From Gemmatimonadetes bacterium 13_2_20CM_2_65_7 (GTDB lineage: Bacteria > Gemmatimonadota > Gemmatimonadetes > Gemmatimonadales > GWC2-71-9), in contig MNDR01000083.1 in assembly GCA_001915025.1 (NCBI GenBank), forward strand, positions 151 through 64,150: 64,000 nt of DNA, written 5' to 3'. Below the pieces are notes generated by a model. That model did no database searches and had not been told where the DNA came from. It worked only from the letters and a program-made list of their open reading frames with translations. This document shows positions 1 through 64,000 of this stretch, piece after piece. Positions within the stretch are counted from its first letter, which is position 1. Each line of letters begins with the position of its first letter. The position numbers and the translations under genes are program-made.

Positions 1-1
1 T

Positions 2-1384
2 CCGCTCGCTGCCCAGGTCGATCGCACCAAGCCCCCCGCACTCGGGCCCGCGCCGGCGATGCACCTGCCCGCCATGCACACCGTCACGCTGCGTAATGGG
101 CTGACGCTTGCGGTGGTCGAGATGCACAAGGTGCCGGTGGTCGAGGTGCAGGTTCTGGTGGACGCCGGCACCGCACGCGATCCGGCGGACGTCCCCGGCC
201 TCGCCGCCTTCGCGGCCAACATGTTGACGCAAGGCGCCGGCACGCGCGGCGCCCTCGCGCTCGCCGACGAAGTCGCCTACCTCGGCGCTCAGCTCACCGC
301 CGTGAGCGACTTCGACGCCGTCACGGTGCGACTGCACGTGCCGAGTAGACATCTCGAGGCGGCGCTCGACCTGCTTGCCGACGTGCTGCTGCGGCCGCAG
401 TTCGCCGATTCCGAGATCACGCGGCAGCGCGGCCTCCTCGCCACGACGATTCTGCAGCAGCGGGATCAACCGGTCGCGATGGCGAGCATCGCGTTTCCGG
501 CGATCGTGCTCGGACCCGGACACCCGTATGGACACCCGACGGCCGGCAACGACTCGACGCCGCCCAAGCTGACGCACGACCGCGTGATTTCTTTCTATGA
601 GACGTCCTATCGGCCCAATGCCACCAAGATTCTCGTGGTCGGGGACATCACGCTCGCGCAGGCACAGCGCCTGTTCACCGCTCGCCTCGGCGGGTGGCCG
701 CGAGGTGCCGTAACGCCGTTCCCGCAGGGCAACGCCCAGGCGCCTGCGTCGCGATCGTTCTATCTCATCGACAAACCGGGCGCCGCTCAATCCGTAATCC
801 GGATCGGTGAGCCTGGGGTTGCCCGGAGCACGCCGGACTACGCCACGATTCAAGTTCTGAACACGATCCTCGGCGGCGCGTTCACCAGCCGGCTCAACCA
901 GAATCTGCGCGAAACGCACGGCTACACCTACGGCGCTTCGAGCGGCTTCGCCGCGCGCCGGCTGCCCGGCTACTTCGTCGCGGCCGCATCCGTCGTGACC
1001 GCCAAGACCGACAGCTCACTCATCGAGTTCATGAAAGAGTTGCGGCGCATCCGCGATGACTCGGTGCCGCAGGCCGAGTTGGACAAGGCGAAGCAATACA
1101 TCACGCTGCAGCTGCCGGGTGCGTTCGAGACCACGGGAGGAGCCGCAGCCCGTTTTCGCGACGTGTTGGTCTATAACCTGCCGCTCAACTGGTACGAACG
1201 CTTCGGTCCCGCGGTGAACGCCGTGACCGCGGCGCAGGTGCAGCGCGCGGCCCGGCGCTACATCGACCCCGATCATTTCGCGATCGTCGTGGTGGGCGAT
1301 CGAGCGCAGATCGAGGCCGGGATCAAAGCGCTGAACGAAGGGCCGATCGTGTATCGCACGATGTGGGGTCAACCAGCGCAGTGA
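2..1384 (+). CDS. M16 family (pitrilysin/insulinase-like) peptidase subunit, probably the non-catalytic partner; 5' end lies outside the window
   Basis: Frame is open from base 2 (PLAAQVDRTKPP...). M16 motifs TLRNGL, ILGGAFTSRLNQNLRETHGYTYG (R/Y pair) and IVVVGD. The HxxEH zinc motif is replaced by GLAAFAANML. Confidence 0.88.
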   Translation, partial: PLAAQVDRTKPPALGPAPAMHLPAMHTVTLRNGLTLAVVEMHKVPVVEVQVLVDAGTARDPADVPGLAAFAANMLTQGAGTRGALALADEVAYLGAQLTAVSDFDAVTVRLHVPSRHLEAALDLLADVLLRPQFADSEITRQRGLLATTILQQRDQPVAMASIAFPAIVLGPGHPYGHPTAGNDSTPPKLTHDRVISFYETSYRPNATKILVVGDITLAQAQRLFTARLGGWPRGAVTPFPQGNAQAPASRSFYLIDKPGAAQSVIRIGEPGVARSTPDYATIQVLNTILGGAFTSRLNQNLRETHGYTYGASSGFAARRLPGYFVAAASVVTAKTDSSLIEFMKELRRIRDDSVPQAELDKAKQYITLQLPGAFETTGGAAARFRDVLVYNLPLNWYERFGPAVNAVTAAQVQRAARRYIDPDHFAIVVVGDRAQIEAGIKALNEGPIVYRTMWGQPAQ

Positions 1385-2052
1385 AGGGGCCCCAGTATTC
1401 CGACCCCGCGGATGGCATTCAGCTGCTGCGCGCCGCGGCGTGGTTCGGCCCCGCGTGTTACGGCATGCTGTCGCTGTTGTGGTACTTCATGTTCGACAAA
1501 GGCTGGATTTCGGGCGGGGTCTTCGCCCTCCTCCTCGTGCTCAACTTGCCGCTTACCGTCCTCGGGATATTTGTCATTCACCGCGCCGTCGGCAGTGCGG
1601 CGGTTGGCTTGGTTCACACCATTTTTGCCGTCGGCGACATGCCGCTGGAGCCGACGTATCCGCGCCAGGACGTGCTGATTGCGCGCGGCCAGTACGCGGA
1701 GGCGGCGGACTGGTTTCGCGACCACATCCGAATCGAGCCGGGCGATCATGATGCGCGGCTGCGGCTGGCGCAGCTCCTGGAGAGCCACCTGCACGGTTAC
1801 GACGAGGCGGAGCGGTTGTATCTCGAAATTCGGAAGGCAGAGCCGCCGGCCGATCGGCGGCAACAGATGCGCGCGGCAAATGGCTTGATCGACGTGTATC
1901 GCAAGACGGGGCGCAAGGACCGACTCAAGGTGGAGCTGGCACGGTTCGTCGATCGCTACGGCGGGACGCCGTTCGCGGACGGAGCGGCGCGCGAGCTGAA
2001 GGAGCTCAAGGAAGCGGATCTCACCAGCGAATCGCGGCACTCCCCCAGGTAA
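1381..2052 (+). CDS. Membrane protein with C-terminal TPR-like helical domain
   Basis: GTG at 1381 overlaps the upstream TGA. Two N-terminal hydrophobic segments, then a TPR-like pattern (GQYAEAADWF...EPGDHDARLRLAQLL). Confidence 0.65.
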   Translation: MKGPQYSDPADGIQLLRAAAWFGPACYGMLSLLWYFMFDKGWISGGVFALLLVLNLPLTVLGIFVIHRAVGSAAVGLVHTIFAVGDMPLEPTYPRQDVLIARGQYAEAADWFRDHIRIEPGDHDARLRLAQLLESHLHGYDEAERLYLEIRKAEPPADRRQQMRAANGLIDVYRKTGRKDRLKVELARFVDRYGGTPFADGAARELKELKEADLTSESRHSPR

Positions 2053-3016
2053 ATCCGGACCCGAACGCCGTCAGCACCAGCAAGTCGCCTTGTTTCAATC
2101 GTCCCTCGGCGAGCGCCTCGTCGAGGGCGATGGGAATCGATGCCGCGGTCGTGTTCCCGTACTTCTGGATGTTGGTGTAGACCTGATCCTCGCGCAGGCC
2201 CGTTGCCTTCTGGACCATCTCGATGATTCGCAGGTTGGCTTGGTGGGGAACGAGGAGCTTGATGTCGGCGGGAGTGAGACGGTTGGCTTTGAGCGCGATG
2301 GCGACGGACTCAGGCATCTTGACGGACGCAAACTTGAAGACGTCGCGTCCTTCCATCACCGCCCGGTGCAGCCCCTGTTCCAGCATCTCGACACTCACAT
2401 AGGGATCGTGCGCCAGGCCGGGGCCGTCGACCCACAGCTTTTCGGCGTAGCGCCCGTCGGCGAAAATGTGCGTCGAGAGCACGCCGCGACCGTCATCGTC
2501 GATGGGCGCGAGCACTGCGGCGCCGGCGCCGTCGCCGAACAGCACCGCCGTGTCGCGACCGCGCGACGTCTTGTCCAGCCCGCGCGAATGCACCTCGGCG
2601 CCCACCAGGAGAATGCGCTTGTACTGGCCGGTGCGAATCCACGCGTCCGCGATCGACAGGCCGTAGATGAATCCACTGCACTGATTGCGCACATCGACCG
2701 CCGGAATGTCGCTTAGGCCGAGCTCGCGCTGGAGAAAGACGCCGTTACCGGGCTCGAAGTGATCGGGGGTGCAGGTGCAATAGATGATGCAGTCGAGGTC
2801 GGCCGCTTTGAGACCCGCTTTGTCGAGCGCTTTGCGGGACGCCTCGCGTGCCAAGCCGACGCCGGTGTCACCGCGGTCAACCCAATACCGCGTCTTGATG
2901 CCGCTGCGCTGCACGATCCATTCGTCCGACGTGTCCATCATCTGCGCGAGATCATCATTGGTGACCACACGCGCGGGGACGTGAAAACCGGTCGCGAGGA
3001 ATTGTGTGTGCGGCAT
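2021..3016 (-). CDS. fabH: Beta-ketoacyl-ACP synthase III
   Basis: DTSDEWIVQRSGI, catalytic Cys in QCSGF, LFGDGAGA, PHQANLRII, YGNTTAASIP and FGSGFTWG. Confidence 0.95.
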   Translation of the reverse strand: MPHTQFLATGFHVPARVVTNDDLAQMMDTSDEWIVQRSGIKTRYWVDRGDTGVGLAREASRKALDKAGLKAADLDCIIYCTCTPDHFEPGNGVFLQRELGLSDIPAVDVRNQCSGFIYGLSIADAWIRTGQYKRILLVGAEVHSRGLDKTSRGRDTAVLFGDGAGAAVLAPIDDDGRGVLSTHIFADGRYAEKLWVDGPGLAHDPYVSVEMLEQGLHRAVMEGRDVFKFASVKMPESVAIALKANRLTPADIKLLVPHQANLRIIEMVQKATGLREDQVYTNIQKYGNTTAASIPIALDEALAEGRLKQGDLLVLTAFGSGFTWGSAAIRW

Positions 3017-3062
3017 CGATGCTCTGGGTTGCGGGTGAGAGTGAAGGTACCAAGATTAGCGC

Positions 3063-3320
3063 ATGGACCTCACGGTGACCAGACAACAGTACGACGCCGT
3101 CCGCAACGCCAAACATCTCCCCGACGTGCTCGAGAAAGCGCTCGACAAGGCGAACAAACACGCCAATGGCTACGTGCTGCACCTCACGTATGAAGAAGCC
3201 ACGGCGCTGAACGAGCTGTCGTCCTGGAACGTGCACACCGACGCGAATGGTAATGTCACTCCGGAATCGAAGCTCTTCGACGATCTCGTCCGTGCCATCA
3301 TCACGCACCCGGAGTATTGA
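3063..3320 (+). CDS. Hypothetical protein (85 aa)
   Basis: Protein-like composition. Fills the gap upstream of the S9 peptidase and its stop abuts the next ATG. Confidence 0.7.
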   Translation: MDLTVTRQQYDAVRNAKHLPDVLEKALDKANKHANGYVLHLTYEEATALNELSSWNVHTDANGNVTPESKLFDDLVRAIITHPEY

Positions 3321-5327
3321 ATGCGCTTAGGGATCCTGCTCTTACTGTTGTCAGCTCCGCTCCTCGCTCAGAAACGCGCGATCACGTTCGACGACTACAT
3401 CGCCCTGAAAGCGGTGAGCGACGCGCAGCTGTCACCGGACGGCAAATGGGTCGCGTACACCGTGTCGACTCCCTCGCTGCAGGACAATCGCAACGTGGCG
3501 CGCGTATGGGTCGCGGAAGTGGCGACGGGGAAATCGCGACAGCTCACTGGGGGTCCGGGATCGGATCGCCAGCCGCGCTGGTCGCCGGATGGGAAGACGC
3601 TCGCCTTCATCTCGACGCGCGAGGGAGGCGCGCAGGTCTGGTTGCTGCCGGTCGCCGGCGGTGACGCGCGGAAGGTCTCGAGTCTTGCCGAGGGCGCATC
3701 GGATCCGTTGTGGATGCCGGAGGGGAAGGGGCTGCTGGTCACGAGCGACATCAAGTGGCCGCCGTCGCAGGAGATCGATCAGCGGAACGGGCAGTATCCG
3801 ACCGACGCGCGACTGTGGACGAACCTCATGTGGCGCCATTGGGACGATTGGCGCGCGGGGAAGCGCCAGCATGTTTTCCTGGTGGACGTCGCGACCGGCA
3901 AGGCGACGGATCTGACGCCGATGGATCACGACGTCCCGACGATTGCAACGGGTGGCGACGGCGACGTTGCGGTCTCACCTGATGGACGCACGGTGGCATT
4001 CGCGATGCACGGTGACTCGGTCGTCGCGGACAATACGAATGTGGACATCTACCTGATGGGTAGCGACGGCTCAAACATCCAACGGCTCACGACCAATCCA
4101 GGCGCCGCTAACACCCCACGCTTCTCGCCCGACGGGAAGCTCTTCTCGTATCTCTCGATGGAGCGCGCGGGATTCGAAGCTGACCGGCAGCGATTGATGT
4201 TGCTGCGACGGACGGACGGAAGGACGGAAAGTGGGAACGCGATCGAAGCGACGACGGGATGGAATCTCTCCGTTGGCTCGTACTCCTGGTGTCCGAATGC
4301 AAAGTGTGTCTACGCGGTCGTGGAGGACCGCGGCCGCGACAATATCTATCGTATCGAGATTCCGTCGTTCCGGCGTTCCGTCGTTGTCTCGGGAGGCGTG
4401 AACACCGGAGTTCAGGTCGGGCCCGACAGCCGCACGCTCGTCTATCTCCATCAGAGCAACACCCAGCCGCCTGAGGCCTGGGTTTCGGGGAAAGCGCTTT
4501 CACACCAAACCGATTCGGCCGTCGCCACACTCGATCTGCCGCCGCTCGAGGCGTTCGGTTTCATCGGCGCGCTGGGCGACTCGGTATTCGGATGGATGCA
4601 AAAGCCGCCCGCGTTCGATGCCACCAAGAAGTATCCGCTCATCTACCTGATCCACGGCGGACCCCAAGGAGCCTGGACAGACTACTGGGGTGGCCGCTGG
4701 AACTATCAGCTCTTTGCCGCGCGCGGGTTCGTCGTGGCGGCCGTGAATTTTCACGGCTCAACCGGTTATGGACAGAAGTTCACCGACGCGATCTCGAAGC
4801 ATTGGGGCGACTACCCGTTTGAAGACCTGATGAAAGGGTTGGACGTCGTCGCACGGTTGCCCTATGTGGACTCGACGCGGATAGGCGCGGCGGGGGCATC
4901 TTATGGCGGCTACATGGTCTACTGGATGGCGGGCAATACGAACCGGTTCAAGGTGCTGGTAGATCACGATGGCGTCTTCAATCCCGCGAGCATGGCCGGA
5001 TCGACAGAAGAATTGTGGTTCACCGATTGGGAATTCGGCGGACCGCTCTATGCCAATCGCGCGCTGTACGAGCAGTGGTCGCCGCTGAACTTCGTGAGCA
5101 ACTGGAAAACACCGATCCTGATCGTTCATTCCCAGCTCGACTACCGCGTCGATTTGTCCGAGGGCTACCAGGCCTTCACGGCGGCGAAACGGATGGGACT
5201 CGACGCGAAGTTCCTGTACTTCCCCGACGAAGGACACTGGGTGCTGCGGCCGCGGAATCGCCGCATCTGGTGGGGCACGGTCCTCGACTGGCTGGAGGTG
5301 CACCTGCATGAAAGCGCTCACCCGTAA
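3321..5327 (+). CDS. S9 family peptidase (prolyl oligopeptidase/acylaminoacyl peptidase type), exported
   Basis: Signal peptide, PD40-like SPDG repeats, IHGGPQ, nucleophile motif GASYGG, D in QLDYRV and H in FPDEGHW. Confidence 0.93.
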   Translation: MRLGILLLLLSAPLLAQKRAITFDDYIALKAVSDAQLSPDGKWVAYTVSTPSLQDNRNVARVWVAEVATGKSRQLTGGPGSDRQPRWSPDGKTLAFISTREGGAQVWLLPVAGGDARKVSSLAEGASDPLWMPEGKGLLVTSDIKWPPSQEIDQRNGQYPTDARLWTNLMWRHWDDWRAGKRQHVFLVDVATGKATDLTPMDHDVPTIATGGDGDVAVSPDGRTVAFAMHGDSVVADNTNVDIYLMGSDGSNIQRLTTNPGAANTPRFSPDGKLFSYLSMERAGFEADRQRLMLLRRTDGRTESGNAIEATTGWNLSVGSYSWCPNAKCVYAVVEDRGRDNIYRIEIPSFRRSVVVSGGVNTGVQVGPDSRTLVYLHQSNTQPPEAWVSGKALSHQTDSAVATLDLPPLEAFGFIGALGDSVFGWMQKPPAFDATKKYPLIYLIHGGPQGAWTDYWGGRWNYQLFAARGFVVAAVNFHGSTGYGQKFTDAISKHWGDYPFEDLMKGLDVVARLPYVDSTRIGAAGASYGGYMVYWMAGNTNRFKVLVDHDGVFNPASMAGSTEELWFTDWEFGGPLYANRALYEQWSPLNFVSNWKTPILIVHSQLDYRVDLSEGYQAFTAAKRMGLDAKFLYFPDEGHWVLRPRNRRIWWGTVLDWLEVHLHESAHP

Positions 5328-5727
5328 CACGCTGCTGGCCGTCCCGCTGGCGCTGCTGATCATGACGGTGCTGCCGCGGCAAAGCTCGTTTGGTTGGGAC
5401 TATCTGGACGCGTTCACGCTGGCGTTCAGCTTCACCTATATCGGCCACTGGGTCGAAGTACTGCTGCTGAAAATCCCGGGAATTGAGACTGGTAGTGGCA
5501 AGGTTGTCCGTGTCCTGGGTTGGTTTGCAGGCGGATTGTGGTGCTACGTGCTCGCGCGCTGGGCGCTCGTCGCCTATGGGCGTGATACGCGCCAATTGCC
5601 CGCCTTGATCTGGGGCGGACTGTTTTTTGTGGCCCTGGAGGTTGTCGTGCACGGCCTCCTGCAAGCGTCCGGGAAGCCGAACTTCTACAGCGGCCAGCTG
5701 CGCGATTCGACTACGGTCGCGCGCTAG
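5308..5727 (+). CDS. Hypothetical integral membrane protein (about 4 TM)
   Basis: Four hydrophobic segments; overlaps the S9 peptidase stop. Confidence 0.7.
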   Translation: MKALTRNTLLAVPLALLIMTVLPRQSSFGWDYLDAFTLAFSFTYIGHWVEVLLLKIPGIETGSGKVVRVLGWFAGGLWCYVLARWALVAYGRDTRQLPALIWGGLFFVALEVVVHGLLQASGKPNFYSGQLRDSTTVAR

Positions 5728-7681
5728 TCGACTGAGGCTTTGACCACGCGTTGTTCTGCCGGCGCACGTCCGGGAAATTCCTGTTCGGATCGATCTCCAC
5801 CTTCACGAGCTCCTTCGGAAACTGACGCACGTAGGCGAAGTGGTTGCCCTCGAACCACATCTCGACGGGCAGTCGGACATTGTCGGGCGTCCCGTCGGCG
5901 AACGTGAGGCGCAGGTCGACGGGCATCGGTAACCCGCCGAGGTTGGACAGAAAGATTTCCGTGAACGTGTTGCCGGATGAGTCCCTCGCGGTGCGGACCG
6001 AGTCCACCGCCTGGTCGACGACATCGGTGCGATAGAACCAGCCGCGCCAGAACCATGACAGATCTTCTCCGACGCCATCCTCCATCGACCGGAAGAAATC
6101 CGCCGGCGTGGGATGCTTGAACGCCCAGCGGCGGATGTATTCCCGGAACGCGCTGTCGAACCGGGTCGTGTCGCCGAGGATCGAGTGACGCAGCACGAAC
6201 AGGCCGACCGCGGGCTTGCTGTACGCGGCGGCGCCGAGGAGGAAGCCCGGCACGCGGTCGGCGGGCATGATGGAGGGAGCCTCGTCGCGCCCGCTCCCCG
6301 CGAAACCAGCCCAGTTGTCGATGCCGCTAGCGCCCGGGCCGGTGGTGTCGTGATAGAAGGCGCGGGCAGAGTACGTGTTCATGAACGTGTTAAACCCCTC
6401 GTCCATCCACGCGTACAGCCGCTCGTTGCTGCCGACGATCATCGGGAACCATTGGTGCCCGAGCTCGTGCGTGGTCACGCCGAAGAGCCCTCGCGTACTG
6501 CGGCGGCTGGCGCAGAACACGATCATCGGGTACTCCATGCCGGCGACCGGTCCGTTGACGTTGATCGCCGTCGGATACGGATACGGGAACCACTTCTCCG
6601 AATAGTGCTTGATCGAGTGGCGCACGATCCTCGTGGACTCGCGCCACACCGAATCGGCGGCCGGCGGATAGAACGACTGCAGCAGGATGCCGTTCCAGCC
6701 GCTCGCGTCCCAGATGAAGGTGGGCGCGGCAGCCCAGGCCACGTCGCGCACGTTGTTCGCCGAAAAGCGCCAGGTGAGCGTCGCGCCCGTTCCCGCCGGT
6801 CGGGTCGACGCCTGTCCGACTTCGCTCTTGGCGATGATGGCCACCGTCGAATCGGAGCGCAGCGCTCGCGCGAGCCGCTCGCGTTCGGTTGCCGTCAGCA
6901 CCTCGAGCGGATTCGTGAGCCGCCCGGTCCCGGCGACGATAAATCCCCGCGGGACCGTGATCGCGAAATCGATGTTACCGTACTCGAGGTAGAACTCGCC
7001 CTGGCCGAGGTACGGTTCCGTATTCCAGCCGCGCACGTCGTCGTAGACGGCGAAGCGCGGATACCATTGGGCGATCTCATACAACCACCCTTGTGCGAAC
7101 TGTTCGCGTCCCATGCGATCGGCGCCGTGCTCCGGCACCTGGAACGAGTAGCCGATCTCGAGCGACGTGACGCCTCCAGGCGCAAGCGCGCGGCCCAAAT
7201 CGACGCGCATCGTGGTGCCGTTCTCCGTCGTCCGCAATGACGCACCCCTGGCGGCCTGACGGCCTGACAGCCCGACGGCCCGCACGCCATCGATCAGGAA
7301 TCCACCGTGAAAGCCGCGCGCCGCAAAGCGCGCATCGGGCGGATTCAGCAGCGCGCCGCGGCTGTCGTCACGAAAGAGATTCTGATCGAGCTGCAGCCAG
7401 ACATAACGCAGCGTGTCGGGCGAGTGGTTGGTGTACCGAATAGTCTCGCGGCCCGCGATGGTATGCGTCGCCGTGTCGAGCGTGACTGCGATCGTGTAGT
7501 CGACTCGTTGCTGCCAGTAACGCGGGCCAGGCCGGCCCGATCCCTCCCTGAGCAGCGTCGGAGTCGGAAGCGCGAGACGCCGGAACGGCGACGTGTCGGT
7601 GCGCGCGGCGGGCAACTGCGGCGGCGCGGCGGGAGTTTGCACGGGTTGCAACGCCGCGAGCACGAGCGACAGAACGAGCAT
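5711..7681 (-). CDS. M1 family metallopeptidase, exported
   Basis: GMEYP and HELGH-x18-E (WMDEG) motifs. Start reset to the ATG at 7681 (MLVLSLVLAAL signal, AAGGA upstream). Confidence 0.92.
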   Translation of the reverse strand: MLVLSLVLAALQPVQTPAAPPQLPAARTDTSPFRRLALPTPTLLREGSGRPGPRYWQQRVDYTIAVTLDTATHTIAGRETIRYTNHSPDTLRYVWLQLDQNLFRDDSRGALLNPPDARFAARGFHGGFLIDGVRAVGLSGRQAARGASLRTTENGTTMRVDLGRALAPGGVTSLEIGYSFQVPEHGADRMGREQFAQGWLYEIAQWYPRFAVYDDVRGWNTEPYLGQGEFYLEYGNIDFAITVPRGFIVAGTGRLTNPLEVLTATERERLARALRSDSTVAIIAKSEVGQASTRPAGTGATLTWRFSANNVRDVAWAAAPTFIWDASGWNGILLQSFYPPAADSVWRESTRIVRHSIKHYSEKWFPYPYPTAINVNGPVAGMEYPMIVFCASRRSTRGLFGVTTHELGHQWFPMIVGSNERLYAWMDEGFNTFMNTYSARAFYHDTTGPGASGIDNWAGFAGSGRDEAPSIMPADRVPGFLLGAAAYSKPAVGLFVLRHSILGDTTRFDSAFREYIRRWAFKHPTPADFFRSMEDGVGEDLSWFWRGWFYRTDVVDQAVDSVRTARDSSGNTFTEIFLSNLGGLPMPVDLRLTFADGTPDNVRLPVEMWFEGNHFAYVRQFPKELVKVEIDPNRNFPDVRRQNNAWSKPQSTSARP

Positions 7682-7791
7682 GGCAGATCCTTGGGATAGG
7701 GAGCGCGGTGAACAGCAATGTACCCACGCTTCACTCGTCGGTGCCGCAGGGCGCGAGTGCGCGGGCGCGCGTAGATTCCCCGACCACGAAC

Positions 7792-8910
7792 ATGCACGCG
7801 CATCTTCGCATCCGTTTCGCGATCGCCATGGCGGGCGCGCTCGCTGCCTGTGAGCACACGGCACCGTTTCGTCCCGGAGCCTACGGTGCGTCGGGACCAC
7901 TCAACCCGGGCGTCGTCGCGCGCCTGACGTTCAATCTTGGCCAGGATCTGACGCCCGCGTGGGTGCCCGGCACCAACGCAATCGTCTATACGGCCGAGCG
8001 CATGGATCGGGCGGATCGCGATCGCTGTCTCGCGTTCATGCCGGGAACGGGCGGAGCGATCACGCGCTATGTCTGCGGGACGAGTACGCCCGACGAATCG
8101 TTGAATGTCTACGGCGAGACGGCCGTCTCCTCGGATGGCCACATCGCGTATGTGCGCGCCAGCAACACGCGGGCGCTCTTCCGCATCGGTCCGGACGCAC
8201 AGCAGCTCGACGTCGGTCCACTTGCGAACCCCACGGACGCGCGCGTGGTGCACATCGTGCCGCTCACGACGGCGTGGGGCCGCACGTACGACGCTGTTTC
8301 CTACCTCGGTTGGCTGAGCGCGCATCGCCTCGTCATGATCGGCGACAGCGTGCGCTATCCGCGCTCATGTGGGAGTTGCCCTGCGGACACGGTGCGGACG
8401 GGGATCGAGATTGTCACCGTCGATTTCGCGGACACAGGCCTGGGCACGCTGACGCTCGTCCCGGGAACCGATAGTGCCACGTCCGTCACTCCAGGAGCCA
8501 CGGGCGACACGATCTACTTCACCCGTGCCGGCGACTCCGGGATTCATCGCTATGCCTTCTCGACCGGTCAGGCCAGCGTCGCGTTCGATTTCGGCCCGGG
8601 GCGACTCGTTCGCGACGTCACCGTCGCGAGTGGACGGCTCGTAGCCATCGTCGATGGACGGGTCGCGGATGGCGGCGACCTTCACGTTGTCAATCTGGCA
8701 ACGACTGCCGATTCGATCGTCGCCCAACCCGCCTCCGGTGGTCCGCTATGGTTCGCACGACCGGCCTTGGCTCCCGACGGTCGTCAGGTCGTGGCGCAGG
8801 CGCGCGTCCTCACGATCACGCCGATCTTCGATCCGGCGACGGGCATCCTGCTTCGCGTCGACACCACCGCGGCGGGGGGTAACGACCTCTGGGCGGTACA
8901 GCTTCCGTGA
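7792..8910 (+). CDS. Lipoprotein with probable beta-propeller (TolB/PD40-like) repeats
   Basis: Lipobox ALAAC after a hydrophobic stretch. DLTPAW, VSSDG and PALAPDG repeats. GTGA coupling to the TonB-dependent receptor. Confidence 0.7.
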   Translation: MHAHLRIRFAIAMAGALAACEHTAPFRPGAYGASGPLNPGVVARLTFNLGQDLTPAWVPGTNAIVYTAERMDRADRDRCLAFMPGTGGAITRYVCGTSTPDESLNVYGETAVSSDGHIAYVRASNTRALFRIGPDAQQLDVGPLANPTDARVVHIVPLTTAWGRTYDAVSYLGWLSAHRLVMIGDSVRYPRSCGSCPADTVRTGIEIVTVDFADTGLGTLTLVPGTDSATSVTPGATGDTIYFTRAGDSGIHRYAFSTGQASVAFDFGPGRLVRDVTVASGRLVAIVDGRVADGGDLHVVNLATTADSIVAQPASGGPLWFARPALAPDGRQVVAQARVLTITPIFDPATGILLRVDTTAAGGNDLWAVQLP

Positions 8911-11648
8911 TTCGACGCGTCCTCCTGTTGCTCCTGCTCCTTGCCGGCAGAGTGAGCGCGCAAACCGGGGGATCGATCAGCGGCCACGTGCGGCAGCGCG
9001 ACGGTCACACGGGACTCGCCGGCGCCGAGGTTGGCCTCGATGGGCGCTGGGTCACGCACACTGACAGCTCCGGCTTCTATAGGATTCGCGAGGTCCGCAG
9101 CGGCTGGCATTTGGTCACGGTTCGGGCGATCGGTTTCGAATCGGCGCGGCGCGACAGCGTGCTGGTCCGCGCCGGTCAGATCTCGGTCGTGAATTTCGTG
9201 ATCGACGTGTACACGATCGAGCGGCCGATCGTGGTGGAGGCGTTCGCCGATTCGATCCTCGATCCGGCGCTCGTAGCAACCGTCCAGCGCATCAGTGGCG
9301 AAGAGTTGCGGCGCTTCCCCGTGACAACCGTCGATGAAGCGATCGCCCTCTCGGCCGGTGCGGTCGGGGAGAGCTACCGGGGGGGCAGGCTGGGACAGCA
9401 GGCATTCATCCTCGACGGCCTCGGCGTCAAGAATCAGCTCGATGCCTCCACCGGTCCGCTGGGCGTGCGAATCCCTCCCGATATACTCACCGAAGCTTCG
9501 CTCGCGACGAACGGATTTTCGGCGCGCTACGGGCAGGCGATTTCGGGTTTGGTCAACGTAGTCACGAAGGATGGCGACGAGCACTGGGGCGGACGCGCGG
9601 CCTACGAGAGTGATCGTCCGCTCAGTGGGGGCGCCGATCTCGGACTCGACCGCGCTGTCGTCTCGGCAAGTGGACCGCTGCCCGGTGGTGCCGGTCTCGT
9701 CGCGGTCATCGACGCGGAGGGCCGGCTCGATGCGGACCCGGTGAACGCCCCGGCGCCGGCCGATCCGCGCGATCCGCGCCACGACAATCCGGCGCTCCTG
9801 CCCCATAATAGCGGCGAGCGCTACGATGCCGTGGCCAAGCTCCGCGTGCCGCTCGGCGGCCCGTACACGGTACGCCTGTTTGCCCTGCGGTCGGCGGATC
9901 AGCGGCTGTTGTACGATCCCGCGTACAAGTACGACACGCAGTGGGCGCCGGCGCAGCGCGTGAGTGGGGACCTCTTGAGCGCGCATCTCCAGCGCGCGAC
10001 CAATGCGCTCACCGCGGACCTGCGCGTTGGCTACTTCACGCGGCAATTCATCCGCGGGACACTCACCGATCAGCCGGCCTACCAATTCGGCGCTATCACG
10101 GGACGATCCTTTCACTTCGTCGGCGAGGAGATGGCGCGCGCGCAGGACACGATCACCGCCCGAGCCGCATTGCCCGCCATGCAGACGCCGGATCTGAGCA
10201 ATCGCTCGCCGTGGGGCGTGCCTGCATTCTTTCTCGCTACTGGATCCAACGGCGAGATCACCTGGAACCGCTATCGCGAGCTGCGCGGGCAAGTGGATTT
10301 CAGCGTCGGTGGACCGCGCAGCGACGTCTACTTCGGCGGCGAAGTCTCCCGCCAGCAGGTGCGGACGTTCCAACGCGTGCTGGGATATCTGCCGGTCGGT
10401 AAAGGCGTGCCGCCCGCAGCCGCCTCGACCTTCTCGCCGACGTCGGCGGCGGGATACGTCGAGGGCCAACTCCACGGCGAAGACTTCGTGCTCTCGCTGG
10501 GCGTGCGCTACGATCAGTTCGCTCCCGGTGGCGGCATTCCCGGATCGAAGGTCGGCGCACGGCGCAGCCTCAATCCACGCTTCGCCTTCTCGACCGTCCT
10601 GAAGGGTGCGACGGTGGTTGCGAGCTGGGGGCGGTTTTCTCAGGTGCCCGATTTTCAGTATCTCGTGGACGCAGCGTTCGACGATACGATGCGCACGGGG
10701 CGATTCCGGCGCGGCAGCCCGGACATCGGCTTTGAAGATGCCACCCAATACGAATTCTCCGTGCGCGCCCGCGCGCGCCCGAACACGACGGTGCGCGTCA
10801 ACGTCTTCAACAAGCTGCTCGACGGCCTCGTCGGATCGATCCCGCTCGGCGTCAATCCCGACTCCAGCGTTTTCGGCAATTTCGATTTTGGCAACGTGAA
10901 AGGCGCGGAGCTGATCTTTGAGCGCGCCCTGGTCGATTGGTGGGGCCTGCGGGTTGCGTATTCGCTGCAGAGCGCGAATGCGACGGCGACGAACGCCTTT
11001 GAGCTGGTGCACCGTATCCGGATCGGTCCGACGGGCGACACGATCAATCCGGCGCGCGTGCAGTTCCCGCTCGATTACGACCGTCGGCACAGCGTGACGA
11101 TTATCGGTCAGGGTCGTGTGCCGGCCGGCTGGGGTCCGCGCATCGCCGGTGCGTTCCCGCTCGCGCGACTGGAAGCCGCCACGATCGTGCGCGCCAGCTC
11201 GGGGTTGCCATTCAGCATGACCAACGCGACGGGCGATACGCTGATCGGGTTGCCGAACAGTTACCGGCTGCCGCCGGTGTGGACCATCGACATGCTCTTG
11301 AGACGGCCGCTGCGCATCGCGGGACGGGACGGAACGCTCTACATCGACGTTCGGAATCTCACGAACCGGCGGAATGTCGAAGCGGTGCGCCGCGACACGG
11401 GGGAGCCACAGATCGATTCGGCGGGACTGGCTGGTCTAGCGGAGCGCGCCTATCAGGCGCACCCGGAAGCAATTCCCTACGAGTCGCCGCGCTATCGGCC
11501 GGCGGCCGACCTCGACCACAACGGTCTCATCGAAGGGCGGACCGAGCTCGTTCCGCTCTATCTCGCCGCGGCCCGCGACTTTTCGCAGCCACTGTTCTCA
11601 TACGGGCCGCCCCGGCTCTTCCGCCTGGGGCTCGAGCTGCTGTTTTAG
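8907..11648 (+). CDS. TonB-dependent receptor with N-terminal carboxypeptidase-regulatory-like domain
   Basis: Signal peptide, TDSSGFYRI, plug motif GFSARYGQAISGLVNVVTKDG, LGVRYD, and C-terminal PRLFRLGLELLF. Confidence 0.9.
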   Translation: MIRRVLLLLLLLAGRVSAQTGGSISGHVRQRDGHTGLAGAEVGLDGRWVTHTDSSGFYRIREVRSGWHLVTVRAIGFESARRDSVLVRAGQISVVNFVIDVYTIERPIVVEAFADSILDPALVATVQRISGEELRRFPVTTVDEAIALSAGAVGESYRGGRLGQQAFILDGLGVKNQLDASTGPLGVRIPPDILTEASLATNGFSARYGQAISGLVNVVTKDGDEHWGGRAAYESDRPLSGGADLGLDRAVVSASGPLPGGAGLVAVIDAEGRLDADPVNAPAPADPRDPRHDNPALLPHNSGERYDAVAKLRVPLGGPYTVRLFALRSADQRLLYDPAYKYDTQWAPAQRVSGDLLSAHLQRATNALTADLRVGYFTRQFIRGTLTDQPAYQFGAITGRSFHFVGEEMARAQDTITARAALPAMQTPDLSNRSPWGVPAFFLATGSNGEITWNRYRELRGQVDFSVGGPRSDVYFGGEVSRQQVRTFQRVLGYLPVGKGVPPAAASTFSPTSAAGYVEGQLHGEDFVLSLGVRYDQFAPGGGIPGSKVGARRSLNPRFAFSTVLKGATVVASWGRFSQVPDFQYLVDAAFDDTMRTGRFRRGSPDIGFEDATQYEFSVRARARPNTTVRVNVFNKLLDGLVGSIPLGVNPDSSVFGNFDFGNVKGAELIFERALVDWWGLRVAYSLQSANATATNAFELVHRIRIGPTGDTINPARVQFPLDYDRRHSVTIIGQGRVPAGWGPRIAGAFPLARLEAATIVRASSGLPFSMTNATGDTLIGLPNSYRLPPVWTIDMLLRRPLRIAGRDGTLYIDVRNLTNRRNVEAVRRDTGEPQIDSAGLAGLAERAYQAHPEAIPYESPRYRPAADLDHNGLIEGRTELVPLYLAAARDFSQPLFSYGPPRLFRLGLELLF

Positions 11649-12551
11649 TCCCTCTTTCACGTAGCCGGCCGCGACGCCGCCCACGACCAGCGCGAGGCCG
11701 ACCCACCCGAGCAGTGTCAAGCGCTGGCTGAAAAGCGTGAGCGCAAGCAACGCCCCCACAACGGGCTCGACGGTGGCGGCAACTGATGCCGGCGCTGCTT
11801 CGATTCGTTTCACCGCCCCGAAGAAAAAGATATTGGCGGCGACCACCGATCCCGCAGCGAGTCCCAGCAAATCGCGCCATGCCGGCGGCGACGGCGGCCA
11901 GGCCGGCGGCCGGCCCCAGATCGACAGAGCGATCCAGATGAGCACGACACCGCCAATCGCTTCGAGGAACAAGACCTTGAGGACACCGTAGCGGGGCGCC
12001 GCATATCGCCCCATCAGCGTCGTCAATGCGTAGCTCAGCGCCGACAGCAATCCACCCGTAATGCCTGCGGCGATGCCCATGCGCGCCGCCTCCGCGCCGG
12101 CGTTGCTGCCGCCGGTCACCGTGAGCGCGACGCCGATCATGACGATGACCGCCAGCGCGATACGCGTTGCCGAGAGCTCTTCCTTGAGGATGATGCGGGC
12201 GAGCACGGCGACCATGACTGGCGCGGTGTACAGCAGTGCCGCCGCACCTGCGACGCCGACGCCCGCAATCGCGAACTGATACGCGATCTCGAACAGCGCG
12301 ACGAGGGCGCCCCCACCCAATCCGACCAACAGCCATCCCTTACGGTCTGTGCGGAAGAGCTCGCGACGGAAGAGCAGTCCCCAGATGGCTAACGCGATCG
12401 TGCCGATGAGCACGCGCCAGAAGCCGATGCTCGTCGCCGGCATGAGATCGTACAGACCGGTCGACAGCGGCCCGGTCGTTCCCCATGTCGCGCCGGCGGC
12501 GAGCGCGAGGAGATATCCGACAACGCGCTTTGGTCGTTGGAGTTCGGTCAC
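11598..12551 (-). CDS. EamA/DMT family transporter
   Basis: About 10 TM segments in two repeats, with LLYTAPV and ATVEPV. Convergent 51-bp overlap with the receptor gene. Confidence 0.88.
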   Translation of the reverse strand: MTELQRPKRVVGYLLALAAGATWGTTGPLSTGLYDLMPATSIGFWRVLIGTIALAIWGLLFRRELFRTDRKGWLLVGLGGGALVALFEIAYQFAIAGVGVAGAAALLYTAPVMVAVLARIILKEELSATRIALAVIVMIGVALTVTGGSNAGAEAARMGIAAGITGGLLSALSYALTTLMGRYAAPRYGVLKVLFLEAIGGVVLIWIALSIWGRPPAWPPSPPAWRDLLGLAAGSVVAANIFFFGAVKRIEAAPASVAATVEPVVGALLALTLFSQRLTLLGWVGLALVVGGVAAGYVKEGLKQQLEPQAEEPGRPV

Positions 12552-13363
12552 GAAGCCATTTTGTCCGCGGTGAGCTCACCGCGCAACACCGTCACGGCCT
12601 GCCCGGCGAGGCGCACGCGCCCGCTTCCGTCGAGCCGCACGCGCACAATGCCGCCGCGCGCCGACGCCTGGTAACCAGTCAGCGACTGCTTGCCGAGTTT
12701 GTCGCACCAGTACGGCGCGAGCGCGCAGTGTGCCGAGCCCGTGACGGGATCTTCGGGAACGCCGGACTGCGGCGCGAAGAAGCGCGATACGAAGTCGTAC
12801 TGCGCATCGCCTCCCCCATTCGCGCGGCTCGTGACGATGACGCCGCGGGCGGCGACGCGGCCGAGTGCGCCGAGGTCCGGATCGAGCCCTCGCACGGTCG
12901 ACTCGCTGTCGACTTCGACGAGATAGTCGAAGCGGCTGCGCCCCACGAAACGCGGCTTGATTCCCAACGCTTGGATCAACCCTGGTGGCGCTGGCGCAGG
13001 GGACGCTGGGGTTGCGGGGAAATCGAGCTCGATCCAGGCGTCGCGGCGATCGGCAGTCAACAGGCCGCTCTTTGTGTGGAAGCGCGCCTGGGTACTCGGC
13101 GTGAGATGCGCGTCTTCCCACAGCACGTGCGCGCTCGCCAGCGTGGCGTGGCCGCAAAGATCGACTTCGACGGCCGGCGTGAACCAGCGCAAATCATATC
13201 CATCCTGGCGACGAACGAGAAACGCGGTTTCGGCGAGGTTCATCTCGCGCGCGACGTTCTGCATCCACGCGGGTTCAGCGGCGTCGGGGAGAACGCAGAC
13301 CGCAGCGGGATTGCCCGCGAAGGGGCGGTTGGTAAACGCGTCGACTTGGGTTATACGAAGCAT
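12548..13363 (-). CDS. PhzF family (phenazine biosynthesis-like) isomerase
   Basis: QVDAFT..PFAGNPAAV, LRWFTP..EVDLCGHATLA and EDPVTGSAH. Start reset to 13363 (GAGGT upstream). Confidence 0.93.
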   Translation of the reverse strand: MLRITQVDAFTNRPFAGNPAAVCVLPDAAEPAWMQNVAREMNLAETAFLVRRQDGYDLRWFTPAVEVDLCGHATLASAHVLWEDAHLTPSTQARFHTKSGLLTADRRDAWIELDFPATPASPAPAPPGLIQALGIKPRFVGRSRFDYLVEVDSESTVRGLDPDLGALGRVAARGVIVTSRANGGGDAQYDFVSRFFAPQSGVPEDPVTGSAHCALAPYWCDKLGKQSLTGYQASARGGIVRVRLDGSGRVRLAGQAVTVLRGELTADKMAS

Positions 13364-13379
13364 GACCTCGCAATCTAAG

Positions 13380-14006
13380 CTATCCCGGCAATTGAAACGT
13401 TGTCTTGCCATGCCAAAAGCTGTTTTCGTGACCGATAATGAACACGCTTTCAGGATCCGCGTTCCGCAGGATGAGCCGCACCTGTCCCGCGTTCGCGGGA
13501 ATGTCGAACACGAGATCGGTTGTGTACGATTCGCCGGGAATGAGTCGTCGCTTCAAACCATCGATTGAGCCGACATACCGGTTGCCCTTCGAATCCACCA
13601 GCGCCACGTACCGACTGTTCGGCGACAATGACGCGTCCTTCGGACGCCACGGCGCGATTGTCTGCTCATCAAACCGCACTTTCACCGTGACGACGTGACG
13701 CACCTGGCCGCTCTGGAGAGTCTCGGATTTTGCCGCGGCAACGGAGTACGCGAGGTGACAGTCCACCTCGCAGATGTGTTTTTCCTCGCCGGGAGCGAGC
13801 ACGCGACTGTGGCTCGCAGCGGAAAAGCAAATCAGCAGTATCGCATAAGCGCCCACGCCACCGAGCAGCGCGCGCAGGCTGATCCGAGCGATCCGCTCGC
13901 GCTTCGTGACTCGCGCGAACACGTAGGTCACTGTTAGCGCCACGGCAGCAAGTATGGAGCCAAGGAACAACAGCACCGTGAATGGATTCAGGCCATCAGT
14001 GATCAT
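13380..14006 (-). CDS. Hypothetical membrane-anchored protein (2 TM plus beta-rich exported domain)
   Basis: Two hydrophobic N-terminal segments; overlaps the end of the upstream DUF4173-like gene. Confidence 0.7.
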   Translation of the reverse strand: MITDGLNPFTVLLFLGSILAAVALTVTYVFARVTKRERIARISLRALLGGVGAYAILLICFSAASHSRVLAPGEEKHICEVDCHLAYSVAAAKSETLQSGQVRHVVTVKVRFDEQTIAPWRPKDASLSPNSRYVALVDSKGNRYVGSIDGLKRRLIPGESYTTDLVFDIPANAGQVRLILRNADPESVFIIGHENSFWHGKTTFQLPG

Positions 14007-15504
14007 GGTGCATCTCCTTGATTGCGGCTGTGCACGTCTGCCGAAGCACCGCGGCGTCGTGGCTCACCAGTCGACGCGCCCGCGCTCGGCTCCAGTTCCA
14101 GGTCCGCCAATCGGCGTCGTCCTTATTCCAACGACTCACCAGACCACAGACGACAACGCGGCGGTCTCCGGCACCGAATTGTGGGAGCGCTTCGATGAGA
14201 GCGGGGACTGCGTCGGCGCCGAGCGTCAGGGCGTACTCGGCATCAAAGGGACGCTCGGCAACGGGACGGTTGAGATTTGTCTTGACGATGAATGCGTCGG
14301 GGTTCATGACGTGGAGCGCAGCCAGGATCCCGAATCCCTGCATCAATACGCCCAACGCGAACCGCTCGCGCCTACCCCGAAGCAGTGTCCACGTAAACCA
14401 GGCGAACACGCCCAGCAGCAAGAGCATGAATGCCGTCGCGTAGAGCCTGATCTCCGAGAGACCGAACGCGTCCACGTACAATCGCATCCGCTCGAACGCC
14501 GATGCCATGATCACGGCGAGCAGAATGAGAAGCAGAGCGGCGAGCCGCCGGAACGTCTGGATTTCAACGGTTGTGCCGCCACGGACCAGGAAGTCGGCGC
14601 CGAGCAACACCGGCAACACGAGCGCGCTGGCGGTCACCAGCTGAAAGAATCCCTGGCGCGCGTATTCGGCATACCTCAGACCGGTGGTGACTTGGACTAG
14701 GGCCGCACCACCGAAGAAGTAGCGGAGCTGAACGACTACGAACAGCAGGAAGAGCGCGTTCAGAAGGCCGAGTGCGGTAGCCATGGGAACGAGTCCGAGT
14801 CGCACGTTGCTGGCGCCGTACGGCATGGCGACGGGTTGGCCCAGCAGACTCCATCGGAGGTAGCCGGCGGTGATCACGGCCCAGAAGCAGAACAACATCG
14901 TGTGACTGACGAGGCTGGTGATGTCGAACGCGAACAAATTCGTGAGGACATTGCCAAAGACCTGATCAGCCGACGAGAAGAGCGCTGCGAATATGACGAG
15001 CAAGGGGGCAGCGACGAGCAGACCGACCAGAATGGCGCGGACGTTCCGGAGCCGACCTTCCCGCGGCAGCTCCTGCCACTGGACGTCCCGACCGACGAGC
15101 AACATCCCACCTGCGATGCTGCCGGCTGTGGCGGTCACACCGGCGCGCAGATAGTCGAGCAAGCGCCAGCCGCCGATCCGCTCGCCCTGGAGGCTCGACG
15201 CCGCCAAACACAGCGTGATGAAGAGCGCCAGCATATCGAACCTGGTAAGGACTGCCGCGTCTCTCCTCAGGAACGCCGCCCCCAGAAGCAGCGCGGTAAT
15301 CGCAAGCCACGGAGCATCCGGTCCGGGTTGCAGATGATGGCGGCGCACCAGCCATACTCCCCCGCCGACGAGGACGCAGGTGCAGAGCATGACATTCAGG
15401 CCCCACGGCATCGCGCGCAGCAGGGTGTCACCGGCGAGGCCCGCTCCCGCGGCGACGCCGAGGATCTCGAGACCCAGGCGGGTGCGGGGATTGATCGCGC
15501 TCAT
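13996..15504 (-). CDS. DUF4173/DUF4153-like polytopic membrane protein
   Basis: [46 protein letters not shown] and NPDAFIV..N. ATGA overlap with the uppS-like gene fixes the start at 15504. Confidence 0.8.
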
Positions 15505-16136
15505 ACCGCCGCCTGCGTCGAGAGACCTCCGAAGCGGCGATCGCGCGCGCGGAAGTCTCGCACTGCGCCGGCCAGCTCGTTCGCGGTGAAATCGGGCCAC
15601 ATCGTGTCTGTGAACCACAGCTCGGCGTACGCGGACTCCCACAGGAGGAAGTCGGAGAGCCGTTGCTCGCCGCCAGTGCGGATCAGGAGATCCACGTCGG
15701 GAAGCAGCGTGCCGCTGCGGATGGCAGCGCGGGCCGAGTAATCGACGGCGATCCGCAGATCGAGTCGCGTTCCACCGCTCGTTGCCTGGTCGGCGTCGAC
15801 GATGGCGTTCACGAGCGCTGCGGGCAGCCGATCGCGGCGACCGATGATCGAGAGCCGGACGGATTGGGCGACGAGCTCGGCGACTTCCCGGTGCAGGTAG
15901 CGCGCGAACAGCCGCATCAGCGCGGTCACTTCCGCCGGCGGCCTGCTCCAGTTGTCGGAGGAAAAGGCGTACAGTGTCAGCGCGGTGATGCCGAGGTCGG
16001 GCGCCGCCCGGACCATACGCCGCACGGCTTCAACGCCGGCGCGATGGCCGGCCGCGCGCGGCAAGCCGCGGCGCGTAGCCCAGCGTCCGTTGCCGTCCAT
16101 GATGACAGCCACGTGAAAGGAAGTACTTTGTGTCAT
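15501..16136 (-). CDS. uppS: cis-Prenyltransferase (undecaprenyl diphosphate synthase-like), shortened paralogue
   Basis: [57 protein letters not shown] and RRFGG. Confidence 0.85.
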
Positions 16137-16140
16137 AAAG
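16121..16140. promoter_or_regulatory. Putative operator copy 2, overlapping the uppS-like start codon
   Basis: AAGTACTTTGTGTCATAAAG matches 17125-17144 at 13/20 positions (AAGyACTTTG-N6-AAAG). Confidence 0.5.
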
Positions 16141-16167
16141 CGATTCCGCAAAAAAAGAGAGGGCACA

Positions 16168-16539
16168 TCAGCGCGCGCGCGTCGCACGAATCAACGCTTC
16201 CATGTGATCGAGATAGCGCTCGAGCGCCCGCCGGCCGAGGGCGGTGAGTCGGTATTCCGTCTTGGGGACGCGTCCCGCGAACGACTTGAGGCACGTGACG
16301 TAGTCCGCGTCCTCGAGCTTGCGCGCGTGCACGCTCAAATTGCCGTCGCTGGTGTTGAGCAGCGCCTTCAGCTCGTTGAACGTGAGGCTGTCGCGCACGG
16401 CGAGCGCGCTGACGATCGCCAGGCGCACCCGCTCGTGAATCAGCCGGTCGAGCTCGGCGGGCGCCGGCTGCGGTTTGGTCTTCACCGCCCGCTCCGATTC
16501 TGCGCGCGTGAGTCGCGCCGTGTTGCTCTTAGCCACCAT
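16168..16539 (-). CDS. Winged-helix transcriptional regulator (ArsR/MarR-like HTH_34 type)
   Basis: [42 protein letters not shown] and KTEYRLT..GR. GGAGG upstream (start at 16539 or 16536). Confidence 0.9.
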
Positions 16540-17113
16540 ACCTCCTCGCAATGATGATGCCGAACACGATGTTCAAGCCCCCGAATCCCGCCGCCATGAA
16601 CCACGGCCACAGGCCGGCGGGCGCAAACAACGCCACGGTGCCGAGCACCATGAAACACACCCCCATGATGGGCACGATCCGCACCGAGAATGCGCCCGCT
16701 GTCGCAACCGCCGTCCCATAGAGCAGCAGCCAGACGCCCGGCATCAACGCAAACAGACCGGCGCGGTGCAGGGCAATCGTCAACAGCGCTCCCACGACGA
16801 TCGGCGGCAGAAAACTGAGACCGAAGCGGCGGCCCGGTCCCGACAGGAGCGGGTCGTTCGCAGCCCGGGCTTTCTGCACCATGGCGGCTCCGCCGACGAC
16901 GACGCCCAGCACCGCCTCGCCCAACCACACGGCGAGCCAATCGGTATCGCGCGACTGGCGCACGGCGAGCCAGGTCGCCGCGAGCGCCGTGCACCCCACG
17001 ACCACCATGCCCCAGCCCGGCACGGCCGTGAACGATCCGGCCCGCTCCATGGTGGAGCGGATGAACTGGAGATTGTCGAGAGCCCGATCGTGCAACGGCC
17101 GCGGAGCCGTCAT
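16529..17113 (-). CDS. Membrane protein of the type usually paired with this wHTH regulator
   Basis: N-terminal ALDNLQFIRSTMERA, about 6 TM segments, C-terminal GFGGLNIVFG...RRYGG. Confidence 0.78.
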   Translation of the reverse strand: MTAPRPLHDRALDNLQFIRSTMERAGSFTAVPGWGMVVVGCTALAATWLAVRQSRDTDWLAVWLGEAVLGVVVGGAAMVQKARAANDPLLSGPGRRFGLSFLPPIVVGALLTIALHRAGLFALMPGVWLLLYGTAVATAGAFSVRIVPIMGVCFMVLGTVALFAPAGLWPWFMAAGFGGLNIVFGIIIARRYGG

Positions 17114-17120
17114 TGCTCGA

Positions 17121-17149
17121 AGTAAAGCACTTTGCTCTGCAAAGTCAAG
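17121..17149 (-). promoter_or_regulatory. Promoter with palindromic operator ACTTTGC-TCT-GCAAAGT; probably a leaderless transcript
   Basis: Minus strand reads TTGACT-N16-TTTACT-N7-ATG. A perfect 7-bp inverted repeat at 17129-17145 overlaps the -35 box and spacer. Confidence 0.6.
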
Positions 17150-17555
17150 GACGCCGAGTTTTGAGCCGGCGCACGAGCTTCAGGCCCGACCAGACGGCGT
17201 CGATCGCCGCCACCTTCACGTCCACCAGACCCGTCGGCAACGCGACCGCACGGACGACGTCTTCGGTGATGTCGGTCTCTACTCCCGATGCCTGCTTCGG
17301 CCAGGAAATCCAGAGGCTGCCGTCCGGCGTGAGAGCCCGGAGCAGTGCGGGAATTCTGGTTTCGAGGACCGCGCGACTGACGACGAAAAGATGAATGAAC
17401 GAGAGAACGCCTCGCGCCGCGGCGACCACCTGTACTCCCGCCGGCAATTTGCCGAGCGTCGCGCGGTAGCCCCGCGGCGCGTTCAGGATGGCGATGCGGA
17501 TACCGGGCTTGATTCCCAGCTTGTCGACGAGAGGCCGGCCTGAGTATCCCGCCAC
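17145..17555 (-). CDS. DUF3052-like protein
   Basis: AGYSG.PL..KLGIK, LWISWPK.ASGV.TD, GLVDVKVAAID.VWSGLKLV.R. Confidence 0.8.
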   Translation of the reverse strand: MAGYSGRPLVDKLGIKPGIRIAILNAPRGYRATLGKLPAGVQVVAAARGVLSFIHLFVVSRAVLETRIPALLRALTPDGSLWISWPKQASGVETDITEDVVRAVALPTGLVDVKVAAIDAVWSGLKLVRRLKTRRP

Positions 17556-17559
17556 GTCG

Positions 17560-18777
17560 TTACGGTGGGGTCTCGTCGGCGACCGGCTCAGGGCGGGAGC
17601 GCCGGCCCAACGAGCGCGCCAGAATCCCGATGCCTGCTCCCTGTCCCTGCCGGCGCGGCATGGCGCGATATAGAAGAATGACCACCACCCACGTCAGCCA
17701 GCTCGCACGTTCGCTCCAGCTCAGGGAGCGAAACATGAACCAGGGTTGCGTCACGGGTGCTGTCCACGGCAGCCAGTCCCCCTGAACCATCGCCAAGGAG
17801 CGGGCGAATACACGGTTCGTGTGGAATCCTTGCGCGCCGGGATGCGACAGATTCCACACGCACGTCACCTGGCCCCAGCCGTGGTTGTCGCTCGCGCCCA
17901 CGACCAGGAGATCGTGCCCCGCCGCGAGCGCGAGTACTTCGCTGCGGCCCGCCGCTGGGAAACTCAGCGCCTTGGGAGCACAATTCACGATCTCGAATCC
18001 ATCGACCCCTGCGATGACGAATGCGCCGAGGTCGTCGCGGTGATTGCGCCAATATTCCGGGAGCGAGGCGATGCTGATGGCGCCCTGGCGCTCGATCGCC
18101 GCGAAGATCCGCACCATGCGCTGCGTACTTCCGCCGAAACTGTCGCGCGGCAGCGCCTCGACCGGACCGATCGCGACGACATGCTGGCCGTACACGCTCC
18201 ACTCGACGCCGGGCAATAGGTTGATCGAAGTAGGAGGTAGTGGGAGCGAGCCGTCATAGACGATGTTGTGATCGGTGACGTAGCTCGCCTCGAAGCCCTG
18301 TCGCTCGTGCCAGGCGGCGAGCTTCGCCAGCGTCCAGCCGGGGCGCCCATCATGCGAGGCCTGCGTGTGCGCGTGATAATCGATGATCGTCGCGCCGGAG
18401 TCCGTGGTCGTGAGCCGCGGCACGGGGCGGGGGAGGAACACCGTCGCGACGCCCATTACCAGGAGCGTCAGTGGACCGGCGAGCGCGCGCACGATCCGCT
18501 GGCGCCGTGTCCCTGCCCGCAATGCCCCCCAGGCAGCGAGCACCAAAATCCAGACCACCACCGCCCACGCGGCACGAGCCGCGCTGAAGAACGTGAGCGC
18601 GTCGAGCGTGTTGGAAAGCGGCGCGAGCGCAACGTACATGGTCGGCCGATCGAGATCGACATCACCGGGAGCGGAGCCGGTGATCGCATCGACGAGAGGT
18701 GGCAGCGGATGAAAAGCAGTGACGAGGAGGAGGAAGACCAGCGCGATCGCAATCGGGTGGCGGCGCAGCAGGTTCAC
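17560..18777 (-). CDS. Membrane-anchored PHP-family metallophosphoesterase-like protein
   Basis: N-terminal TM segments; PHP motifs DYHAHT..SHDG, VTDHN, PGVEWS, GFEIVN and GASDNHG. Confidence 0.8.
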   Translation of the reverse strand: MNLLRRHPIAIALVFLLLVTAFHPLPPLVDAITGSAPGDVDLDRPTMYVALAPLSNTLDALTFFSAARAAWAVVVWILVLAAWGALRAGTRRQRIVRALAGPLTLLVMGVATVFLPRPVPRLTTTDSGATIIDYHAHTQASHDGRPGWTLAKLAAWHERQGFEASYVTDHNIVYDGSLPLPPTSINLLPGVEWSVYGQHVVAIGPVEALPRDSFGGSTQRMVRIFAAIERQGAISIASLPEYWRNHRDDLGAFVIAGVDGFEIVNCAPKALSFPAAGRSEVLALAAGHDLLVVGASDNHGWGQVTCVWNLSHPGAQGFHTNRVFARSLAMVQGDWLPWTAPVTQPWFMFRSLSWSERASWLTWVVVILLYRAMPRRQGQGAGIGILARSLGRRSRPEPVADETPP

Positions 18778-18792
18778 TCGCAGATTCCCCGC

Positions 18793-19140
18793 ATGTCGGG
18801 TCGGATGGAAGGTAGTGGTCGGCTGGAAGAGCTGCCAACACTTGTGCTCGGTCCGCTACGAGGCCGCACCGATCGCGACTGGGAACGCGGCCCCGAAGGG
18901 AAATGGACGCCGGCGCAGATCGTCGAGCACCTGGCGCTCGGTTTGACCTCCAGCGCCGCAAAGTTCGCAGAGCGCCGCAATCACGCCCCGATGGCGCGGC
19001 GGCCGCGGACGCCGGCCGAGAAGATCGCGAAGCTGTTCGTCTTCGGCTTCCGTTTGTTTCCGCCGGGCCGGAAGGCGCCGGAGCGTACGGTCCCTCCACC
19101 GCAGATGCCGCGCGTTGTGGCGGAGCCGCATTTCCTGGCG
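18793..19140 (+). pseudogene. DinB-like protein, apparently truncated at the 3' end
   Basis: DW..GPEGKWTPAQIVEHL is a typical DinB N-terminus. After about 19140 the frame continues to 19320 through promoter-like sequence with no C-terminal HxxxH motif. Confidence 0.55.
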
Positions 19141-19206
19141 CCATGCGCGGCAAATCCGCCGCCGGATTCGGTAGGGGATCGCCTGCCCACACGTCGCAAA
19201 GTGAAG

Positions 19207-19235
19207 TTGACAAGATCCGCAGCGCGGCATAGATG
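19207..19235 (+). promoter_or_regulatory. Candidate sigma70 promoter of the cyc2-cox operon
   Basis: Perfect TTGACA at 19207-19212, 17-bp spacer, weak -10 TAGATG. SD sequence GGAGGT at 19292-19297. Confidence 0.45.
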
Positions 19236-19301
19236 TGGCGTTGGATTGTCTGTCACCAGCCGTTCTCTCGCAGGGTCTTCTTCCCACGAGGGGAGGTTCA
19301 C

Positions 19302-20711
19302 ATGGTCAGGCGGTTCCTGAAGGCCGCAGCCCCGCTGGCGATGTTGGTTTGCGCGGCCATGGCACCAAACCCCGGCGGCAGCACGGTGGCCGCCACCTAC
19401 ACCGCAGCGTACGCGACCTACACGCACCGAATCCCATCGTTCGCGCGCAAGTACAACCTGCCGTGTTCGGCGTGTCATACCGCGTGGCCGGAGCTGAATG
19501 CCTTTGGACAGGCGTTCCGCGACAACGGCTACCAAATGATGAATGACCGCGACTCCCCCATCTGGCAGAACCCGTCCTACATCCCCGTGACATTCCGCGT
19601 GACGCCGAACTGGCACCGCGAGGGCGCTACGAAACAACCGGTGGACCCAACCCCCGGCGTGCCCAGCTGCGTGTCGGCGACGGGCGTAGGCTGCGTCCCC
19701 AGGACGCTGATGCAATCGGGCTTCGACCTGTCAGGCATGGATTTGTGGACGGCGGGCACGATATACAAGAACATCTCCTTCGTCCTGCTTCCCTCGGCCG
19801 ACGCGAACGCGTCGTTCCACTTCGAGGCCGCGTTCGTGCGGTTCGACAACCTGGCGGACAATCGCTGGGTCAACTTGAAGGTGGGAAAGTTCGAGCTCGA
19901 CAACCTGATCTCGGAGAAGCGGTTCCTGTTCCTGTCCGGCAACGGCGGCGTGTATCAGTCATACCATTTCCTGCCGGCCGGCGACGCGAACGACTTCGGA
20001 TTGGGCGACAATCAGATCGGTGCCGAGCTGTCGGGACACTCGCAAAACAGCTACACGCGCTATGGTGTGGCGCTGTTGAGCACCTCGTCCGGGAACCCCG
20101 GTCTCGTGTCGAGCAACGCGTACGACACCTACCTCACGTTCAGTCACGCCATCGACGCCGGCAAGCTGGGTGTGGAGCGCCTCGGCGTCTACGCGTACCT
20201 GGGCCGACGGCCCACGTACTTCCAGACCACGGATTCCGGCGCAGCAATTCCCGGCACGGGGACGGGGAACAAGCCGTTTTATCGCGTCGGCCTCTCCGGT
20301 GACTTCTTCTTCGGCGACTTCGAGTTGCTGCCGCTGGTGATGCACGCGTCGGACGACAAGTATCTGGCCAACGCGACGCCCTCGAACGGCACGCTGCCCG
20401 CTGGTGCCCAGGCTGCGACCTGGAATGCCGGATTCCTCGAGGCGCACTACTACGTCAGCCCGCAGCTCGTTTTCACCGGGCGGTTCGAAACGGTGCGGAT
20501 GGCGCAGCAGGCCATTTCCGGCACGCAGAAGAACCTCGGCGATGTGGATGCATTCTCGGGGGGCGTGCGCTGGTATCCGATCATGTTCAGCCGCGCCGGG
20601 TTGAGCTGGCATACGGAGATCTCCGCGGTGAGGATGCAGGGGTCGGTCTTTGCCGGGAGCGACCGCGTGTGGGCCACCAGCGTGTTCAGCGGACTGGACT
20701 TCGACTTCTAG
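19302..20711 (+). CDS. cyc2: Cyc2-like fused monoheme cytochrome c / outer-membrane porin
   Basis: Signal-like N-terminus, then IPSFARKYNLPCSACHTAWPELNAFGQAFRDNGY (PxFAR...CxxCH...PxL..FG..F...GY). About 380 aa of amphipathic beta-strands follow, ending in Phe (GLDFDF). Confidence 0.85.
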   Translation: MVRRFLKAAAPLAMLVCAAMAPNPGGSTVAATYTAAYATYTHRIPSFARKYNLPCSACHTAWPELNAFGQAFRDNGYQMMNDRDSPIWQNPSYIPVTFRVTPNWHREGATKQPVDPTPGVPSCVSATGVGCVPRTLMQSGFDLSGMDLWTAGTIYKNISFVLLPSADANASFHFEAAFVRFDNLADNRWVNLKVGKFELDNLISEKRFLFLSGNGGVYQSYHFLPAGDANDFGLGDNQIGAELSGHSQNSYTRYGVALLSTSSGNPGLVSSNAYDTYLTFSHAIDAGKLGVERLGVYAYLGRRPTYFQTTDSGAAIPGTGTGNKPFYRVGLSGDFFFGDFELLPLVMHASDDKYLANATPSNGTLPAGAQAATWNAGFLEAHYYVSPQLVFTGRFETVRMAQQAISGTQKNLGDVDAFSGGVRWYPIMFSRAGLSWHTEISAVRMQGSVFAGSDRVWATSVFSGLDFDF

Positions 20712-20724
20712 GGAGGGCCCGATC

Positions 20725-21573
20725 ATGAGACCGATCATTCGGCGCATGGCGCGCATGGCGGCTCTGAGCGTTCTCCTCGGAGCGGGGGGAACGACTGCGG
20801 GCTGGGCGCAAGAAAGCCAAGTCGGCAGCATCACCGGCCACACCGACGCTGGGAAAAAGTTGTACCGTCGCTACTGCATCGGCTGCCATGGGCCCAGCGG
20901 CGACGGAGCCGGCGAGAATGCACCGTGGATCGATCCCAAGCCGCGTGACTTCACGCTCGCCGTCTTTAAGTGCCGCTCGACGCCGAGCGGGACGCTGCCG
21001 ACTGATGAAGACCTGTTCAACGCGATCACCCGGGGGTTCGTCACGACGTACATGCCGCAGTGGCGTCCCCTCACCGCCCAAAACCGCACCGATCTCGTGG
21101 CGTACATCAAGACGTTCTCGCCGAAGTGGCGGAGCGGTAAGGCCGGAACACCGATCACGGTTCCGCCGGAGCCGGCGCCCACCGCGGAAAGCATCCTGCG
21201 CGGCCGCCAGCTATTCCAGCGGATGGAATGCTGGAAGTGCCACGGCCCTGCGGGCCACGGCGACGGTCCCTCGGCCGCGACGCTTACCGACAACAAAGAC
21301 CTGCCCATCCGGCCGTACGACTTCTCGACCGGCACGCGGTTCATGTGCGGAGCGACCAACCAGGATCTCTACCGCATCTTCATGACCGGCCTGGATGGCT
21401 CGCCGATGCCGTCGTTCGCCGACCAGCTGAAGCCCGCTGAGGCATGGGATCTCGTGCACTTCCTCCGGACACTGCAACCGATCGAAACCCGGGAGGCCGC
21501 GATCTGGCGGGACTGGTTGAACACGCACGCGCGTGAGCTGAAGCCGATTGGCCCTGGAGGAGGTGGACGATGA
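20725..21573 (+). CDS. Periplasmic diheme c-type cytochrome
   Basis: GGGAGG SD and signal peptide. Two homologous domains with CIGCH and CWKCH, each followed by a distal Met (YMPQW, PMPSF). Confidence 0.9.
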   Translation: MRPIIRRMARMAALSVLLGAGGTTAGWAQESQVGSITGHTDAGKKLYRRYCIGCHGPSGDGAGENAPWIDPKPRDFTLAVFKCRSTPSGTLPTDEDLFNAITRGFVTTYMPQWRPLTAQNRTDLVAYIKTFSPKWRSGKAGTPITVPPEPAPTAESILRGRQLFQRMECWKCHGPAGHGDGPSAATLTDNKDLPIRPYDFSTGTRFMCGATNQDLYRIFMTGLDGSPMPSFADQLKPAEAWDLVHFLRTLQPIETREAAIWRDWLNTHARELKPIGPGGGGR

Positions 21574-22277
21574 TGCTTCGGATTTTCGCAGGGTCCATGC
21601 TGGTGGTGCTCGTTGGAGCTGCGGGGCGCGGACCATTCCCCGCGGGCACGATCAATGGCAAGGTCACGTATACCGGCACCCCGCCCAAGGCACACCCGAT
21701 CGACATGGCGAAGGAACCAAACTGTGTGACCCAACACCCAACGCCGGTCTCCACCCAGGACGCGGTGACCGGCCCAGGCAACAGCGTTCGCTATGTCGTC
21801 GTCTACATTGCCGCCGGTGACCAGGGCGCCCCCGCGGCGACCGACACCGTTCATTACGATCAGAAGGGTTGCATGTACATTCCGCACGTGGCGGCAATGC
21901 AGGTGCACCAGCCGCTCGCGATCTTCAACGATGACCCGCACTCCCACAACATCCACCCGCTCGCTCGAATCAATCCGGAGTGGAACAAGTCGCAGCCCAA
22001 GGGAGCGCCCCCAATCCGGACCACGTGGGAGCAGCCGGAGTTCATTGCGGTCAAGTGCAATGTGCACCCCTGGATGCACGGCTATTTCGCGGTGCTCGCG
22101 ACGCCGCATTTCAGCGTGACCGATACCACCGGTGCCTTTATGCTCGCGGGACTGCCGCCGGGCAAATACACGGTGACGGCGTGGCACGAGCGCTTTGGGA
22201 CGCAGAGTCAAGAGGTGACAATTGGCGGAGCCGAGACGAAGACCGTCAATTTCGTGCTGACCGCGAAGCCCTACTAA
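21570..22277 (+). CDS. Exported cupredoxin-like protein within a carboxypeptidase-regulatory-like Ig fold
   Basis: Signal peptide; HNIH plus C-N-V-H-P-W-M loop (type-1 Cu ligand spacing as in amicyanin CxxHPxM); GLPPGKYTVTAWHE. Confidence 0.8.
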   Translation: MMLRIFAGSMLVVLVGAAGRGPFPAGTINGKVTYTGTPPKAHPIDMAKEPNCVTQHPTPVSTQDAVTGPGNSVRYVVVYIAAGDQGAPAATDTVHYDQKGCMYIPHVAAMQVHQPLAIFNDDPHSHNIHPLARINPEWNKSQPKGAPPIRTTWEQPEFIAVKCNVHPWMHGYFAVLATPHFSVTDTTGAFMLAGLPPGKYTVTAWHERFGTQSQEVTIGGAETKTVNFVLTAKPY

Positions 22278-22280
22278 GCC

Positions 22281-23084
22281 ATGGGGCGGTTGTTTGCCGT
22301 CGTCGTGGCCGTAATCGCGCTGGTCTCCGCGGCGATCTTCGCGCTGCACATCTGGTGGCTGCCCCCCGACATCTCTGTCCACGGCGGCGGGATCGATCGT
22401 CAGCTGAACGAGACGATGGTCGTCGCTGGCGTGCTGTTCGTGCTCGCGCAGCTGGCGCTGGCCGCGTTCGTCTGGCGTGCGGGCGAGAAGCAGCAACCGC
22501 GACCAGTCAAGGTATTTCCGGGCGGCGCGACGCCGATGGTCGTCGTTGCTACCGTGCTGGTCGGCTTCGAAATCCTGGTGCTGACATTCGTGGGCTCGAA
22601 GCTGTGGGCGGGCGTGTACCAGACGCTGCCCGCGCCGGGTTCCTTACAGATCGAAGTCCAGGCCGAGCAGTTCGCGTTCTATTTCCGCTACGCCGGCAAG
22701 GACGGGAAGTTCGGCGGCATGCATCCCGAGCTGATGAACGATGCGACCGAGAACTTCTTCGGGCTGGATCCCGCCAATGACACGACCGCTCGTGACGACA
22801 TTGTCGTCGCGAGCCTGGTGATCCCGGTAGATCAGCCCATCCTGCTGCAGATGCACGCGAAGGACGTCAATCATTCCTTTTACGTGCCGGAGCTGCGCAT
22901 CCAGCAGGACTTCGTGCCTGGCATGGTGATTCCGCTGCATTTCACGGCGACGATCCCTGGGAAGTACGAGCTGGTATGTACGCAGCTGTGCGGGCTGGGG
23001 CACTATAACATGCGCGCGTATGTCGAAGTGAAGACGGCCGCCGATTTCAGCCAATGGCTCAAGCAGAAGGAGGCCGAGCAGTGA
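22281..23084 (+). CDS. coxB: Cytochrome c oxidase subunit II (CuA)
   Basis: TM helices, DVNHSFYVPELRIQQDFVPG and CTQLCGLGHYNM. Confidence 0.95.
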   Translation: MGRLFAVVVAVIALVSAAIFALHIWWLPPDISVHGGGIDRQLNETMVVAGVLFVLAQLALAAFVWRAGEKQQPRPVKVFPGGATPMVVVATVLVGFEILVLTFVGSKLWAGVYQTLPAPGSLQIEVQAEQFAFYFRYAGKDGKFGGMHPELMNDATENFFGLDPANDTTARDDIVVASLVIPVDQPILLQMHAKDVNHSFYVPELRIQQDFVPGMVIPLHFTATIPGKYELVCTQLCGLGHYNMRAYVEVKTAADFSQWLKQKEAEQ

Positions 23085-24829
23085 CCGCTCCGGCGCACGT
23101 GCACGCGGCACCGCCGCAAAGCTTCCTGCGCAAGTACGTCTTCAGCGTCGACCACAAGGTGATCGGCCGGCAATACCTCGATCTGGCGCTCGTCGCTGTG
23201 GTGACGGGGATGGTGTTGTCGTGGATCATGCGCTTCCACCTCGGCTTTCCAGACACTGCTATACCCGGCCTCGGGAAGGTCGCGCCGACGGGCGCCGCCG
23301 GCGGGGTGATCACGCCGGAGTACTACCTCGAGCTGATGACGATGCACGGCACGATCATGGTCTTCTTCGTGCTGACGACGGCGCCATTCGCGGGCTTCGG
23401 CAACTATGTCCTGCCGCTTCAGGTGGGCGCCGAAGATATGGCGTTTCCGCGCATCAACATGATGTCGTTTTGGGTGACCTTGCTCGCGTTTCTCGTCCTC
23501 GTCGCGGCCTTCTTTATCGGCGATGGCCCGCCGCTGTCGGGATGGACGGCGTACGCGCCGCTCAGTGCGGTCGGCAAGGACGCGGGCCCGGGCCAGGGCA
23601 TGGGTCAAACGCTCTGGGCCTTCTCCATTGCCATCTTTTGCATAGCGCAACTACTGGGGGCCCTCAACTTCATTGCCACCACGCTCGATCTGCGCACCAG
23701 AGGAATGTCGCTCGCGCGGCTGCCATACTCGACCTGGGCGTGGTTCATCACCGCCGTGATCGCGCTGATCGCCTTCGCCGTGCTCATGCCCGCCTGCATT
23801 CTGTTGATTCTCGATCGCGTGGCGGGCACGAGTTTCTTCATTCCCGCCGGGCTCGTGCTCAGCGATCGCCTCCAGCCGCACGCAGGGGGATCCCCGCTGT
23901 TGTGGCAGCACCTCTTCTGGTTCTTCGGGCATCCGGAGGTGTACGTTGCGATCCTGCCCGGGTTCGGGATCGTCTCGCACATCCTGCCGGTGTTTACCCG
24001 CAAGCCGCTGCTCGGACCGCGAGTCTTTATCGCCTGCCTGATCGCGATCGCCTTTCTCAGCTACACGGTGTGGGGTCATCACATGTTCCTGAGCGGGATG
24101 AACCCCTTTTCGGCGACGCTCTTTTCCGTACCGACGCTGGTGATCACCATTCCGGCGACGATCATCACGCTGTTGTGGATCGGCACGATCTACGGAGGAC
24201 GGCTGCGCTTCACGGCGGCGTCGCTATTCGCGCTCGGCTTCGTCTCGGTGTTCGTGAGCGGCGGCATCAGCGGCTTCTTTCTGGCGCAGCCGTCCACCGA
24301 CATCTACCTCCACGGCACCTACTTCGTCGTCGCGCATTTCCACTTCGTGATGGGCGTTGCGGCGATGTTCGGGATTTTCGCGGGCACGTATTTCTGGTTC
24401 CCGAAACTATTCGGCCGATTCATGAACGAGACGCTGGGGAAGTGGCACTTCTGGCTCACGTTGATCGGCGTGTATTGCATTTTCATGCCGATGCACTACC
24501 TCGGGCTCGCGGGCAACGTGCGTCGCTACTCCGCGTTCACGGACGATTACTTGAAGCCGCTGATCCCGCTGCATCGCTTCATCACGATCGCGGCGCTCTT
24601 TACGGGCGCCGTGCAGCTCATCTTCCTCTTCAATCTCTTCCGCAGCCGGTTCCGGGGAGCGAAGGCGCCGGATAATCCGTGGGAGGCCACCACGCTCGAG
24701 TGGTCCACGTCCTCACCGCCGCCGGTGGACAATTTCGGCGGCCGTCATCCCGTCGTGACACACGGCCCCAACGAATACGGCGTCAATGATGGACGCGGCC
24801 GCGACTACATCATGCAGGCGGCGGACTGA
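23081..24829 (+). CDS. coxA: Heme-copper oxygen reductase subunit I, A1-type
   Basis: DHKVIG, TMHGTIMVF, DMAFPRIN, WFFGHPEVY, VWGHHM, VAHFHFV and RRY. GTG overlaps the coxB stop. Confidence 0.96.
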   Translation: MTAPAHVHAAPPQSFLRKYVFSVDHKVIGRQYLDLALVAVVTGMVLSWIMRFHLGFPDTAIPGLGKVAPTGAAGGVITPEYYLELMTMHGTIMVFFVLTTAPFAGFGNYVLPLQVGAEDMAFPRINMMSFWVTLLAFLVLVAAFFIGDGPPLSGWTAYAPLSAVGKDAGPGQGMGQTLWAFSIAIFCIAQLLGALNFIATTLDLRTRGMSLARLPYSTWAWFITAVIALIAFAVLMPACILLILDRVAGTSFFIPAGLVLSDRLQPHAGGSPLLWQHLFWFFGHPEVYVAILPGFGIVSHILPVFTRKPLLGPRVFIACLIAIAFLSYTVWGHHMFLSGMNPFSATLFSVPTLVITIPATIITLLWIGTIYGGRLRFTAASLFALGFVSVFVSGGISGFFLAQPSTDIYLHGTYFVVAHFHFVMGVAAMFGIFAGTYFWFPKLFGRFMNETLGKWHFWLTLIGVYCIFMPMHYLGLAGNVRRYSAFTDDYLKPLIPLHRFITIAALFTGAVQLIFLFNLFRSRFRGAKAPDNPWEATTLEWSTSSPPPVDNFGGRHPVVTHGPNEYGVNDGRGRDYIMQAAD

Positions 24830-24831
24830 TC

Positions 24832-25407
24832 ATGGCCGCCGTGATGCCGCCCCCTCCGCTCACGACGCGACCCACTGCCACCGTCACGGAGGCGCCGCGG
24901 GCGCAGCCCGGGCGGACAGGCATGTGGATCGCGATCGCAACGATCTCCATGTCCTTCGCGGCGTTGACCAGTGCCATGGTGGTGCGGCAGAGTGGCGCTC
25001 CCGACTGGCGGCATTTTCACCTGCCGTCCATCCTCTACGCCAACACCGCGGTTCTCCTGATCAGCAGCCTCACGCTCGAGTGGGCGAGGCGGCGATCGGC
25101 GGCAGCATTGTCGGTGACGCTCGGCCTCGGGCTCTTGTTCGTGGCTGGACAGATCACTGCGTGGCGCGAACTCAGCGCGCAGGGGCTGTTCCTCGCGACG
25201 GCGGCGAGTAGCTCGTTCTTTTACGTCTTCACGGCGCTGCACGGCCTGCATGTGATGGGAGGTTTGGGTGCTGTCGGATATCTCCTCCAGCGGCGCCTGG
25301 TGGCGGGCCGAGTCGCACCCACAACGTTCGCGGCCACCGCGTTGTACTGGCACTTCATGGCGGTGCTGTGGCTGTACCTGCTGGTCCTCCTGGTGGCGCG
25401 CGTATGA
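24832..25407 (+). CDS. coxC: Cytochrome c oxidase subunit III family protein (copy 1)
   Basis: GMWIAI, NTAVLLISSLT, FFYVFTALHGLHVMGG and LYWHFM. Confidence 0.88.
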   Translation: MAAVMPPPPLTTRPTATVTEAPRAQPGRTGMWIAIATISMSFAALTSAMVVRQSGAPDWRHFHLPSILYANTAVLLISSLTLEWARRRSAAALSVTLGLGLLFVAGQITAWRELSAQGLFLATAASSSFFYVFTALHGLHVMGGLGAVGYLLQRRLVAGRVAPTTFAATALYWHFMAVLWLYLLVLLVARV

Positions 25408-26015
25408 GCCACAGCGCGGCGCTGGCGGCGAGCGAGCCCTCTCCGTATCAAATCCCGTCGCGCAAGCTCGGCATCTGGATGTTCATCCTCGCCGACGCGG
25501 CGACATTCGGTGCGATGCTGTTCGCGTATGGCTATTTGCGCGTGGCCAATCCCGACTGGAACCGCCCGTTCGCGTTCTGGCCATCGATCGTGAACGGCAT
25601 CGGGATGACCGTGATTTTGCTAACGAGCAGCCTCACCATGGTCGCCGCGATGCTGGAGTCACAGCGAGGGCGCACCAGCGCGGCACTGCGCTGGCTCGGC
25701 GCGACAATGGCGCTGGGCGCGCTGTTCGCAGCGTTGCACCTGCGGGAATGGGTTGCGCTGATCGGCAGCGGATGGAGGTTGTTCCGGAATCCACTTGGCG
25801 GCACGCCGCTCGTGGGCGCGACGTTCTTCAGTATCACGGGGCTTCACATGCTCCACGTGATTAGCGGTGTCGTCGTGATCGGCGTGATTGGACTCGGCTT
25901 TCGGCGGGGCCGTTTCACGGCCAGTCATGTCGAGATCACGGGCCTCTATTGGCACTTCGTAGATCTGGTCTGGATGTTCGTGTTTCCGCTCGTCTATCTC
26001 TTGAACATGCGCTGA
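25404..26015 (+). CDS. coxC: Cytochrome c oxidase subunit III family protein (copy 2)
   Basis: KLGIWMFILAD, FFSITGLHMLHV and GLYWHFVDLVWMFVFPLVYL. ATGA overlap with copy 1. Confidence 0.9.
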   Translation: MSHSAALAASEPSPYQIPSRKLGIWMFILADAATFGAMLFAYGYLRVANPDWNRPFAFWPSIVNGIGMTVILLTSSLTMVAAMLESQRGRTSAALRWLGATMALGALFAALHLREWVALIGSGWRLFRNPLGGTPLVGATFFSITGLHMLHVISGVVVIGVIGLGFRRGRFTASHVEITGLYWHFVDLVWMFVFPLVYLLNMR

Positions 26016-26024
26016 GGATCGGCG

Positions 26025-26306
26025 ATGAAGCGCTACGTTGTGGTGTGGATGGGATTGCTGGCGATCGTTGCAGCTGAGGTGGTGATTACGCTCGCCCGCC
26101 CGGCGACTTTGGTTCTGCTTGCGGTGTTGCTTGCGCTGGCAATCGTGGAAGGCGGACTCGCACTCTTGTACTTCATGCATCTCAAGTATGAGCGACGCAA
26201 TCTGTTGTGGAGCCTGATTCCGACGCTTGTCATCGTCCTAGTACTTATGGGGCACTTCTTTCCGGATGCATTCCGCCTGATGCATCAGCGGGGCACCGCG
26301 CCCTGA
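26025..26306 (+). CDS. coxD: Cytochrome c oxidase subunit IV family protein
   Basis: Three TM segments and the LYFMHLKYE motif. Confidence 0.88.
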   Translation: MKRYVVVWMGLLAIVAAEVVITLARPATLVLLAVLLALAIVEGGLALLYFMHLKYERRNLLWSLIPTLVIVLVLMGHFFPDAFRLMHQRGTAP

Positions 26307-26322
26307 CCAACCGAACCATCCG

Positions 26323-26418
26323 ATGCAGGCCGTAATCAGCGCAATGCTCGTCCTCATGATTCCCGCATTTCTCATCTGTGCGGGAATAGCCGTCACGGCC
26401 TATCGCAAGCGGCGATGA
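26323..26418 (+). CDS. Putative 31-aa single-TM peptide (below the ORF-track cutoff)
   Basis: MQAVISAMLVLMIPAFLICAGIAVTAYRKRR. Starts 16 nt after the coxD stop and has an ATGA overlap with the next ORF. No clear SD. Confidence 0.45.
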   Translation: MQAVISAMLVLMIPAFLICAGIAVTAYRKRR

Positions 26419-26573
26419 GCCGCAAGCGGCAGAAGGACAAAGTCGTCGTGCGGGTGCCGAATCCGGATGCGCCGGTAAAGGAACGCCTGAAGACTCCAGC
26501 CCATAAGGTCCATCGTTCCAAGAAGGGATACCGCCGGCGCGCGAAGCATCAAAAACCGCCGGGCCTCGACTAG
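26415..26573 (+). CDS. Putative 52-aa basic protein, ArfA-like
   Basis: MSRKRQKDKVVVRVPNPDAPVKERLKTPAHKVHRSKKGYRRRAKHQKPPGLD. The K..Y.R..KH pattern resembles ribosome-rescue factor ArfA. Confidence 0.5.
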   Translation: MSRKRQKDKVVVRVPNPDAPVKERLKTPAHKVHRSKKGYRRRAKHQKPPGLD

Positions 26574-26620
26574 ATGCTGCTGGCGAGTTTCGTGGCAATA
26601 CACTAAGCTGACGCCCTCAG

Positions 26621-27292
26621 ATGCAACGGTCACCGCTGACACTCCTGCTCGTACTCAGCGCGGTCCAAGGTCCGGCGACACGCGGCGCGCACGTGACCGG
26701 CAGAATCGTGATCCTGGAGAAGGACAACAAGCCGTCGCCCGATCTCGACGATGCGGTGCTGTATCTCGAGGGAAACGCCGCCGCGCCGGTCAAACCGGTG
26801 ACCGTCGAGATCGCCATCACGGACAAGACGTACGCGCCGCATGTGGTGGTCGTCCCCGTCGGATCGACGGTGCGCTTTCCGAATCACGATCCCTTCAATC
26901 ACAACGTCTTCTCGGTCAGCGAGCCGAATCAATTCGACCTCGGCCTGTACGGCCGCGGTGACGCCAAGAGCCATACGTTCACGAATCCGGGACTCGTGCG
27001 CGTGTACTGCAACGTGCATCCGCGCATGGTCGCCTACGTGCAGGTCATGGCGAACCGGTACTACGGGCAGCCCGGGACCGACGGCAGCTTCACGATCGAC
27101 AACGTCCCGGCGGGCCGATATCGGCTGCACGTCTGGCACGAGCGCATTCCAACGGAGATCGTGCGGGACGTGACCGCAGGTGGCGATTCCACCGTGCAAA
27201 TCGCGCTGAACGCTCGCGGCTACCACTGGGAACCACACCGTAACAAGTACGGACGCAACTATCCCACCAATGCCGGACGCGAGCGCTACTAA
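26621..27292 (+). CDS. Second exported cupredoxin-like/Ig-fold protein
   Basis: Signal peptide; VRFPNHDPFNHNVFS, YCNVHPRM and VPAGRYRLHVWHE. Confidence 0.82.
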   Translation: MQRSPLTLLLVLSAVQGPATRGAHVTGRIVILEKDNKPSPDLDDAVLYLEGNAAAPVKPVTVEIAITDKTYAPHVVVVPVGSTVRFPNHDPFNHNVFSVSEPNQFDLGLYGRGDAKSHTFTNPGLVRVYCNVHPRMVAYVQVMANRYYGQPGTDGSFTIDNVPAGRYRLHVWHERIPTEIVRDVTAGGDSTVQIALNARGYHWEPHRNKYGRNYPTNAGRERY

Positions 27293-29300
27293 ACCGGCGT
27301 TCGGGCTCACCGCAAAGATCTTTCTCGCCTCGACCCTGCTGGTCGTGGCAGTGCTCGGTGTCACGTTTGGCCTCACGTCCATTCAGGCGAACCGCACGGC
27401 GGACGCGTCGATTCACCGAGCCCTCCTGGCCACGCGCCGCGCGGTCGACGACTATCTGGCCGCGCGCACGCGCACGCTGAGCCGCGCCAGCACCGTCGCC
27501 ACCGACGTGCCCCAATACCGCCAGCGGCTCCTGAACCAGCGGGATCGTGCCGAAGCACTCGATCAGGCGGACGACGTGCGCGGCCTGATCGGCGCGGCGT
27601 GGGTTTTAGTGACGAACAGCGAGGGGGTTCTCATCGCGCGCACCGACTACCGGGAGCAGTACGATCGGGACCTGTCGGTGGCGCCGCTCGTCGCCAATGC
27701 GCTGAGCGGCGATCAGACGAGCGGCGCGTGGCTCGATGACGTGCAGGGAACGATGTTCATCGCGATCGGGACGCCGCTGCGCGACCGTCCCACCGCGGCG
27801 CCGCTCGGCGCCCTGGTTGCGACCTATCAGATCGACGATTCGCTCGCCCAGGCGATCAAGCAGACCACCAATTCCGACGTGGTGTTCTTCTCGCTCGACA
27901 CGCTCAATCGGCCGGTCGTGGTCGGCAGCACGGTTCCCGCGCAGGAGATCGGTCCGGTGTTACGCGACGCGGTCCGCGCCGAGTCGCTCGCCGCCGACAC
28001 GGGTGGGGCGGGCATGGCGCTCGTTGCGTCGATGGGTGGCCAGCATCTCATCGGCCTCGCGGGCGCGATCCGTTCCCCGGGCGGGGACGTCAGAGGCGGC
28101 TTTGTGGCGCTCCGCTCGCGCGAGGCGGAGCTGGCGGCATTCAATGCGCTGCGCCGCACGATGTTCTTCGCGATTGGGTTGGGGATCGTGCTGGCGCTGG
28201 TCTTCGCGTTCGTGCAGGCGCGCCAGATCAGCGGGCCGGTCCGGCGACTCGCGCTGGCGACACGGCAGGTGCAGGACGGCGACTACAGCGTCAACATCGA
28301 CGTGAAATCGAAGGACGAGATCGGGGTCCTGTCACAGGCGTTCAAGAGCCTCGTCGAGGATCTGAAGGAGAAAGCGGCGCTGGTCGATTACATGATGGCC
28401 GCGTCCGGCGCCGCGGCCACGCAGCCGCTTGCGTCCGTCCCGACCGTCATCAGGGACGCGGCCGGCGGTCAGATGCGACCGGGTGCGGTGTTCGCCGGCC
28501 GCTACGAGGTGAAAGAAATCCTCGGCGCGGGAGGAATGGGCGTCGTATATCGCGCGTTCGATCGCGAGCTGCAAGAGCCGGTCGCCATCAAGACGCTGAG
28601 GCCGGAAGCGATGGCGGGCGGCACAGTCGCGCTCGATCGCTTCAAGCAGGAAATCCGCCTGGCGCGCCGCATCGCGCACCGCAACGTCGTGCGCACGTAC
28701 GATCTCGGCGAAGTGAATGGGACGTACTACCTCACGATGGAGTACGTCGAAGGCACGTCGCTCAAACAGCTCATCGCTTCGCGCGGACGGTTACCGGTCG
28801 CCGTGACGTTGACGGTCGGCAAACAGTTGTGTCGAGCGCTCGAAGTCGCCCACGCCGAAGGCATTATTCACCGCGACATCAAACCGCAGAACATGGTCGT
28901 CGATCCCAGCGGTTTTCTGAAGGTGATGGACTTCGGTATCGCGCGGCTCGCCAATCCGCCCAAGGGCAAAGGGCTGACCGAGGCGGGGATATCGATCGGA
29001 ACTCCCGATTACATGTCGCCCGAGCAGCTCTCCGGCGCCGATCTCGATCCACGCAGCGACCTCTATTCGGCGGGTGTGGTGCTGTTCGAGTGTTTGACTG
29101 GCCGTGTGCCGTTTGAAGCAGACACGACGTGGGCGCTCGTCGCGAAGCATCTGGAGGAGGAGCCGCCCAATCCGCGCACACTCAACGCGGACGTACCGGA
29201 GGCTCTGGCGATAGTGATTCTTAAGGCGATGGCAAAGGATCGTGAGAAGCGATTCCCGACGGCGGCGGAGATGTTCGACGCCCTGGCGCGCATCGGCTGA
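27270..29300 (+). CDS. Membrane Ser/Thr protein kinase with Cache-like sensor and HAMP domain
   Basis: TM, extracytoplasmic domain, TM, HAMP (GDYSV...DEIGVLSQAF). Kinase motifs LGAGGMGVVY, VAIK, HRDIKPQN, DFG, GTPDYMSPEQ and SDLYSAG. Confidence 0.93.
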   Translation: MPDASATKPAFGLTAKIFLASTLLVVAVLGVTFGLTSIQANRTADASIHRALLATRRAVDDYLAARTRTLSRASTVATDVPQYRQRLLNQRDRAEALDQADDVRGLIGAAWVLVTNSEGVLIARTDYREQYDRDLSVAPLVANALSGDQTSGAWLDDVQGTMFIAIGTPLRDRPTAAPLGALVATYQIDDSLAQAIKQTTNSDVVFFSLDTLNRPVVVGSTVPAQEIGPVLRDAVRAESLAADTGGAGMALVASMGGQHLIGLAGAIRSPGGDVRGGFVALRSREAELAAFNALRRTMFFAIGLGIVLALVFAFVQARQISGPVRRLALATRQVQDGDYSVNIDVKSKDEIGVLSQAFKSLVEDLKEKAALVDYMMAASGAAATQPLASVPTVIRDAAGGQMRPGAVFAGRYEVKEILGAGGMGVVYRAFDRELQEPVAIKTLRPEAMAGGTVALDRFKQEIRLARRIAHRNVVRTYDLGEVNGTYYLTMEYVEGTSLKQLIASRGRLPVAVTLTVGKQLCRALEVAHAEGIIHRDIKPQNMVVDPSGFLKVMDFGIARLANPPKGKGLTEAGISIGTPDYMSPEQLSGADLDPRSDLYSAGVVLFECLTGRVPFEADTTWALVAKHLEEEPPNPRTLNADVPEALAIVILKAMAKDREKRFPTAAEMFDALARIG

Positions 29301-29522
29301 TTACATCCGCTTTTTCTTTTTCAGCAAGTGCATCGTGGCGCTGTCGTTCCCCCGCGCCATCTCACCGCCCGGCATCGTGTCCAACATGCTGTCGGCCTTC
29401 ATGGGGTTCTTGATCATCGCGGAGTCAGCCGGCGGCATCACCGTGCGGTCGGCCATGTCGCGATTCTTGCGGCACGCCAGTGCGGCAACGACGATCAGGA
29501 GCGTCAGACTCCGCCGAACCAT
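29301..29522 (-). CDS. Small methionine-rich lipoprotein (73 aa)
   Basis: MVRRSLTLLIVVAALAC lipoprotein signal; 9 Met in the 56 residues after Cys. Overlaps the stop of the MsrP-like gene. Confidence 0.7.
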   Translation of the reverse strand: MVRRSLTLLIVVAALACRKNRDMADRTVMPPADSAMIKNPMKADSMLDTMPGGEMARGNDSATMHLLKKKKRM

Positions 29523-30208
29523 GGGTATCCCTGATCCTCCCAGTAGCCGCCGGGCCGTTGGGCGGTGAACGTCATCGAGACGAGATACTTCGTCAGCTTG
29601 TAGCCGAGTTTCGTGGGCGAATAGAGTCGCAGTGGCGCGCCATGGGCCGCTGGGAGCGGATTGTCGTTCATGCCGTACGCCAGGATCGTCTGCGGATGTA
29701 TCGCGCTCGCCAGATCCCAGCCGTTTGAATAATCGGAATCGAAAGAGACGAACCGTATGAAGCGGGCTTCGGGCAGCGGGTCGCAGCGCTCCACGATCGT
29801 CGAAACGGGGACGCCGTGCCAACTCGCGATGGCGGACCACCCCTCGACACAGTGATGCTTGACCGTGTAGGTCGTCCGCGGCAGCGCCTGCAAATCGTCG
29901 AGTGAGAGTGACATCGGCCTGCGCACGAGCCCAGTGACGAGCAGCCGCCACGTTGCCGGATCCTTCAGCACGGGCGTCATCGGCGAGATGAAGTAGCTCG
30001 GTAGATGCGCCGTGCGCTCCGAAACCGGATACTGCGGCGCGAGCCGATGTGCGGAGAACAGAATCTTCTCGCCCACCCAGTCGTTCAGGCGACTGACGTC
30101 GAGCAGCGCCGGCCGAATGGCGTTGCCTCCATCCCAGCCACACGCGGCCGCGAGCGACGCCGGGCCCGCGCCGGCGGCGAGCCGGAGAAAGCCGCGGCGG
30201 TCAATCAT
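29504..30208 (-). CDS. Tat-exported molybdopterin oxidoreductase, sulfite oxidase family (MsrP/YedY-like)
   Basis: DRRGFL Tat motif and possible lipobox AAAC. HCVEGWS (Mo-ligating Cys), HGAPLRL..P.KLGYK..K and GGYWED.GY.W. Confidence 0.88.
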   Translation of the reverse strand: MIDRRGFLRLAAGAGPASLAAACGWDGGNAIRPALLDVSRLNDWVGEKILFSAHRLAPQYPVSERTAHLPSYFISPMTPVLKDPATWRLLVTGLVRRPMSLSLDDLQALPRTTYTVKHHCVEGWSAIASWHGVPVSTIVERCDPLPEARFIRFVSFDSDYSNGWDLASAIHPQTILAYGMNDNPLPAAHGAPLRLYSPTKLGYKLTKYLVSMTFTAQRPGGYWEDQGYPWFGGV

Positions 30209-30908
30209 GGCTGGGGAATCGGCCGCGATACCAGCCGGTGATCATGGCGCGCAAGGATGCTGGGTCGACGACGAACACGAGGAGCACGTGAACGACGAGA
30301 AATGCCGTGAAAAACCACACCGCCCAGAAATGCCAGTACCGCGCTGCCTGGAAGCCACCGAAAAGGGCCGTGAGCCAGGAGAGCTGCGTCGGTTTGTAAA
30401 TGGCAAAGCCGGTGAGTACGGAGAGGGCGCCGAGAAAAATGATGAAAGTGTAGGCGAGTTTTTGCAGTGGGTTGTGCTTGCCTTGCGCGGGATGTTCCTT
30501 CCGCAGCCGCAAGTAGTACTTCTGCATTTCGATTGCGCCGCGAATGTCGCGCGGCCGGAACAACAAGGATCGCCACTCCCCGCTGGTGACGAGATACGAG
30601 AGATAGAACAGACCTGCCGCGATGAACGGCCACATCAGCGTGAAGTGCCAATTCAATCCGCCCGCGAGCCAGCCACCGAGGCGGACGGAACGAGGAAACT
30701 CCCGATCCTGAAACGGATTGATGTAGTAGGGACCGCCACGCTCACCGAAGCGCGCGTAGGCGGTGTAAATCTGCAGCCCGCTCGCGACCATTCCGGCGAG
30801 CAACACGAACGTCGCCCAATGCGTGAGGCGGACGATCCAGTGATGACGCTTTACTTGAACGGGAACAGACGAAGCAGGTGCGGCCGGTGGGGCGGGGGGA
30901 GCCGTCAT
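30201..30908 (-). CDS. Di-heme membrane cytochrome b (Ni-hydrogenase/FDH cytochrome b type), redox partner of the MsrP-like enzyme
   Basis: VRLTHW, LNWHF, GKHNPLQKLAY, RYWHF, VVHV and LRAMITG. Confidence 0.88.
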   Translation of the reverse strand: MTAPPAPPAAPASSVPVQVKRHHWIVRLTHWATFVLLAGMVASGLQIYTAYARFGERGGPYYINPFQDREFPRSVRLGGWLAGGLNWHFTLMWPFIAAGLFYLSYLVTSGEWRSLLFRPRDIRGAIEMQKYYLRLRKEHPAQGKHNPLQKLAYTFIIFLGALSVLTGFAIYKPTQLSWLTALFGGFQAARYWHFWAVWFFTAFLVVHVLLVFVVDPASLRAMITGWYRGRFPSHD

Positions 30909-30929
30909 GCGACAAGTATATTGTCTGCC
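30909..30929. promoter_or_regulatory. Bidirectional overlapping -10 elements, both transcripts leaderless
   Basis: Top strand TATATT-N7-ATG(30930); bottom strand TATACT-N6-ATG(30908). Both sit inside the inverted repeat GACAA-GTATA-TTGTC, and neither side has an SD. Confidence 0.65.
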
Positions 30930-31454
30930 ATGCGCCTGGCAACGCTTTGCATCATTGGAATCCTCTCATCATGTCGGCCCGCACCGCGCGATGCCTACGT
31001 TCCGAATCGGAGCGACAGCCTCGCGTTCAATGACATGGCGGCTCACGACTCGGCGGACAGCGCGCTGCTCACGCCGCGAGTCGTCACGGGCCCGACCGTC
31101 ATCGTCTTCTGGCTGCCTGCCGCGGACACGTTGAGCGCCGACGATCAGGCGCAGGCTCTCGACGACCTCAACAATGCCACCGATCACATCGCGCCGATGC
31201 TCAAGCGGCACGACATCAAGCTCCTGCCGACGAACGCCGAGACGATCTACGTGGCGCTGCCCAATCACCAGCGGCGCACGATTCTGTTGTCGGGCGTCGA
31301 CTACCCGTTCGGTTACGTCCTGGTAGAGCCGGGGACCGCCGAGCGCATTCTCGCCGGCGTGTACAACGACGATGAGCTGAAAGACGAGCTCGAAGCGTAT
31401 TTCGACTTGCCCCCCGGCGCAGATTCGACCGCTACCGGTCCGCGGATCTCCTGA
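30930..31454 (+). CDS. Hypothetical lipoprotein
   Basis: MRLATLCIIGILSSC lipobox. The upstream part of the 480-aa track ORF is antisense to other genes. Confidence 0.75.
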   Translation: MRLATLCIIGILSSCRPAPRDAYVPNRSDSLAFNDMAAHDSADSALLTPRVVTGPTVIVFWLPAADTLSADDQAQALDDLNNATDHIAPMLKRHDIKLLPTNAETIYVALPNHQRRTILLSGVDYPFGYVLVEPGTAERILAGVYNDDELKDELEAYFDLPPGADSTATGPRIS

Positions 31455-32785
31455 TGTCGCTGCTGCTTCGCGGCGGCCGGGTGGTCACAATGGATCCGTC
31501 GCGGCGCATTCTGGAAGCCGACATTCTCGTAGAAACAGGCCGAATCAAGAGCGTTGGAACGTTGGAACGTCGGAAGGTTGGGACGAAAAAGCCCCTCATC
31601 CTCGACTGTACGGGGCTGATCGTTCTTCCCGGGTTAGTGCAAGCCCACATCCATCTTTGTCAAACGCTGTTCCGGGGCCTAGCGGAGGATCTCACCCTCG
31701 AGGCATGGCTCGCCCAGCGCATCTGGCCGCTCGAAGCGGCGCACACCGAGACTTCGATTTATTGGTCGGCGATGCTGGGCGCGGCCGAGCTCCTGCTCGG
31801 CGGCACCACGGCGATCCTCGACATGGAATCGGTGCGACACACCGGCGCCGCATTCGAAGCGCTCGAATCAATCGGCATCCGCGCGACCGCGGGCAAGTGT
31901 CTCATGGACGCTCCCTCGAGCCCGTCCGCTCTGCGCGAATCAACCGATCTTGCGTTGCAGGAGAGCGCGGCCCTCTGTGCGCGTTGGCACGGCGCCGCGG
32001 GCGGCCGATTGCGTTACTGCTTTGCGCCACGGTTCGCGCCAAGCTGCACTGGGCCGTTGCTGAGGGCGGTGAGCGATCTCGCTGAGAAGGCCGGCGCCGT
32101 CGTCCACACGCATGCCGCCGAAACGCCGCTCGAGCTGGAGCTCGTGAAGCGCGAACGCGGCAATGACGAAATCGCCTATCTCGACTCGGTCGGCATTTCG
32201 GGGCCGCGGGCCGCGCTGGCGCACTGCGTGTGGGTCGATAAAGAGGGAATTGCGCGCCTCGCGCGCCAGGCCACCAACGTCGTCCATTGTCCCAGCTCGA
32301 ACCTGAAACTGGGCAGCGGGATCGCACCGATTCCGGAAATGCTCGCGGCCGGCTGTCGCGTCGGGATCGGTGCGGACGGCGCTCCGTGCAATAACCGTCT
32401 GGACGTGTTCACGGAGATGCGGCTCGCGGCCCTGATTCAGAAGCCGCGCCATGGGCCCGATTCCCTGCCGGCCGCGCACGTGCTCGAGCTTGCCACGCTC
32501 GGCGGCGCGCGCGCGTTGGGGCTTCAAGCGGAGATCGGCTCTATAGAAGAGGGGAAGTGCGCGGATTTAGTGGTGCTGGATCTCGAAGAACCACACGCGC
32601 AGCCCGAGGACGCCGATCTGGTTTCGCGGATCGTCTACAGTGCCCAGGCCGCTGACGTTCGCCATGTGGTCGTCGATGGCCACGTCGTCGTCCACGATGG
32701 TGTTCTCAAAACCGCCGATACCAGGGAGATCCGCCGTGGCGCGAATACTGAGGCTCGTCGCCTGCGCCGCGCTGTGGGCATCTAG
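31454..32785 (+). CDS. Metal-dependent amidohydrolase (MTA/SAH or 5'-deoxyadenosine deaminase-like)
   Basis: LPGLVQAHIH, HTHAAET, LAHCVW, HCPSSNLKLGSG, GADGAPCNN and GSIEEGK.ADL. Confidence 0.9.
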   Translation: MSLLLRGGRVVTMDPSRRILEADILVETGRIKSVGTLERRKVGTKKPLILDCTGLIVLPGLVQAHIHLCQTLFRGLAEDLTLEAWLAQRIWPLEAAHTETSIYWSAMLGAAELLLGGTTAILDMESVRHTGAAFEALESIGIRATAGKCLMDAPSSPSALRESTDLALQESAALCARWHGAAGGRLRYCFAPRFAPSCTGPLLRAVSDLAEKAGAVVHTHAAETPLELELVKRERGNDEIAYLDSVGISGPRAALAHCVWVDKEGIARLARQATNVVHCPSSNLKLGSGIAPIPEMLAAGCRVGIGADGAPCNNRLDVFTEMRLAALIQKPRHGPDSLPAAHVLELATLGGARALGLQAEIGSIEEGKCADLVVLDLEEPHAQPEDADLVSRIVYSAQAADVRHVVVDGHVVVHDGVLKTADTREIRRGANTEARRLRRAVGI

Positions 32786-33731
32786 CCTCAGCGCGCAAGG
32801 AGACAGTCTCTATACGGCATGGTGCAGTCACTGCCATGGCGCCGATGCCCGCGGCACGCCCGCGGCGACAACCAAACTCGACGTGCCGCCGGCCGATCTT
32901 GCGTCGTGCGCCGCATCCACGGCGGAGACGGAAGACCGTTGGGTCGGGATCGTCACGCGTGGCGGGGCGGCCTTTGGCTTGTCGCTCGATATGCCCGCGT
33001 ACGGCGAGGGTGCGACACGCGATCAAATCCGCATGGTCGTCCGTTACGTGCGCTCGCTGTGCGGCGAGCACGGCTGGCCTCCCGGCGAGCTGAACTTTGC
33101 GCGAGGCTTTCTCATCGAGAAGGCCTTCCCAGAGAATGAGCTTATCGCCGTCGCGCATGCATATGAACAACAGCTCATTTACGAGCGGCGCATGGGCCGT
33201 CGCTTCCAGTTCGAAGCAGAAGCGACGACCGTCCTCGATTCACAGGGCCGCCCATTTGAGTCCGTAACGGGTGCTCTCAAGTACAACATCTGGCACAGCC
33301 TCGAGCATCGTGCTCTCGCCACGCTGGGTGTCGAGGCGACGCCCCCGCTCGGCCGGCGCGACCGGTGGGAGCTCGCGCCGTACCTGTCGGCCGGCGCAGA
33401 ACGGCTCGGTTTCACCATCCAAGGCCAGGCGGTGGCGAGTTGGGAAGAGGCCCGAGGTATTGCGGGTGCGTCGTACCGGTTGGGCATCAGCCATGAGATT
33501 GCCGCAAGACGATTGGTGCCGATGATCGAAGCGGGGTGGGACGTGCCGCAGGCCGGCGCAAATGCCCTTTCCCTCTATCCTCAGCTCTGGATCAAGCTGT
33601 CACGGCTCGGTCACGTCGCAGGATGTCTCGGCGCCGAGGTTCCCGTGACCGGCGTGTCACCGCCCCGATCGAAGCTGATCGCGTTTCTGCTGTGGGATTT
33701 TGGTGACGCGCCGCTACTCCGCGGTTGGTGA
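32736..33731 (+). CDS. Monoheme cytochrome c fused to a probable small beta-barrel
   Basis: GGGAG SD before GTG 32736, signal peptide, CSHCH and distal Met DMPAY. C-terminal about 200 aa of alternating amphipathic strands, ending in W. Confidence 0.72.
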
Positions 33732-35354
33732 CGGTCCTCCGCCGTTCACGCGGAAGCGCCGGATCGTCTGTGCCAGCTGCGTCGCGGCTTCTGACAACCG
33801 CTGCGACGTCGTTGTGAGCTCGCCAAGCGACGCGAACTGGTGAGCGGTGGCGGCAGACGTCTGGCGCGCACCGCTTGCCGCGCCATCGGCGATCGCCGCG
33901 ACTTCTTCCATACGGCGCAGCACCTCACGCATGCGCTTCGTTTGATTCTCTGTTTCGACCGCGAATGAAGTCGCGAACTGCACCGTCGTATTGAGGTCGG
34001 AGAAAATCGCGTCGAGCGCCCCCTGTACGGTCGTGGCGACGCTGCCGACGCCCTGCGCCGCTTCACGACCTTGCTGCATCGCCTCTACTACCCGACCTAT
34101 CTGGCCCTGCGTTTGCCGCACCCGGGTGCGCACCTCTTCCGCGGATCGCGCGCTCTGCTCGGCGAGCTTCCGCACCTCGCCCGCGACGACGCGGAATCCT
34201 AACCCATGCTCGCCGGCGCGCGCGGCTTCGATGGCCGCGTTGAGCGCGAGCAAATCGGTTTGACTCGCAATGCGCGTGATCCCGTCCACGAGCTTGCCGA
34301 TTTCCCGTGATTCACGATCGAGCTCGATCGCGACCTGTGCCGCGTGATCCATGTGCACGAGCAGATTCATCAAGTACGTGCTCGCCCGGGATACCTCTTC
34401 GCCGCGGCGATGCGCCTGTAAGGCGATCTCGGTGATCCGTCGCTCCGCTTCCTGGGCGCGCGCGTGCAACGTGGTCGCGAGACCCGACGCTGCTTCCGAG
34501 TCCTCGCGGCCGGAGACGATGAGCTGGCGTTGACGCTCCGTTCCTTCCGACAGGTGGTCAGTGGTCGTCGAGATCTCCTGCGAAGCGGTTTGCAGGTCGC
34601 GTGCGGAAACGGCGAGCTCACGCGCCATGGCGGCGAGCGCGTGGCCCTGCTTGCCGATTTCGCGGATGATGTCGGTGATGGCCGCAGTCGTGCGGTTGAC
34701 GCTGACACTGAGGTATCCGATTTCGTCGGCGGCGAGGCCTTCGCCCGCTTCCATCTGCCGCGTCAGGTCCCCACGTTCGATCTCGCCGAGCACGCCGCGC
34801 GCGTGCCGCAGCCGCTCGATGATCTGCGCGAGCATGGGAACGAGGGCGACGCAGGCGAAGACCAGCACGAGTCCTTCCTGCACATAAAGCGACCACGGCC
34901 AGCCATGGCCCGCGACCTGCGCTACGGCAGTCACGAGGGCGAACGCAACCAAATTGGTGATCAACGCGCCCCAGGCGTCGCGTCGCTCGAGATACAATGC
35001 CGCTTGCAGCGGCGCGATCAGATAGGCGCCGTAGAGCACGTGGCCGCTCGCGCCCATCGCGAACAAGACCGCCGAGATCAGGAGACAGCCGACGACCAGA
35101 TTGAGCTGTGCGTACCACGGCTGGAACGGCGCGCGCTGCACCAGCCGGCGCACGCCCGCGTTGGCGCCGGCAAAGATCGCGGCGAACGCGAGCATGAACC
35201 ACGACGAGATCGCACCGATGCCGGCGACCTTTACGATGCCGAGCAGCAGGATGCCGAAGCCGACGAATCCCCAGCGCGCCCGCGTGTTCGCAAGCACATA
35301 TTGCCGCTGCTTGGCGAGCCGTTCGTCGAGGAGCTGAGCCCCCAGACTGTTCAC
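33714..35354 (-). CDS. Methyl-accepting chemotaxis-like protein with multi-TM sensor
   Basis: About 6 TM segments, HAMP, and signalling motif [40 protein letters not shown]. Confidence 0.92.
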
Positions 35355-37669
35355 ATCCGGAATAGGTAGCTGGCCTTCAGGAAAAAGCCGTCGCCGGTGC
35401 GCGTGAGCCGGCCGAAGCTGAACGGCTCCGGCTCCGTGAGTGACGAACCGTATCCAAAGAACAACACCGTTCCCGGAGTAGGCCTGTAGGAAAAGAGAAA
35501 GTCGTTGCGGAACTCGGTATCGGTGTGGCGCGGCTGGAACTGACCTTTGACGACCAGCGAATCGCCGGTGCGCGGATCACGTAACGCATCGATCTGCTGA
35601 GCGGTGTATTGGCCCACGTAGCGAAAGAAAATGTCGCGTGTCAGCTGATACTCGAGCTTGAGGCGGGGGATATTTGCGGTCGAGAACCAGCTGCCATCCG
35701 CGGCTCGCGTGAGACGCTGATGCGTCCATTGGCCATCGACGCGGACGGCGTTCGTCGGCTTCCAGGTGACTCCCACAAAGGCGTTGAGCCCGCGTGATTC
35801 CGCGGCTTCGGCGAAGATCACGCCCATACCGGCGCCGACGTTGGCGTTCAGCGTGAGTGCGCGGTTCGGCGTGTTGAAGCCGATATTGCCGCCCCAGAGG
35901 TTGTAGCGCCCGTGGGGAACGACAAAGGGAATCAGGGTCCCCGCCGAGTCGACTTGATAGCCGGCGTAGTCGGGCGGATCGAAGCGCTGCTGGGCGTTCT
36001 GGTAGTTGGCGTTGACGCCCCAGCCGCCACGCAGCGTGAAGAGCCACTGCTCATTGATGTTTCCCTCGAACGTACTGGCGAGCTTGAAGAAGTCTCGATA
36101 GTGCCAAACGGGTTGGACCAGAATGAACGTGGTGGCATTCTCCAGTTCCGCGCCGAGCTTTCCATACCACGTGAAGCGATTGGCGAACCGGCCCTGCACG
36201 ATGTTGACACGATTCACAAAGCCGCTGAGCGCCGCGAAATCGGGACTGATGCCCACGAGCTCGGCATGGTTGCCGTACGAATAGCCCGTACGGTCGTAAA
36301 GTGTCACGTCCCAGAGCTGTCCCGCCCGAACCCCCAGTCCGGACCCAGCCTTTGTCCATGAGCCTACGAACTGCGCCTCGGAAAACCAGATCTTCTTCCA
36401 GATGACTCTGGCGTCGGCTCCGAACACGCGGTTCCAGGCACTCTCTACGATACGGTCCGTATAGACGAGTCCCACTGTCGAGCTGGCGCCGAGGTCGCGT
36501 CGCAAGCGCAGCAGGTTCACAATCGGATGCAACCGAGGGGTCCCGCCGTTGTCGTCCACGGAGCCGATATAGGCGACCGCCGTGCCGCCCACTTTGCCGG
36601 TCAGCTTCGCTCCGACAATAGGGGAAGTGATCCGGCGCGTATAAATCAGCGCGTTCGGTGTGTCGAACTGCTCGAGGCCTTCCAGGAAAAACGGCCGCTT
36701 TTCGGGGAAAAACAGCGCGAAGCGTTGGTTGACGGTCACCTGGCCGACGTCGGCCTCGACCTGCGAGAAATCGGGATTCACCGTACCCGCGGCGCTCAGA
36801 TTTTGCGTGACGCCCCAGCGGACGTTGACCCCCAGCTCGGGATCGATGTTGTGATAGCGGTAGGACGTGGGCGATACCGGTGCGCCGTCGAGGCGCGAGG
36901 TGAACTCCGGCGCGACGTCCATGACCAGGCCGCGGCGCAGGCCGGTGAGCGCCTTCAGCGTGCCCGATTGAATGAGAAAGCTCGCGCTGGCGCGTACCAC
37001 GGGCGCCCAGGTGTCTTCATAGCCGGTATGCTGCGTCGTGCGGATGATCTGGATGCCCCAGTCCTGGGTCGCGCCGCTCTGATAGCGGAGGCTCTTGAAG
37101 GGAATGCGCACCTCGACTTCGTAGCCCCAGGGGGTGACGCGGCCCTTTGACTGGTAGACGTAGTCGGGATTCAGATCGACGACGCCGTCGAAGCGAAAGC
37201 CGGCGTTCTGCCCGCCCGCCGCGCCTGCGAGTCCCTCACTGCGCACCCCGTCCTGTTGCACGCCGAGCGGGTTGACCGCGAACAGGAGCGCGCGGCGGCG
37301 GTCGTTGAAGGTGTCCAGGAGGAGCTGGATCTTATCGTCGGCGTCGATGTTGTCGCGGTTGGCCAGCGTCGCGCGCACGACGTTCCCATGGGCCTCGTAC
37401 GCGCGAATCCCGAAGTAGATCGCGTCCGGACCGTAAAACGCGAGCACCTCCGTGCTGTCCTCCGCCGGCCGGCTATCGACGGGGCGGTATTGCGTGAAGC
37501 CGGTGAGCAGCGCCGCTTGCTGCCAGGCCGCTTCATCGAGGACGCCGTCGACGTGCACCGACGGCGCGTCGATGCGCGGGACGCGCACCTCGATCCGATG
37601 GAGGCGGCCGTCGTAGACCGGTTGCGGATCGCCCACAGACTGGAGCAGAACGAGAAGAACGGCGAGCAT
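35351..37669 (-). CDS. DUF5916-like outer-membrane protein with CBM9-like N-terminal domain
   Basis: [45 protein letters not shown], and C-terminal [10 protein letters not shown]. Confidence 0.82.
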
Positions 37670-37683
37670 GGAACTAAAACTAC

Positions 37684-37775
37684 AATGCGAAATGTGGAAT
37701 GTGGAATGCGGAATTTCGGAGGCAAGCGACGATTCGTCAGGTCAATTCCACATTTCGCATTTCACATTTCGCATT
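37684..37775. repeat. Inverted pair of heptamer tandem arrays (long hairpin)
   Basis: (AATGYGR)x4-AATT, a 28-bp spacer, then AATT-(YCRCATT)x4. The arms pair at 28/32 positions. Confidence 0.9.
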
Positions 37776-37776
37776 A

Positions 37777-38997
37777 CTACTCGTACCGCAGCGCGACAAT
37801 CGGGTCCAGAGCCGCCGCCCGCTTGGCCGGCCAGAGGCCGAAGAACAAGCCGACCAGCGCGCTGAACAAAAACGCGATCAGGATGGCGAATAGGTTAATC
37901 GACGTGTTCCAATGCGCGATCTTGGACAGGCCCACGGCGCCGAGGACGCCGAACAGGATCCCGATCACGCCGCCGACGAGGCATAGCACCAACGCCTCGA
38001 CCAGAAACTGGAACATGATGTTGAAGCGCGTCGCGCCGAGCGCTTTGCGGACGCCGATCTCGCGCGTCCGCTCCGTGACCGAGACCAACATGATGTTCAT
38101 GATCCCGATCCCGCCGACGAGGAGACTGACCGCCGCGATGCCCGCGAGGAGATAAGTGAACGTCTCGGTCGTCTGCTGAAACGTCGCGAGGATATCCGAC
38201 TGGTTGCGGATCTGGAAATCGTTTTCCCCGCCAGGCCGGATCTTGTGCTCACGGCGCATCACACGCTCGATCTCGATCATCGCGAGCGTCATTTGTGGCA
38301 CGCTCGCTGCATCGACCGTGATCGACCGCAGGCGATTGGTGCCCATGATGCGGTAGCGCGCGGTCTGCAGGGGAATGAGAATCTGCTCGTCCGGATTCCC
38401 AAACCCCATCGCGGAACCCTTCGACGACAGCACGCCGATGATTTCAAAGGGAATGCCGCGGATCTGGATCTCCTGCCCGATCATCGCGGCACCATTCGCG
38501 TTGAACATTTCGGGAATGGCCGATCCGAGCACGGCGTAGCGGCGCCGCCCCTCGTCTTCACCGGCCGTGAACATCCGGCCGGCGGTGAAGGTGTAGTTCT
38601 TCACGGTTGGATAATTCGGCGTGGTGCCGACGATGTTCACATTGGCGTTCAGGCCGCCCCGCTTCACTTGAAAGTTGCGGGTCAACTCGGGGACGACGCC
38701 CTTCACGTAGCGCGCACTCGCGGCGAGCGAGTCGGCGTCATCCACGGTCAGGCTGGCACGCTGGTCGAACATGATCGCGACGCCACCGCGGAATGACTGG
38801 CCGGGATAGATGGACAACAGCGTTGGCCCGAGCGCCTGAATGCGTGCCTGCACGGCCTTCTGCGCGCCGCTGCCGAGCGCGACCATCGTGATGACCGCGC
38901 CCACGCCGATGATGATGCCCAGCATCGTGAGAAACGACCGCAGCTTGTTCGCCCGGATCGACTGGAGCGCGACCTGGAAGATCTCGTCGAAGAGCAT
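37777..38997 (-). CDS. MacB-type ABC transporter permease
   Basis: NKLRSFLTMLGIIIGVGAVI, SLLVGGIGIMNIMLVSVTERTREIGVRKALGA and LDPIVALRYE. Confidence 0.95.
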   Translation of the reverse strand: MLFDEIFQVALQSIRANKLRSFLTMLGIIIGVGAVITMVALGSGAQKAVQARIQALGPTLLSIYPGQSFRGGVAIMFDQRASLTVDDADSLAASARYVKGVVPELTRNFQVKRGGLNANVNIVGTTPNYPTVKNYTFTAGRMFTAGEDEGRRRYAVLGSAIPEMFNANGAAMIGQEIQIRGIPFEIIGVLSSKGSAMGFGNPDEQILIPLQTARYRIMGTNRLRSITVDAASVPQMTLAMIEIERVMRREHKIRPGGENDFQIRNQSDILATFQQTTETFTYLLAGIAAVSLLVGGIGIMNIMLVSVTERTREIGVRKALGATRFNIMFQFLVEALVLCLVGGVIGILFGVLGAVGLSKIAHWNTSINLFAILIAFLFSALVGLFFGLWPAKRAAALDPIVALRYE

Positions 38998-38999
38998 CG

Positions 39000-40537
39000 C
39001 TACGGTCTCGTGGGCGTCGCCGCCGGCGGCCGCTGTTGTGTGGTCGTCGGCTGCTGTTGCACGCCAGGCAGGCCACCACCCGTGAAGCTGCGCATGCGCT
39101 GTTGCATGTCGCGCTGGGAATTGAGCAGCGACGCGCTGGGAAGCACGAGTACGGTATCCTGCTCGGTCAGGCCGCTCACCACCTCGATGTAATCGAGGTC
39201 GGAAAGTCCGGTGCGAATCTGCACCGGCGTCGGCTGTCCCTTGCGGAGCGTGAAGACGATGTAGCTGGAGGCGTCGCCTCCACTCCGCCGCATGCCACCG
39301 CCACCGGCTCCTCCTCCACCGCCCCCGCCCCCCCCCGCGCGTTGGAACGCGGCCCGCATGGCCGTCATCACGCTCTGCTCGGCCGGCGTCAGCTCCTGGC
39401 CCGACATCCGCTTCTGAAATGCCGAACGAACCTGCGCTTCGGTCACGCCGGGCGGCAGTTGAATCGTCCGCCCGTCCGGCATGGTCATCGTGTTGCCACC
39501 AGGGGTCGAGTCCCTTCGCGTCGCGGTGCCTCCGCCGAGCGAGGCGCTGTCATGGGTGGTCGGCGTCTGCGGCCGTTGGGCCGCGAGCTGCTGTTGCACC
39601 TGCTGGGGATCGAGCCCGAGGACTTGAGCTGCCGATGCGACGTCGCGCTGAGTCCGCAATGCCGCGTTGGGGATGGCCAGCGCGTTCTGACGCTGCCCAA
39701 CGTGAATCTCGACCTCCGTATTCATCCCCGGCTTGAGGAGATGACTCGGGTTGGGGATGCGCACCAGGACGTTGAACATCGTCACGTTCTGCTGCACGGT
39801 CGCCTGCGGCTCGATCTTCAGGACCGAGCCTTCGAACGGCCGGTTGGGATACGCATCGACCGTAATACTCGCGAGCAGGCCGGGCTGCACCTTGCCGATG
39901 TCGGTCTCGTCCACGAGCGCGCGGATCTGCACGGTATCGAGGTTCGCCATCTTGAACAGCACGGTTCCGCCACCCACGTCCGTCGTCGGGGATGAGATCA
40001 CGGTGCCGAGCTCGACGTTTTTCGTGATGATTGTGCCGGCGAGTGGGGCACGCAGCTTGGTGTCGGTCATGCGGTCGCGCGCGTTCTCGAGGTCGGATTG
40101 CGCGCGGATCACGGCCGCGTTGGCGTTGGCGTAGTCGAGTTTGGACTGATCCCACTCGGTCTGGGTGATCGCCTGCGCCTTGAACAGCGTATCCGAGCGC
40201 GCAAGCTGAGCCTTCGCATTGCTGAGTTGTGCCTGCGCGACCGCCAGGTTCGCCTGCGCCTGCGCGAGGTTGTTGCGCGGGATGCGCGGGTCGATCGAGG
40301 CTAGCAGCTGGTCGGCCTTCACGTCGTCGCCGGTCTGCACGTTCATCCCGATGATCTCGCCGGATGCCTTGGACTTCACGTCCACCGTGAGCACCGGTTC
40401 GATGGCGCCGGATGCCGACGCCGACACCACGATGTTGCGGCGCTCGACCGGGACCGCCTCGTACGACAGGTTCGGCTGCGTCTTGTGGCAGGCGATGACG
40501 GCGGCGAGGAGTACCACCACCGCGCGACTAGGAGTTG

Positions 40538-40541
<4 letters not shown>
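39000..40541 (-). CDS. MacA-type periplasmic adaptor (membrane fusion protein)
   Basis: [11 protein letters not shown], coiled-coil hairpin, [18 protein letters not shown] and LLKPGM. Gly-rich C-terminal insert. Confidence 0.92.
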
Positions 40542-41277
<736 letters not shown>

Positions 41278-41281
<4 letters not shown>

Positions 41282-42576
41282 AGCGTCCGTCCTACCACTG
41301 CCTCGAGTTGCGCGCGGGCAATCAGATAATCGAAGCGCACCTGAACGAGGTTTTGCTCCGCCGTGGTGAGTGCCGTCTGTGACGTGAGAAGATCGAGAAT
41401 CGTCGCGGCGCCGACGCGGTACCGCTCGTTCTGCACGCGGAGATCCTCGGTCGCGGCGGCCACATTCGTCTCGGCGATCGAGATCTTTTCGAAGGCGGTC
41501 GCCAAGGCGGCGATTTCCTGCGTGAGCTGGGCGCTGACCTGCCGGCGCGTGTCGGCCGCGCGTGCTTGCGCTTCGTCGCGAGCGACGACGGCCGAGGTGA
41601 GCTGTTTCTCGCGCGAGAATCCGTTGAACAGATTCCACTGGCCGCTGAAGATGACACGCCACCCCGACGAGTAACCATCAGTCGATGTCCAGGGAGCCAC
41701 GGAACCCGAGTAGGAATTGCCGACCGATACGCTGAAGGTTGGCCAATACTGAGCGCGCGAAATCCCGACCTGCGCGCCGAGCGCCCGCGCCTGAGCATCA
41801 GCCTGTTGGACCTGCGGCGTGTTCGCGATCACGGATTGGCGCAAGTCCGTCGTGTCCGGCAGTGGAGGAAGGACGCTGTCCGGGACGGCGCGCACGAGCG
41901 CGTCGACACCGATCTGGCGGCCGAGATTCGCTTGAGCCGTCTCCAGGTTCGCCTGGGCCTGCAACAGTACGATGCGTGAGTTGCCATAGTCCACGAGCGA
42001 ACGGAGCGAATCGGAACGCGTCGCGGAGCCGGCGTGCAGTTTGTCCACCGAGATCCGCAACTGCTGCTCGGCCCGACGCACCTGCGCTGCGGCGACACGC
42101 ACGAGGTCCTCGGTGGCGAGAGCGTTATAGAACGCCTGTTTCGTCTGGAGCGTGACCTGAAAGCGCTGGTTCACTACGCCTGCTTCGGCTGCGTCCTGCG
42201 ATGCATGCGACGAACGCATGTCGGCCAGTCTGCTAAAGCCATCGAACAGGACCAGACTCGCGCTCAGTCCGCCGTTGAAGGCCGTCGACGCGGGAAGCGT
42301 CAGCGTTTGGTTGGTCGAAGAGTTGAACCGCGTCCCGCCAATTCTCTGGGAAGAGCCGCTGGCGGACACGGTCGGGAGATACGAGCCGAGGCTCGATCGC
42401 ATCGCCGCGCCGGCACTGCGCTGATCGCCGCGCGCCTGCACCATCGCCGGCTGCACCTGCAACGCGCGCTCGACCGCTTCGTTGAGCGTGACTTCCTTTT
42501 GGGCTGGTTGCTGCGACGCGAGGCGCCCGCGCGGGAAAGCCGCCAGGGCCAACAGCACAGCGAAAGGCCACCGCAT
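41278..42576 (-). CDS. TolC family outer-membrane efflux protein
   Basis: Signal peptide, two OEP repeats (YLPTVS..., YWPTFS...), and [17 protein letters not shown]. Confidence 0.92.
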
Positions 42577-42980
42577 TAGTTGGGTCCCCCTCCCCCGCGT
42601 TCCCCGGAGTTCTCTCTACGGTGATGCTCTGCGTTGTCGATCAGTCGCTGATGCTTCTCCCGCTGTGCGGGCGTGAGCTGGGCGTCGATCTCGGCGCGCA
42701 TCCGGGCCTTGATCGAGTCGAAGCGCGGGCGGACCTGCGCCCACAGGGAATCGGTCTCGGGACGGTGGCGCTCGAAGATCGCGCGCACCGAGTCCCGTTG
42801 AGCGGTGCTGAGATCCAGCTCACGGCTCAGATATGCGACGATGGCGTCCGGGCCGCGGCGTCCGCGCATTCCCGCATCATCGCGCTCGGCGGCAGCGTGG
42901 CCGCCCCAACCTGCGAGGCCACCCGCCAGAAAAACGGCGGCGAGCAGTCCGACGGCGGCGAGTTTCGGTTTATTCAGCAT
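42576..42980 (-). CDS. Periplasmic Spy/CpxP/ZraP-like helical protein
   Basis: N-terminal TM/signal and two LTxxQ-like motifs (LDLSTAQ, LTPAQ). Confidence 0.7.
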   Translation of the reverse strand: MLNKPKLAAVGLLAAVFLAGGLAGWGGHAAAERDDAGMRGRRGPDAIVAYLSRELDLSTAQRDSVRAIFERHRPETDSLWAQVRPRFDSIKARMRAEIDAQLTPAQREKHQRLIDNAEHHRRENSGERGGGGPN

Positions 42981-42998
42981 GGCTCCTCGATAGTTCCT

Positions 42999-43400
42999 TT
43001 AGCGTTGCTCTACTAATGCAGTGAACACGATGCTCGGATCAGGCGGAGACGGCGCCGTGACGAGCGCTGCGACGCCGCGTCCGGGTCCACCGACCGCGGC
43101 GGAGGCGATCGCGGCATCCATCGATACCGGAGCGGCTCCACCACCGGCCCCGGCGAACAAAACCGTGCGGCCGATGAGGAAACCGGCGATCAGCGCCGCC
43201 GCGGCTGCGGCAACGCCCGGGCGGAACCACGACGCGAGCACGTCCCACGTCGGGACCGTCGCCCGCCGCAGTGCCTCGTCATATCCTGCCATCACGCGAG
43301 CGACGAACGCGGACTGGCCGTCCCTGGGCTCGAGGGCCGCCCGCAACGCGGCCGCGAGCTCCGGGTCCGGACGATGGTCGAACATCTGCGAGTCTGTCAT
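42999..43400 (-). CDS. Putative single-TM anti-sigma factor
   Basis: Coupled to the ECF sigma stop; FVARVM motif and one TM segment. Confidence 0.6.
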   Translation of the reverse strand: MTDSQMFDHRPDPELAAALRAALEPRDGQSAFVARVMAGYDEALRRATVPTWDVLASWFRPGVAAAAAALIAGFLIGRTVLFAGAGGGAAPVSMDAAIASAAVGGPGRGVAALVTAPSPPDPSIVFTALVEQR

Positions 43401-44035
43401 TTCACCTGCTCCTTCCAATCAGCCAGAAGTGCTCGTAACCGGCGACGCCCGTGAAATACCTCCGAACGTACAGTTCCTTCGGGTACTCCCAGCATGCCGG
43501 CGATCTCGGCGTGCGAATATCCCTCGACGTCGAACAGTACCACCGCGGTGCGCCGCCGCTCCGGCAGCTCGGCCAGCGCGGCGCGCAAACGATCGCCCAA
43601 CTCACTCTGCACTGCTGCCGCATCGGGCCGGGGCCCGCCGCCAACCAGCGCAGGATCGAGCGGCTCCGCACGCCGCACGCTACGGCGGCGACGCCGGTCG
43701 GTCGCGGCGTTGGCGACGATCCGCATCAGCCATGGGCCGAACGGACGCCGGGCATCATATTGGGCGAGCTTCACCAGGGCTGAGAGAAAGCCGTCCTGCG
43801 CGGCGTCATCGGCGTCATCGGGATCCCCTAACACCGCCCGTGCGACCCGGCGCGCTTGTGCCGCATAGCGCTCCACCAACTCCCCGAATGCCGCACGGTC
43901 GCCGGCCAGGGTCTTGGCAACAAGCCCCCGGTCGTCTCCTTCGCTTCCCATACGCTTTGCCCCGCCCGGGGGTTGGGACGGGGAGGGGGGCGGGGGCGGG
44001 GGCGGGGGCGGGGGCATCCCTGCTTCAGCGGGCAT
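43397..44035 (-). CDS. ECF RNA polymerase sigma factor
   Basis: GD..AFGELV, DADDAAQDGF, WLMRIVAN and YSHAEIAGMLGVPEGTVRS. The true start may be 43951, after the poly-Pro stretch. Confidence 0.93.
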   Translation of the reverse strand: MPAEAGMPPPPPPPPPPSPSQPPGGAKRMGSEGDDRGLVAKTLAGDRAAFGELVERYAAQARRVARAVLGDPDDADDAAQDGFLSALVKLAQYDARRPFGPWLMRIVANAATDRRRRRSVRRAEPLDPALVGGGPRPDAAAVQSELGDRLRAALAELPERRRTAVVLFDVEGYSHAEIAGMLGVPEGTVRSEVFHGRRRLRALLADWKEQVK

Positions 44036-45428
44036 CGGTCTCGCGGCGGCGCCGCCGTCTCGCGACCGTATAGCCCGCCAGCCACAGCGACGTCGCCAAC
44101 GCCCCCACTGCGAGCACGGCGCTCGCGGTGAGCGGGAAGAGAATCAGGCACACGCCGATGACCGCAAATAGACCCGCCGCCGCCCCGGCGAGCATTCGGC
44201 GGGCGCCGCCCGCCGCCTGCATGAGTGCAACGGCCGCCACCGCCTGCCGCTCCCGCAGCGACCGCTTGTAGTACGATGGCGCCCCCTCGCCCGCCGACGT
44301 CGGGGCGACGGCTGCCGCAGCCACGAGTTTCGGCGGCAGTGGCAGACGGCGCCGCGCCTTGAGCACGATCTCCCGGCTCTGCGCCATATCGTGCAGAAAC
44401 TGCGTCGCCAATGTGGCCGTGAGACCGTCGGCCTCCGTCACGAGGTCGAGCTCGTAATTCCCGAACAGGCTCGAGACGTTGAGGTTGCTCGACCCCACGC
44501 GAGCCCAATCGTGATCGGCGACGAGCGTTTTCGCGTGCAGCATCGGTCCGCGGAATTCGAAGATGCGGGCGCCGGCATGCAGCAGCTCGCGATATCCGCT
44601 GCGCGTGAAGATGCGAACGATCGGCACGTCGGTGGTGCCGGGCAGGAGCAGCCGGACGTCCACGCCGCTGCGGGCCGCGTCGACGAAGGCAGCATAGAGC
44701 GGAGGCGGAGCGATGAGATATGCGTCGGTTATCCAGAGCCGCTCCGTGACCGCGGCGGCGAGCAATTGCACGGCGCGGTAGATGCGTGACTGTCCCGGAA
44801 GGCCCTCGACGACGCGCACGCCCGAGGGCCCACATTCTTCGTTCGTTCCCGCCGCTTCGTCTACGGGAAGCGCCGGGCCGGCGCGCGCCCACATCCGGGC
44901 AAAGGCGCCTTCGAGCGCCGCCACGGCGGGACCGCAGACCACGACCATCGTGTCACGCCACGCCCGCCGCCCCAGCGCCGGATCGCCGGACCATTCGTTG
45001 CCGATACACAACCCGCCTGTCATGGCCCGATAACCGTCCACGACGAGCAGCTTGCGGTGATCGCGACTGAAGGCCTCGATAGGGCCGCTCGTCCAGATCG
45101 GCCGAAACGGCCGCACGTCCACGCCGTGCTGCCGGAGGTCGCGCCAAAACGCATGGCTGGTGCTGCGGCATCCGAAGGCGTCGTACAGCACGCGCACATG
45201 CACGCCGGCGCGGGCGCGCTCGACCCATGCCGTCGCGAACCGGCGACCGGTGCGATCGTCGTGGATGATGTAGTTCTCGAAATGCACCGATCGCTGGGCG
45301 CCGGCAATCATCTCGAGCATCGTCTCGAGCGCATCCCGGCTCACGGCGATGTGGCGGACGATGTTGCCGGGAATCGGTCGCGCGCCGGTGGCACGATCGA
45401 GAGCGCTCGAGAACGGGTGTGCGGTCAC
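44025..45428 (-). CDS. cls: Cardiolipin synthase-like phospholipase D
   Basis: Two HKD motifs (HRKLLVVD, HAKTLVAD), plus WRDT and VGSSNLN. GTG overlaps the upstream stop. Confidence 0.88.
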   Translation of the reverse strand: MTAHPFSSALDRATGARPIPGNIVRHIAVSRDALETMLEMIAGAQRSVHFENYIIHDDRTGRRFATAWVERARAGVHVRVLYDAFGCRSTSHAFWRDLRQHGVDVRPFRPIWTSGPIEAFSRDHRKLLVVDGYRAMTGGLCIGNEWSGDPALGRRAWRDTMVVVCGPAVAALEGAFARMWARAGPALPVDEAAGTNEECGPSGVRVVEGLPGQSRIYRAVQLLAAAVTERLWITDAYLIAPPPLYAAFVDAARSGVDVRLLLPGTTDVPIVRIFTRSGYRELLHAGARIFEFRGPMLHAKTLVADHDWARVGSSNLNVSSLFGNYELDLVTEADGLTATLATQFLHDMAQSREIVLKARRRLPLPPKLVAAAAVAPTSAGEGAPSYYKRSLRERQAVAAVALMQAAGGARRMLAGAAAGLFAVIGVCLILFPLTASAVLAVGALATSLWLAGYTVARRRRRRETDAR

Positions 45429-45997
45429 CCTCCGAGGCCCAACGTCGGCTCGACCGGCCGGAGCGCTTGAATACAAAAGGCGACGTGCTCGTCGAGGGGC
45501 ACACCCAGCTCCTCGGCCCCCTGGCGAACCTCGTCGCGGTTCACGCCGCGCGCGAAGGCTTTGTCCTTGAGCTTCTTCTTGACGGACGAAACCTCCAGAT
45601 CGGCAAAACTCTTCGAGGGGCGCACGAGGGCGCAGGCAACCAGGAATCCACACAGCTCGTCGACCGCGAAGAGCGTCTTCGCCAGAGGCGTGTCGCGCGG
45701 TACGCCGGAATAGGTGGCGTGTCCGAGAATCGCCCGGCAGAGGGGCTCCGGGACTCCGCGCGACCGCAGGATGCCGACGCCCCAGGCGGGGTGCCCCTCC
45801 GTCGCGGAATGCTCCTGATTGGGAAACGTTTCGTAATCGAAGTCGTGCAGCAGACCGACCAGTCCCCACGGCTCCGGATCTTCGCCGAATTTCGCGGCGT
45901 AGGCCCGCATCGCCGCCTCGACCGCCAGCATGTGCTGGCGCAGCGACGGACTCTTCGTGTGCTCGTGCATGAGTGCGAGCGCTTCTTCGCGCGTCAC
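45425..45997 (-). CDS. HD-domain (HDIG-type) phosphohydrolase
   Basis: HMLAVEAAM, GLLHDFDYE, LFAVDELCG and KDKAFARGVNR. Confidence 0.9.
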   Translation of the reverse strand: MTREEALALMHEHTKSPSLRQHMLAVEAAMRAYAAKFGEDPEPWGLVGLLHDFDYETFPNQEHSATEGHPAWGVGILRSRGVPEPLCRAILGHATYSGVPRDTPLAKTLFAVDELCGFLVACALVRPSKSFADLEVSSVKKKLKDKAFARGVNRDEVRQGAEELGVPLDEHVAFCIQALRPVEPTLGLGG

Positions 45998-47805
45998 GGT
46001 CCGATGTCCACTCCCCAACGCTCCGCCCACAACCCGAGCATCAACTGCGGCCACAGGCGGCGAGCGTGGTTGCGTTTTCCCGACCGGTGCTCCACCAGGA
46101 GCGGTGTGTCCAACAGTCGGTCGGCCAGCGGCGCCAATCCAGTGTTGAGCCAGCGCGCCACCGGCACCGACAAGCCGCGTTTCCGGCGATTAATCACCCT
46201 GTCAGGCACGAGTCCGCGGGCTGCTTCCTTTAATATCGCCTTGGTGGTGAGGCCACGCACCTTGAGCCGCGACGGCGCAGGCAAGACCAGCTCCATGACC
46301 TCACGATCCAGGAACGGCGCTCGCGCCTCGACGGACGCGAGCATGGTCGCACGATCCACCTTGACCAGCAGGTCGTCGGGCAAATAGGTCAGAAAATCGA
46401 ACCAGAGAATGCGGTTCACTGGGTCGTCATGCGGGAACCGGTCGAGCTTGCACGCGAGCTCCGTGATCACGCCGTCCTCGATCGCCGTCGCGCCGAGCCA
46501 GGTGAGGTGGCGTTCCATCCAGGGGAGGTCGGTCGCCGCCAAAAACTGCTTCACCATGAACTCGAGCGTCATCTTGCCGGTCGATGACGGCCAACGATCG
46601 ATGGCCCAACGAAAAATGTGGCGGAATGGTTTGGGTACGCGCTGCCAGCGCTCCGCAAACTTGTGACCGAGATACGTCGGATAACCACCGAACAGCTCGT
46701 CCGCGCCCTCGCCGGAGAGAATCACCTTGACGTGCTCGCGGGCCGCCTCCGCCAGCAGCCAGGTCGGGAGCACTGCGGGGTCGCCGAGCGGCTCAGCGAG
46801 TGTTTGGGAGACGACGTCGAGTGCGCGACCGAGCGACTCGTCATCGGCCGTAACGACGTGGTGGATCGTCGCGATGTCGTGGGTCACGGCTTCGGCATAC
46901 ATGCTTTCGTCGTAGCCGCGCTCGACGAACCGTACGGCGTACGTATGGATGCGCTCGCCAGGCATGCTTCGCGCCGCTGCCGCGACGAGAACGGATGAAT
47001 CGAGACCGCCGCTGGTAAAGACGCCGAGCGGTACGTCCGACATCAACTCGCGCGTCACCGCGCGCAGTAACGTGTCCCGGAGCTCCGCAGGACTGTCGAG
47101 TGTGAGTCTGGATGGCTTGCTCGCTGCTTCCGCGGCGCTCCAATACGACCGAATCTCGGTGCGGCCGCCTTCTGCGATGAGCAATGAAGCGGGGGGCAGC
47201 TTATGGATGCCCTCGAACATTGTATACGGAGCCGGCACATAGCCGAGCGCGCGATACAGCGACAAGGCTTTGCGATTGACGCGCCGGAGTTGATCGGGGA
47301 ATTCAAGGAGCGCCTGTACCTCGGAAGCGAAGCGCAGCTCTCCGTTCAGCTCGGTCCAGAACAGCGGCTTCTCTCCCGCGCGATCGCGCGCGAGCAACAG
47401 CCGCTCGCGCGCATCGTCCCAGACCGCCAGTCCAAACATCCCCTCGAGCCGGGCAACCGCGTCGGCGCCGAAGCGCTCGTAGAAGGGCACGATTGTTTCG
47501 ATGTCGCCACGCGAGCGGAACGGATAGCCCCACGTCGCTGCTTCACGTCGCAGATCATTGGCGTTGTAGATCTCGCCATTACACACCATCCAGATCTTGC
47601 CATTGGGGCTTTGGAACGGTTGATCGCCGGTCGTGAGATCCATGATGGCGAGCCGGCGGGCGCCGATGCGCGCGCGCTCATGCCCGACGATGCATTCGCC
47701 ATCCGGCCCGCGGTGTTTGAGGGCCGCGGCCATGCGAGGGATCGATTCTGGGTGGCGCAGCGTCGCGCCCCCCGTGCGCGCTACCGCGCCGAAGATGCCG
47801 CACAT
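45994..47805 (-). CDS. asnB: Asparagine synthase (glutamine-hydrolysing) family amidotransferase
   Basis: MCGIFG, HRGPD, NGEIYN, SGGLDSS, SGEGADELFGGY and KVDRATM. Confidence 0.93.
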   Translation of the reverse strand: MCGIFGAVARTGGATLRHPESIPRMAAALKHRGPDGECIVGHERARIGARRLAIMDLTTGDQPFQSPNGKIWMVCNGEIYNANDLRREAATWGYPFRSRGDIETIVPFYERFGADAVARLEGMFGLAVWDDARERLLLARDRAGEKPLFWTELNGELRFASEVQALLEFPDQLRRVNRKALSLYRALGYVPAPYTMFEGIHKLPPASLLIAEGGRTEIRSYWSAAEAASKPSRLTLDSPAELRDTLLRAVTRELMSDVPLGVFTSGGLDSSVLVAAAARSMPGERIHTYAVRFVERGYDESMYAEAVTHDIATIHHVVTADDESLGRALDVVSQTLAEPLGDPAVLPTWLLAEAAREHVKVILSGEGADELFGGYPTYLGHKFAERWQRVPKPFRHIFRWAIDRWPSSTGKMTLEFMVKQFLAATDLPWMERHLTWLGATAIEDGVITELACKLDRFPHDDPVNRILWFDFLTYLPDDLLVKVDRATMLASVEARAPFLDREVMELVLPAPSRLKVRGLTTKAILKEAARGLVPDRVINRRKRGLSVPVARWLNTGLAPLADRLLDTPLLVEHRSGKRNHARRLWPQLMLGLWAERWGVDIGP

Positions 47806-49442
47806 GGTCCATAGGCCGCGTAGCGGCCTTCGACGGCGAGCAGCGGAAGCTGTGGATCGAGTAAAGCGCGAGTGCGCGCATCTCCGGCGCTTGTCACGAA
47901 GACGGTCGGGACGTCGCATTGCTGCAGCCGTTCACGCCAGTAATCGGCGGGCTTGAGTGGTGAATCGGGGATCTGCGCGTAGCGCTCGTAGCAATCAGCG
48001 ATGAACGTACTCGTCAGCTCGCGTCCGTTGGCGGTGGCGACGGGAACTGGCCGTCGCAGGTAGAACGGCAACGACGGGGGAAAGGCGCTGATTCCCAGAA
48101 CGGCGGTCGACCCGCGCCCGCTGCTTTCAATCACCTGCGCCAGCGTCTTGGCGGACCGGTCGTCCCCAATCGCGACGCGGAGGCGATGCGACACGAACGG
48201 GATAGTGAGCACGACGATCGTATAGCCCATCATCCCCAGGGCAGGGCGGAGCCGGACAGGACGACCCGCATACCAGATCAGCGCCGCAGAAATGAGCAGC
48301 GCCACGCCCAGCGCCAAGGCGGTCGGCGGGATGGCCGCGCGCTCAGCCGGCGTAAGACTGATCGGAGCCGGCAACCACAGCGTCAACGATGCCAGCGCCA
48401 CTCCGAACAGCGTGGCGATAATGAGGTACGTGCGCCTTCCGGCGGTGAGCCCACCGCCGAGCTCGGTTGCCTGCGCGGTGAGCACTCGCGCCGCGCCGAT
48501 GGCGAACGGCGGCATGAGCGGCAAGACGTACTGCGGCAGCTTCGACTTGTTGATCGTGAAGAACAGTAGCGGGCCGAGAACCCAGCAGGCCAGGAGAATG
48601 GTTTCCTGTGCCCGCGGATTCACGCGCCGCGCGAGCCAGGCCCAGCGCCAGGTCCTCCACCGTGCCAGCGCCGGCACGATCCACGGGAACGCGGCAATGG
48701 GCACGATCGGCAGGTAATACCAGAACGGCGCGGTACGATGAAAGCGTGTCGTCGTCACGCGCTCGAACGTCTCACGCACGAACACGTAGTGCGGAAAGTC
48801 CGGAATCCGTGCCGATACCGCGAGAAACCAGGGAAGCGCGACGAGCAGAAACACACCCAGTCCCGCGAGCGGAAAGAATCGCCGCAGCGGCCGGCCAGCG
48901 AGCAACGCAAACGGCACCACGGTGGCGAGTGGAATCAGAATCGCGATGGGGCCCTTGGTAATCGACCCTACGCCGATCGCCGCCCACGCCAGCAGCGGCC
49001 GATCCTCCCAGAACGCCAGAATGGCGAGGGTGGTACAGAACGCGAGCGCACTGTCGAAAATCGTAGTCCGCGCGTAGGCGAGCACGAGCGGCATCGTCGC
49101 GAGCGCGAGTCCCGCGAGCCAGCCGGTATCGGCACCCCAACGCCGGCGCGCGAAGCGAACCACGACCACGAGCGTCGCAATGGTGAAGAGCAGCGCGGGC
49201 AGGCGGGCGGCGGTTTCATTGGGCCCGAGCACCTTCATCGTCACCGCGGCGGCGGCGAAATACACGATCGGCTTGTCGAGATAGGGAAGACCATTGAGAT
49301 GCGGCAGCACGAAGTCGTTCGTCTCCGCCATCTCGCGGGCGACTTCCGCGTTGCGTCCTTCGTCGGGATCGAACAGCGGATAGCCGCCGAGGTCGAAGCC
49401 GAGGGCGAGAACGGCGGCGAGCAGCAGCAACGGCAGCCGCAC
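47781..49442 (-). CDS. ArnT/GT39-like (GT-C) membrane glycosyltransferase
   Basis: DPDEGRNAEVAREM, PYLDKP, ARLP, TKGP and SKLPQYVLP. Confidence 0.88.
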   Translation of the reverse strand: MRLPLLLLAAVLALGFDLGGYPLFDPDEGRNAEVAREMAETNDFVLPHLNGLPYLDKPIVYFAAAAVTMKVLGPNETAARLPALLFTIATLVVVVRFARRRWGADTGWLAGLALATMPLVLAYARTTIFDSALAFCTTLAILAFWEDRPLLAWAAIGVGSITKGPIAILIPLATVVPFALLAGRPLRRFFPLAGLGVFLLVALPWFLAVSARIPDFPHYVFVRETFERVTTTRFHRTAPFWYYLPIVPIAAFPWIVPALARWRTWRWAWLARRVNPRAQETILLACWVLGPLLFFTINKSKLPQYVLPLMPPFAIGAARVLTAQATELGGGLTAGRRTYLIIATLFGVALASLTLWLPAPISLTPAERAAIPPTALALGVALLISAALIWYAGRPVRLRPALGMMGYTIVVLTIPFVSHRLRVAIGDDRSAKTLAQVIESSGRGSTAVLGISAFPPSLPFYLRRPVPVATANGRELTSTFIADCYERYAQIPDSPLKPADYWRERLQQCDVPTVFVTSAGDARTRALLDPQLPLLAVEGRYAAYGPCAASSAR

Positions 49443-49464
49443 GTAGGCGCCGAGCGGCAGAGTG

Positions 49465-49923
49465 CTAAGAACCGGGCGCCTGCGGCGACGAAGGGGGAGG
49501 GGATGAAGACGGTGACGTCGGTGCGGGCATGGGAGGCATCTGTGACACCGTGATCGGCACGGTGGCTTTGCGCTCGCCGTCGACAGTGATCTCGAACCGG
49601 TATTGCCCAGCGTGCGGGAACGGGACGTCGAACACCAGCACCGCCGCTGCCTCGATCTCCGTCACGCCCGCGGGCGGCTCAGCGAAATTCACCGTGCCCG
49701 AGCCGCCCAGGAGCTCCGCATCCTCCTCATCCATCAATCTGATCTGCACCTGATGCTCGCCGACTTCGGTGCGCTTGCCTTTCAGGCGGAGCACCAGATG
49801 CAGCCGCGGGTGCATCGCCGGGAATTGCGGCACCCAGATGTGCTGGAAGATGCCGAGTACCGACATCTTGCCCGACTGATCGACCAGCGCATAATCGGCG
49901 ACGACCGCGAAATCGAGATGCAT
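49465..49923 (-). CDS. Hypothetical beta-sandwich protein (DUF6941-like)
   Basis: ADYA..D..GK.SVLGIF and FP.AG.Y.F.I.VDG pattern; Pro/Ser-rich tail. Confidence 0.7.
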   Translation of the reverse strand: MHLDFAVVADYALVDQSGKMSVLGIFQHIWVPQFPAMHPRLHLVLRLKGKRTEVGEHQVQIRLMDEEDAELLGGSGTVNFAEPPAGVTEIEAAAVLVFDVPFPHAGQYRFEITVDGERKATVPITVSQMPPMPAPTSPSSSPPPSSPQAPGS

Positions 49924-51066
49924 CTATGGCCAATGCTTCGAGACCGGTACCAACACACGCGTGCGGTCCCAGGTGATCGCCAAAATGCTGCCCTTGTTGG
50001 CCGGCTCGAACGAGATAGTGAGTTGCTCCACCGGTGTCGCCAACGTCTCCACTTTCGCGTCAATCCGAATCAAATCGAGCTCCCGATTGTACTCGGTCCC
50101 CCACTGGCCGGTCTGCTTGTTGATGATGACCTTCCATCCGGTCGGCGTGGGCAGGGTCCACAACGTGTACTTGCCCGCTCGGACCACCTGCGCGGCTCCG
50201 CCGTCTCCGATCACGATATCGCCCGCGGCACTGAGTTGCGTCGCCGCGTTCGCGCCTGTGCGCCACACCGCATTCCAGGGCACGATGTTGCCGAAGATCT
50301 CCCGGCCGCGTTTCTGGGGCCGGCTGTAGTCAATCCAGACGTCGACGCCTTGCAGGTTGGCGCGCGTGGTATCGCGCGGTGAGAGCTGCCCAAGCGGGCG
50401 GTTCGCGAAAGACTGCGTCGCTTGCGCCATCGGGACGGACGCGACGCGCTGGACTTCGACTTGCAGCGTGCTGCCTTTTCCAGTGAGCCAGGTAAGGTGC
50501 CCCTGTCGGTCGAGACGAAATGTGAATGGACCGACGCCCGCGAGCTGGCCCTCATCGAGCATGAACACAAGCGTGTCGCCGCCGCGCTTACGGATGTAGC
50601 CGCCGCTGGTCTGGTTGGCAGACGCCAGCGCCGTGAACCGCACACTGTCCTTCCCCGTGGCGCGAGCCCACCGGCCCATGTGTTCCAACAAGCCATATCC
50701 GTAGATCAGGAAGGGGAACGTGCCCCGCGGCACGGCGAACTTCGACGTCACGGTGCCGTCACCCTGCGGAGATACCATCACTGCAGTGTCGCCGGAGAAG
50801 TCGACCGAGGCCTTCGTCTCCATCGGCCCCGGGCCGCCACCGATATTGTGAGTGACCAGCTCCCACCGGCGAACCGTGCCGTCGGGATTGAGATCGGCGG
50901 TATAGATGCGATGCAGGCTGCGGGGCGTACGGACCACGTACTCGCCGCGCAGCTGTGTCGCGGTGCGCGTGTACTGCTCGAGGGCCACCGTGTCGGTGCC
51001 GAGCCGCACCACGAAGGCTCCCGAATCCTGAACGGCGACGGACAGCGTCAAGAGTAGCGCCAGCAT
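49924..51066 (-). CDS. Exported DUF2911-like protein
   Basis: Signal peptide; C-terminal SP...IDYSRP.KRGREIFG.IVPW..VWRTGANAAT, GKYTLWTLP and WG.EY. Confidence 0.82.
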   Translation of the reverse strand: MLALLLTLSVAVQDSGAFVVRLGTDTVALEQYTRTATQLRGEYVVRTPRSLHRIYTADLNPDGTVRRWELVTHNIGGGPGPMETKASVDFSGDTAVMVSPQGDGTVTSKFAVPRGTFPFLIYGYGLLEHMGRWARATGKDSVRFTALASANQTSGGYIRKRGGDTLVFMLDEGQLAGVGPFTFRLDRQGHLTWLTGKGSTLQVEVQRVASVPMAQATQSFANRPLGQLSPRDTTRANLQGVDVWIDYSRPQKRGREIFGNIVPWNAVWRTGANAATQLSAAGDIVIGDGGAAQVVRAGKYTLWTLPTPTGWKVIINKQTGQWGTEYNRELDLIRIDAKVETLATPVEQLTISFEPANKGSILAITWDRTRVLVPVSKHWP

Positions 51067-51081
51067 GCGATGCCTCCTGCT

Positions 51082-51531
51082 CTATGAGACGCGAATCGAT
51101 GTGATCTCGTCGTTCCCCTTGATGGCGTTGACGACGTCCATCCCCTTGGTGACCTGCCCGAACACCGTGTGCACGCCATCGAGATGGCGCTGCGGCGAAT
51201 GACAGATGAAGAACTGGCTGCCACCGGTGTCCTTGCCGGCGTGCGCCATCGAGAGCGTCCCCGCCACGTGCTTATGCACGTTCTTCTGCGTTTCGCATTT
51301 GATCGTGTAGCCCGGTCCACCCGTGCCCACCGGTCCCTTGCCCGTCTTGGAGTAGGGATCGCCGCCTTGAATCATGAAGTTCGGAATGACACGATGAAAC
51401 TTGGTGCCGTCGTAGAATTTGGAATTCGCGAGCTTCTCGAAATTCGCTACCGTGCCGGGGACTTCGTCGCCGAACAACTCCAGCTCGATCGTCCCTCGGG
51501 CCGTTTCCATCACCGCTTTCTTATTCGGCAT
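51082..51531 (-). CDS. Cyclophilin-type peptidyl-prolyl isomerase
   Basis: [36 protein letters not shown] and [12 protein letters not shown]. Confidence 0.96.
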
Positions 51532-52509
51532 CTACATCCTCGCGTTGAGGTTCTCCTCGACCTGCGCGACAGTCTTCATGCCTACGAGTGCGCACGCGAT
51601 GTCCGTGCGGTCGAGCACGAACTTGAGCGCCAGCTGCGCCGCCGTCATTTCCCCCCCCGATTGCTCGGCGAGCTCGCGCACGCGCCGACCGAGGGCACTG
51701 AGCTGCGCGACGTAGGGGCGCGGCATACGGCTGCGGATGTCGCCACGCTCCCACCTGCTGTCGGCACTGTACCGGCCGCTCAGAAAACCATTCGCCAGCG
51801 TTTCCCGCGCGATCACGCCCACATTGGCGGCGTGCGCTGTCGGTAGGAATGTGTCCTCGGCTTCGCGCCGCGCCAAGTTGTAGACGATTTGGATAGTGTC
51901 AGGCATGGTGGCGTTGATCGCGGCCAGGCCCTCCTCGGGAGGATGGACCGAGACGCCGTAAAACCTGATCAAACCGTCCCGTTTCATCTCCTCCAGCGGC
52001 TCGTAGGTGCCCATCGCGGCAATGAGCTGCAGCGGCGGATTGTGGAGCTGGAGCAGATCGATCCGGTCGGTTCGCAACCGCTCGAGCGAGCGTTCCACCG
52101 CAAATCGCAGATACCCCGGCGTGAAGTTGGCGTCATGCGAGACGGGCAGCGGCGCACCGGCGTCGATCTCATCGAGCGACTTCCCGACCGTCTGTGCGAT
52201 GCGCTCGCGCATGAGCGGCTGAATGTCGCGGTTGTAAAAGTTGCCGCCGACCTTGGTGGCGATGATCACCTGATCGCGAACGTCGCGCAACGCCTCGCCG
52301 AGCAATGCTTCGGACTGGCCGTGGCCGTACACGTCGGCGGTGTCGAAGAAATTGCAGCCGAGCTCGAACGCTCGGCGGATCGCCCGCTTGGACTCGCCAT
52401 CATCCGTCGATCCGTAGGAATTGCCGAACGCGTTCCCGCCGATCGCCCAGGCTCCGAAACCGATCTCACTGATCGAGAGCCCTGTGCGGCCGAGGGTTCG
52501 ACGGTTCAC
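51532..52509 (-). CDS. Aldo/keto reductase
   Basis: LGRTGLSISEIGFG, FFDTADVYG, IATKVG and SLERL.TDRIDLLQLH. GTGA coupling fixes the start at 52509. Confidence 0.93.
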   Translation of the reverse strand: MNRRTLGRTGLSISEIGFGAWAIGGNAFGNSYGSTDDGESKRAIRRAFELGCNFFDTADVYGHGQSEALLGEALRDVRDQVIIATKVGGNFYNRDIQPLMRERIAQTVGKSLDEIDAGAPLPVSHDANFTPGYLRFAVERSLERLRTDRIDLLQLHNPPLQLIAAMGTYEPLEEMKRDGLIRFYGVSVHPPEEGLAAINATMPDTIQIVYNLARREAEDTFLPTAHAANVGVIARETLANGFLSGRYSADSRWERGDIRSRMPRPYVAQLSALGRRVRELAEQSGGEMTAAQLALKFVLDRTDIACALVGMKTVAQVEENLNARM

Positions 52510-54524
52510 TGCTCGAGCAGCTCCGCGAGTTTCTCCGGAGTCGAGACCGGCAGCGAGCACGATGTGCCGACGCATACCGTCGCGTTGGGTGCGGCGGTGA
52601 TTTTCCGTATGATCACCGTGCGCGGGCGGTACGTCTGCAGCGCGAGCAGGTGCATCGCGCACGCGGGTCCCGCTCCGCTCGGCCCTGAGACTTCGATTCG
52701 CGTTATGGGGCGCAGCGCCCAGTCGATGGCACGCAGGAACGTGGATCCGTATAGCGATAGCTCCTGGACGCGGCCGGCGAACGCAGCGATCTGGCGACCG
52801 AGTCGCTCCCGCCACTCTGTCTTGTCGGTCATGGCCCAGAGTCTGGCAAGCACCAGGGCGGCCACGCCGTTGGGAGAAGGCGTGGGCGCGTCCTGAACGG
52901 GCTTCGCGCGCGTGGCGAGATAGGCGCGGCCCCCCCCGCTCCCCCCGCCGCCCCCGGTGTCTCGCTTTTCGGCGAGATCGAAGTAGCCACCCGCTGGATC
53001 ACCATGGGCGCGCTCGCAATAGGTCATGACGGAGATCGTTCGCTCGAGCCAGCTGCTTTCACCTGTCGCCTCATAGGCGTCGAGGAACGCCGCGGCAGCC
53101 TGGACGTTGTCCTCGAGCATTCCGTTCGGCTCAGCCCGCCCCCCCCCGAGTACGTGCGTCATACCTGTCTGCGCGTTCCACGCGAGCGTCCAGATGCGCT
53201 CCAGGATCTTGAGGGCGAGGGCATTGCATTCGGGTCGATCGAGAACGGCGCCGGCCTGCAGGAATGCGCCCGCCATCATCGCGTTCCAGTTGACGTACGC
53301 CGTGCGATCGACAAATGGGGCCGGCCGGCGGTCGCGTGCGGCCTTCAGCTTGCGCATCGCCGTTCGCAATACCGGCCATTCATCGTCCCCCGCCGGATCC
53401 TGCTTCCACCACAGCACATTTTTTTTCGTGTTGTGGTGCATCTCACCCGTCTCCGAGATATCGAACACGCTCGAAACGACCGTGCCTTCGGCCGCAGTCA
53501 GTTCCGCCCGTGCTTCTTCCAGCGTCCACGTCCAGTAGTCGCCGTCGTCGCCGAATGTGAGGTCTGCGTCCTGCGATGTCGCGAAGGCGGCGTGCTCCTG
53601 GTCGGCCATTACTTCGAGCACCCAGTCGACGATGCCGGTCGCCACTTCCTTGTACAGGGGAGTCCCGAACGCCTGATAGGCTGACAGGTAAGCGCGCAGC
53701 AGCTCGGAGTTGTCGTACGACATCTTCTCGAAATGGGGAACGATCCAGCGTTCATCCACGGAATAGCGATGAAACCCGCCGCCCAGATGATCGCGGATCC
53801 CCCCCTTTGCCATTCCCGACAGCGTCTTGTCGACGATCTCTCGCTGCCACGCGAGTCCTGCGTTGGCGTCGTGCCAACGGGCGAGCAGGAACTGGATGGC
53901 CGCGGGATGGGGGAACTTGGGCGCGGAGCCGAAGCCGCCGTAGCGAACATCGAACAGACGAGCCATCTGATCCGCCGCGGCGGCGAGCATGGCTTCATCG
54001 GCTGTCCCGGGACGAGATTCGTTCAGCGTTTGCGTGACGTGCTCGCGAATCGCGCGCGCGTTGCTCGCGATGCGGTCACCTTCTTCGCGGAAGGCGCGGG
54101 AGATCTCCATCAGTACCCGCCGGAATCCCGGGCGCCCATACTGGTTGTTGTCAGGCGGGAAATACGTTCCGCCGAAGAAGACTTCGCCGTCCGGCGTCAG
54201 AAACGCCGTCAGCGGCCAGCCGCCCTGGCCACTCAACGCCTGAACGGCTCGTTGGTAGCGAGCATCGACGTCCGGCCGCTCATCCCGATCGACCTTGATG
54301 CAGACGAAGTCGCGATTGAGAATCTCGGCCACGCTCGAGTCCTCGTACGACTCGCCGTCCATGACGTGGCACCAGTGGCACCACACCGCGCCGATGTCGA
54401 GCAGGATCGGCTTGTGCTCGGCCTGCGCTCGGGCGAAGGCCGACTCTCCCCACGGGAGCCAGTGCACGGGCTGGTGCGCGGCGGATTTGAGGTAGGCGGA
54501 CGGCTCGGAGGCCAGCGTGTTCAA
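52506..54524 (-). CDS. YyaL/SPATA20 (DUF255) thioredoxin-domain protein
   Basis: IGAVWCHWCHVM, KVDRDERPDVD, GGWPLT, APKFP and GGFHRYSVD..W.VPHFEKM.YDN. Confidence 0.92.
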   Translation of the reverse strand: MNTLASEPSAYLKSAAHQPVHWLPWGESAFARAQAEHKPILLDIGAVWCHWCHVMDGESYEDSSVAEILNRDFVCIKVDRDERPDVDARYQRAVQALSGQGGWPLTAFLTPDGEVFFGGTYFPPDNNQYGRPGFRRVLMEISRAFREEGDRIASNARAIREHVTQTLNESRPGTADEAMLAAAADQMARLFDVRYGGFGSAPKFPHPAAIQFLLARWHDANAGLAWQREIVDKTLSGMAKGGIRDHLGGGFHRYSVDERWIVPHFEKMSYDNSELLRAYLSAYQAFGTPLYKEVATGIVDWVLEVMADQEHAAFATSQDADLTFGDDGDYWTWTLEEARAELTAAEGTVVSSVFDISETGEMHHNTKKNVLWWKQDPAGDDEWPVLRTAMRKLKAARDRRPAPFVDRTAYVNWNAMMAGAFLQAGAVLDRPECNALALKILERIWTLAWNAQTGMTHVLGGGRAEPNGMLEDNVQAAAAFLDAYEATGESSWLERTISVMTYCERAHGDPAGGYFDLAEKRDTGGGGGSGGGRAYLATRAKPVQDAPTPSPNGVAALVLARLWAMTDKTEWRERLGRQIAAFAGRVQELSLYGSTFLRAIDWALRPITRIEVSGPSGAGPACAMHLLALQTYRPRTVIIRKITAAPNATVCVGTSCSLPVSTPEKLAELLEQ

Positions 54525-55672
54525 CTCAAGAATCTCACGGCGGTTCTCGTCAGCAGCTCCGCGCCGATAACCAGCGATTCCTCGTCGATATCGAATGTCG
54601 GGCTGTGGTGCGGCGCGCTTCCGCTGCTCCCGGCCGAACCCACGAACGCGAAACAGCCGGGCACCCGCTCCAGGAAATACGCCATATCCTCGCCACCCAT
54701 CGTGCGGACACTATCGCGGACGTTGGTTCTCCCGACGAGATCGACGGCCACATCCCGCACGAGGTCGCTCAACTGCCGGTCGTTGACGAGCGGCGCGCTC
54801 AGGCGGCGATACTGCACTTCCGCGCGCGCGCCGAACGCTGCCGCAATTCCCTGAGCGGTCTCTTCGATCAGCTGCGGCGCTCGCTCGTAGAATCTGCCGC
54901 CGAACGTGCGCACGGTGCCGCGCAAATCGGCGCGCGCCGGAATGACGTTGAATGCGCGGCCGGCATGCACCTCCGTGACCGACACAACGGCCTCCTCGAG
55001 CGGGTCCCGGCGTCGCGAGATCAGACTTTGGAGCGCCGTGACGACGTGCGCGGCAACGAGAACGGAGTCGATGGCTTGGTGCGGCGCGGCTGCATGGCCG
55101 CCGCGTCCGTGGATCGTGATCTCGAACTGATCGACGGACGCCATGAACGGGCCGGGAGTCACGGCGATGGTTCCCACGGGCAGCTCATTCCACAGGTGAA
55201 TGCCGAACGCGGCGCTCACTTGGGGCGCCTCCAGCACGCCATCGACGATCATCGCCTGCGCGCCGTTCGACGCCTCCTCAGCCGGCTGGAAAGCGAACTT
55301 CACGCTGCCGGGGAGATCGAGTGCCGCGAGTCGTCGGGCTACCTCGAGACCGATCGCAACGTGCCCGTCGTGGCCGCACGCATGCATCTTGCCCGGGTGC
55401 TGCGACCGGTACGGTACCGCGTTTGCTTCTTCTATCGGAAGCGCGTCCATGTCGGCGCGCAGCAGCACACAGCGCGCGTCAGCTCGTCCGTTTCGGACCG
55501 CGACGACGCCCGTTCTCCCAACGCCCGTCTTCACCTGGTAGCCGAGGCTGCGGAGGCGGTCTGCGGCGAGCGCCGCCGTGCGCGTCTCCTCGAACCCGAG
55601 CTCAGGATGCTGATGGATGTCGCGGCGCGTGGCGACCAACGTGGATCGATCGACCGGTGGCAGAGTGATCAT
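54521..55672 (-). CDS. M20D family amidohydrolase
   Basis: [50 protein letters not shown] and PHHSPTF. Confidence 0.93.
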
Positions 55673-56328
55673 ACCGTCGAGCTCGGACACAACCGGTTGA
55701 GCACGCACTCCGCGCATCGTGGCCGGCGCGCGATGCAGACCTGACGCCCGTGCTGGATCAACGTGTGCGAGAACCACGTCCAGTCTTCTCGCGGCACAAT
55801 GTCCATCAGCTCCTGCTCGATCTTCACCGGATCGTCCTGGCGACGCAGCTTGAGCAGCCCTGTGAGACGCTGGACGTGGGTGTCCACCACGATTCCTTCA
55901 TTCTTCTTGAACCAGGTGCCCAGGATCACGTTTGCCGTCTTGCGCCCCACCCCCGGGAGCGCGGTCAGCTCTTCCATTGTCTGCGGCACTTCGCCCCCAT
56001 GCCGCTCCACCAGCGCCTGCGCCATTCCGATGATCGATTTGGTCTTGTTGCGGAAGAACCCCGTGGACTGGATCTCCTGCTCGAGGACTTTTGGATCGGC
56101 GGCGGCATAATCGGCGGCGGTGCGGTACTTCGCGAACAGCTGCGGCGTGACCAGGTTGACCCGGGCGTCGGTGCACTGCGCTGACAGGATCGTCGCCACC
56201 ACGAGCTCCAACGCGCTCGTGTGATGCAATGCGCAGCTGGCGTCCGGGTACTCCCGCTTCAGACGGGCGATGATTTTCTTCGCCCGCGCCTTGCGTTCGA
56301 GGGCTCCCGCGGCTGCTTTCGTCTTCAT
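55669..56328 (-). CDS. nth: Endonuclease III
   Basis: LSAQCTD, HhH motif [16 protein letters not shown], and the 4Fe-4S motif C-x6-C-x2-C-x5-C. Confidence 0.96.
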
Positions 56329-57011
56329 GGGGATGCGGCGGAATCTAGCAGCGTCAGGAGCCGGCTGGTGAGCAGGAGCAGCTCGCCGGGATTGGCGACC
56401 GAATACAGTCCGGCCGCGGTCCCACCGGTCAGCATCGGACCGAACGCTGCGGTGCCATCCTCGCGCGCCGCGGCAACCTCGATCTCTCCGCCTGATGCGT
56501 CGTCGGCATCGGCATGGCCTTGCAATCCAACCGCGCTGAACCCCGGTCGATCCGGTCGCAGACCAAAGATGCCAAGTACGGCGATCTCTCCAGGCACGGC
56601 CGTTCCGCTCACAAACATCCCATCGAGCGGCTCCGCCGGTGCGTCGGCGTTCGGCGACCCCCAGACGCGCAACTCGGGCAGTTGCAGATATAGAGAAGAC
56701 CGCCGCAGGTCTGATGCGATGCGCTTATTCGTGATCGCGCTGCGCAGCGCCCGCTCACTCACCTGATAGACCCAGCTGCCGCCCGCCCAGTGCAAATACG
56801 CATGATGAAGCAAGAGGACGTGCGCCTCCAGCGCATCTGCGCCCGCCGCGTCGGGGACGATGCTCCGCAGCAATCGACCCACGGGCTCGAGCAACACGAA
56901 GCGGTCGCGCTGCATCGGATCCACGTCATTCTGCCGCAGTGCCTCTGCGATCAACGGAAACTGCTCGGCGGCGAGCTCCGCAAAGACGAGGTCGAACGGC
57001 GTGGCTCTCAT
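56325..57011 (-). CDS. Hypothetical protein
   Basis: ATGA coupling on both sides; protein-like composition. Confidence 0.7.
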
Positions 57012-57865
57012 GATGAAGGCAGAAACTCGTCGAGGGCCCGAACGAATTCCTGGGTCGCTTCCACATGTGGGCAATGCCCGACGGGAAGCTCGATCAGGCT
57101 GGCGCGCAGCAGGCCGGCGAGCTCTCGCGAGCCCGCGATCGGAATTGGATCGAATGTGCCGTGGATGACACGAGATGCGGGAAGGGGGATGCGGGATGCG
57201 AGCTCACGGAGCTGCGGCCGCAGATCGTACTCACCCAGGCTCTTCCACACGGCATCCTGCGTGCGAGCCGTGACGCGAAATGGCGTGAGTTTGCGGGCGT
57301 CGTGGAAGTCACGAAAATACCCGGCCACCGAAAGCTCGAAGGCGCGACGCTGGTATGCGGCTGGATCCCGCTCCCGCAGACCGCTCGCGCGCAGGTCGTC
57401 CCGTTCGCGCTGGATCTCGGGAGCGGACATGCGGCGGGCGAATTCCGCTTCGAACTCGCGGCGGTACGCGACGGTGATCGAGGCGGGCGACACGAGCGTG
57501 AGACGTTCGACGTGCGCCGAGTGCTCGAGCAGGTAGAGCACCGCGAGCAGCCCGCCCCAGGAATAGCCGCAGATGGTCAGCCGTTCGATTCCGAGGATCG
57601 CGCGCAACGCCTCGAGGTCGGCGACATGCTCGCGCCAGCCGACAGGCGTGTCGCGGGACACGGGTGATTGGCCGCCGCCGCGCTGGTCGTAATAGAACAG
57701 CTCCCGCCGGTTCGCCAAGAGGTCGTACTGGGGCAGCAAATAGTCATGGTGTGCGCCGGGCCCGCCGTGCAGAACGACCACGAGGGGTCCAGAGCCGCCC
57801 CCGCCCCCCCCGCCCCCCCCGACGCGGCGCGTGAAGAGCCGAACGCCGTTTACTTCAACGAACAC
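57008..57865 (-). CDS. Alpha/beta hydrolase (proline iminopeptidase-like)
   Basis: LHGGPG, YDQRGGGQS, GYSWGG, HG.FD and GHCPHVE. Confidence 0.9.
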   Translation of the reverse strand: MFVEVNGVRLFTRRVGGGGGGGGGSGPLVVVLHGGPGAHHDYLLPQYDLLANRRELFYYDQRGGGQSPVSRDTPVGWREHVADLEALRAILGIERLTICGYSWGGLLAVLYLLEHSAHVERLTLVSPASITVAYRREFEAEFARRMSAPEIQRERDDLRASGLRERDPAAYQRRAFELSVAGYFRDFHDARKLTPFRVTARTQDAVWKSLGEYDLRPQLRELASRIPLPASRVIHGTFDPIPIAGSRELAGLLRASLIELPVGHCPHVEATQEFVRALDEFLPSS

Positions 57866-57876
57866 GGAGGGAGGAA

Positions 57877-58323
57877 CTAGAGGAGCACCGCGAGGGCGTC
57901 GGCGACCGTTTTCACATCAGCGTGTTCGCGCTCGCCAAATCCGTCGCGCACGTCGGAATCGATGTCGATCTGGCCGAGGATGTGGTCGCCGCGGCGGATC
58001 AGCACCACCAACTCCGACTTCGTGAACGCGTTGCACGCGAGATAATTGCCGACTGCGGTGACGTCTGGAATGTTCTGGTCGGCCTTCTCAGCCACGGCTG
58101 TCCCGCACACGCCGGCGCCAACGGGAATGCGGACGTGCTCGGTGTCGCGGCCGGCGTGCGCTTCGAGAATGAGCTCGCCGTCGTGCAGCATGTACGCGTA
58201 GACGGACGTGTAGGGCGGGCCCCACGATTGGATGCGGTCGCAGGCCATTTGCAGCAGGGCTTGGCGGCTCGCATCGTGCAAATGTGCCGCTCGCAATGCG
58301 CGGACGACGCCTGCGGTTGCCAT
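57877..58323 (-). CDS. Stand-alone GAF domain protein, free methionine-R-sulfoxide reductase (MsrC/fRMsr)-like
   Basis: RIPVGAGVCGTA, V.NYLAC, SELVV and GQIDIDS. Confidence 0.8.
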   Translation of the reverse strand: MATAGVVRALRAAHLHDASRQALLQMACDRIQSWGPPYTSVYAYMLHDGELILEAHAGRDTEHVRIPVGAGVCGTAVAEKADQNIPDVTAVGNYLACNAFTKSELVVLIRRGDHILGQIDIDSDVRDGFGEREHADVKTVADALAVLL

Positions 58324-58380
58324 GATGGTTTACTTTAGCCGCGACGACGAGACACCGGAAGCGTTAAATTGACCGTCCCC

Positions 58381-59904
58381 ATGACCAGCCCGCAGGAATT
58401 CGCGCTGCTCTTTGCGCGCACGCTCGACCTGTTTCGCGACCCGGGCGCGAAGGACGAACAGAAGGCGCGGTTTCGCGCATTGGTGGTGCTCGTCAAGGCG
58501 GAAGCCGCGACGATCGCGGCGCAGGACGGCCGGCTGATCGTCAATGGGACGATGCTGCCGCCCCCCGAACCCGGAACCCCCGAGGACTCGCTGCTGCAGC
58601 GGCTGGAATTCCACGCGGTGAAGGCGATCTCGATCCCCGCCGATCCTCCGCTCAGCGAAATGTTCGAGCTGCTGAAAGTCCTTGCCGAGCAACCGGGCGA
58701 GGAAGACATCGCGACGCGGCTGCGCGGCAGCGGCACCACGCGCATCGGGATCGAGATACAGCGTTTCGTGATTGAGGCCACCGTGCCAGTGACGACGGCT
58801 CCGAAGCTGGCTTCCCCGGCCCCCCCGGCCCAGCCGGCCCCCTCCGACCCCGACGTTCCGCCGATCGTTCAGGAAACGTTGATGCACGGAACAGCGTTTT
58901 CTCCCGCCGCGGCGGCGACGCGCCCGTCGGCGGAGCTGCTGGCAGAGCTGCTCGAACGACCATCGGGACCACACGCCGGCGATCTGCTCGCCGTGCTCGG
59001 CAGGCAGCTCGAGACCGCCATGAAGATGCACCGCATGGGGCAGTCGCTGGCGATTATCGTCGGCGTCGTGCGAGCGGAACAGCAGGTGACCGATGCGACG
59101 CGGCGCCGCCAGTACTCGATCGCATTGAAGCGGATGTACAGCAAGGCGCTGCTCGAGGCGGTGGCGGAGGTCGCCAATATCCCGGGCCATCGCGACGACG
59201 CGCTGCTCGTACTGCGACGAGCTGGTGAGGACGGCGTGGAGGTCCTGCTGGATTTGCTCGCGGCCGCTCCGACCATCGACGAGCGGCGCGGCATTTTCAT
59301 GGCGCTGACCGGCATGAAGGAGGGCACTGACCAGCTCGTGCACATGCTCGGCCACCACCAATGGTTTGTGGTGCGCAACGTGGCGGAGCTAGCGGGAGAG
59401 CTTGGTCTCGACGAAGCGGTCCCGGCGCTTGCGCAGCAGCTGGATCACGACGATGAAAGGGTTCGCAAGGCGGTTGCGCTGGCACTCGCCAAGATCGGCT
59501 CGAGCGGCGCTGCCGAGCCATTGCGGCGCGCATTGCGCGACAAGTCACCGGAGGTGCGGATCCAGGCGGCGCTGGGCGTCGGCGGCCGGAAATCGAGCGC
59601 GCTCGCGATGCCACTCGTGGTGGCAATGGAAGAAGAGGAGGATGAACGGGTCGAGCGCGAGTTGATTCTGGCGTTGGGCCGCATCGGCAGTCCTGCGGCG
59701 GTTCAGGCGCTCATCAAGTTCGCCCAACCGGGCGGACGCCTGTTCGGCCGGCAGCCCGCGGGCCTGCGCGCGATCGCAATCGAAGCACTGCGCCTCGCCG
59801 CGACACCGGCGGCGGTCGGAACGCTCGAAGGTCTGACCGATGACGGCGACAAGCAGGTGCGAGCAGCCGCCCAGTCGGCTCTCGCCGATTTGAAGCGGAA
59901 ATAA
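58381..59904 (+). CDS. HEAT-repeat protein
   Basis: C-terminal HEAT/PBS repeats (WFVVRN, DERVRKAVALAL, SPEVRIQAALG, DKQVRAAA); Pro-rich linker. Confidence 0.85.
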   Translation: MTSPQEFALLFARTLDLFRDPGAKDEQKARFRALVVLVKAEAATIAAQDGRLIVNGTMLPPPEPGTPEDSLLQRLEFHAVKAISIPADPPLSEMFELLKVLAEQPGEEDIATRLRGSGTTRIGIEIQRFVIEATVPVTTAPKLASPAPPAQPAPSDPDVPPIVQETLMHGTAFSPAAAATRPSAELLAELLERPSGPHAGDLLAVLGRQLETAMKMHRMGQSLAIIVGVVRAEQQVTDATRRRQYSIALKRMYSKALLEAVAEVANIPGHRDDALLVLRRAGEDGVEVLLDLLAAAPTIDERRGIFMALTGMKEGTDQLVHMLGHHQWFVVRNVAELAGELGLDEAVPALAQQLDHDDERVRKAVALALAKIGSSGAAEPLRRALRDKSPEVRIQAALGVGGRKSSALAMPLVVAMEEEEDERVERELILALGRIGSPAAVQALIKFAQPGGRLFGRQPAGLRAIAIEALRLAATPAAVGTLEGLTDDGDKQVRAAAQSALADLKRK

Positions 59905-60006
59905 GGCTCGCAGAACGCCACAAAAGCTGCATAACGCAACGTCAAATAATCCTACGGCAGCACAGGCGATTTCTGCACCGTTTTTCCATCGTATCGCACG
60001 CTCCAC

Positions 60007-60050
60007 CAACCACTTATACGTCGAGCGCAGGTTGTGGGTGCGCTTCTTGC
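60007..60050 (+). promoter_or_regulatory. Candidate sigma54 promoter with upstream IHF-like site
   Basis: GG(60037-38)-N10-GC(60049-50) in GGGTGCGCTTCTTGC. CAACCACTTA at 60007-60016 resembles the IHF core CAA-N4-TTR. Confidence 0.45.
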
Positions 60051-60103
60051 CCCTGTTGGCGGTGCTGTTTCAGTGAGCCACAAACTTTGGTCAGGAGACC
60101 AGG

Positions 60104-60692
60104 ATGCGCGTCCCACTGATAGTACTGGCCCTCGTCGCCATGCCGATTGCGGCTGGTGTCGCGCAGGGCAACGATAAAAACAAGTGCAAAGGCAGTAACC
60201 CAACTGCGATGGCGAATGCGCACAATCCGCCGCCGGGACAGGTGAAGAAGGACTGTCCGGTGCCGGCGTCGCCTCCGCCACCGCCGGCCGCCTCCGCCCG
60301 CGCCGCCTCCAGCGCCGCCGCCACCTCCACCTCCGGCGCCTGCGCCGGGGATCGATGAGGTCCACGGGATGGTGTGGGAGGATATCGATGGCAACGGCAG
60401 CCGCGATCCGTTCGCCGGTGAAATGGGCCTGATGGGCTGGGACGTTCAGTTGCTGGACGCGAGCGGCCTGCTGCTGGCCACGCAGACGACCGACGCGTCA
60501 GGTAACTATGTGTTCGCGGGGCTTTCGGCAGGCACGTACAGCACGTGCGTCGTCCCCCAGAGCACCTACACCCAGACGTTTCCGACCAGTGGGACGGGTT
60601 GTGGTGGGCTAGGGTATTCGTTCACGATTCTGCCCAGCTCGTTCGCCACCTGGGTGACGAACATCGACTTCGGTGAGATGTTGAAGCCGTAA
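60104..60692 (+). pseudogene. Exported Pro-linker plus SdrD-B-like domain protein split by a 1-nt insertion (frameshift or sequencing error)
   Basis: Removing one G at 60286-60287 joins the 84-aa signal-peptide ORF to the 107-aa ORF via [29 protein letters not shown]. Motifs GMVWEDIDGNG.RD, TTDASGNYVF.GL.AG.Y and NIDFGE. Confidence 0.75.
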
Positions 60693-60716
60693 CGAGTAAC
60701 AACTCCTGACCAACCG

Positions 60717-60749
60717 GGCCCCGGCGACTTTCGCCGGGGCCTTTTTTTT
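60717..60749 (+). terminator. Rho-independent terminator
   Basis: GGCCCCGGCGA-CTT-TCGCCGGGGCC followed by T8. Confidence 0.92.
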
Positions 60750-60751
60750 GA

Positions 60752-61822
60752 TTATTGCGGAATGAAGTCGATGCCTGGCTCGAGCCGGCGGGCGAACGCG
60801 GCGAGCAGCTCCGCCGCGCGATCGAGGTCCTGCAACGCCACCATCTCGTTGGGGCTGTGCATGTAGCGGTTGGGCACGCTCACGAGGCCGGTCGGGATAC
60901 CCCGCATCGCGTTATAAATGGCGTCGGCGTCCGTCCCCGTTTCCCGCGGGGCCGCCTGGATGGTGTAGGGCAGCTTTGCCTGCACCGCGCATTCGACCAG
61001 CAAGTCGAAGACGAGGGGACTGACCGACGAGCCACGCGTCAGGACGACGCCGCCGCCGAGCTTGTGATCGCCGGAGTGTTTCTTGTCGGCGCCGGGGTAG
61101 TCGGTTGCGTGCGTGACGTCGATGACGAGCGCCACGTCCGGCTCGATTCCGATCGCGCTGGTTCGCGCGCCGCTCCCGGTCCAGGCGATTTCCTCGCGCG
61201 TGGAGGCGACCGCAAACACCGCGGCGTGCTTGGGACGCTGGGACGCGAGCCGCCGTAACGCTTCGGCGGCCACGAAGGCGCCGATGCGGTTGTCGAGACT
61301 GCGCGATACGATCCGGTTGTTGGGGTACTCCTCCACGCGGCTGTCGATTACACCGGCGTCGCCGATACGAATTCTCGAGGCGGCCTCGTCCCGATTGGCG
61401 GCGCCGATGTCGATCCACAAGTCGATCACCTTGGTGACGCGATCGAGATCTTCCTTCTTCAGATGGTGAATGGCTTTCTTGCCGACGACTCCATGCACCG
61501 GTCCCTCGCGACCCAACAGCAAGACGCGCTGTCCGACCAGCACCTGCGAGTCCCAGCCGCCGATGCCGCTGAAGTAGAGAAACCCCTCCTCATCGATGTG
61601 CGTGATCTGGACGCCGATCTCGTCGATGTGGCCGGCGAACATGAGCCGCGGCTTCCCTTTGGGATTGACCGCCGCCACGGAGTTGCCATGCACATCGGCG
61701 CGTACGTCGTCCGCGAAGGTCGCGACTTCGTCGCGCCACAGGCGTGCAGGAGCCCGCTCGAACCCCGACGGGCCCGGCGTGTCGAGGAGCTGCTTCAGGA
61801 ATCCGACCGTCGGTAGCGTCAT
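60752..61822 (-). CDS. M42 family metallopeptidase
   Basis: PGPSGFE, AGHIDEIG, WIDIGA, LDNRIG, TREEI, IDVTHA, GTDAD and RYMHSPNE. Confidence 0.93.
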   Translation of the reverse strand: MTLPTVGFLKQLLDTPGPSGFERAPARLWRDEVATFADDVRADVHGNSVAAVNPKGKPRLMFAGHIDEIGVQITHIDEEGFLYFSGIGGWDSQVLVGQRVLLLGREGPVHGVVGKKAIHHLKKEDLDRVTKVIDLWIDIGAANRDEAASRIRIGDAGVIDSRVEEYPNNRIVSRSLDNRIGAFVAAEALRRLASQRPKHAAVFAVASTREEIAWTGSGARTSAIGIEPDVALVIDVTHATDYPGADKKHSGDHKLGGGVVLTRGSSVSPLVFDLLVECAVQAKLPYTIQAAPRETGTDADAIYNAMRGIPTGLVSVPNRYMHSPNEMVALQDLDRAAELLAAFARRLEPGIDFIPQ

Positions 61823-61849
61823 ACTGTCGTTATGATGTCTCGATAGTGT

Positions 61850-64000
61850 TTATTGCCTGCGGAATCCAACCCGATAGAGCAGGGTGCCAAGAATCGCGAA
61901 CATGACGAGCGCGACGATCGCCGAAGTCGCGAAGCCTCCGAGCGCGTGATAGAGCTGCACAGAGTCGGCCAACCAATCGGCGGATTTGCCGCGGGCACTG
62001 CCCCATCCCGCAATCGCTGCGACGGCAATGCCGCAGATCGCCCCACCGGCGATCAGCCCGCTCGCGAAGAGTACGCCGGGCCCCGATTCGATTTCCGCGA
62101 GCGACCGATTCGTCGACCGCACGCGGCGCTCGACCAGCCAGCGCACGACTCCGCCCGCGAACATGCCTGCCGATGTAGTGAGTGGCAGATACACGCCGAC
62201 CGCCACCGGCAACGACCCCACCCCCATCAGCTCGATGGCGATCGTCAGGAAGACCCCGATCAGCACCAACGCCCACGGCAGCTTGTGAGTCAGGATGCCG
62301 TCCGTGATGAGCGCCATCAGTGTGGCTTTGGGCGAGTCGAGCCGCTTCAGGTCGTGGCCCGCATACTCATGAATGCGGCCGCCGATGCCGGGGTCGACGA
62401 CGTAGCGGATCTCATGCGAGGCGGGATCGACGAGGTACTTGCCCGGCGGCACGCCCTGAGTCTGGACGTACACGCGAATGACCTGATAGGTGTTGTTGTC
62501 GATCGAATCGGTGCCGCCGACACCGAAATGCGTCATCGTCTCGCTGTGAACGACGACATTGCCGTCTGCGCTCTTGCCACTGGCCGGCGCGACAAAGCCG
62601 GCGCGCCGCTCCGGCACCTCGTACCGATAGGCGTTATTGAGGAATGTGAGCGTCCACCCTACGGCGAGCGCCGATCCGATGGCGCCGATGAGGATGGCGA
62701 TCTGCTGACGACGCGGGGTCGCGCCCACCAGAAATCCGGTCTTGAGGTCCTGCGACGTGTTTCCGCCGTTTGCGACCGCGACCGCGATCACGCAGGCGAT
62801 CGAAATCGCGCGCACGCGATCATCGATCTGCGTCCACCCGAGCAACAGGAAGATGAAAGAGATCGCGATGAGCGACGCGATCGTCATTCCGGAGATCGGG
62901 TTTGCCGAACTGCCGATCTGCCCGCAAATGCGGGACGACACCGTCGTGAAGAAGAAGCCGAACAGAATGATCAGGATACCGCCGAGGAGATTCACGCCGA
63001 TCTGGGGCAGGAGCGCCAGGACGATGGCGAGCGCGATCGAGCCGAACACGGTGACGCTGATTGGCAGATCGTCGTCGGTGCGCAATTTCGCGGCGATGGC
63101 CTGGCCGACCCGGCTCGCGCGCATGTCCGCAAAGCCGGCGCGGAACGCCGCGATGATGGTCGGCATCGAGCGCGCGAGCGCGATGATCCCGGCGCTGGCT
63201 ACCGCGCCCGCGCCGATATAGAAGACGAACGCGGCCCGGATCTCGCCCGCGCTCATGTCGCGGATCAGCTTGGTCGTTCCGAACATCGGCTCGGTCATGG
63301 AGCTGCCGAAGAGCTTGATCGCCGGCATCAGCACGACGTAGGCGAGACAGCCGCCGGCAAACAGGTAGCCCGCGATCCGCGGTCCAATGATGTATCCGAC
63401 GCCGAGCAGCTCGGGACTCACCTCCACCCGGACTTCGGCGTTCTGATAGCCGCGCAGCACCTTGCCGGGAAGCTCCTGCCACAGCTTCAAGGCCGTCATC
63501 AAGAACTTGTAGACGAACGCGATGCCGAATGCCTGGAATACCGTCTTGGCGTGGATGCCGCCGCGCTCACCGGCGATCAGCACTTCGGCGCACGCAGTGC
63601 CCTCGGGGTAGGGCAGATTGCCGTGCTCTTTCACGATCAGGGCGCGCCGCAGCGGAATCATCATCAGCACGCCCATCAGGCCACCCGCGATGGCGAGGAT
63701 CGTCACGCGCGAGATGTCGAGGTCGTAGCCCATCAACAAAATCGCGGGAATCGTGAACACGACCCCCGCGGACACCGAATCGGCTGCCGATCCGGTCGTT
63801 TGGACGATGTTATTCTCGAGGATCGTGGAGCGGCCAAACCACCGGAAAATTGTGATCGAGAGGACGGCGATGGGGATCGACGCGCTGACGGTCAAACCGA
63901 TCTTCAGCGCCAGATAGACGTTCGAGGCGCCGAAGATCAGGCCGAGCAGCACGCCCAGCGTAATCGCGCGCGGCGTGAGCTCGGCCGGAGCCTGGCTGGC
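61850..64000 (-). CDS. OPT family oligopeptide transporter; 5' end lies outside the window
   Basis: Frame is open to base 64000 (AELTPRAITLG). YLALKIGLTVSASIP, ILENNIVQT, LPYPEGTACAEVL, NPISGMTI and QDLKTGFLVGATP. Confidence 0.95.
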   Translation of the reverse strand, partial: ASQAPAELTPRAITLGVLLGLIFGASNVYLALKIGLTVSASIPIAVLSITIFRWFGRSTILENNIVQTTGSAADSVSAGVVFTIPAILLMGYDLDISRVTILAIAGGLMGVLMMIPLRRALIVKEHGNLPYPEGTACAEVLIAGERGGIHAKTVFQAFGIAFVYKFLMTALKLWQELPGKVLRGYQNAEVRVEVSPELLGVGYIIGPRIAGYLFAGGCLAYVVLMPAIKLFGSSMTEPMFGTTKLIRDMSAGEIRAAFVFYIGAGAVASAGIIALARSMPTIIAAFRAGFADMRASRVGQAIAAKLRTDDDLPISVTVFGSIALAIVLALLPQIGVNLLGGILIILFGFFFTTVSSRICGQIGSSANPISGMTIASLIAISFIFLLLGWTQIDDRVRAISIACVIAVAVANGGNTSQDLKTGFLVGATPRRQQIAILIGAIGSALAVGWTLTFLNNAYRYEVPERRAGFVAPASGKSADGNVVVHSETMTHFGVGGTDSIDNNTYQVIRVYVQTQGVPPGKYLVDPASHEIRYVVDPGIGGRIHEYAGHDLKRLDSPKATLMALITDGILTHKLPWALVLIGVFLTIAIELMGVGSLPVAVGVYLPLTTSAGMFAGGVVRWLVERRVRSTNRSLAEIESGPGVLFASGLIAGGAICGIAVAAIAGWGSARGKSADWLADSVQLYHALGGFATSAIVALVMFAILGTLLYRVGFRRQ

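What the first reader, a model, noticed from the sequence alone, without database searches (positions are those of the whole stretch)
19302..26306. Cyc2-porin / diheme cytochrome / cupredoxin / cytochrome c oxidase operon: a rus-operon-like extracellular electron uptake chain in an unexpected host
Seen: eight co-directional genes, overlapping or at most 13 bp apart. In order: a Cyc2-signature cytochrome-porin (PSFARKY..CSACH..PELNAFG..F...GY plus a barrel ending in Phe), a periplasmic diheme cytochrome c, a protein with type-1 Cu ligands (H...CNVHPWM), then coxB, coxA, two coxC and coxD. Established: the Acidithiobacillus ferrooxidans rus operon runs cyc2-cyc1(diheme)-cup/acoP(cupredoxin)-coxBACD-rus and carries electrons from outer-membrane Fe(II) oxidation to O2. 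Inference: this operon is a self-contained outer-membrane-to-O2 electron conduit, possibly for Fe(II), Mn(II) or humic oxidation, in a peptide-scavenging heterotroph-like (Gemmatimonadota-like) genome. The diheme and cupredoxin genes look like analogues rather than orthologues of Cyc1 and AcoP, so the module may have assembled convergently. Caveat: Cyc2 homologues also occur in organisms not shown to oxidise iron.
Basis: partly seen in the sequence, partly recalled or inferred. Interest (0 to 1): 0.9.

Follow-up and report, generated by a model that had tools for sequence, protein, structure and literature searches.

The report
Cyc2-linked cytochrome oxidase operon
A soil bacterium of the Gemmatimonadota group carries a tightly packed operon that looks built to take electrons from dissolved iron outside the cell and pass them to oxygen; the gene set is real and widespread, but a 2020 preprint had already noted it and its function is still untested.

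Summary
Eight co-directional genes lie at 19302-26306: a heme-porin fusion, a diheme cytochrome c, a cupredoxin, then coxB, coxA, two coxC and coxD.

ORF1 meets every published sequence and fold criterion for Cyc2 that I could test. It has PXFAR[QK][TY], a single CXXCH, PXL four residues later, 469 aa, and an OprP/OprO-like barrel. FeGenie HMMs were not available.

The third gene models as an amicyanin-like type-1 copper protein with invariant His/Cys/His/Met. The diheme cytochrome resembles PDB 6H5L chain B, not cytochrome c4.

Among the 80 closest of 566 relatives in species-representative genomes, the diheme gene follows in 77 of 77 loci, the cupredoxin in 71 of 76 and coxB in 59 of 74. Two loci carry a cbb3-type oxidase instead.

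The host is not unexpected. A 2020 preprint already reported rus-like COX clusters with other cytochromes and duplicated COX3 in Gemmatimonadetes soil MAGs.

Best reading: an outer-membrane Fe(II)-to-O2 side chain in a probable heterotroph. The function is inferred. No RNA data were found.

The parts
19207..19301 (+). Upstream region: weak promoter-like TTGACA (19207-19212), 17 nt, TAGATG (19230-19235), and a GGAGG Shine-Dalgarno at 19292-19296, 5 nt before the ATG
   Evidence: Read directly. The consensus scan found no promoter-like site by its own criteria, so this is a hint only.
19302..20711 (+). cyc2-like gene: signal peptide, monoheme cytochrome domain (RIPSFARKY..CSACH..PEL), C-terminal beta-barrel porin ending in Phe (469 aa)
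   Evidence: criteria from PMC8406198
20725..21573 (+). Periplasmic diheme cytochrome c (CIGCH with M110, CWKCH with M228; 282 aa)
   Evidence: Pfam Cytochrom_C x2. PDB 6H5L chain B, E 1.4e-56 over residues 40-253. Conservation.
21570..22277 (+). cupA: amicyanin-like type-1-Cu cupredoxin domain plus C-terminal CarboxypepD_reg beta-sandwich (235 aa); candidate ligands H126 or H129, C163, H166, M169
   Evidence: pLDDT 89.4; amicyanin, pseudoazurin and plastocyanin are the top matches
22281..23084 (+). coxB, subunit II with CuA site (H198, C233, C237, H241, M244) and no fused cytochrome c domain
23054..24829 (+). coxA, A-family heme-copper oxidase subunit I (GHPEVY motif)
   Evidence: Pfam COX1 443 bits. 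TIGR02891 577 bits, below its 670.75 cut-off. Closest solved chains are aa3 oxidases.
24832..25407 (+). coxC copy 1 (subunit III-like, 191 aa)
25368..26015 (+). coxC copy 2 (subunit III-like, 215 aa; alternative ATG at 25404)
26025..26306 (+). coxD (prokaryotic subunit IV, 93 aa)
   Evidence: Pfam COX4_pro
26621..27292 (+). cupB: paralogue of cupA (31% identity; YCNVHPRM; Copper-bind, weak amicyanin and CarboxypepD_reg matches), 314 bp after coxD. Membership of the unit is uncertain.
   Evidence: Conserved in the same position in L036 (75% identity).

Best explanation
The operon encodes a complete branch of aerobic respiration that starts at the outer membrane. A Cyc2-type monoheme cytochrome fused to a porin oxidises a small soluble reductant that enters its pore, most likely dissolved Fe(II). 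Two periplasmic carriers relay the electron: an amicyanin-like type-1-copper protein and a diheme cytochrome c. The electron reaches the CuA site of a dedicated A-family (aa3-type) cytochrome c oxidase, which reduces O2 and pumps protons. I infer the order Cyc2 -> cupredoxin -> diheme c -> CuA, by analogy with Cyc2 -> rusticyanin -> Cyc1 -> aa3 and because the diheme protein resembles the fused diheme tail of the cbb3 oxidases in sister loci. This order is not shown. The host has two other A-family oxidases, and no RuBisCO was found. The chain therefore probably supplements heterotrophic energy (lithoheterotrophy) or removes Fe(II) at the cell surface, rather than supporting autotrophy. Shown here: gene content, motifs, folds, conservation of linkage. 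Inferred: substrate, direction and order of electron flow, physiological role.
For: Cyc2 identity of ORF1:
- It has PSFARKY, a single CSACH, and PEL starting 4 residues after the His, in 469 aa. These are the criteria in PMC8406198 (passages).
- The strict PXFAR[QK][TY] motif is present in 81 of 81 family members examined, a single CXXCH in 80 of 81, and a C-terminal Phe or Tyr in 80 of 81.
- The AlphaFold2 model (pTM 0.70) has a barrel over residues 96-468. Its best PDB matches are OprP 2o4v (E 2.7e-13) and OprO 4rjw, the same templates that PMC8406198 names for Cyc2.

Carriers:
- cupA models at pLDDT 89.4. Amicyanin, pseudoazurin and plastocyanin are its top matches, with TM about 0.7 by target.
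- H126, C163, H166 and M169 are invariant and H129 is at least 90% conserved in 31 sequences. C..H..M occurs in 68 of 70.
- The diheme protein keeps two CXXCH in 76 of 79 sequences, and both axial-Met candidates, M110 and M228, are conserved in at least 90% of 79. It matches the diheme chain B of PDB 6H5L at E 1.4e-56.

Oxidase:
- The CuA ligands of CoxB are invariant in 27 of 27 sequences. CoxA is an A-family oxidase.

Linkage, among the 80 best of 566 relatives, counting only loci with enough downstream sequence:
- diheme 77 of 77, cupA 71 of 76, coxB 59 of 74, coxA 53 of 67.
- In L028 and L032 the same trio is followed by a cbb3-type oxidase (COX1 plus a FixO-diheme fusion). The constant partner of the trio is therefore an O2 reductase.
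- Cyc2-linked CoxA is 68-89% identical across loci from two phyla in all but three of the loci where it was found. It is only 40-47% identical to the two other CoxA genes of the same genome, so the operon travels as a unit.

Support functions are encoded elsewhere in the genome: cytochrome c maturation, heme A synthase and a UbiA-family gene beside the C21 oxidase.

Fe(II) oxidation has been shown in vitro for several Cyc2 homologues: PMC8406198 abstract, PMC13692758 abstract, PMC13647500 abstract.
Against: - No experiment or expression data bear on this operon. No RNA-holding sequencing run was found.
- No FeGenie HMM score or placement in the three Cyc2 clusters could be obtained, and no named iron-oxidiser Cyc2 sequence could be brought in for a tree.
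- The cytochrome domain of the model (residues 20-90) has pLDDT below 50, so its position relative to the barrel is unknown.
- The window protein has Arg rather than Ala at the first position of AXPXFAR. It has 3 residues, not the '5' worded in the paper, between the motif and CXXCH. All 81 relatives share this spacing.
- PMC8406198 and marker surveys stress that Cyc2 homologues occur in organisms not known to oxidise iron. PMC11316326 says oxidation and reduction cannot be told apart from annotation.
- 15 of 74 loci lack coxB downstream. In at least L007 and L065 unrelated genes follow the trio, so the oxidase link is frequent but not obligatory.
- No RuBisCO and no cytochrome b were found, but the genome is only 81.7% complete.
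- The NCBIfam equivalog scores for CoxA and CoxB are below their curated cut-offs.
Confidence: 0.6

Rival explanations
1. Same architecture and direction (outer membrane to O2), but the natural electron donor is not Fe(II). It could be Mn(II), Cu(I), reduced humic or quinone compounds, or another small reductant able to enter a narrow porin.
For: Nothing in the sequence specifies the substrate. Measured Cyc2 heme potentials span a wide range: +208 mV in the PMC8406198 abstract and -130 mV in the PMC13692758 abstract. The carriers are soil organisms (20 soil metagenome runs hold the stretch), where humics and Mn are abundant.
Against: Every Cyc2 homologue assayed so far, in the papers whose abstracts or passages I read, oxidised Fe(II). 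No other substrate is reported in those texts.
Confidence: 0.15
2. The porin-cytochrome and the cupredoxin-like protein serve biogenesis or metal supply for a dedicated oxidase, not respiration on an external donor. For example, they could import or chaperone copper to CuA/CuB.
For: cupA sits immediately before coxB. Cupredoxin-fold copper chaperones exist: S. pneumoniae CupA, 4f2e, appears at rank 31. The operon lacks its own ctaA/ctaB or SCO genes.
Against: The invariant His-Cys-His-Met set with a C-x2-H-x2-M loop is the amicyanin-type electron-transfer site. The same trio precedes a cbb3-type oxidase, which has no CuA, and also occurs without any adjacent oxidase. A c-type heme fused to the porin has no obvious role in metal import.
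Confidence: 0.08
3. The Cyc2-like protein is an electron outlet or two-way valve. The diheme and cupredoxin pool, reduced from the quinone pool, passes electrons either to the oxidase or outward to extracellular acceptors when O2 is scarce.
For: PMC11316326 notes that iron oxidation and reduction cannot be distinguished from Cyc2 annotation. Some loci have the trio without an oxidase.
Against: The trio is linked to O2 reductases of two different families in 61 of 74 loci (59 with coxB; 2 with cbb3). No quinol dehydrogenase gene lies in the operon. Assayed homologues act as Fe(II) oxidases.
Confidence: 0.07

Closest known systems
[quoted passage not shown]
   Same: The preprint describes variants of the Acidithiobacillus iron-oxidation COX cluster in Gemmatimonadetes MAGs. 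These variants have other cytochromes c in place of Cyc1, a duplicated COX3, and ctaA elsewhere in the genome. All of this holds for this window.
   Different: The preprint gives the clusters in a figure and a supplementary table that I could not see. Its text does not analyse the Cyc2 criteria, the cupredoxin fold, the 6H5L-like diheme protein, the prevalence or the cbb3-linked variant. The peer-reviewed version (PMC8239418) no longer mentions Cyc2 and names Gemmatimonadetes only once, in a table.
Acidithiobacillus ferrooxidans rus operon (cyc2-cyc1-cup/acoP-coxBACD-rus), as described
   Same: Same gene logic and order: outer-membrane Cyc2, diheme cytochrome c, cupredoxin immediately before coxB, then an aa3-type oxidase.
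   Different: There is no rusticyanin gene. The diheme protein is not detectably c4/Cyc1-like (no such chain at E <= 0.01), and cupA matches no solved cupredoxin by sequence (E <= 1). cupA carries an extra CarboxypepD_reg domain. There are two coxC genes. No ctaA/ctaB lies in the operon. The host is a neutral-soil organism that looks heterotrophic rather than an acidophilic autotroph.
Cyc2 pathway of neutrophilic iron oxidisers (Zetaproteobacteria, Gallionellaceae) and Leptospirillum Cyt572 with a cbb3 oxidase (PMC7029218, PMC8406198, PMC10654088)
   Same: A fused monoheme cytochrome-porin with the PXFAR motif feeds periplasmic carriers and a terminal oxidase. The L028 and L032 relatives use a cbb3-type oxidase. 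PMC10654088 links Cyt572 to a dense cluster of Acidobacteria homologues.
   Different: In this family the whole chain is encoded in one operon, with a cupredoxin, and mostly with an A-family oxidase. Cluster assignment (1, 2 or 3) was not determined.
Diheme cytochrome c chain B of PDB 6H5L (Kuenenia stuttgartiensis HAO-like complex; organism; the name Kustc0457 is recalled, not from a call)
   Same: E 1.4e-56 over residues 40-253 of 282, with both heme motifs and Met regions aligned. It is a partner subunit of a multiheme redox enzyme.
   Different: The organism, partner and pathway all differ. The two Cys conserved in this family (C83, C208) are Phe and Gly in 6H5L_B.

Membership tests
Cyc2 fused cytochrome-porin (criteria of PMC8406198) | N-terminal signal peptide | tested here: inconclusive
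   MVRRFLKAAAPLAMLVCAAMA has a basic n-region and a hydrophobic core. I judged this by eye; no signal-peptide predictor was run.
Cyc2 fused cytochrome-porin (criteria of PMC8406198) | Single CXXCH heme-binding motif | tested here: met
   There is one CSACH. 80 of 81 family members have exactly one.
Cyc2 fused cytochrome-porin (criteria of PMC8406198) | [A]XPXFAR[Q/K][T/Y] motif just upstream of CXXCH (screening form PXFAR[Q/K][T/Y]) | tested here: met
   The window has RIPSFARKY. The strict screening form is present in 81 of 81. The window has R where the consensus has A, and the spacing to CXXCH is 3 residues.
Cyc2 fused cytochrome-porin (criteria of PMC8406198) | PXL motif 4 residues after CXXCH | tested here: met
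   The window has CSACH-TAW-PEL. The full pattern is present in 81 of 81.
Cyc2 fused cytochrome-porin (criteria of PMC8406198) | Length of at least 365 aa with a C-terminal beta-barrel of about 16 strands, structurally like OprO/OprP | tested here: met
   The protein is 469 aa. The model has 18 DSSP strand elements between residues 96 and 468. OprP 2o4v and OprO 4rjw rank 1 and 3 in Foldseek. The exact strand number is not resolved.
Cyc2 fused cytochrome-porin (criteria of PMC8406198) | Score above threshold with a FeGenie Cyc2 cluster HMM, or placement in the reference tree | not testable with these tools
   No FeGenie HMMs or named reference sequences were available. Attempts gave none.
Cyc2 fused cytochrome-porin (criteria of PMC8406198) | Fe(II) oxidase activity | not testable with these tools
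   This needs expression and an assay.
A. ferrooxidans-type rus operon | Order cyc2, diheme cytochrome c, cupredoxin, coxB, coxA, coxC, coxD | tested here: met
   There is an extra coxC.
A. ferrooxidans-type rus operon | Rusticyanin gene and Cyc1 (c4-type) / AcoP orthologues | tested here: not met
   No rus gene is present. cupB, 314 bp downstream, is a cupA paralogue. Searching the PDB with the diheme protein gives 6H5L_B and no c4 chain at E <= 0.01. cupA matches no solved cupredoxin by sequence at E <= 1. That Cyc1, AcoP and rusticyanin structures are in the PDB is recalled, not checked.
A-family (aa3-type) cytochrome c oxidase | COX1 with a GHPEVY-type active-site helix; COX2 with the full CuA ligand set; subunits III and IV | tested here: met
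   Pfam COX1 443 bits, COX2, COX3 x2, COX4_pro. H198, C233, C237, H241 and M244 are invariant in 27 of 27. GHPEVY was read. NCBIfam equivalog scores are below cut-off (CoxA 577 against 670.75; CoxB 111.9 against 147.7).
Type-1 copper cupredoxin (amicyanin-like) | Cupredoxin fold with His, Cys, His, Met ligands (C-x2-H-x2-M loop) | tested here: met
   The model has pLDDT 89.4. Amicyanin is the top match, E 5.6e-05, TM 0.68-0.71 by target. H126, C163, H166 and M169 are invariant and H129 is at least 90% conserved. Pfam gave only the C-terminal CarboxypepD_reg domain for cupA. Copper binding itself was not tested.

The most novel reading that the evidence does not exclude
The three genes cyc2, diheme cytochrome c and cupredoxin form a portable electron-uptake cassette. 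It plugs into whichever O2 reductase is at hand: aa3 in most loci, cbb3 in some, none adjacent in others. It has spread through Acidobacteriota and Gemmatimonadota, two of the most abundant soil phyla. If it oxidises Fe(II), a large share of iron oxidation in ordinary oxic-to-hypoxic soils would be done by heterotrophs as a side income. These organisms are invisible to culture-based lists of iron oxidisers.
Probability: 0.35. Interest if true: 0.7.

Novelty: already known. Interest (0 to 1): 0.4.

Why it matters
Which organisms oxidise Fe(II) in circumneutral soils is poorly known, and Cyc2 is the main marker gene in use. This analysis shows that in Acidobacteriota and Gemmatimonadota the marker does not stand alone. 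It heads a conserved and apparently complete path to a terminal oxidase. That raises the odds that these Cyc2 hits are functional, and it names concrete partner proteins (a 6H5L-like diheme cytochrome and an amicyanin-like cupredoxin) to test. The gene cluster was already noted in a 2020 preprint and Cyc2 hits in these phyla are routinely reported. The value lies in sharpening and quantifying a known lead, not in discovery.

Tried and rejected
- Named Cyc2 references. tblastn against plasmids gave one weak Methylocystis hit. A second homologue search seeded with the distant relative P0201 returned 16 proteins without organism names. The ESM Atlas gave only unnamed Acidobacteriota clusters, and a Porin_O_P family on 20% of the members of one cluster.
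- PDB sequence search with ORF1: no match at E <= 10.
- The search for related loci with the diverse alignment A2 failed because no stretch was conserved enough. I used the closer alignment A1 instead.
- Promoter and terminator scan: 0 promoter-like sites, and 13 terminator-like sites against 5.6 +/- 2.4 in shuffles. None was convincing at a gene boundary, so the scan says nothing on transcription units.
- Rfam over the whole window: no match.
- Expression: no RNA holder was listed among 20 runs, so co-transcription could not be examined.
- Complex prediction for the CoxB periplasmic domain with cupA returned no verdict (median score 0.26, mark 0.32). This is neither support nor evidence against.
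- I considered chance linkage or an assembly chimera and rejected both. An independent contig, L001, carries the same genes, and the order is conserved in other genomes.
- I considered a quinol oxidase and rejected it, because all CuA ligands are kept.
- Paper supplements were closed. Supplemental Table S1 and Fig. 1d of the 2020 preprint, which list and draw the Gemmatimonadetes clusters, were not seen and may include this very population.
- The claim that the operon's details are not otherwise in print rests only on searches of the open-access library.

Full report
**What is there.** Between 19302 and 26306 the + strand carries eight genes with spacings of 13, -4, 3, -31, 2, -40 (or -4) and 9 bp.
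- Pfam and NCBIfam identify genes 2 and 4-8 as a two-domain cytochrome c, COX2, COX1, two COX3-like proteins and COX4_pro.
- Gene 1 matches no curated family except a sub-threshold porin model (BBP2, 18.9 bits against a cut-off of 26.2).
- Gene 3 matches only a C-terminal CarboxypepD_reg domain.
- A paralogue of gene 3, cupB (26621-27292), lies 314 bp after coxD. It has weak Copper-bind and amicyanin matches. A HAMP-Ser/Thr kinase gene follows.
- GC content is even across the window, 0.61-0.69.
- A GGAGG lies 5 nt before the ATG at 19302, and a weak TTGACA-17-TAGATG lies 90 nt upstream. The consensus scan found no promoter-like site.

**Is ORF1 a Cyc2?** Keffer et al. (PMC8406198; passages read) define the family by these features:
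- a signal peptide;
- one CXXCH;
- an AXPXFAR[Q/K][T/Y] motif just upstream (they screened with PXFAR[Q/K][T/Y]);
- PXL four residues downstream;
- at least 365 residues;
- a 16-strand porin that models on OprO/OprP.

The window protein reads RIPSFARKY-NLP-CSACH-TAW-PEL, is 469 aa long and ends in Phe. I examined 80 related loci plus the window. The strict motif and the full pattern occur in 81 of 81, a single CXXCH in 80 of 81, and a terminal Phe (73) or Tyr (7) in 80 of 81. An alignment with relatives down to 28% identity keeps P45, F47, C55, C58, H59, P63, G69, D74 and G76 invariant.

The AlphaFold2 model (mean pLDDT 68.4, pTM 0.70) shows 18 strand elements between residues 96 and 468. Residues 20-90, the heme domain, are below pLDDT 50, so its placement is unknown. 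Foldseek ranks OprP (2o4v, E 2.7e-13) first and OprO (4rjw) third.

All testable criteria are met.

**The two carriers.** cupA models with high confidence (pLDDT 89.4).
- Its best structural matches are amicyanin, pseudoazurin and plastocyanin, with E from 5.6e-05 and TM about 0.7 by target.
- In 31 aligned sequences H106, H126, C163, H166 and M169 are invariant, and H129, C52 and C101 are nearly so.
- The C-x2-H-x2-M loop occurs in 68 of 70. The other two, L028 and L032, have C-x3-H-x2-M.

The diheme cytochrome has a signal-like N-terminus, two CXXCH motifs and conserved Met110 and Met228.
- Its only strong solved relative is chain B of 6H5L, at E 1.4e-56 over residues 40-253. A preprint cites this entry as a Kuenenia stuttgartiensis HAO structure. 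That chain B is the diheme partner Kustc0457 is my recollection.
- No c4-type chain appears at E <= 0.01, and no solved cupredoxin matches cupA by sequence at E <= 1.

**The oxidase.** CoxB keeps H198, C233, C237, H241 and M244 in 27 of 27 sequences and has no fused cytochrome domain. CoxA has GHPEVY and is closest to solved aa3 oxidases.

The genome is 81.7% complete with 0.22% contamination, and holds two more A-family oxidase loci. One on C21 lies next to a UbiA-family gene. One on C72 is caa3-type, with a CoxB-cytochrome c fusion.

Cytochrome c maturation and CtaA genes lie elsewhere. RuBisCO and cytochrome b were not found. In an incomplete genome that is not proof of absence.

**How general is the linkage?**
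- The family is large. 3853 proteins reached E <= 0.001 among the 8000 candidates scored. 2001 cluster representatives reached E <= 0.001 in the exhaustive search.
The 80 best (46-100% identity) are nearly all MAGs titled Acidobacteriota or Gemmatimonadota.
- I counted only loci with enough downstream sequence. The diheme gene follows in 77 of 77, cupA in 71 of 76 (three of the five exceptions have it upstream), coxB in 59 of 74, coxA in 53 of 67, coxC2 in 53 of 65 and coxD in 44 of 63.
- These counts describe the closest relatives only.
- In L028 and L032 the trio is followed by a cbb3-type oxidase: a 470-aa COX1 plus a FixO-diheme fusion whose diheme part is 47-48% identical to the window's diheme protein.
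- In L007 and L065 unrelated genes follow the trio.
- Cyc2-linked CoxA proteins are 68-89% identical to the window's in all but three of the loci where coxA was found. The window genome's own paralogues are 40-47% identical. The operon therefore behaves as one heritable unit.

**Host and history.**
- In a sample of the window's own phylum, 28 of 301 genomes (including the window's) have the gene at E <= 1e-20. They are confined to two families, 24 of 125 and 3 of 69, and are patchy within genera.
- I built a quick maximum-likelihood tree of all 81 sequences (SH-aLRT support only, no rows dropped). It places the window in a 21-row clade with support 99. The clade holds all 16 Gemmatimonadota rows. 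It sits beside one Acidobacteriota clade, with a second, larger one outside.
- The root is at the midpoint only, so the direction of transfer is not established.
- A few rows are titled Chloroflexi, Bacillota, Eisenbacteria or Limnocylindria, among them L001, which is identical to the window. These may be binning errors.

**What is already in print.**
- 23 open papers mention both Cyc2 and Gemmatimonadota. Marker surveys list Cyc2 in Gemmatimonadota and Acidobacteriota MAGs (passages).
- bioRxiv 10.1101/2020.03.01.968255 (passages) is the closest. [quoted passage not shown] It adds that several variants encode other cytochromes c instead of Cyc1 and a duplicated COX3, and that ctaA lies elsewhere. 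That is the arrangement seen here.
- The peer-reviewed version (PMC8239418) no longer mentions Cyc2 and names Gemmatimonadetes once, in a table.
- My searches found no text that analyses the cupredoxin, the 6H5L-like cytochrome, the prevalence or the cbb3 variant. Supplements and subscription journals were not searched.

**Verdict.** The trio is consistently tied to an O2 reductase, of two different families, and all redox ligands are conserved. This argues for electron flow from the outer membrane to oxygen, with Fe(II) the likeliest donor because every assayed Cyc2 homologue oxidises it. The substrate, the carrier order, co-transcription and the physiological role remain inferred. No RNA data were found, and a CoxB-cupA complex prediction gave no verdict. 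The host is not surprising and the cluster type has been reported, so the finding is a well-supported instance of a known, functionally untested system.

Noticed in passing
window 26621-29300: A second cupredoxin-CarboxypepD_reg gene (cupB, 31% identical to cupA) lies 314 bp after coxD. A membrane HAMP-Ser/Thr protein kinase follows directly. cupB keeps this position in L036 (75% identity). Weaker cupA-like genes lie about 3 kb after coxD in L026, L030, L049, L062 and L076.
   Followed up: partly
L001 (whole locus); L029, L062, L073: L001, a 7.5 kb contig of a MAG titled Chloroflexi, is 98-100% identical in protein to the window's cyc2-coxB genes. Other operon-bearing contigs sit in MAGs titled Bacillota, Eisenbacteria and Limnocylindria, yet nest inside Gemmatimonadota or Acidobacteriota clades of the Cyc2 tree. 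Mis-binning is the likely cause, or else recent transfer.
   Followed up: partly
G000:C72 about 11357-12854 (L082): The caa3-type coxA of the same genome matches COX1 in two pieces that lie in different reading frames. This is an apparent frameshift: either an assembly error or a broken gene.
   Followed up: partly
G217:C5:1058537-1059799: In one genome of the same family the Cyc2-like gene appears as four adjacent fragments, which suggests a decayed copy.
   Followed up: no
window 20725-21573 and 21570-22277: Both carriers have a conserved extra pair of cysteines: C83 and C208 in the diheme cytochrome, one per domain, and C52 and C101 in cupA. The diheme pair is absent from 6H5L_B. They may be disulfides or extra ligands.
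   Followed up: no
L036, L074, L077 versus the window: In these Gemmatimonadales loci the cox genes and cupA are 64-89% identical to the window's, but Cyc2 is only 47-52% identical and sits on a long branch. The outer-membrane component evolves much faster than the rest of the operon.
   Followed up: partly
window 32640-33731: Another predicted cytochrome c domain protein (363 aa, Cytochrome_CBB3/Cytochrom_C) lies about 6 kb downstream, next to an amidohydrolase gene.
   Followed up: no
L018 3128-4650; L054 1904-4163: Some acidobacterial loci carry an additional diheme-plus-cupA-like pair, or a further coxA/coxC pair, a few kb upstream of the operon.
   Followed up: no

Follow-up and report, generated by a model that had tools for sequence, protein, structure and literature searches.

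The coxA gene of the window, a 64,000-nucleotide stretch of contig MNDR01000083.1 of Gemmatimonadetes bacterium 13_2_20CM_2_65_7, probably encodes a working A1-type O2 reductase that belongs to a soil clade lacking the K-channel lysine (K-less) and that would form the terminal part of a module resembling the rus operon, with Fe(II) as the most likely electron donor. The gene (23054..24829, + strand; 591 aa), delineated from its open reading frame and its COX1 match, codes for subunit I of a haem-copper oxidase of the A1 type. Its product falls in the COX1 family (Pfam PF00115, 443 bits) and scores 577 bits against NCBIfam TIGR02891 (CtaD_CoxA), under the cut-off of 670.75. Residue numbering was fixed via two sub-segment phmmer searches against Rhodobacter sphaeroides subunit I (1m56_A), both of them ungapped, which aligned CoxA residues 347-424 with residues 338-415 (offset 9) and residues 94-143 with residues 98-147 (offset 4). 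These two offsets establish the equivalences of A368, I371, L374, H98, N117, D128 and N135. Within the helix VIII segment PTLVITIPATIITLLWIGT(I) (24131..24190, + strand, assigned from sequence and alignment; PTLVITIPATIITLLWIGT spans residues 360-378), the ungapped match places Ala368 (24155-24157, + strand) at R. sphaeroides T359, Ile371 (24164-24166, + strand) at K362 and Leu374 (24173-24175, + strand) at S365. The gap-free substitutions T359 to A, K362 to I and S365 to L proposed in the preliminary description were thus recovered. In the printed alignments, the isoleucine also stands opposite the lysine of bovine ('iptgvk') and mycobacterial ('vptgik') subunit I. Two further COX1 genes of the same genome, which serve as internal controls, both carry the lysine (VPSAIKVFNW and IPTGVKIFNW).

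The catalytic centre and the D channel of CoxA are intact. The match to 1m56_A equates H98 with H102, N117 with N121, D128 with D132 and N135 with N139, and comparison of motifs equates N205 with N207, H293/E295/Y297 with H284/E286/Y288, H342/H343 with H333/H334 and H428/H430 with H419/H421. All six histidine ligands (H98, H293, H342, H343, H428 and H430) of the two haems, a and a3, and of CuB are present, as is the cross-linked tyrosine of helix VI, Y297. The D-channel entrance features an extra, clade-specific acidic residue, E127, adjoining D128. The assignment to the A1 type follows from the presence of GHPEVY with its glutamate. By homology and tree position, CoxA classifies as an A-type oxidase, but as an atypical one under the two-channel definition.

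This atypical character extends to subunit II. The gene for this CuA-bearing subunit, coxB (22281..23084, + strand; 267 aa, CTQLCGLGHYNM), matches Pfam COX2 (2e-12) and, in a phmmer search, 1m56_B (4e-15), and its product scores 112 bits against TIGR02866, under the cut-off of 147.7. In the phmmer alignment, Val88 (22542..22544, + strand) occupies the position of R. sphaeroides subunit II E101, the glutamate of the K-channel entrance. The Val88/E101 pairing reads 'spleiawt' / 'tpmvvvat', and it is supported by the spacing to the cupredoxin domain (42 vs 41 residues, counted by hand on the same alignment). Glutamate is absent from the E101-equivalent position in all 59 linked CoxB sequences; the genome's caa3-type CoxB retains 'ALEIGWT'. 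The residues by which the K channel of the A1 family is recognized are hence replaced by I371 and A368 in CoxA and by V88 in CoxB, and the canonical K pathway is, on these alignments, dismantled in both subunit I and subunit II.

The loss of the lysine is conserved. In a set of 121 homologues, comprising the query CoxA and its 120 closest clusters (77-88% identical), no sequence presents a lysine in the K362 column (V59, A26, T16, I9, M5, L5, S1), and the same holds for the 21 genome orthologues and for 52 CoxA sequences from other phyla that were readable and that are linked to the porin-cytochrome described below. Variation of this column among V, A, I, T, M, L and S is expected where the site no longer carries a proton. 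Tyr297, the three CuB histidines, E295, D128 and the D-channel asparagines are found in 121/121 sequences, and D-channel residues, E295, Tyr297 and histidine ligands taken together in 120-121 of the 121, which bears out the earlier reading that the D-channel residues, E286, Tyr288 and the six histidines are intact. The preliminary description had allowed for a compensating lysine; no such lysine was found in the alignments. None of the 53 clade-specific positions in the alignment of 121 sequences holds a lysine or arginine, and the clade-specific residues therefore include no compensating basic residue. The candidate of a compensating lysine or arginine in CoxA was dropped on these grounds.

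Phylogenetic inference groups the K-less CoxA sequences of the window's type into one clade (SH-aLRT 100). The preliminary description had proposed checking for a K-less clade and its co-occurrence with cyc2, and a Cyc2-like gene is indeed present in all 28 genomes that hold this CoxA. K-less A-type sequences overall are not monophyletic, with at least 9 state changes on the 74 rows of the tree, and a single ancient K-less clade is rejected by the tree and by an AU test (p = 0.009) in which the group put to the test was chosen after the tree had been seen. The closest neighbours of the clade in the tree bear the lysine (P0166, P0121 and P0147), and no K-less clade with an intact centre is nearest to it. 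As judged from the sequences, two aspects are new: the window's K-less clade is of the A1 type, and K loss is polyphyletic.

The genes flanking coxBA outline the module in which the oxidase would operate, and all of them lie on the + strand. The first encodes a fused cytochrome-porin, here termed porin-cytochrome and considered Cyc2-like (19302..20711; 469 aa if read from Met 19302, in an open reading frame that opens at 19233). It is followed by the gene for a dihaem cytochrome c (20722..21573; CIGCH and CWKCH; Pfam Cytochrom_C 7e-24 in two stretches), the start codon of which is uncertain, with the reading frame opening at 20650, and by cupA (21570..22277), whose product fuses a cupredoxin-like domain (H...CNVHPWM, a Cys-x2-His-x2-Met motif read from the sequence) with an Ig-like CarboxypepD_reg domain (Pfam CarboxypepD_reg 4e-11). 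Past coxA lie two subunit III-like genes, coxC1 (24832..25407; Pfam COX3 6e-11) and coxC2 (25368..26015; Pfam COX3 9e-13), the subunit IV gene coxD (26025..26306; Pfam COX4_pro 1.6e-10) and cupB (26621..27292; Pfam Copper-bind 2.9e-5), whose product, another blue-copper protein (YCNVHPRM), also has a CarboxypepD_reg domain and is about 30% identical to CupA. Nineteen of 20 loci share the order cyc2-like, dihaem c, cupredoxin, coxB, coxA, coxC, coxC, coxD, and the remaining one ends at a contig edge; likewise, the porin-cytochrome orthologue lies 5' of coxA in 19/20 loci, the contig end cutting the 20th. The dihaem cytochrome, cupA, coxC1 and coxC2 are each found in 20/20 loci, and cupB in only three, all from the window's own genus. 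The gene for haem A synthase resides on another contig of the genome, outside the operon, and the remaining genes of the window encode peptidases and transporters. No RuBisCO large subunit was found in the genome (82% complete); given this result and the peptidase and transporter surroundings, iron lithoautotrophy is not indicated.

The porin-cytochrome is probably Cyc2-like, on the basis of its architecture and of a low-confidence structural model. According to Keffer et al. 2021 (PMC8406198), Cyc2 proteins are recognized by a signal peptide, a single CXXCH, a 16-strand barrel and likeness to OprP/OprO. Read from its sequence, the porin-cytochrome contains one CXXCH after a signal-peptide-like N-terminus and exceeds the length expected of Cyc2 (at least 365-400 aa): its single haem motif, CSACH, occupies residues 55-59 of the 469-aa form, after a hydrophobic N-terminus, and its C-terminal end reads FDFDF. 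The model (pLDDT 58, pTM 0.61) presents 17 strand segments, two of which are adjacent (150-155 and 158-166), leaving about 16, and a Foldseek search with this low-confidence model returned OprP as top match (2o4v_A, E 2.2e-11) and OprO (4rjw) at rank 4, with TM-scores of about 0.5. The likeness to Cyc2 as described in that source (PMC8406198) comprises the N-terminus, the one CXXCH and a length of more than 400 aa, to which the low-confidence model may add some 16 predicted strands and OprP/OprO-like folds. The protein matched neither a Pfam nor an NCBIfam family at the cut-off, the best sub-threshold Pfam match being BBP2 (18.7 vs 26.2 bits), and its database relatives are all named 'hypothetical protein'. 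A protein atlas places it among unnamed Acidobacteriota clusters only, and the nearest named cluster features Porin_O_P in 20% of its members, which we take as a lead only.

The distribution of the porin-cytochrome mirrors that of the oxidase. Orthologous CoxA (at least 79% identity, the next best match reaching at most 50%) is encoded in 28 of 301 Gemmatimonadota genomes, and the orthologous porin-cytochrome in exactly those 28; the other 273 genomes harbor neither orthologue, 16 of them presenting weak matches to the N-terminal part of the porin-cytochrome only. A scan of 185,579 species genomes identified at least 576 relatives of the porin-cytochrome, mainly in Acidobacteriota and Gemmatimonadota, and the linkage between K-less CoxA and porin-cytochrome is also seen in Acidobacteriota and other soil MAGs. 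Among the 66 cross-phylum loci with enough downstream DNA, 52 carry a linked CoxA of the K-less clade and two more a frameshifted copy. In the 12 others, the porin-cytochrome, dihaem c and cupredoxin genes occur without cox genes in the stretch, and this trio is therefore not bound to the K-less oxidase.

The observation made here is largely known already. Degli Esposti et al. (bioRxiv 10.1101/2020.03.01.968255; Front Microbiol 2021, PMC8239418) described K-less COX1 and COX2 proteins of Fe(II) oxidisers that keep the D channel, and the preprint (bioRxiv 10.1101/2020.03.01.968255) reports the change of COX1 K354(Pd) to Ile and similar residues, the loss of COX2 E78, and, for Gemmatimonadetes MAGs, rus-like clusters in which COX3 is duplicated and the cytochromes c are different ones. 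Compared by description, the proteins of the window share with theirs the replacement of the helix VIII lysine by an aliphatic residue, the replaced entrance glutamate of subunit II and the retained D channel, and the rus-type clusters reported in that text share with the window an outer-membrane cytochrome, a c-type cytochrome, a cupredoxin, coxB, coxA, coxC, coxD and a further cupredoxin. By analogy, the K-less state corresponds to the one on record for aa3 oxidases in acidophilic Fe(II) oxidisers, to which the window adds a Gemmatimonadales member. The two cases differ in several respects. The COX1 of the acidophiles is termed A2-type in the preprint, whereas the CoxA of the window, with the glutamate of GHPEVY, is A1-type; the window's clade is hosted by soil bacteria of the Gemmatimonadota, Acidobacteriota and other groups, which are not known as acidophilic lithotrophs; and the haem A synthase gene is not part of the operon. 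A further case is provided by Ferrigenium straubiae (Gallionellaceae), the A-family oxidase subunits I and II of which 'lack the conserved K-channel', with a consequence unclear to the authors (bioRxiv 10.64898/2026.01.22.701106). That operon, coxBA11C, is likened to the window by description, and the passage on it describes no adjacent cyc2.

The rus operon itself, known from Acidithiobacillus, has the order cyc2-cyc1-cup-coxBACD-rus (PMC10654088), so that cupA corresponds in position to cup and cupB to rus. The 36 matches of cupB to solved chains at E <= 10 include no rusticyanin, the best ones being a type 1 blue copper protein (5fc9_A, E 1.1e-6), NirK domains, plastocyanin and amicyanin. 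The dihaem cytochrome matches 13 solved chains at E <= 0.01, of which none is named as a cytochrome c4; its best solved relative is 6h5l_B, a 'conserved hypothetical cytochrome protein' (E 1.5e-56). The cluster is thus no rus operon sensu stricto, since relatives of Cyc1 (cytochrome c4) or rusticyanin do not appear among these solved chains, and it resembles the operon only in its layout and in the classes of protein encoded. Among characterized oxidases, CoxA matches the canonical A1 aa3 enzymes of R. sphaeroides (1M56) and P. denitrificans (1AR1/1QLE) over its whole length (E 1e-104 to 3e-106). It shares with them the six histidines, Tyr288, E286, D132, N121, N139, N207 and a CuA subunit II, but differs in T359A, K362I and S365L in subunit I, in the change of E101(II) to Val and in a subunit III that is split or duplicated; relative to mycobacterial chains, it presents a 12-residue insertion before helix VI. 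The B-family ba3 oxidase of Thermus thermophilus is distant (E ~1e-10), and B-family oxidases are described as being without the D channel (PMC11214002), which CoxA keeps.

Taken at the strength given at the outset, the reading of CoxA as the working terminal oxidase of a module akin to the rus operon entails the following scheme. The clade would be a distinct one, horizontally spread in soil, in which loss of the canonical K pathway is a fixed trait, with T359A and aliphatic residues at K362 and S365 in subunit I and with the entrance glutamate of subunit II replaced by a further aliphatic residue. The Cyc2-like outer-membrane cytochrome-porin would accept electrons from a donor outside the cell, dissolved Fe(II) being the most likely one; in the periplasm, the dihaem cytochrome c together with one or two cupredoxins would pass them to the CuA of CoxB, from where they would proceed to haem a, to haem a3-CuB and to O2. 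The protons of the K pathway would be supplied instead by the D channel, where E127 lies beside D128, or by a remodelled route. Turnover of the enzyme, its proton route and Fe(II) as donor are what we infer from sequence in this scheme. The preliminary description had further expected, from work on model A-type enzymes, that loss of K362 would cripple the oxidase; this expectation does not carry over to natural enzymes, given that K-less oxidases of Fe(II) oxidisers are known from the sources cited above.

It is possible, if rather unlikely, that the K pathway has instead been relocated to a hydroxyl/carboxylate route at the interface of helix VIII and CoxB TM2, feeding Tyr297. Such a route would involve the mid-membrane CoxB Glu97 (22569..22571, + strand), which was picked out by its conservation in the middle of TM2, nine residues past the E101-equivalent, and CoxA Thr365 (24146-24148, + strand), invariant in the clade according to the homologue alignments, perhaps together with Thr369 and Thr372. 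Position 97 is a glutamate in 21/21 orthologues and 58/59 linked CoxB sequences, and the aligned R. sphaeroides and T. thermophilus caa3 chains have no glutamate at that depth. Thr365 lies on the face of T352, T359 and K362, one turn above T359; it is present in 99% of the clade and in 52/52 linked sequences, whereas 85 of 86 K-bearing sequences have Ala or Gly there. A Thr or Ser occupies position 372 in 110/121 homologues; Thr369 is not conserved (T95, A25, L1 of 121). A structure prediction of the CoxA-CoxB pair, which was used for the interface residues, scored 0.92 (best of three controls 0.00), a mark that 116 of 157 solved complexes attained, as did 2 of 215 mismatched pairs, with runs agreeing in at least 97% of contacts and a partner pLDDT of at least 87. 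CoxA-CoxB is a textbook pair and similar complexes have been solved, so that this pass may reflect what the predictor has learned from them and speaks for likeness, not for binding by this copy. The predicted interface comprises CoxA residues 365-366, 369-370 and 372-374 and CoxB residues 94-95 and 97-98, and includes a contact between CoxA 370 and CoxB 87; an antiparallel count from this contact, however, sets Glu97 closer to CoxA residue 360. A buried glutamate may also be structural or bind a lipid or cation, and no entrance residue for the route has been identified. In B-family oxidases, the K-channel analogue does without Lys and is built from helix VIII Ser, Thr and Tyr and a subunit II Glu, with Ser and Thr in ba3 helix VIII where the CoxA of the window has Ala and Ile, and this Lys-free route is a precedent for a remodelled one. 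Of the features considered here, CoxB Glu97 and CoxA Thr365 as clade-invariant polar residues are new and may be the marks of a remodelled route. The more elaborate proposal, in which the clade would have rebuilt its K channel from the Glu97 carboxylate and helix VIII Thr365 as a Lys-free route at the subunit I/II interface, beside a full D channel and tuned to a high-potential extracellular donor via the Cyc2-like porin, is put forward tentatively and appears slightly more doubtful still.

A shift in function is improbable. CoxA would then act as a non-pumping or weakly coupled sink detoxifying Fe(II) or Cu(I), as a peroxidase or as a NO reductase, which is in keeping with the two canonical oxidases available to the organism for ordinary respiration, with the patchy occurrence of the module, reminiscent of an accessory trait at 28 of 301 genomes, and with the finding of no autotrophy marker in the 82% complete genome. 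K362 mutants of model enzymes, moreover, still react with peroxide. The retention in 121/121 homologues of the hallmarks of O2 reduction and D-channel pumping (Tyr297, CuB histidines, E295, D128 and asparagines), however, argues against such a shift, as does that of two subunit III genes and one subunit IV gene. The NO-reductase reading in particular was dropped, since the tyrosine and all CuB histidines are kept in CoxA; haem-copper-type NO reductases are described as lacking this tyrosine (PMC11214002).

The K362I codon was also compared with DNA from other soils. Contigs from three further soil DNA runs of three studies (X3, X5 and X6) cover at least positions 24076-24346 with 0 differing letters, and these further runs list no variant from 24131 to 24459. 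Only a small share of the stretch is found in an RNA run (X20), in which one 204-base contig (23945-24148) is identical to the window at a depth of 2.8; it was not counted as expression, because DNA carry-over is possible and the contig ends before the K362 codon. The isoleucine codon is thus no assembly error, a possibility that the preliminary description had considered, since it is identical in three other soil runs and none of the 121 homologues has the lysine. An assembly or binning artefact or a decaying gene, which might be suspected because the MAG comprises 101 contigs at 82% completeness, because its caa3-type coxA, located on a different contig, seems broken and because a near-identical contig was binned under the label of a different phylum (L062), is refuted by the orthologue, homologue, cross-phylum and soil-run data, with identical contigs in three other runs, more than 190 related sequences of which none has a lysine at the K362 position, an open coxA frame with every catalytic residue present, and 79-90% identity kept across two families of the order.

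Work on model enzymes has led to the K pathway being considered necessary for reduction of the binuclear centre. Strictly conserved natural A-type oxidases without a K path in either subunit are test cases for a dispensable proton route, and CoxB Glu97 and CoxA Thr365 are open to direct mutational test. The clade is common in Acidobacteriota and Gemmatimonadota, which are among the most abundant soil phyla and are usually taken as heterotrophs. If the module does oxidise Fe(II), it would constitute a widespread, not-yet-counted marker for iron cycling in soil.

The coxA gene of the window (23054..24829, + strand) encodes a 591 aa protein of the COX1 family (Pfam PF00115, 443 bits) that matches solved A-type subunit I chains with E-values of 1e-100 to 7e-112. 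Equivalences with Rhodobacter sphaeroides subunit I, whose numbering is used here unless CoxA or CoxB is named, were fixed via a PDB search with two CoxA sub-segments. CoxA residues 347-424 aligned without gaps to positions 338-415 of the R. sphaeroides chain 1m56_A, and residues 94-143 to positions 98-147. These two matches therefore equate A368 with T359, I371 (codon 24164-24166) with K362 and L374 with S365, as well as H98 with H102, N117 with N121, D128 with D132 and N135 with N139. The CoxA motifs GALNF, GHPEVY, WGHHMF and VAHFHFV provide N207, H284/E286/Y288, H333/H334 and H419/H421, respectively, and printed alignments place the Lys of bovine and mycobacterial subunit I against the same CoxA Ile. 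The preliminary description had reported a gapless helix VIII without K-channel residues (T359->A, K362->I and S365->L), and the 1m56_A alignment bears out every detail (CoxA residues 360-378, PTLVITIPATIITLLWIGT).

Conservation was assessed in 121 sequences, comprising the window's CoxA and its 120 nearest protein clusters (77-88% identity), of which several are named Gemmatimonadales at source. The K362 column contains V59, A26, T16, I9, M5, L5 and S1, with Lys in 0/121, and the T359 column contains A117, S2 and M2. Residues previously described as intact, namely those of the D channel, E286, Y288 and the His ligands, are retained in 120-121 of the 121 sequences. An assembly error at the helix VIII codons is ruled out by contigs from three further soil DNA runs (three studies), which show no differing letters in the K362 codon region; the two runs marked as possible sources were left out of this check. 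No variants are listed in 24131-24459. Given the absence of Lys from all 121 sequences and the identical contigs in three runs, the K362 change is attributable neither to chance nor to error. As controls, two more COX1 genes of the same genome, on contigs 21 and 72, both carry the Lys (VPSAIKVFNW, IPTGVKIFNW). The caa3-type coxA on contig 72 of this genome (G000; loci L003/L004, about 9992-14234) looks disrupted: its Pfam match stops past profile position 308 and restarts at 351 in another frame, and the long ORF turns to nonsense past helix VIII; either misassembly or a broken gene could explain this.

Judged from its sequence, CoxB (22281..23084) has also lost its share of the K channel, and the canonical K pathway is gone from both subunits. 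A phmmer alignment pairs the R. sphaeroides subunit II entrance Glu, E101 (SPLEIAWT), with CoxB Val88 (TPMVVVAT), a register supported by the similar distance to the first CuA-domain strand (42 residues in CoxB versus 41 in R. sphaeroides, counted by hand on that alignment). Glu is found at the Val88 position in 0/59 linked CoxB sequences, and the caa3-type CoxB of the same genome retains ALEIGWT. No compensating Lys or Arg occurs among the 53 positions that distinguish the K-less clade from 86 Lys-bearing sequences. Two polar residues, CoxA Thr365 and CoxB Glu97, are invariant. Thr365, equivalent to A356 and on the T352/T359/K362 face, is conserved as T in 99% of clade members and in 52/52 sequences across phyla, whereas 85/86 Lys-bearing sequences have A or G. 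CoxB Glu97, in mid-TM2 and nine residues past the E101 position, is Glu in 21/21 and 58/59 sequences, the one exception (locus L129) also lacking D132. CoxA Glu127 (23432-23434), immediately N-terminal to the D-channel Asp (AEDMAFP), occurs in 92% of clade members, whereas Lys-bearing relatives have Pro, Arg or Lys. In the predicted CoxA-CoxB complex, the interface includes helix VIII residues 365-366, 369-370 and 372-374 and CoxB 94-95 and 97-98, and CoxA 370 contacts CoxB 87. The complex scored 0.92 (best of 3 controls 0.00; at least 97% of contacts agreeing between runs; partner pLDDT at least 87), passing a mark reached by 116/157 solved complexes and 2/215 mismatched pairs; since similar complexes are already solved, this pass denotes likeness only. 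Glu97 and Thr365 constitute a testable twist of the K-less clade. Relative to mycobacterial subunit I, CoxA also carries a 12-residue insertion (residues 265-276, 23846-23881; GLVLSDRLQPHA) in the periplasmic loop ahead of helix VI, with Asp271 and His276 invariant in a 17-row alignment; in the predicted complex, CoxA 264-273 and 280-282 contact the CuA domain.

Among the 150 best 50%-identity representatives, a set biased towards the window's CoxA, the K362 column holds Lys in 84, another residue in 55 and a gap in 11. A 74-row tree, inferred with helix VIII columns excluded, requires at least 9 changes between Lys and non-Lys. The clade of the window's CoxA, assignable to the A1 type by the Glu of GHPEVY, has SH-aLRT support of 100, and joins, with support 100, the Lys-bearing P0166 and a K-less group without two CuB His. 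Grouping the 20 K-less rows of its half of the tree was rejected by the AU test (p = 0.009), the group having been picked after viewing the tree. The expectation that K-less CoxA sequences form a clade thus holds for the window's type, but K loss among its relatives is, on this tree, polyphyletic. The nearest sister group (P0130, P0140, P0236, P0138) is also K-less, with H284->Q/D, H333->G/Q/R and D132->E; it keeps the helix VI Tyr and, in 3/4 rows (not P0138), Glu286. It may represent an HCO derivative not yet described, one whose active site is altered. Long COX1 proteins of about 800 aa (P0188, P0203, P0221, P0223, P0228, P0237, P0246, P0262 and others) form a clade of their own, with Gln in the K362 column (His in one case) and often Glu at N207.

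The oxidase genes belong to a co-directional block comprising a porin-cytochrome gene, a dihaem cytochrome c, a cupredoxin, coxB, coxA, two subunit III-like genes, coxD and a second blue-copper gene. The 469 aa porin-cytochrome has one CSACH preceded by a hydrophobic N-terminus, and FDFDF at its C-terminus. Of the 17 strand segments in its model (20-row alignment; pLDDT 58, pTM 0.61), two adjoin each other. The best Foldseek match of this low-confidence model is OprP (2o4v_A, E 2.2e-11), with OprO (4rjw) at rank 4. In the description of Keffer et al. 2021, Cyc2 combines a signal peptide and a single CXXCH with a porin of 16 strands like OprO/OprP, so the motif layout and, at low model confidence, the predicted fold would fit Cyc2 in architecture. 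The cupredoxin-like protein upstream of coxB combines CNVHPWM with a CarboxypepD_reg domain, and the second blue-copper protein (YCNVHPRM) lies past a 314-base gap after coxD. Neither the dihaem cytochrome c nor the cupredoxins showed sequence kinship to solved chains named cytochrome c4 or rusticyanin; the module resembles the Acidithiobacillus rus operon in layout and protein classes, but not in orthologous carriers. A HAMP and Ser/Thr protein kinase gene (27270-29300) overlaps the 3' end of the second cupredoxin gene and, since it accompanies that gene in three loci of the window's genus, may regulate the module.

CoxA proteins at least 79% identical to the window's were found in 28/301 Gemmatimonadota genomes, the window's included, all from two families of a single order; the next best matches are at most 50% identical. 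The total includes four genomes flagged unpublished (G182, G057, G157, G097), all non-holders. The suggested co-occurrence with a Cyc2-like gene was confirmed, an orthologous porin-cytochrome being present in the same 28 genomes (split in four pieces in G217). As the holders are related, this reflects a module inherited as a unit rather than a statistical association. The order from dihaem cytochrome c to coxD is complete in 20/20 fetched loci, with the porin-cytochrome ahead in 19/20 (the 20th ends at a contig edge); the second cupredoxin and adjacent kinase occur in only 3/20. Another 16 Gemmatimonadota genomes (e.g. G008:C79, G238:C1, G128:C184) have only weak partial porin-cytochrome matches, mostly to the N-terminal haem part, in frames of 318-544 aa with 28-60% identity and no tie to a K-less oxidase, which suggests a wider cytochrome-porin family.

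Scanning species genomes with the porin-cytochrome alignment returned at least 576 relatives, of which 80 loci were kept, from MAGs labelled Acidobacteriota (most), Gemmatimonadota, Chloroflexota, Eisenbacteria, Candidatus Cybelea and Bacillota. Downstream DNA of 4.5 kb or more is available for 66 of these loci; a linked CoxA sharing 66-86% identity with that of the window is encoded in 52, and frameshifted copies occur in 2 more. The K362 column of the 52 readable sequences contains I15, V12, M9, A8, L5, T2 and S1, and Lys in 0/52. Such high CoxA identity across phyla would point to horizontal spread of the module. In the other 12 loci (L056, L060, L070, L083, L087, L091, L095, L103, L108, L116, L124, L134; mostly Acidobacteriota), porin-cytochrome, dihaem cytochrome c and cupredoxin, the last sometimes upstream instead, are present with no cox genes in the stretch, and may feed another acceptor. 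Locus L062, a 7475-base contig from a MAG labelled Chloroflexi, encodes porin-cytochrome, dihaem cytochrome c, cupredoxin and CoxB 98-100% identical to the window's; given the window's Gemmatimonadales relatives, one of the two bins is probably mislabelled. In L085 (Acidobacteriaceae MAG), a canonical A2-type coxA with Lys (2003-3541; SHPAVY, VPSAIKVFNW) lies about 6.5 kb upstream of a porin-cytochrome with its own K-less coxA, a natural pair side by side.

K-less oxidases with rus-like clusters are already in print. The preprint of Degli Esposti et al. (bioRxiv 10.1101/2020.03.01.968255) describes COX1 of acidophilic Fe(II) oxidisers with the K-channel Lys replaced, e.g. by Ile, COX2 without the entrance Glu, and an essentially conserved D channel; it also describes rus-like clusters in Gemmatimonadetes MAGs, some of them with different cytochromes c and a duplicate COX3, exactly the window's layout. 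That preprint calls the acidophile COX1 A2-type, whereas the window's clade is A1-type. No explicit statement of K-less Gemmatimonadetes COX1 was found in its text, although supplementary Figs S10 and S11a and Table S1 may contain one, and the literature searches yielded nothing further on oxidases without the K channel from either Gemmatimonadota or Acidobacteriota. In the printed version of that work, K-channel loss is reported as repeated and independent (PMC8239418), and a 2026 preprint describes in Ferrigenium an A-family COX without the K channel in both subunits, of unknown consequence (bioRxiv 10.64898/2026.01.22.701106). The additions made here are the A1 type, polyphyly and Glu97/Thr365.

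The window encodes an A1-type oxidase that is conserved, has kept its catalytic centre and D channel, and stands in fixed linkage with genes for a Cyc2-like porin-cytochrome, a dihaem cytochrome c and cupredoxin(s). The electrons would come from a donor outside the cell, with Fe(II) the likeliest candidate, and reach CuA and then O2 by way of the porin-cytochrome and the carriers of the periplasm, and protons taken via the K pathway in model enzymes would enter through the D channel or a remodelled interface route. The earlier interpretation, proton delivery through the D channel or a new route, reduced pumping or a shifted function, is supported in part, namely in the dismantled K pathway and intact D channel. 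A haem A synthase gene is present on another contig of the genome. A search of this genome (82% complete) gave no RuBisCO large subunit, and the other genes of the window are for peptidases, an oligopeptide transporter and efflux. Both observations speak against iron lithoautotrophy, and a role that is accessory, mixotrophic or protective is therefore just as likely as one in energy conservation. The module is of wide occurrence in soil phyla.
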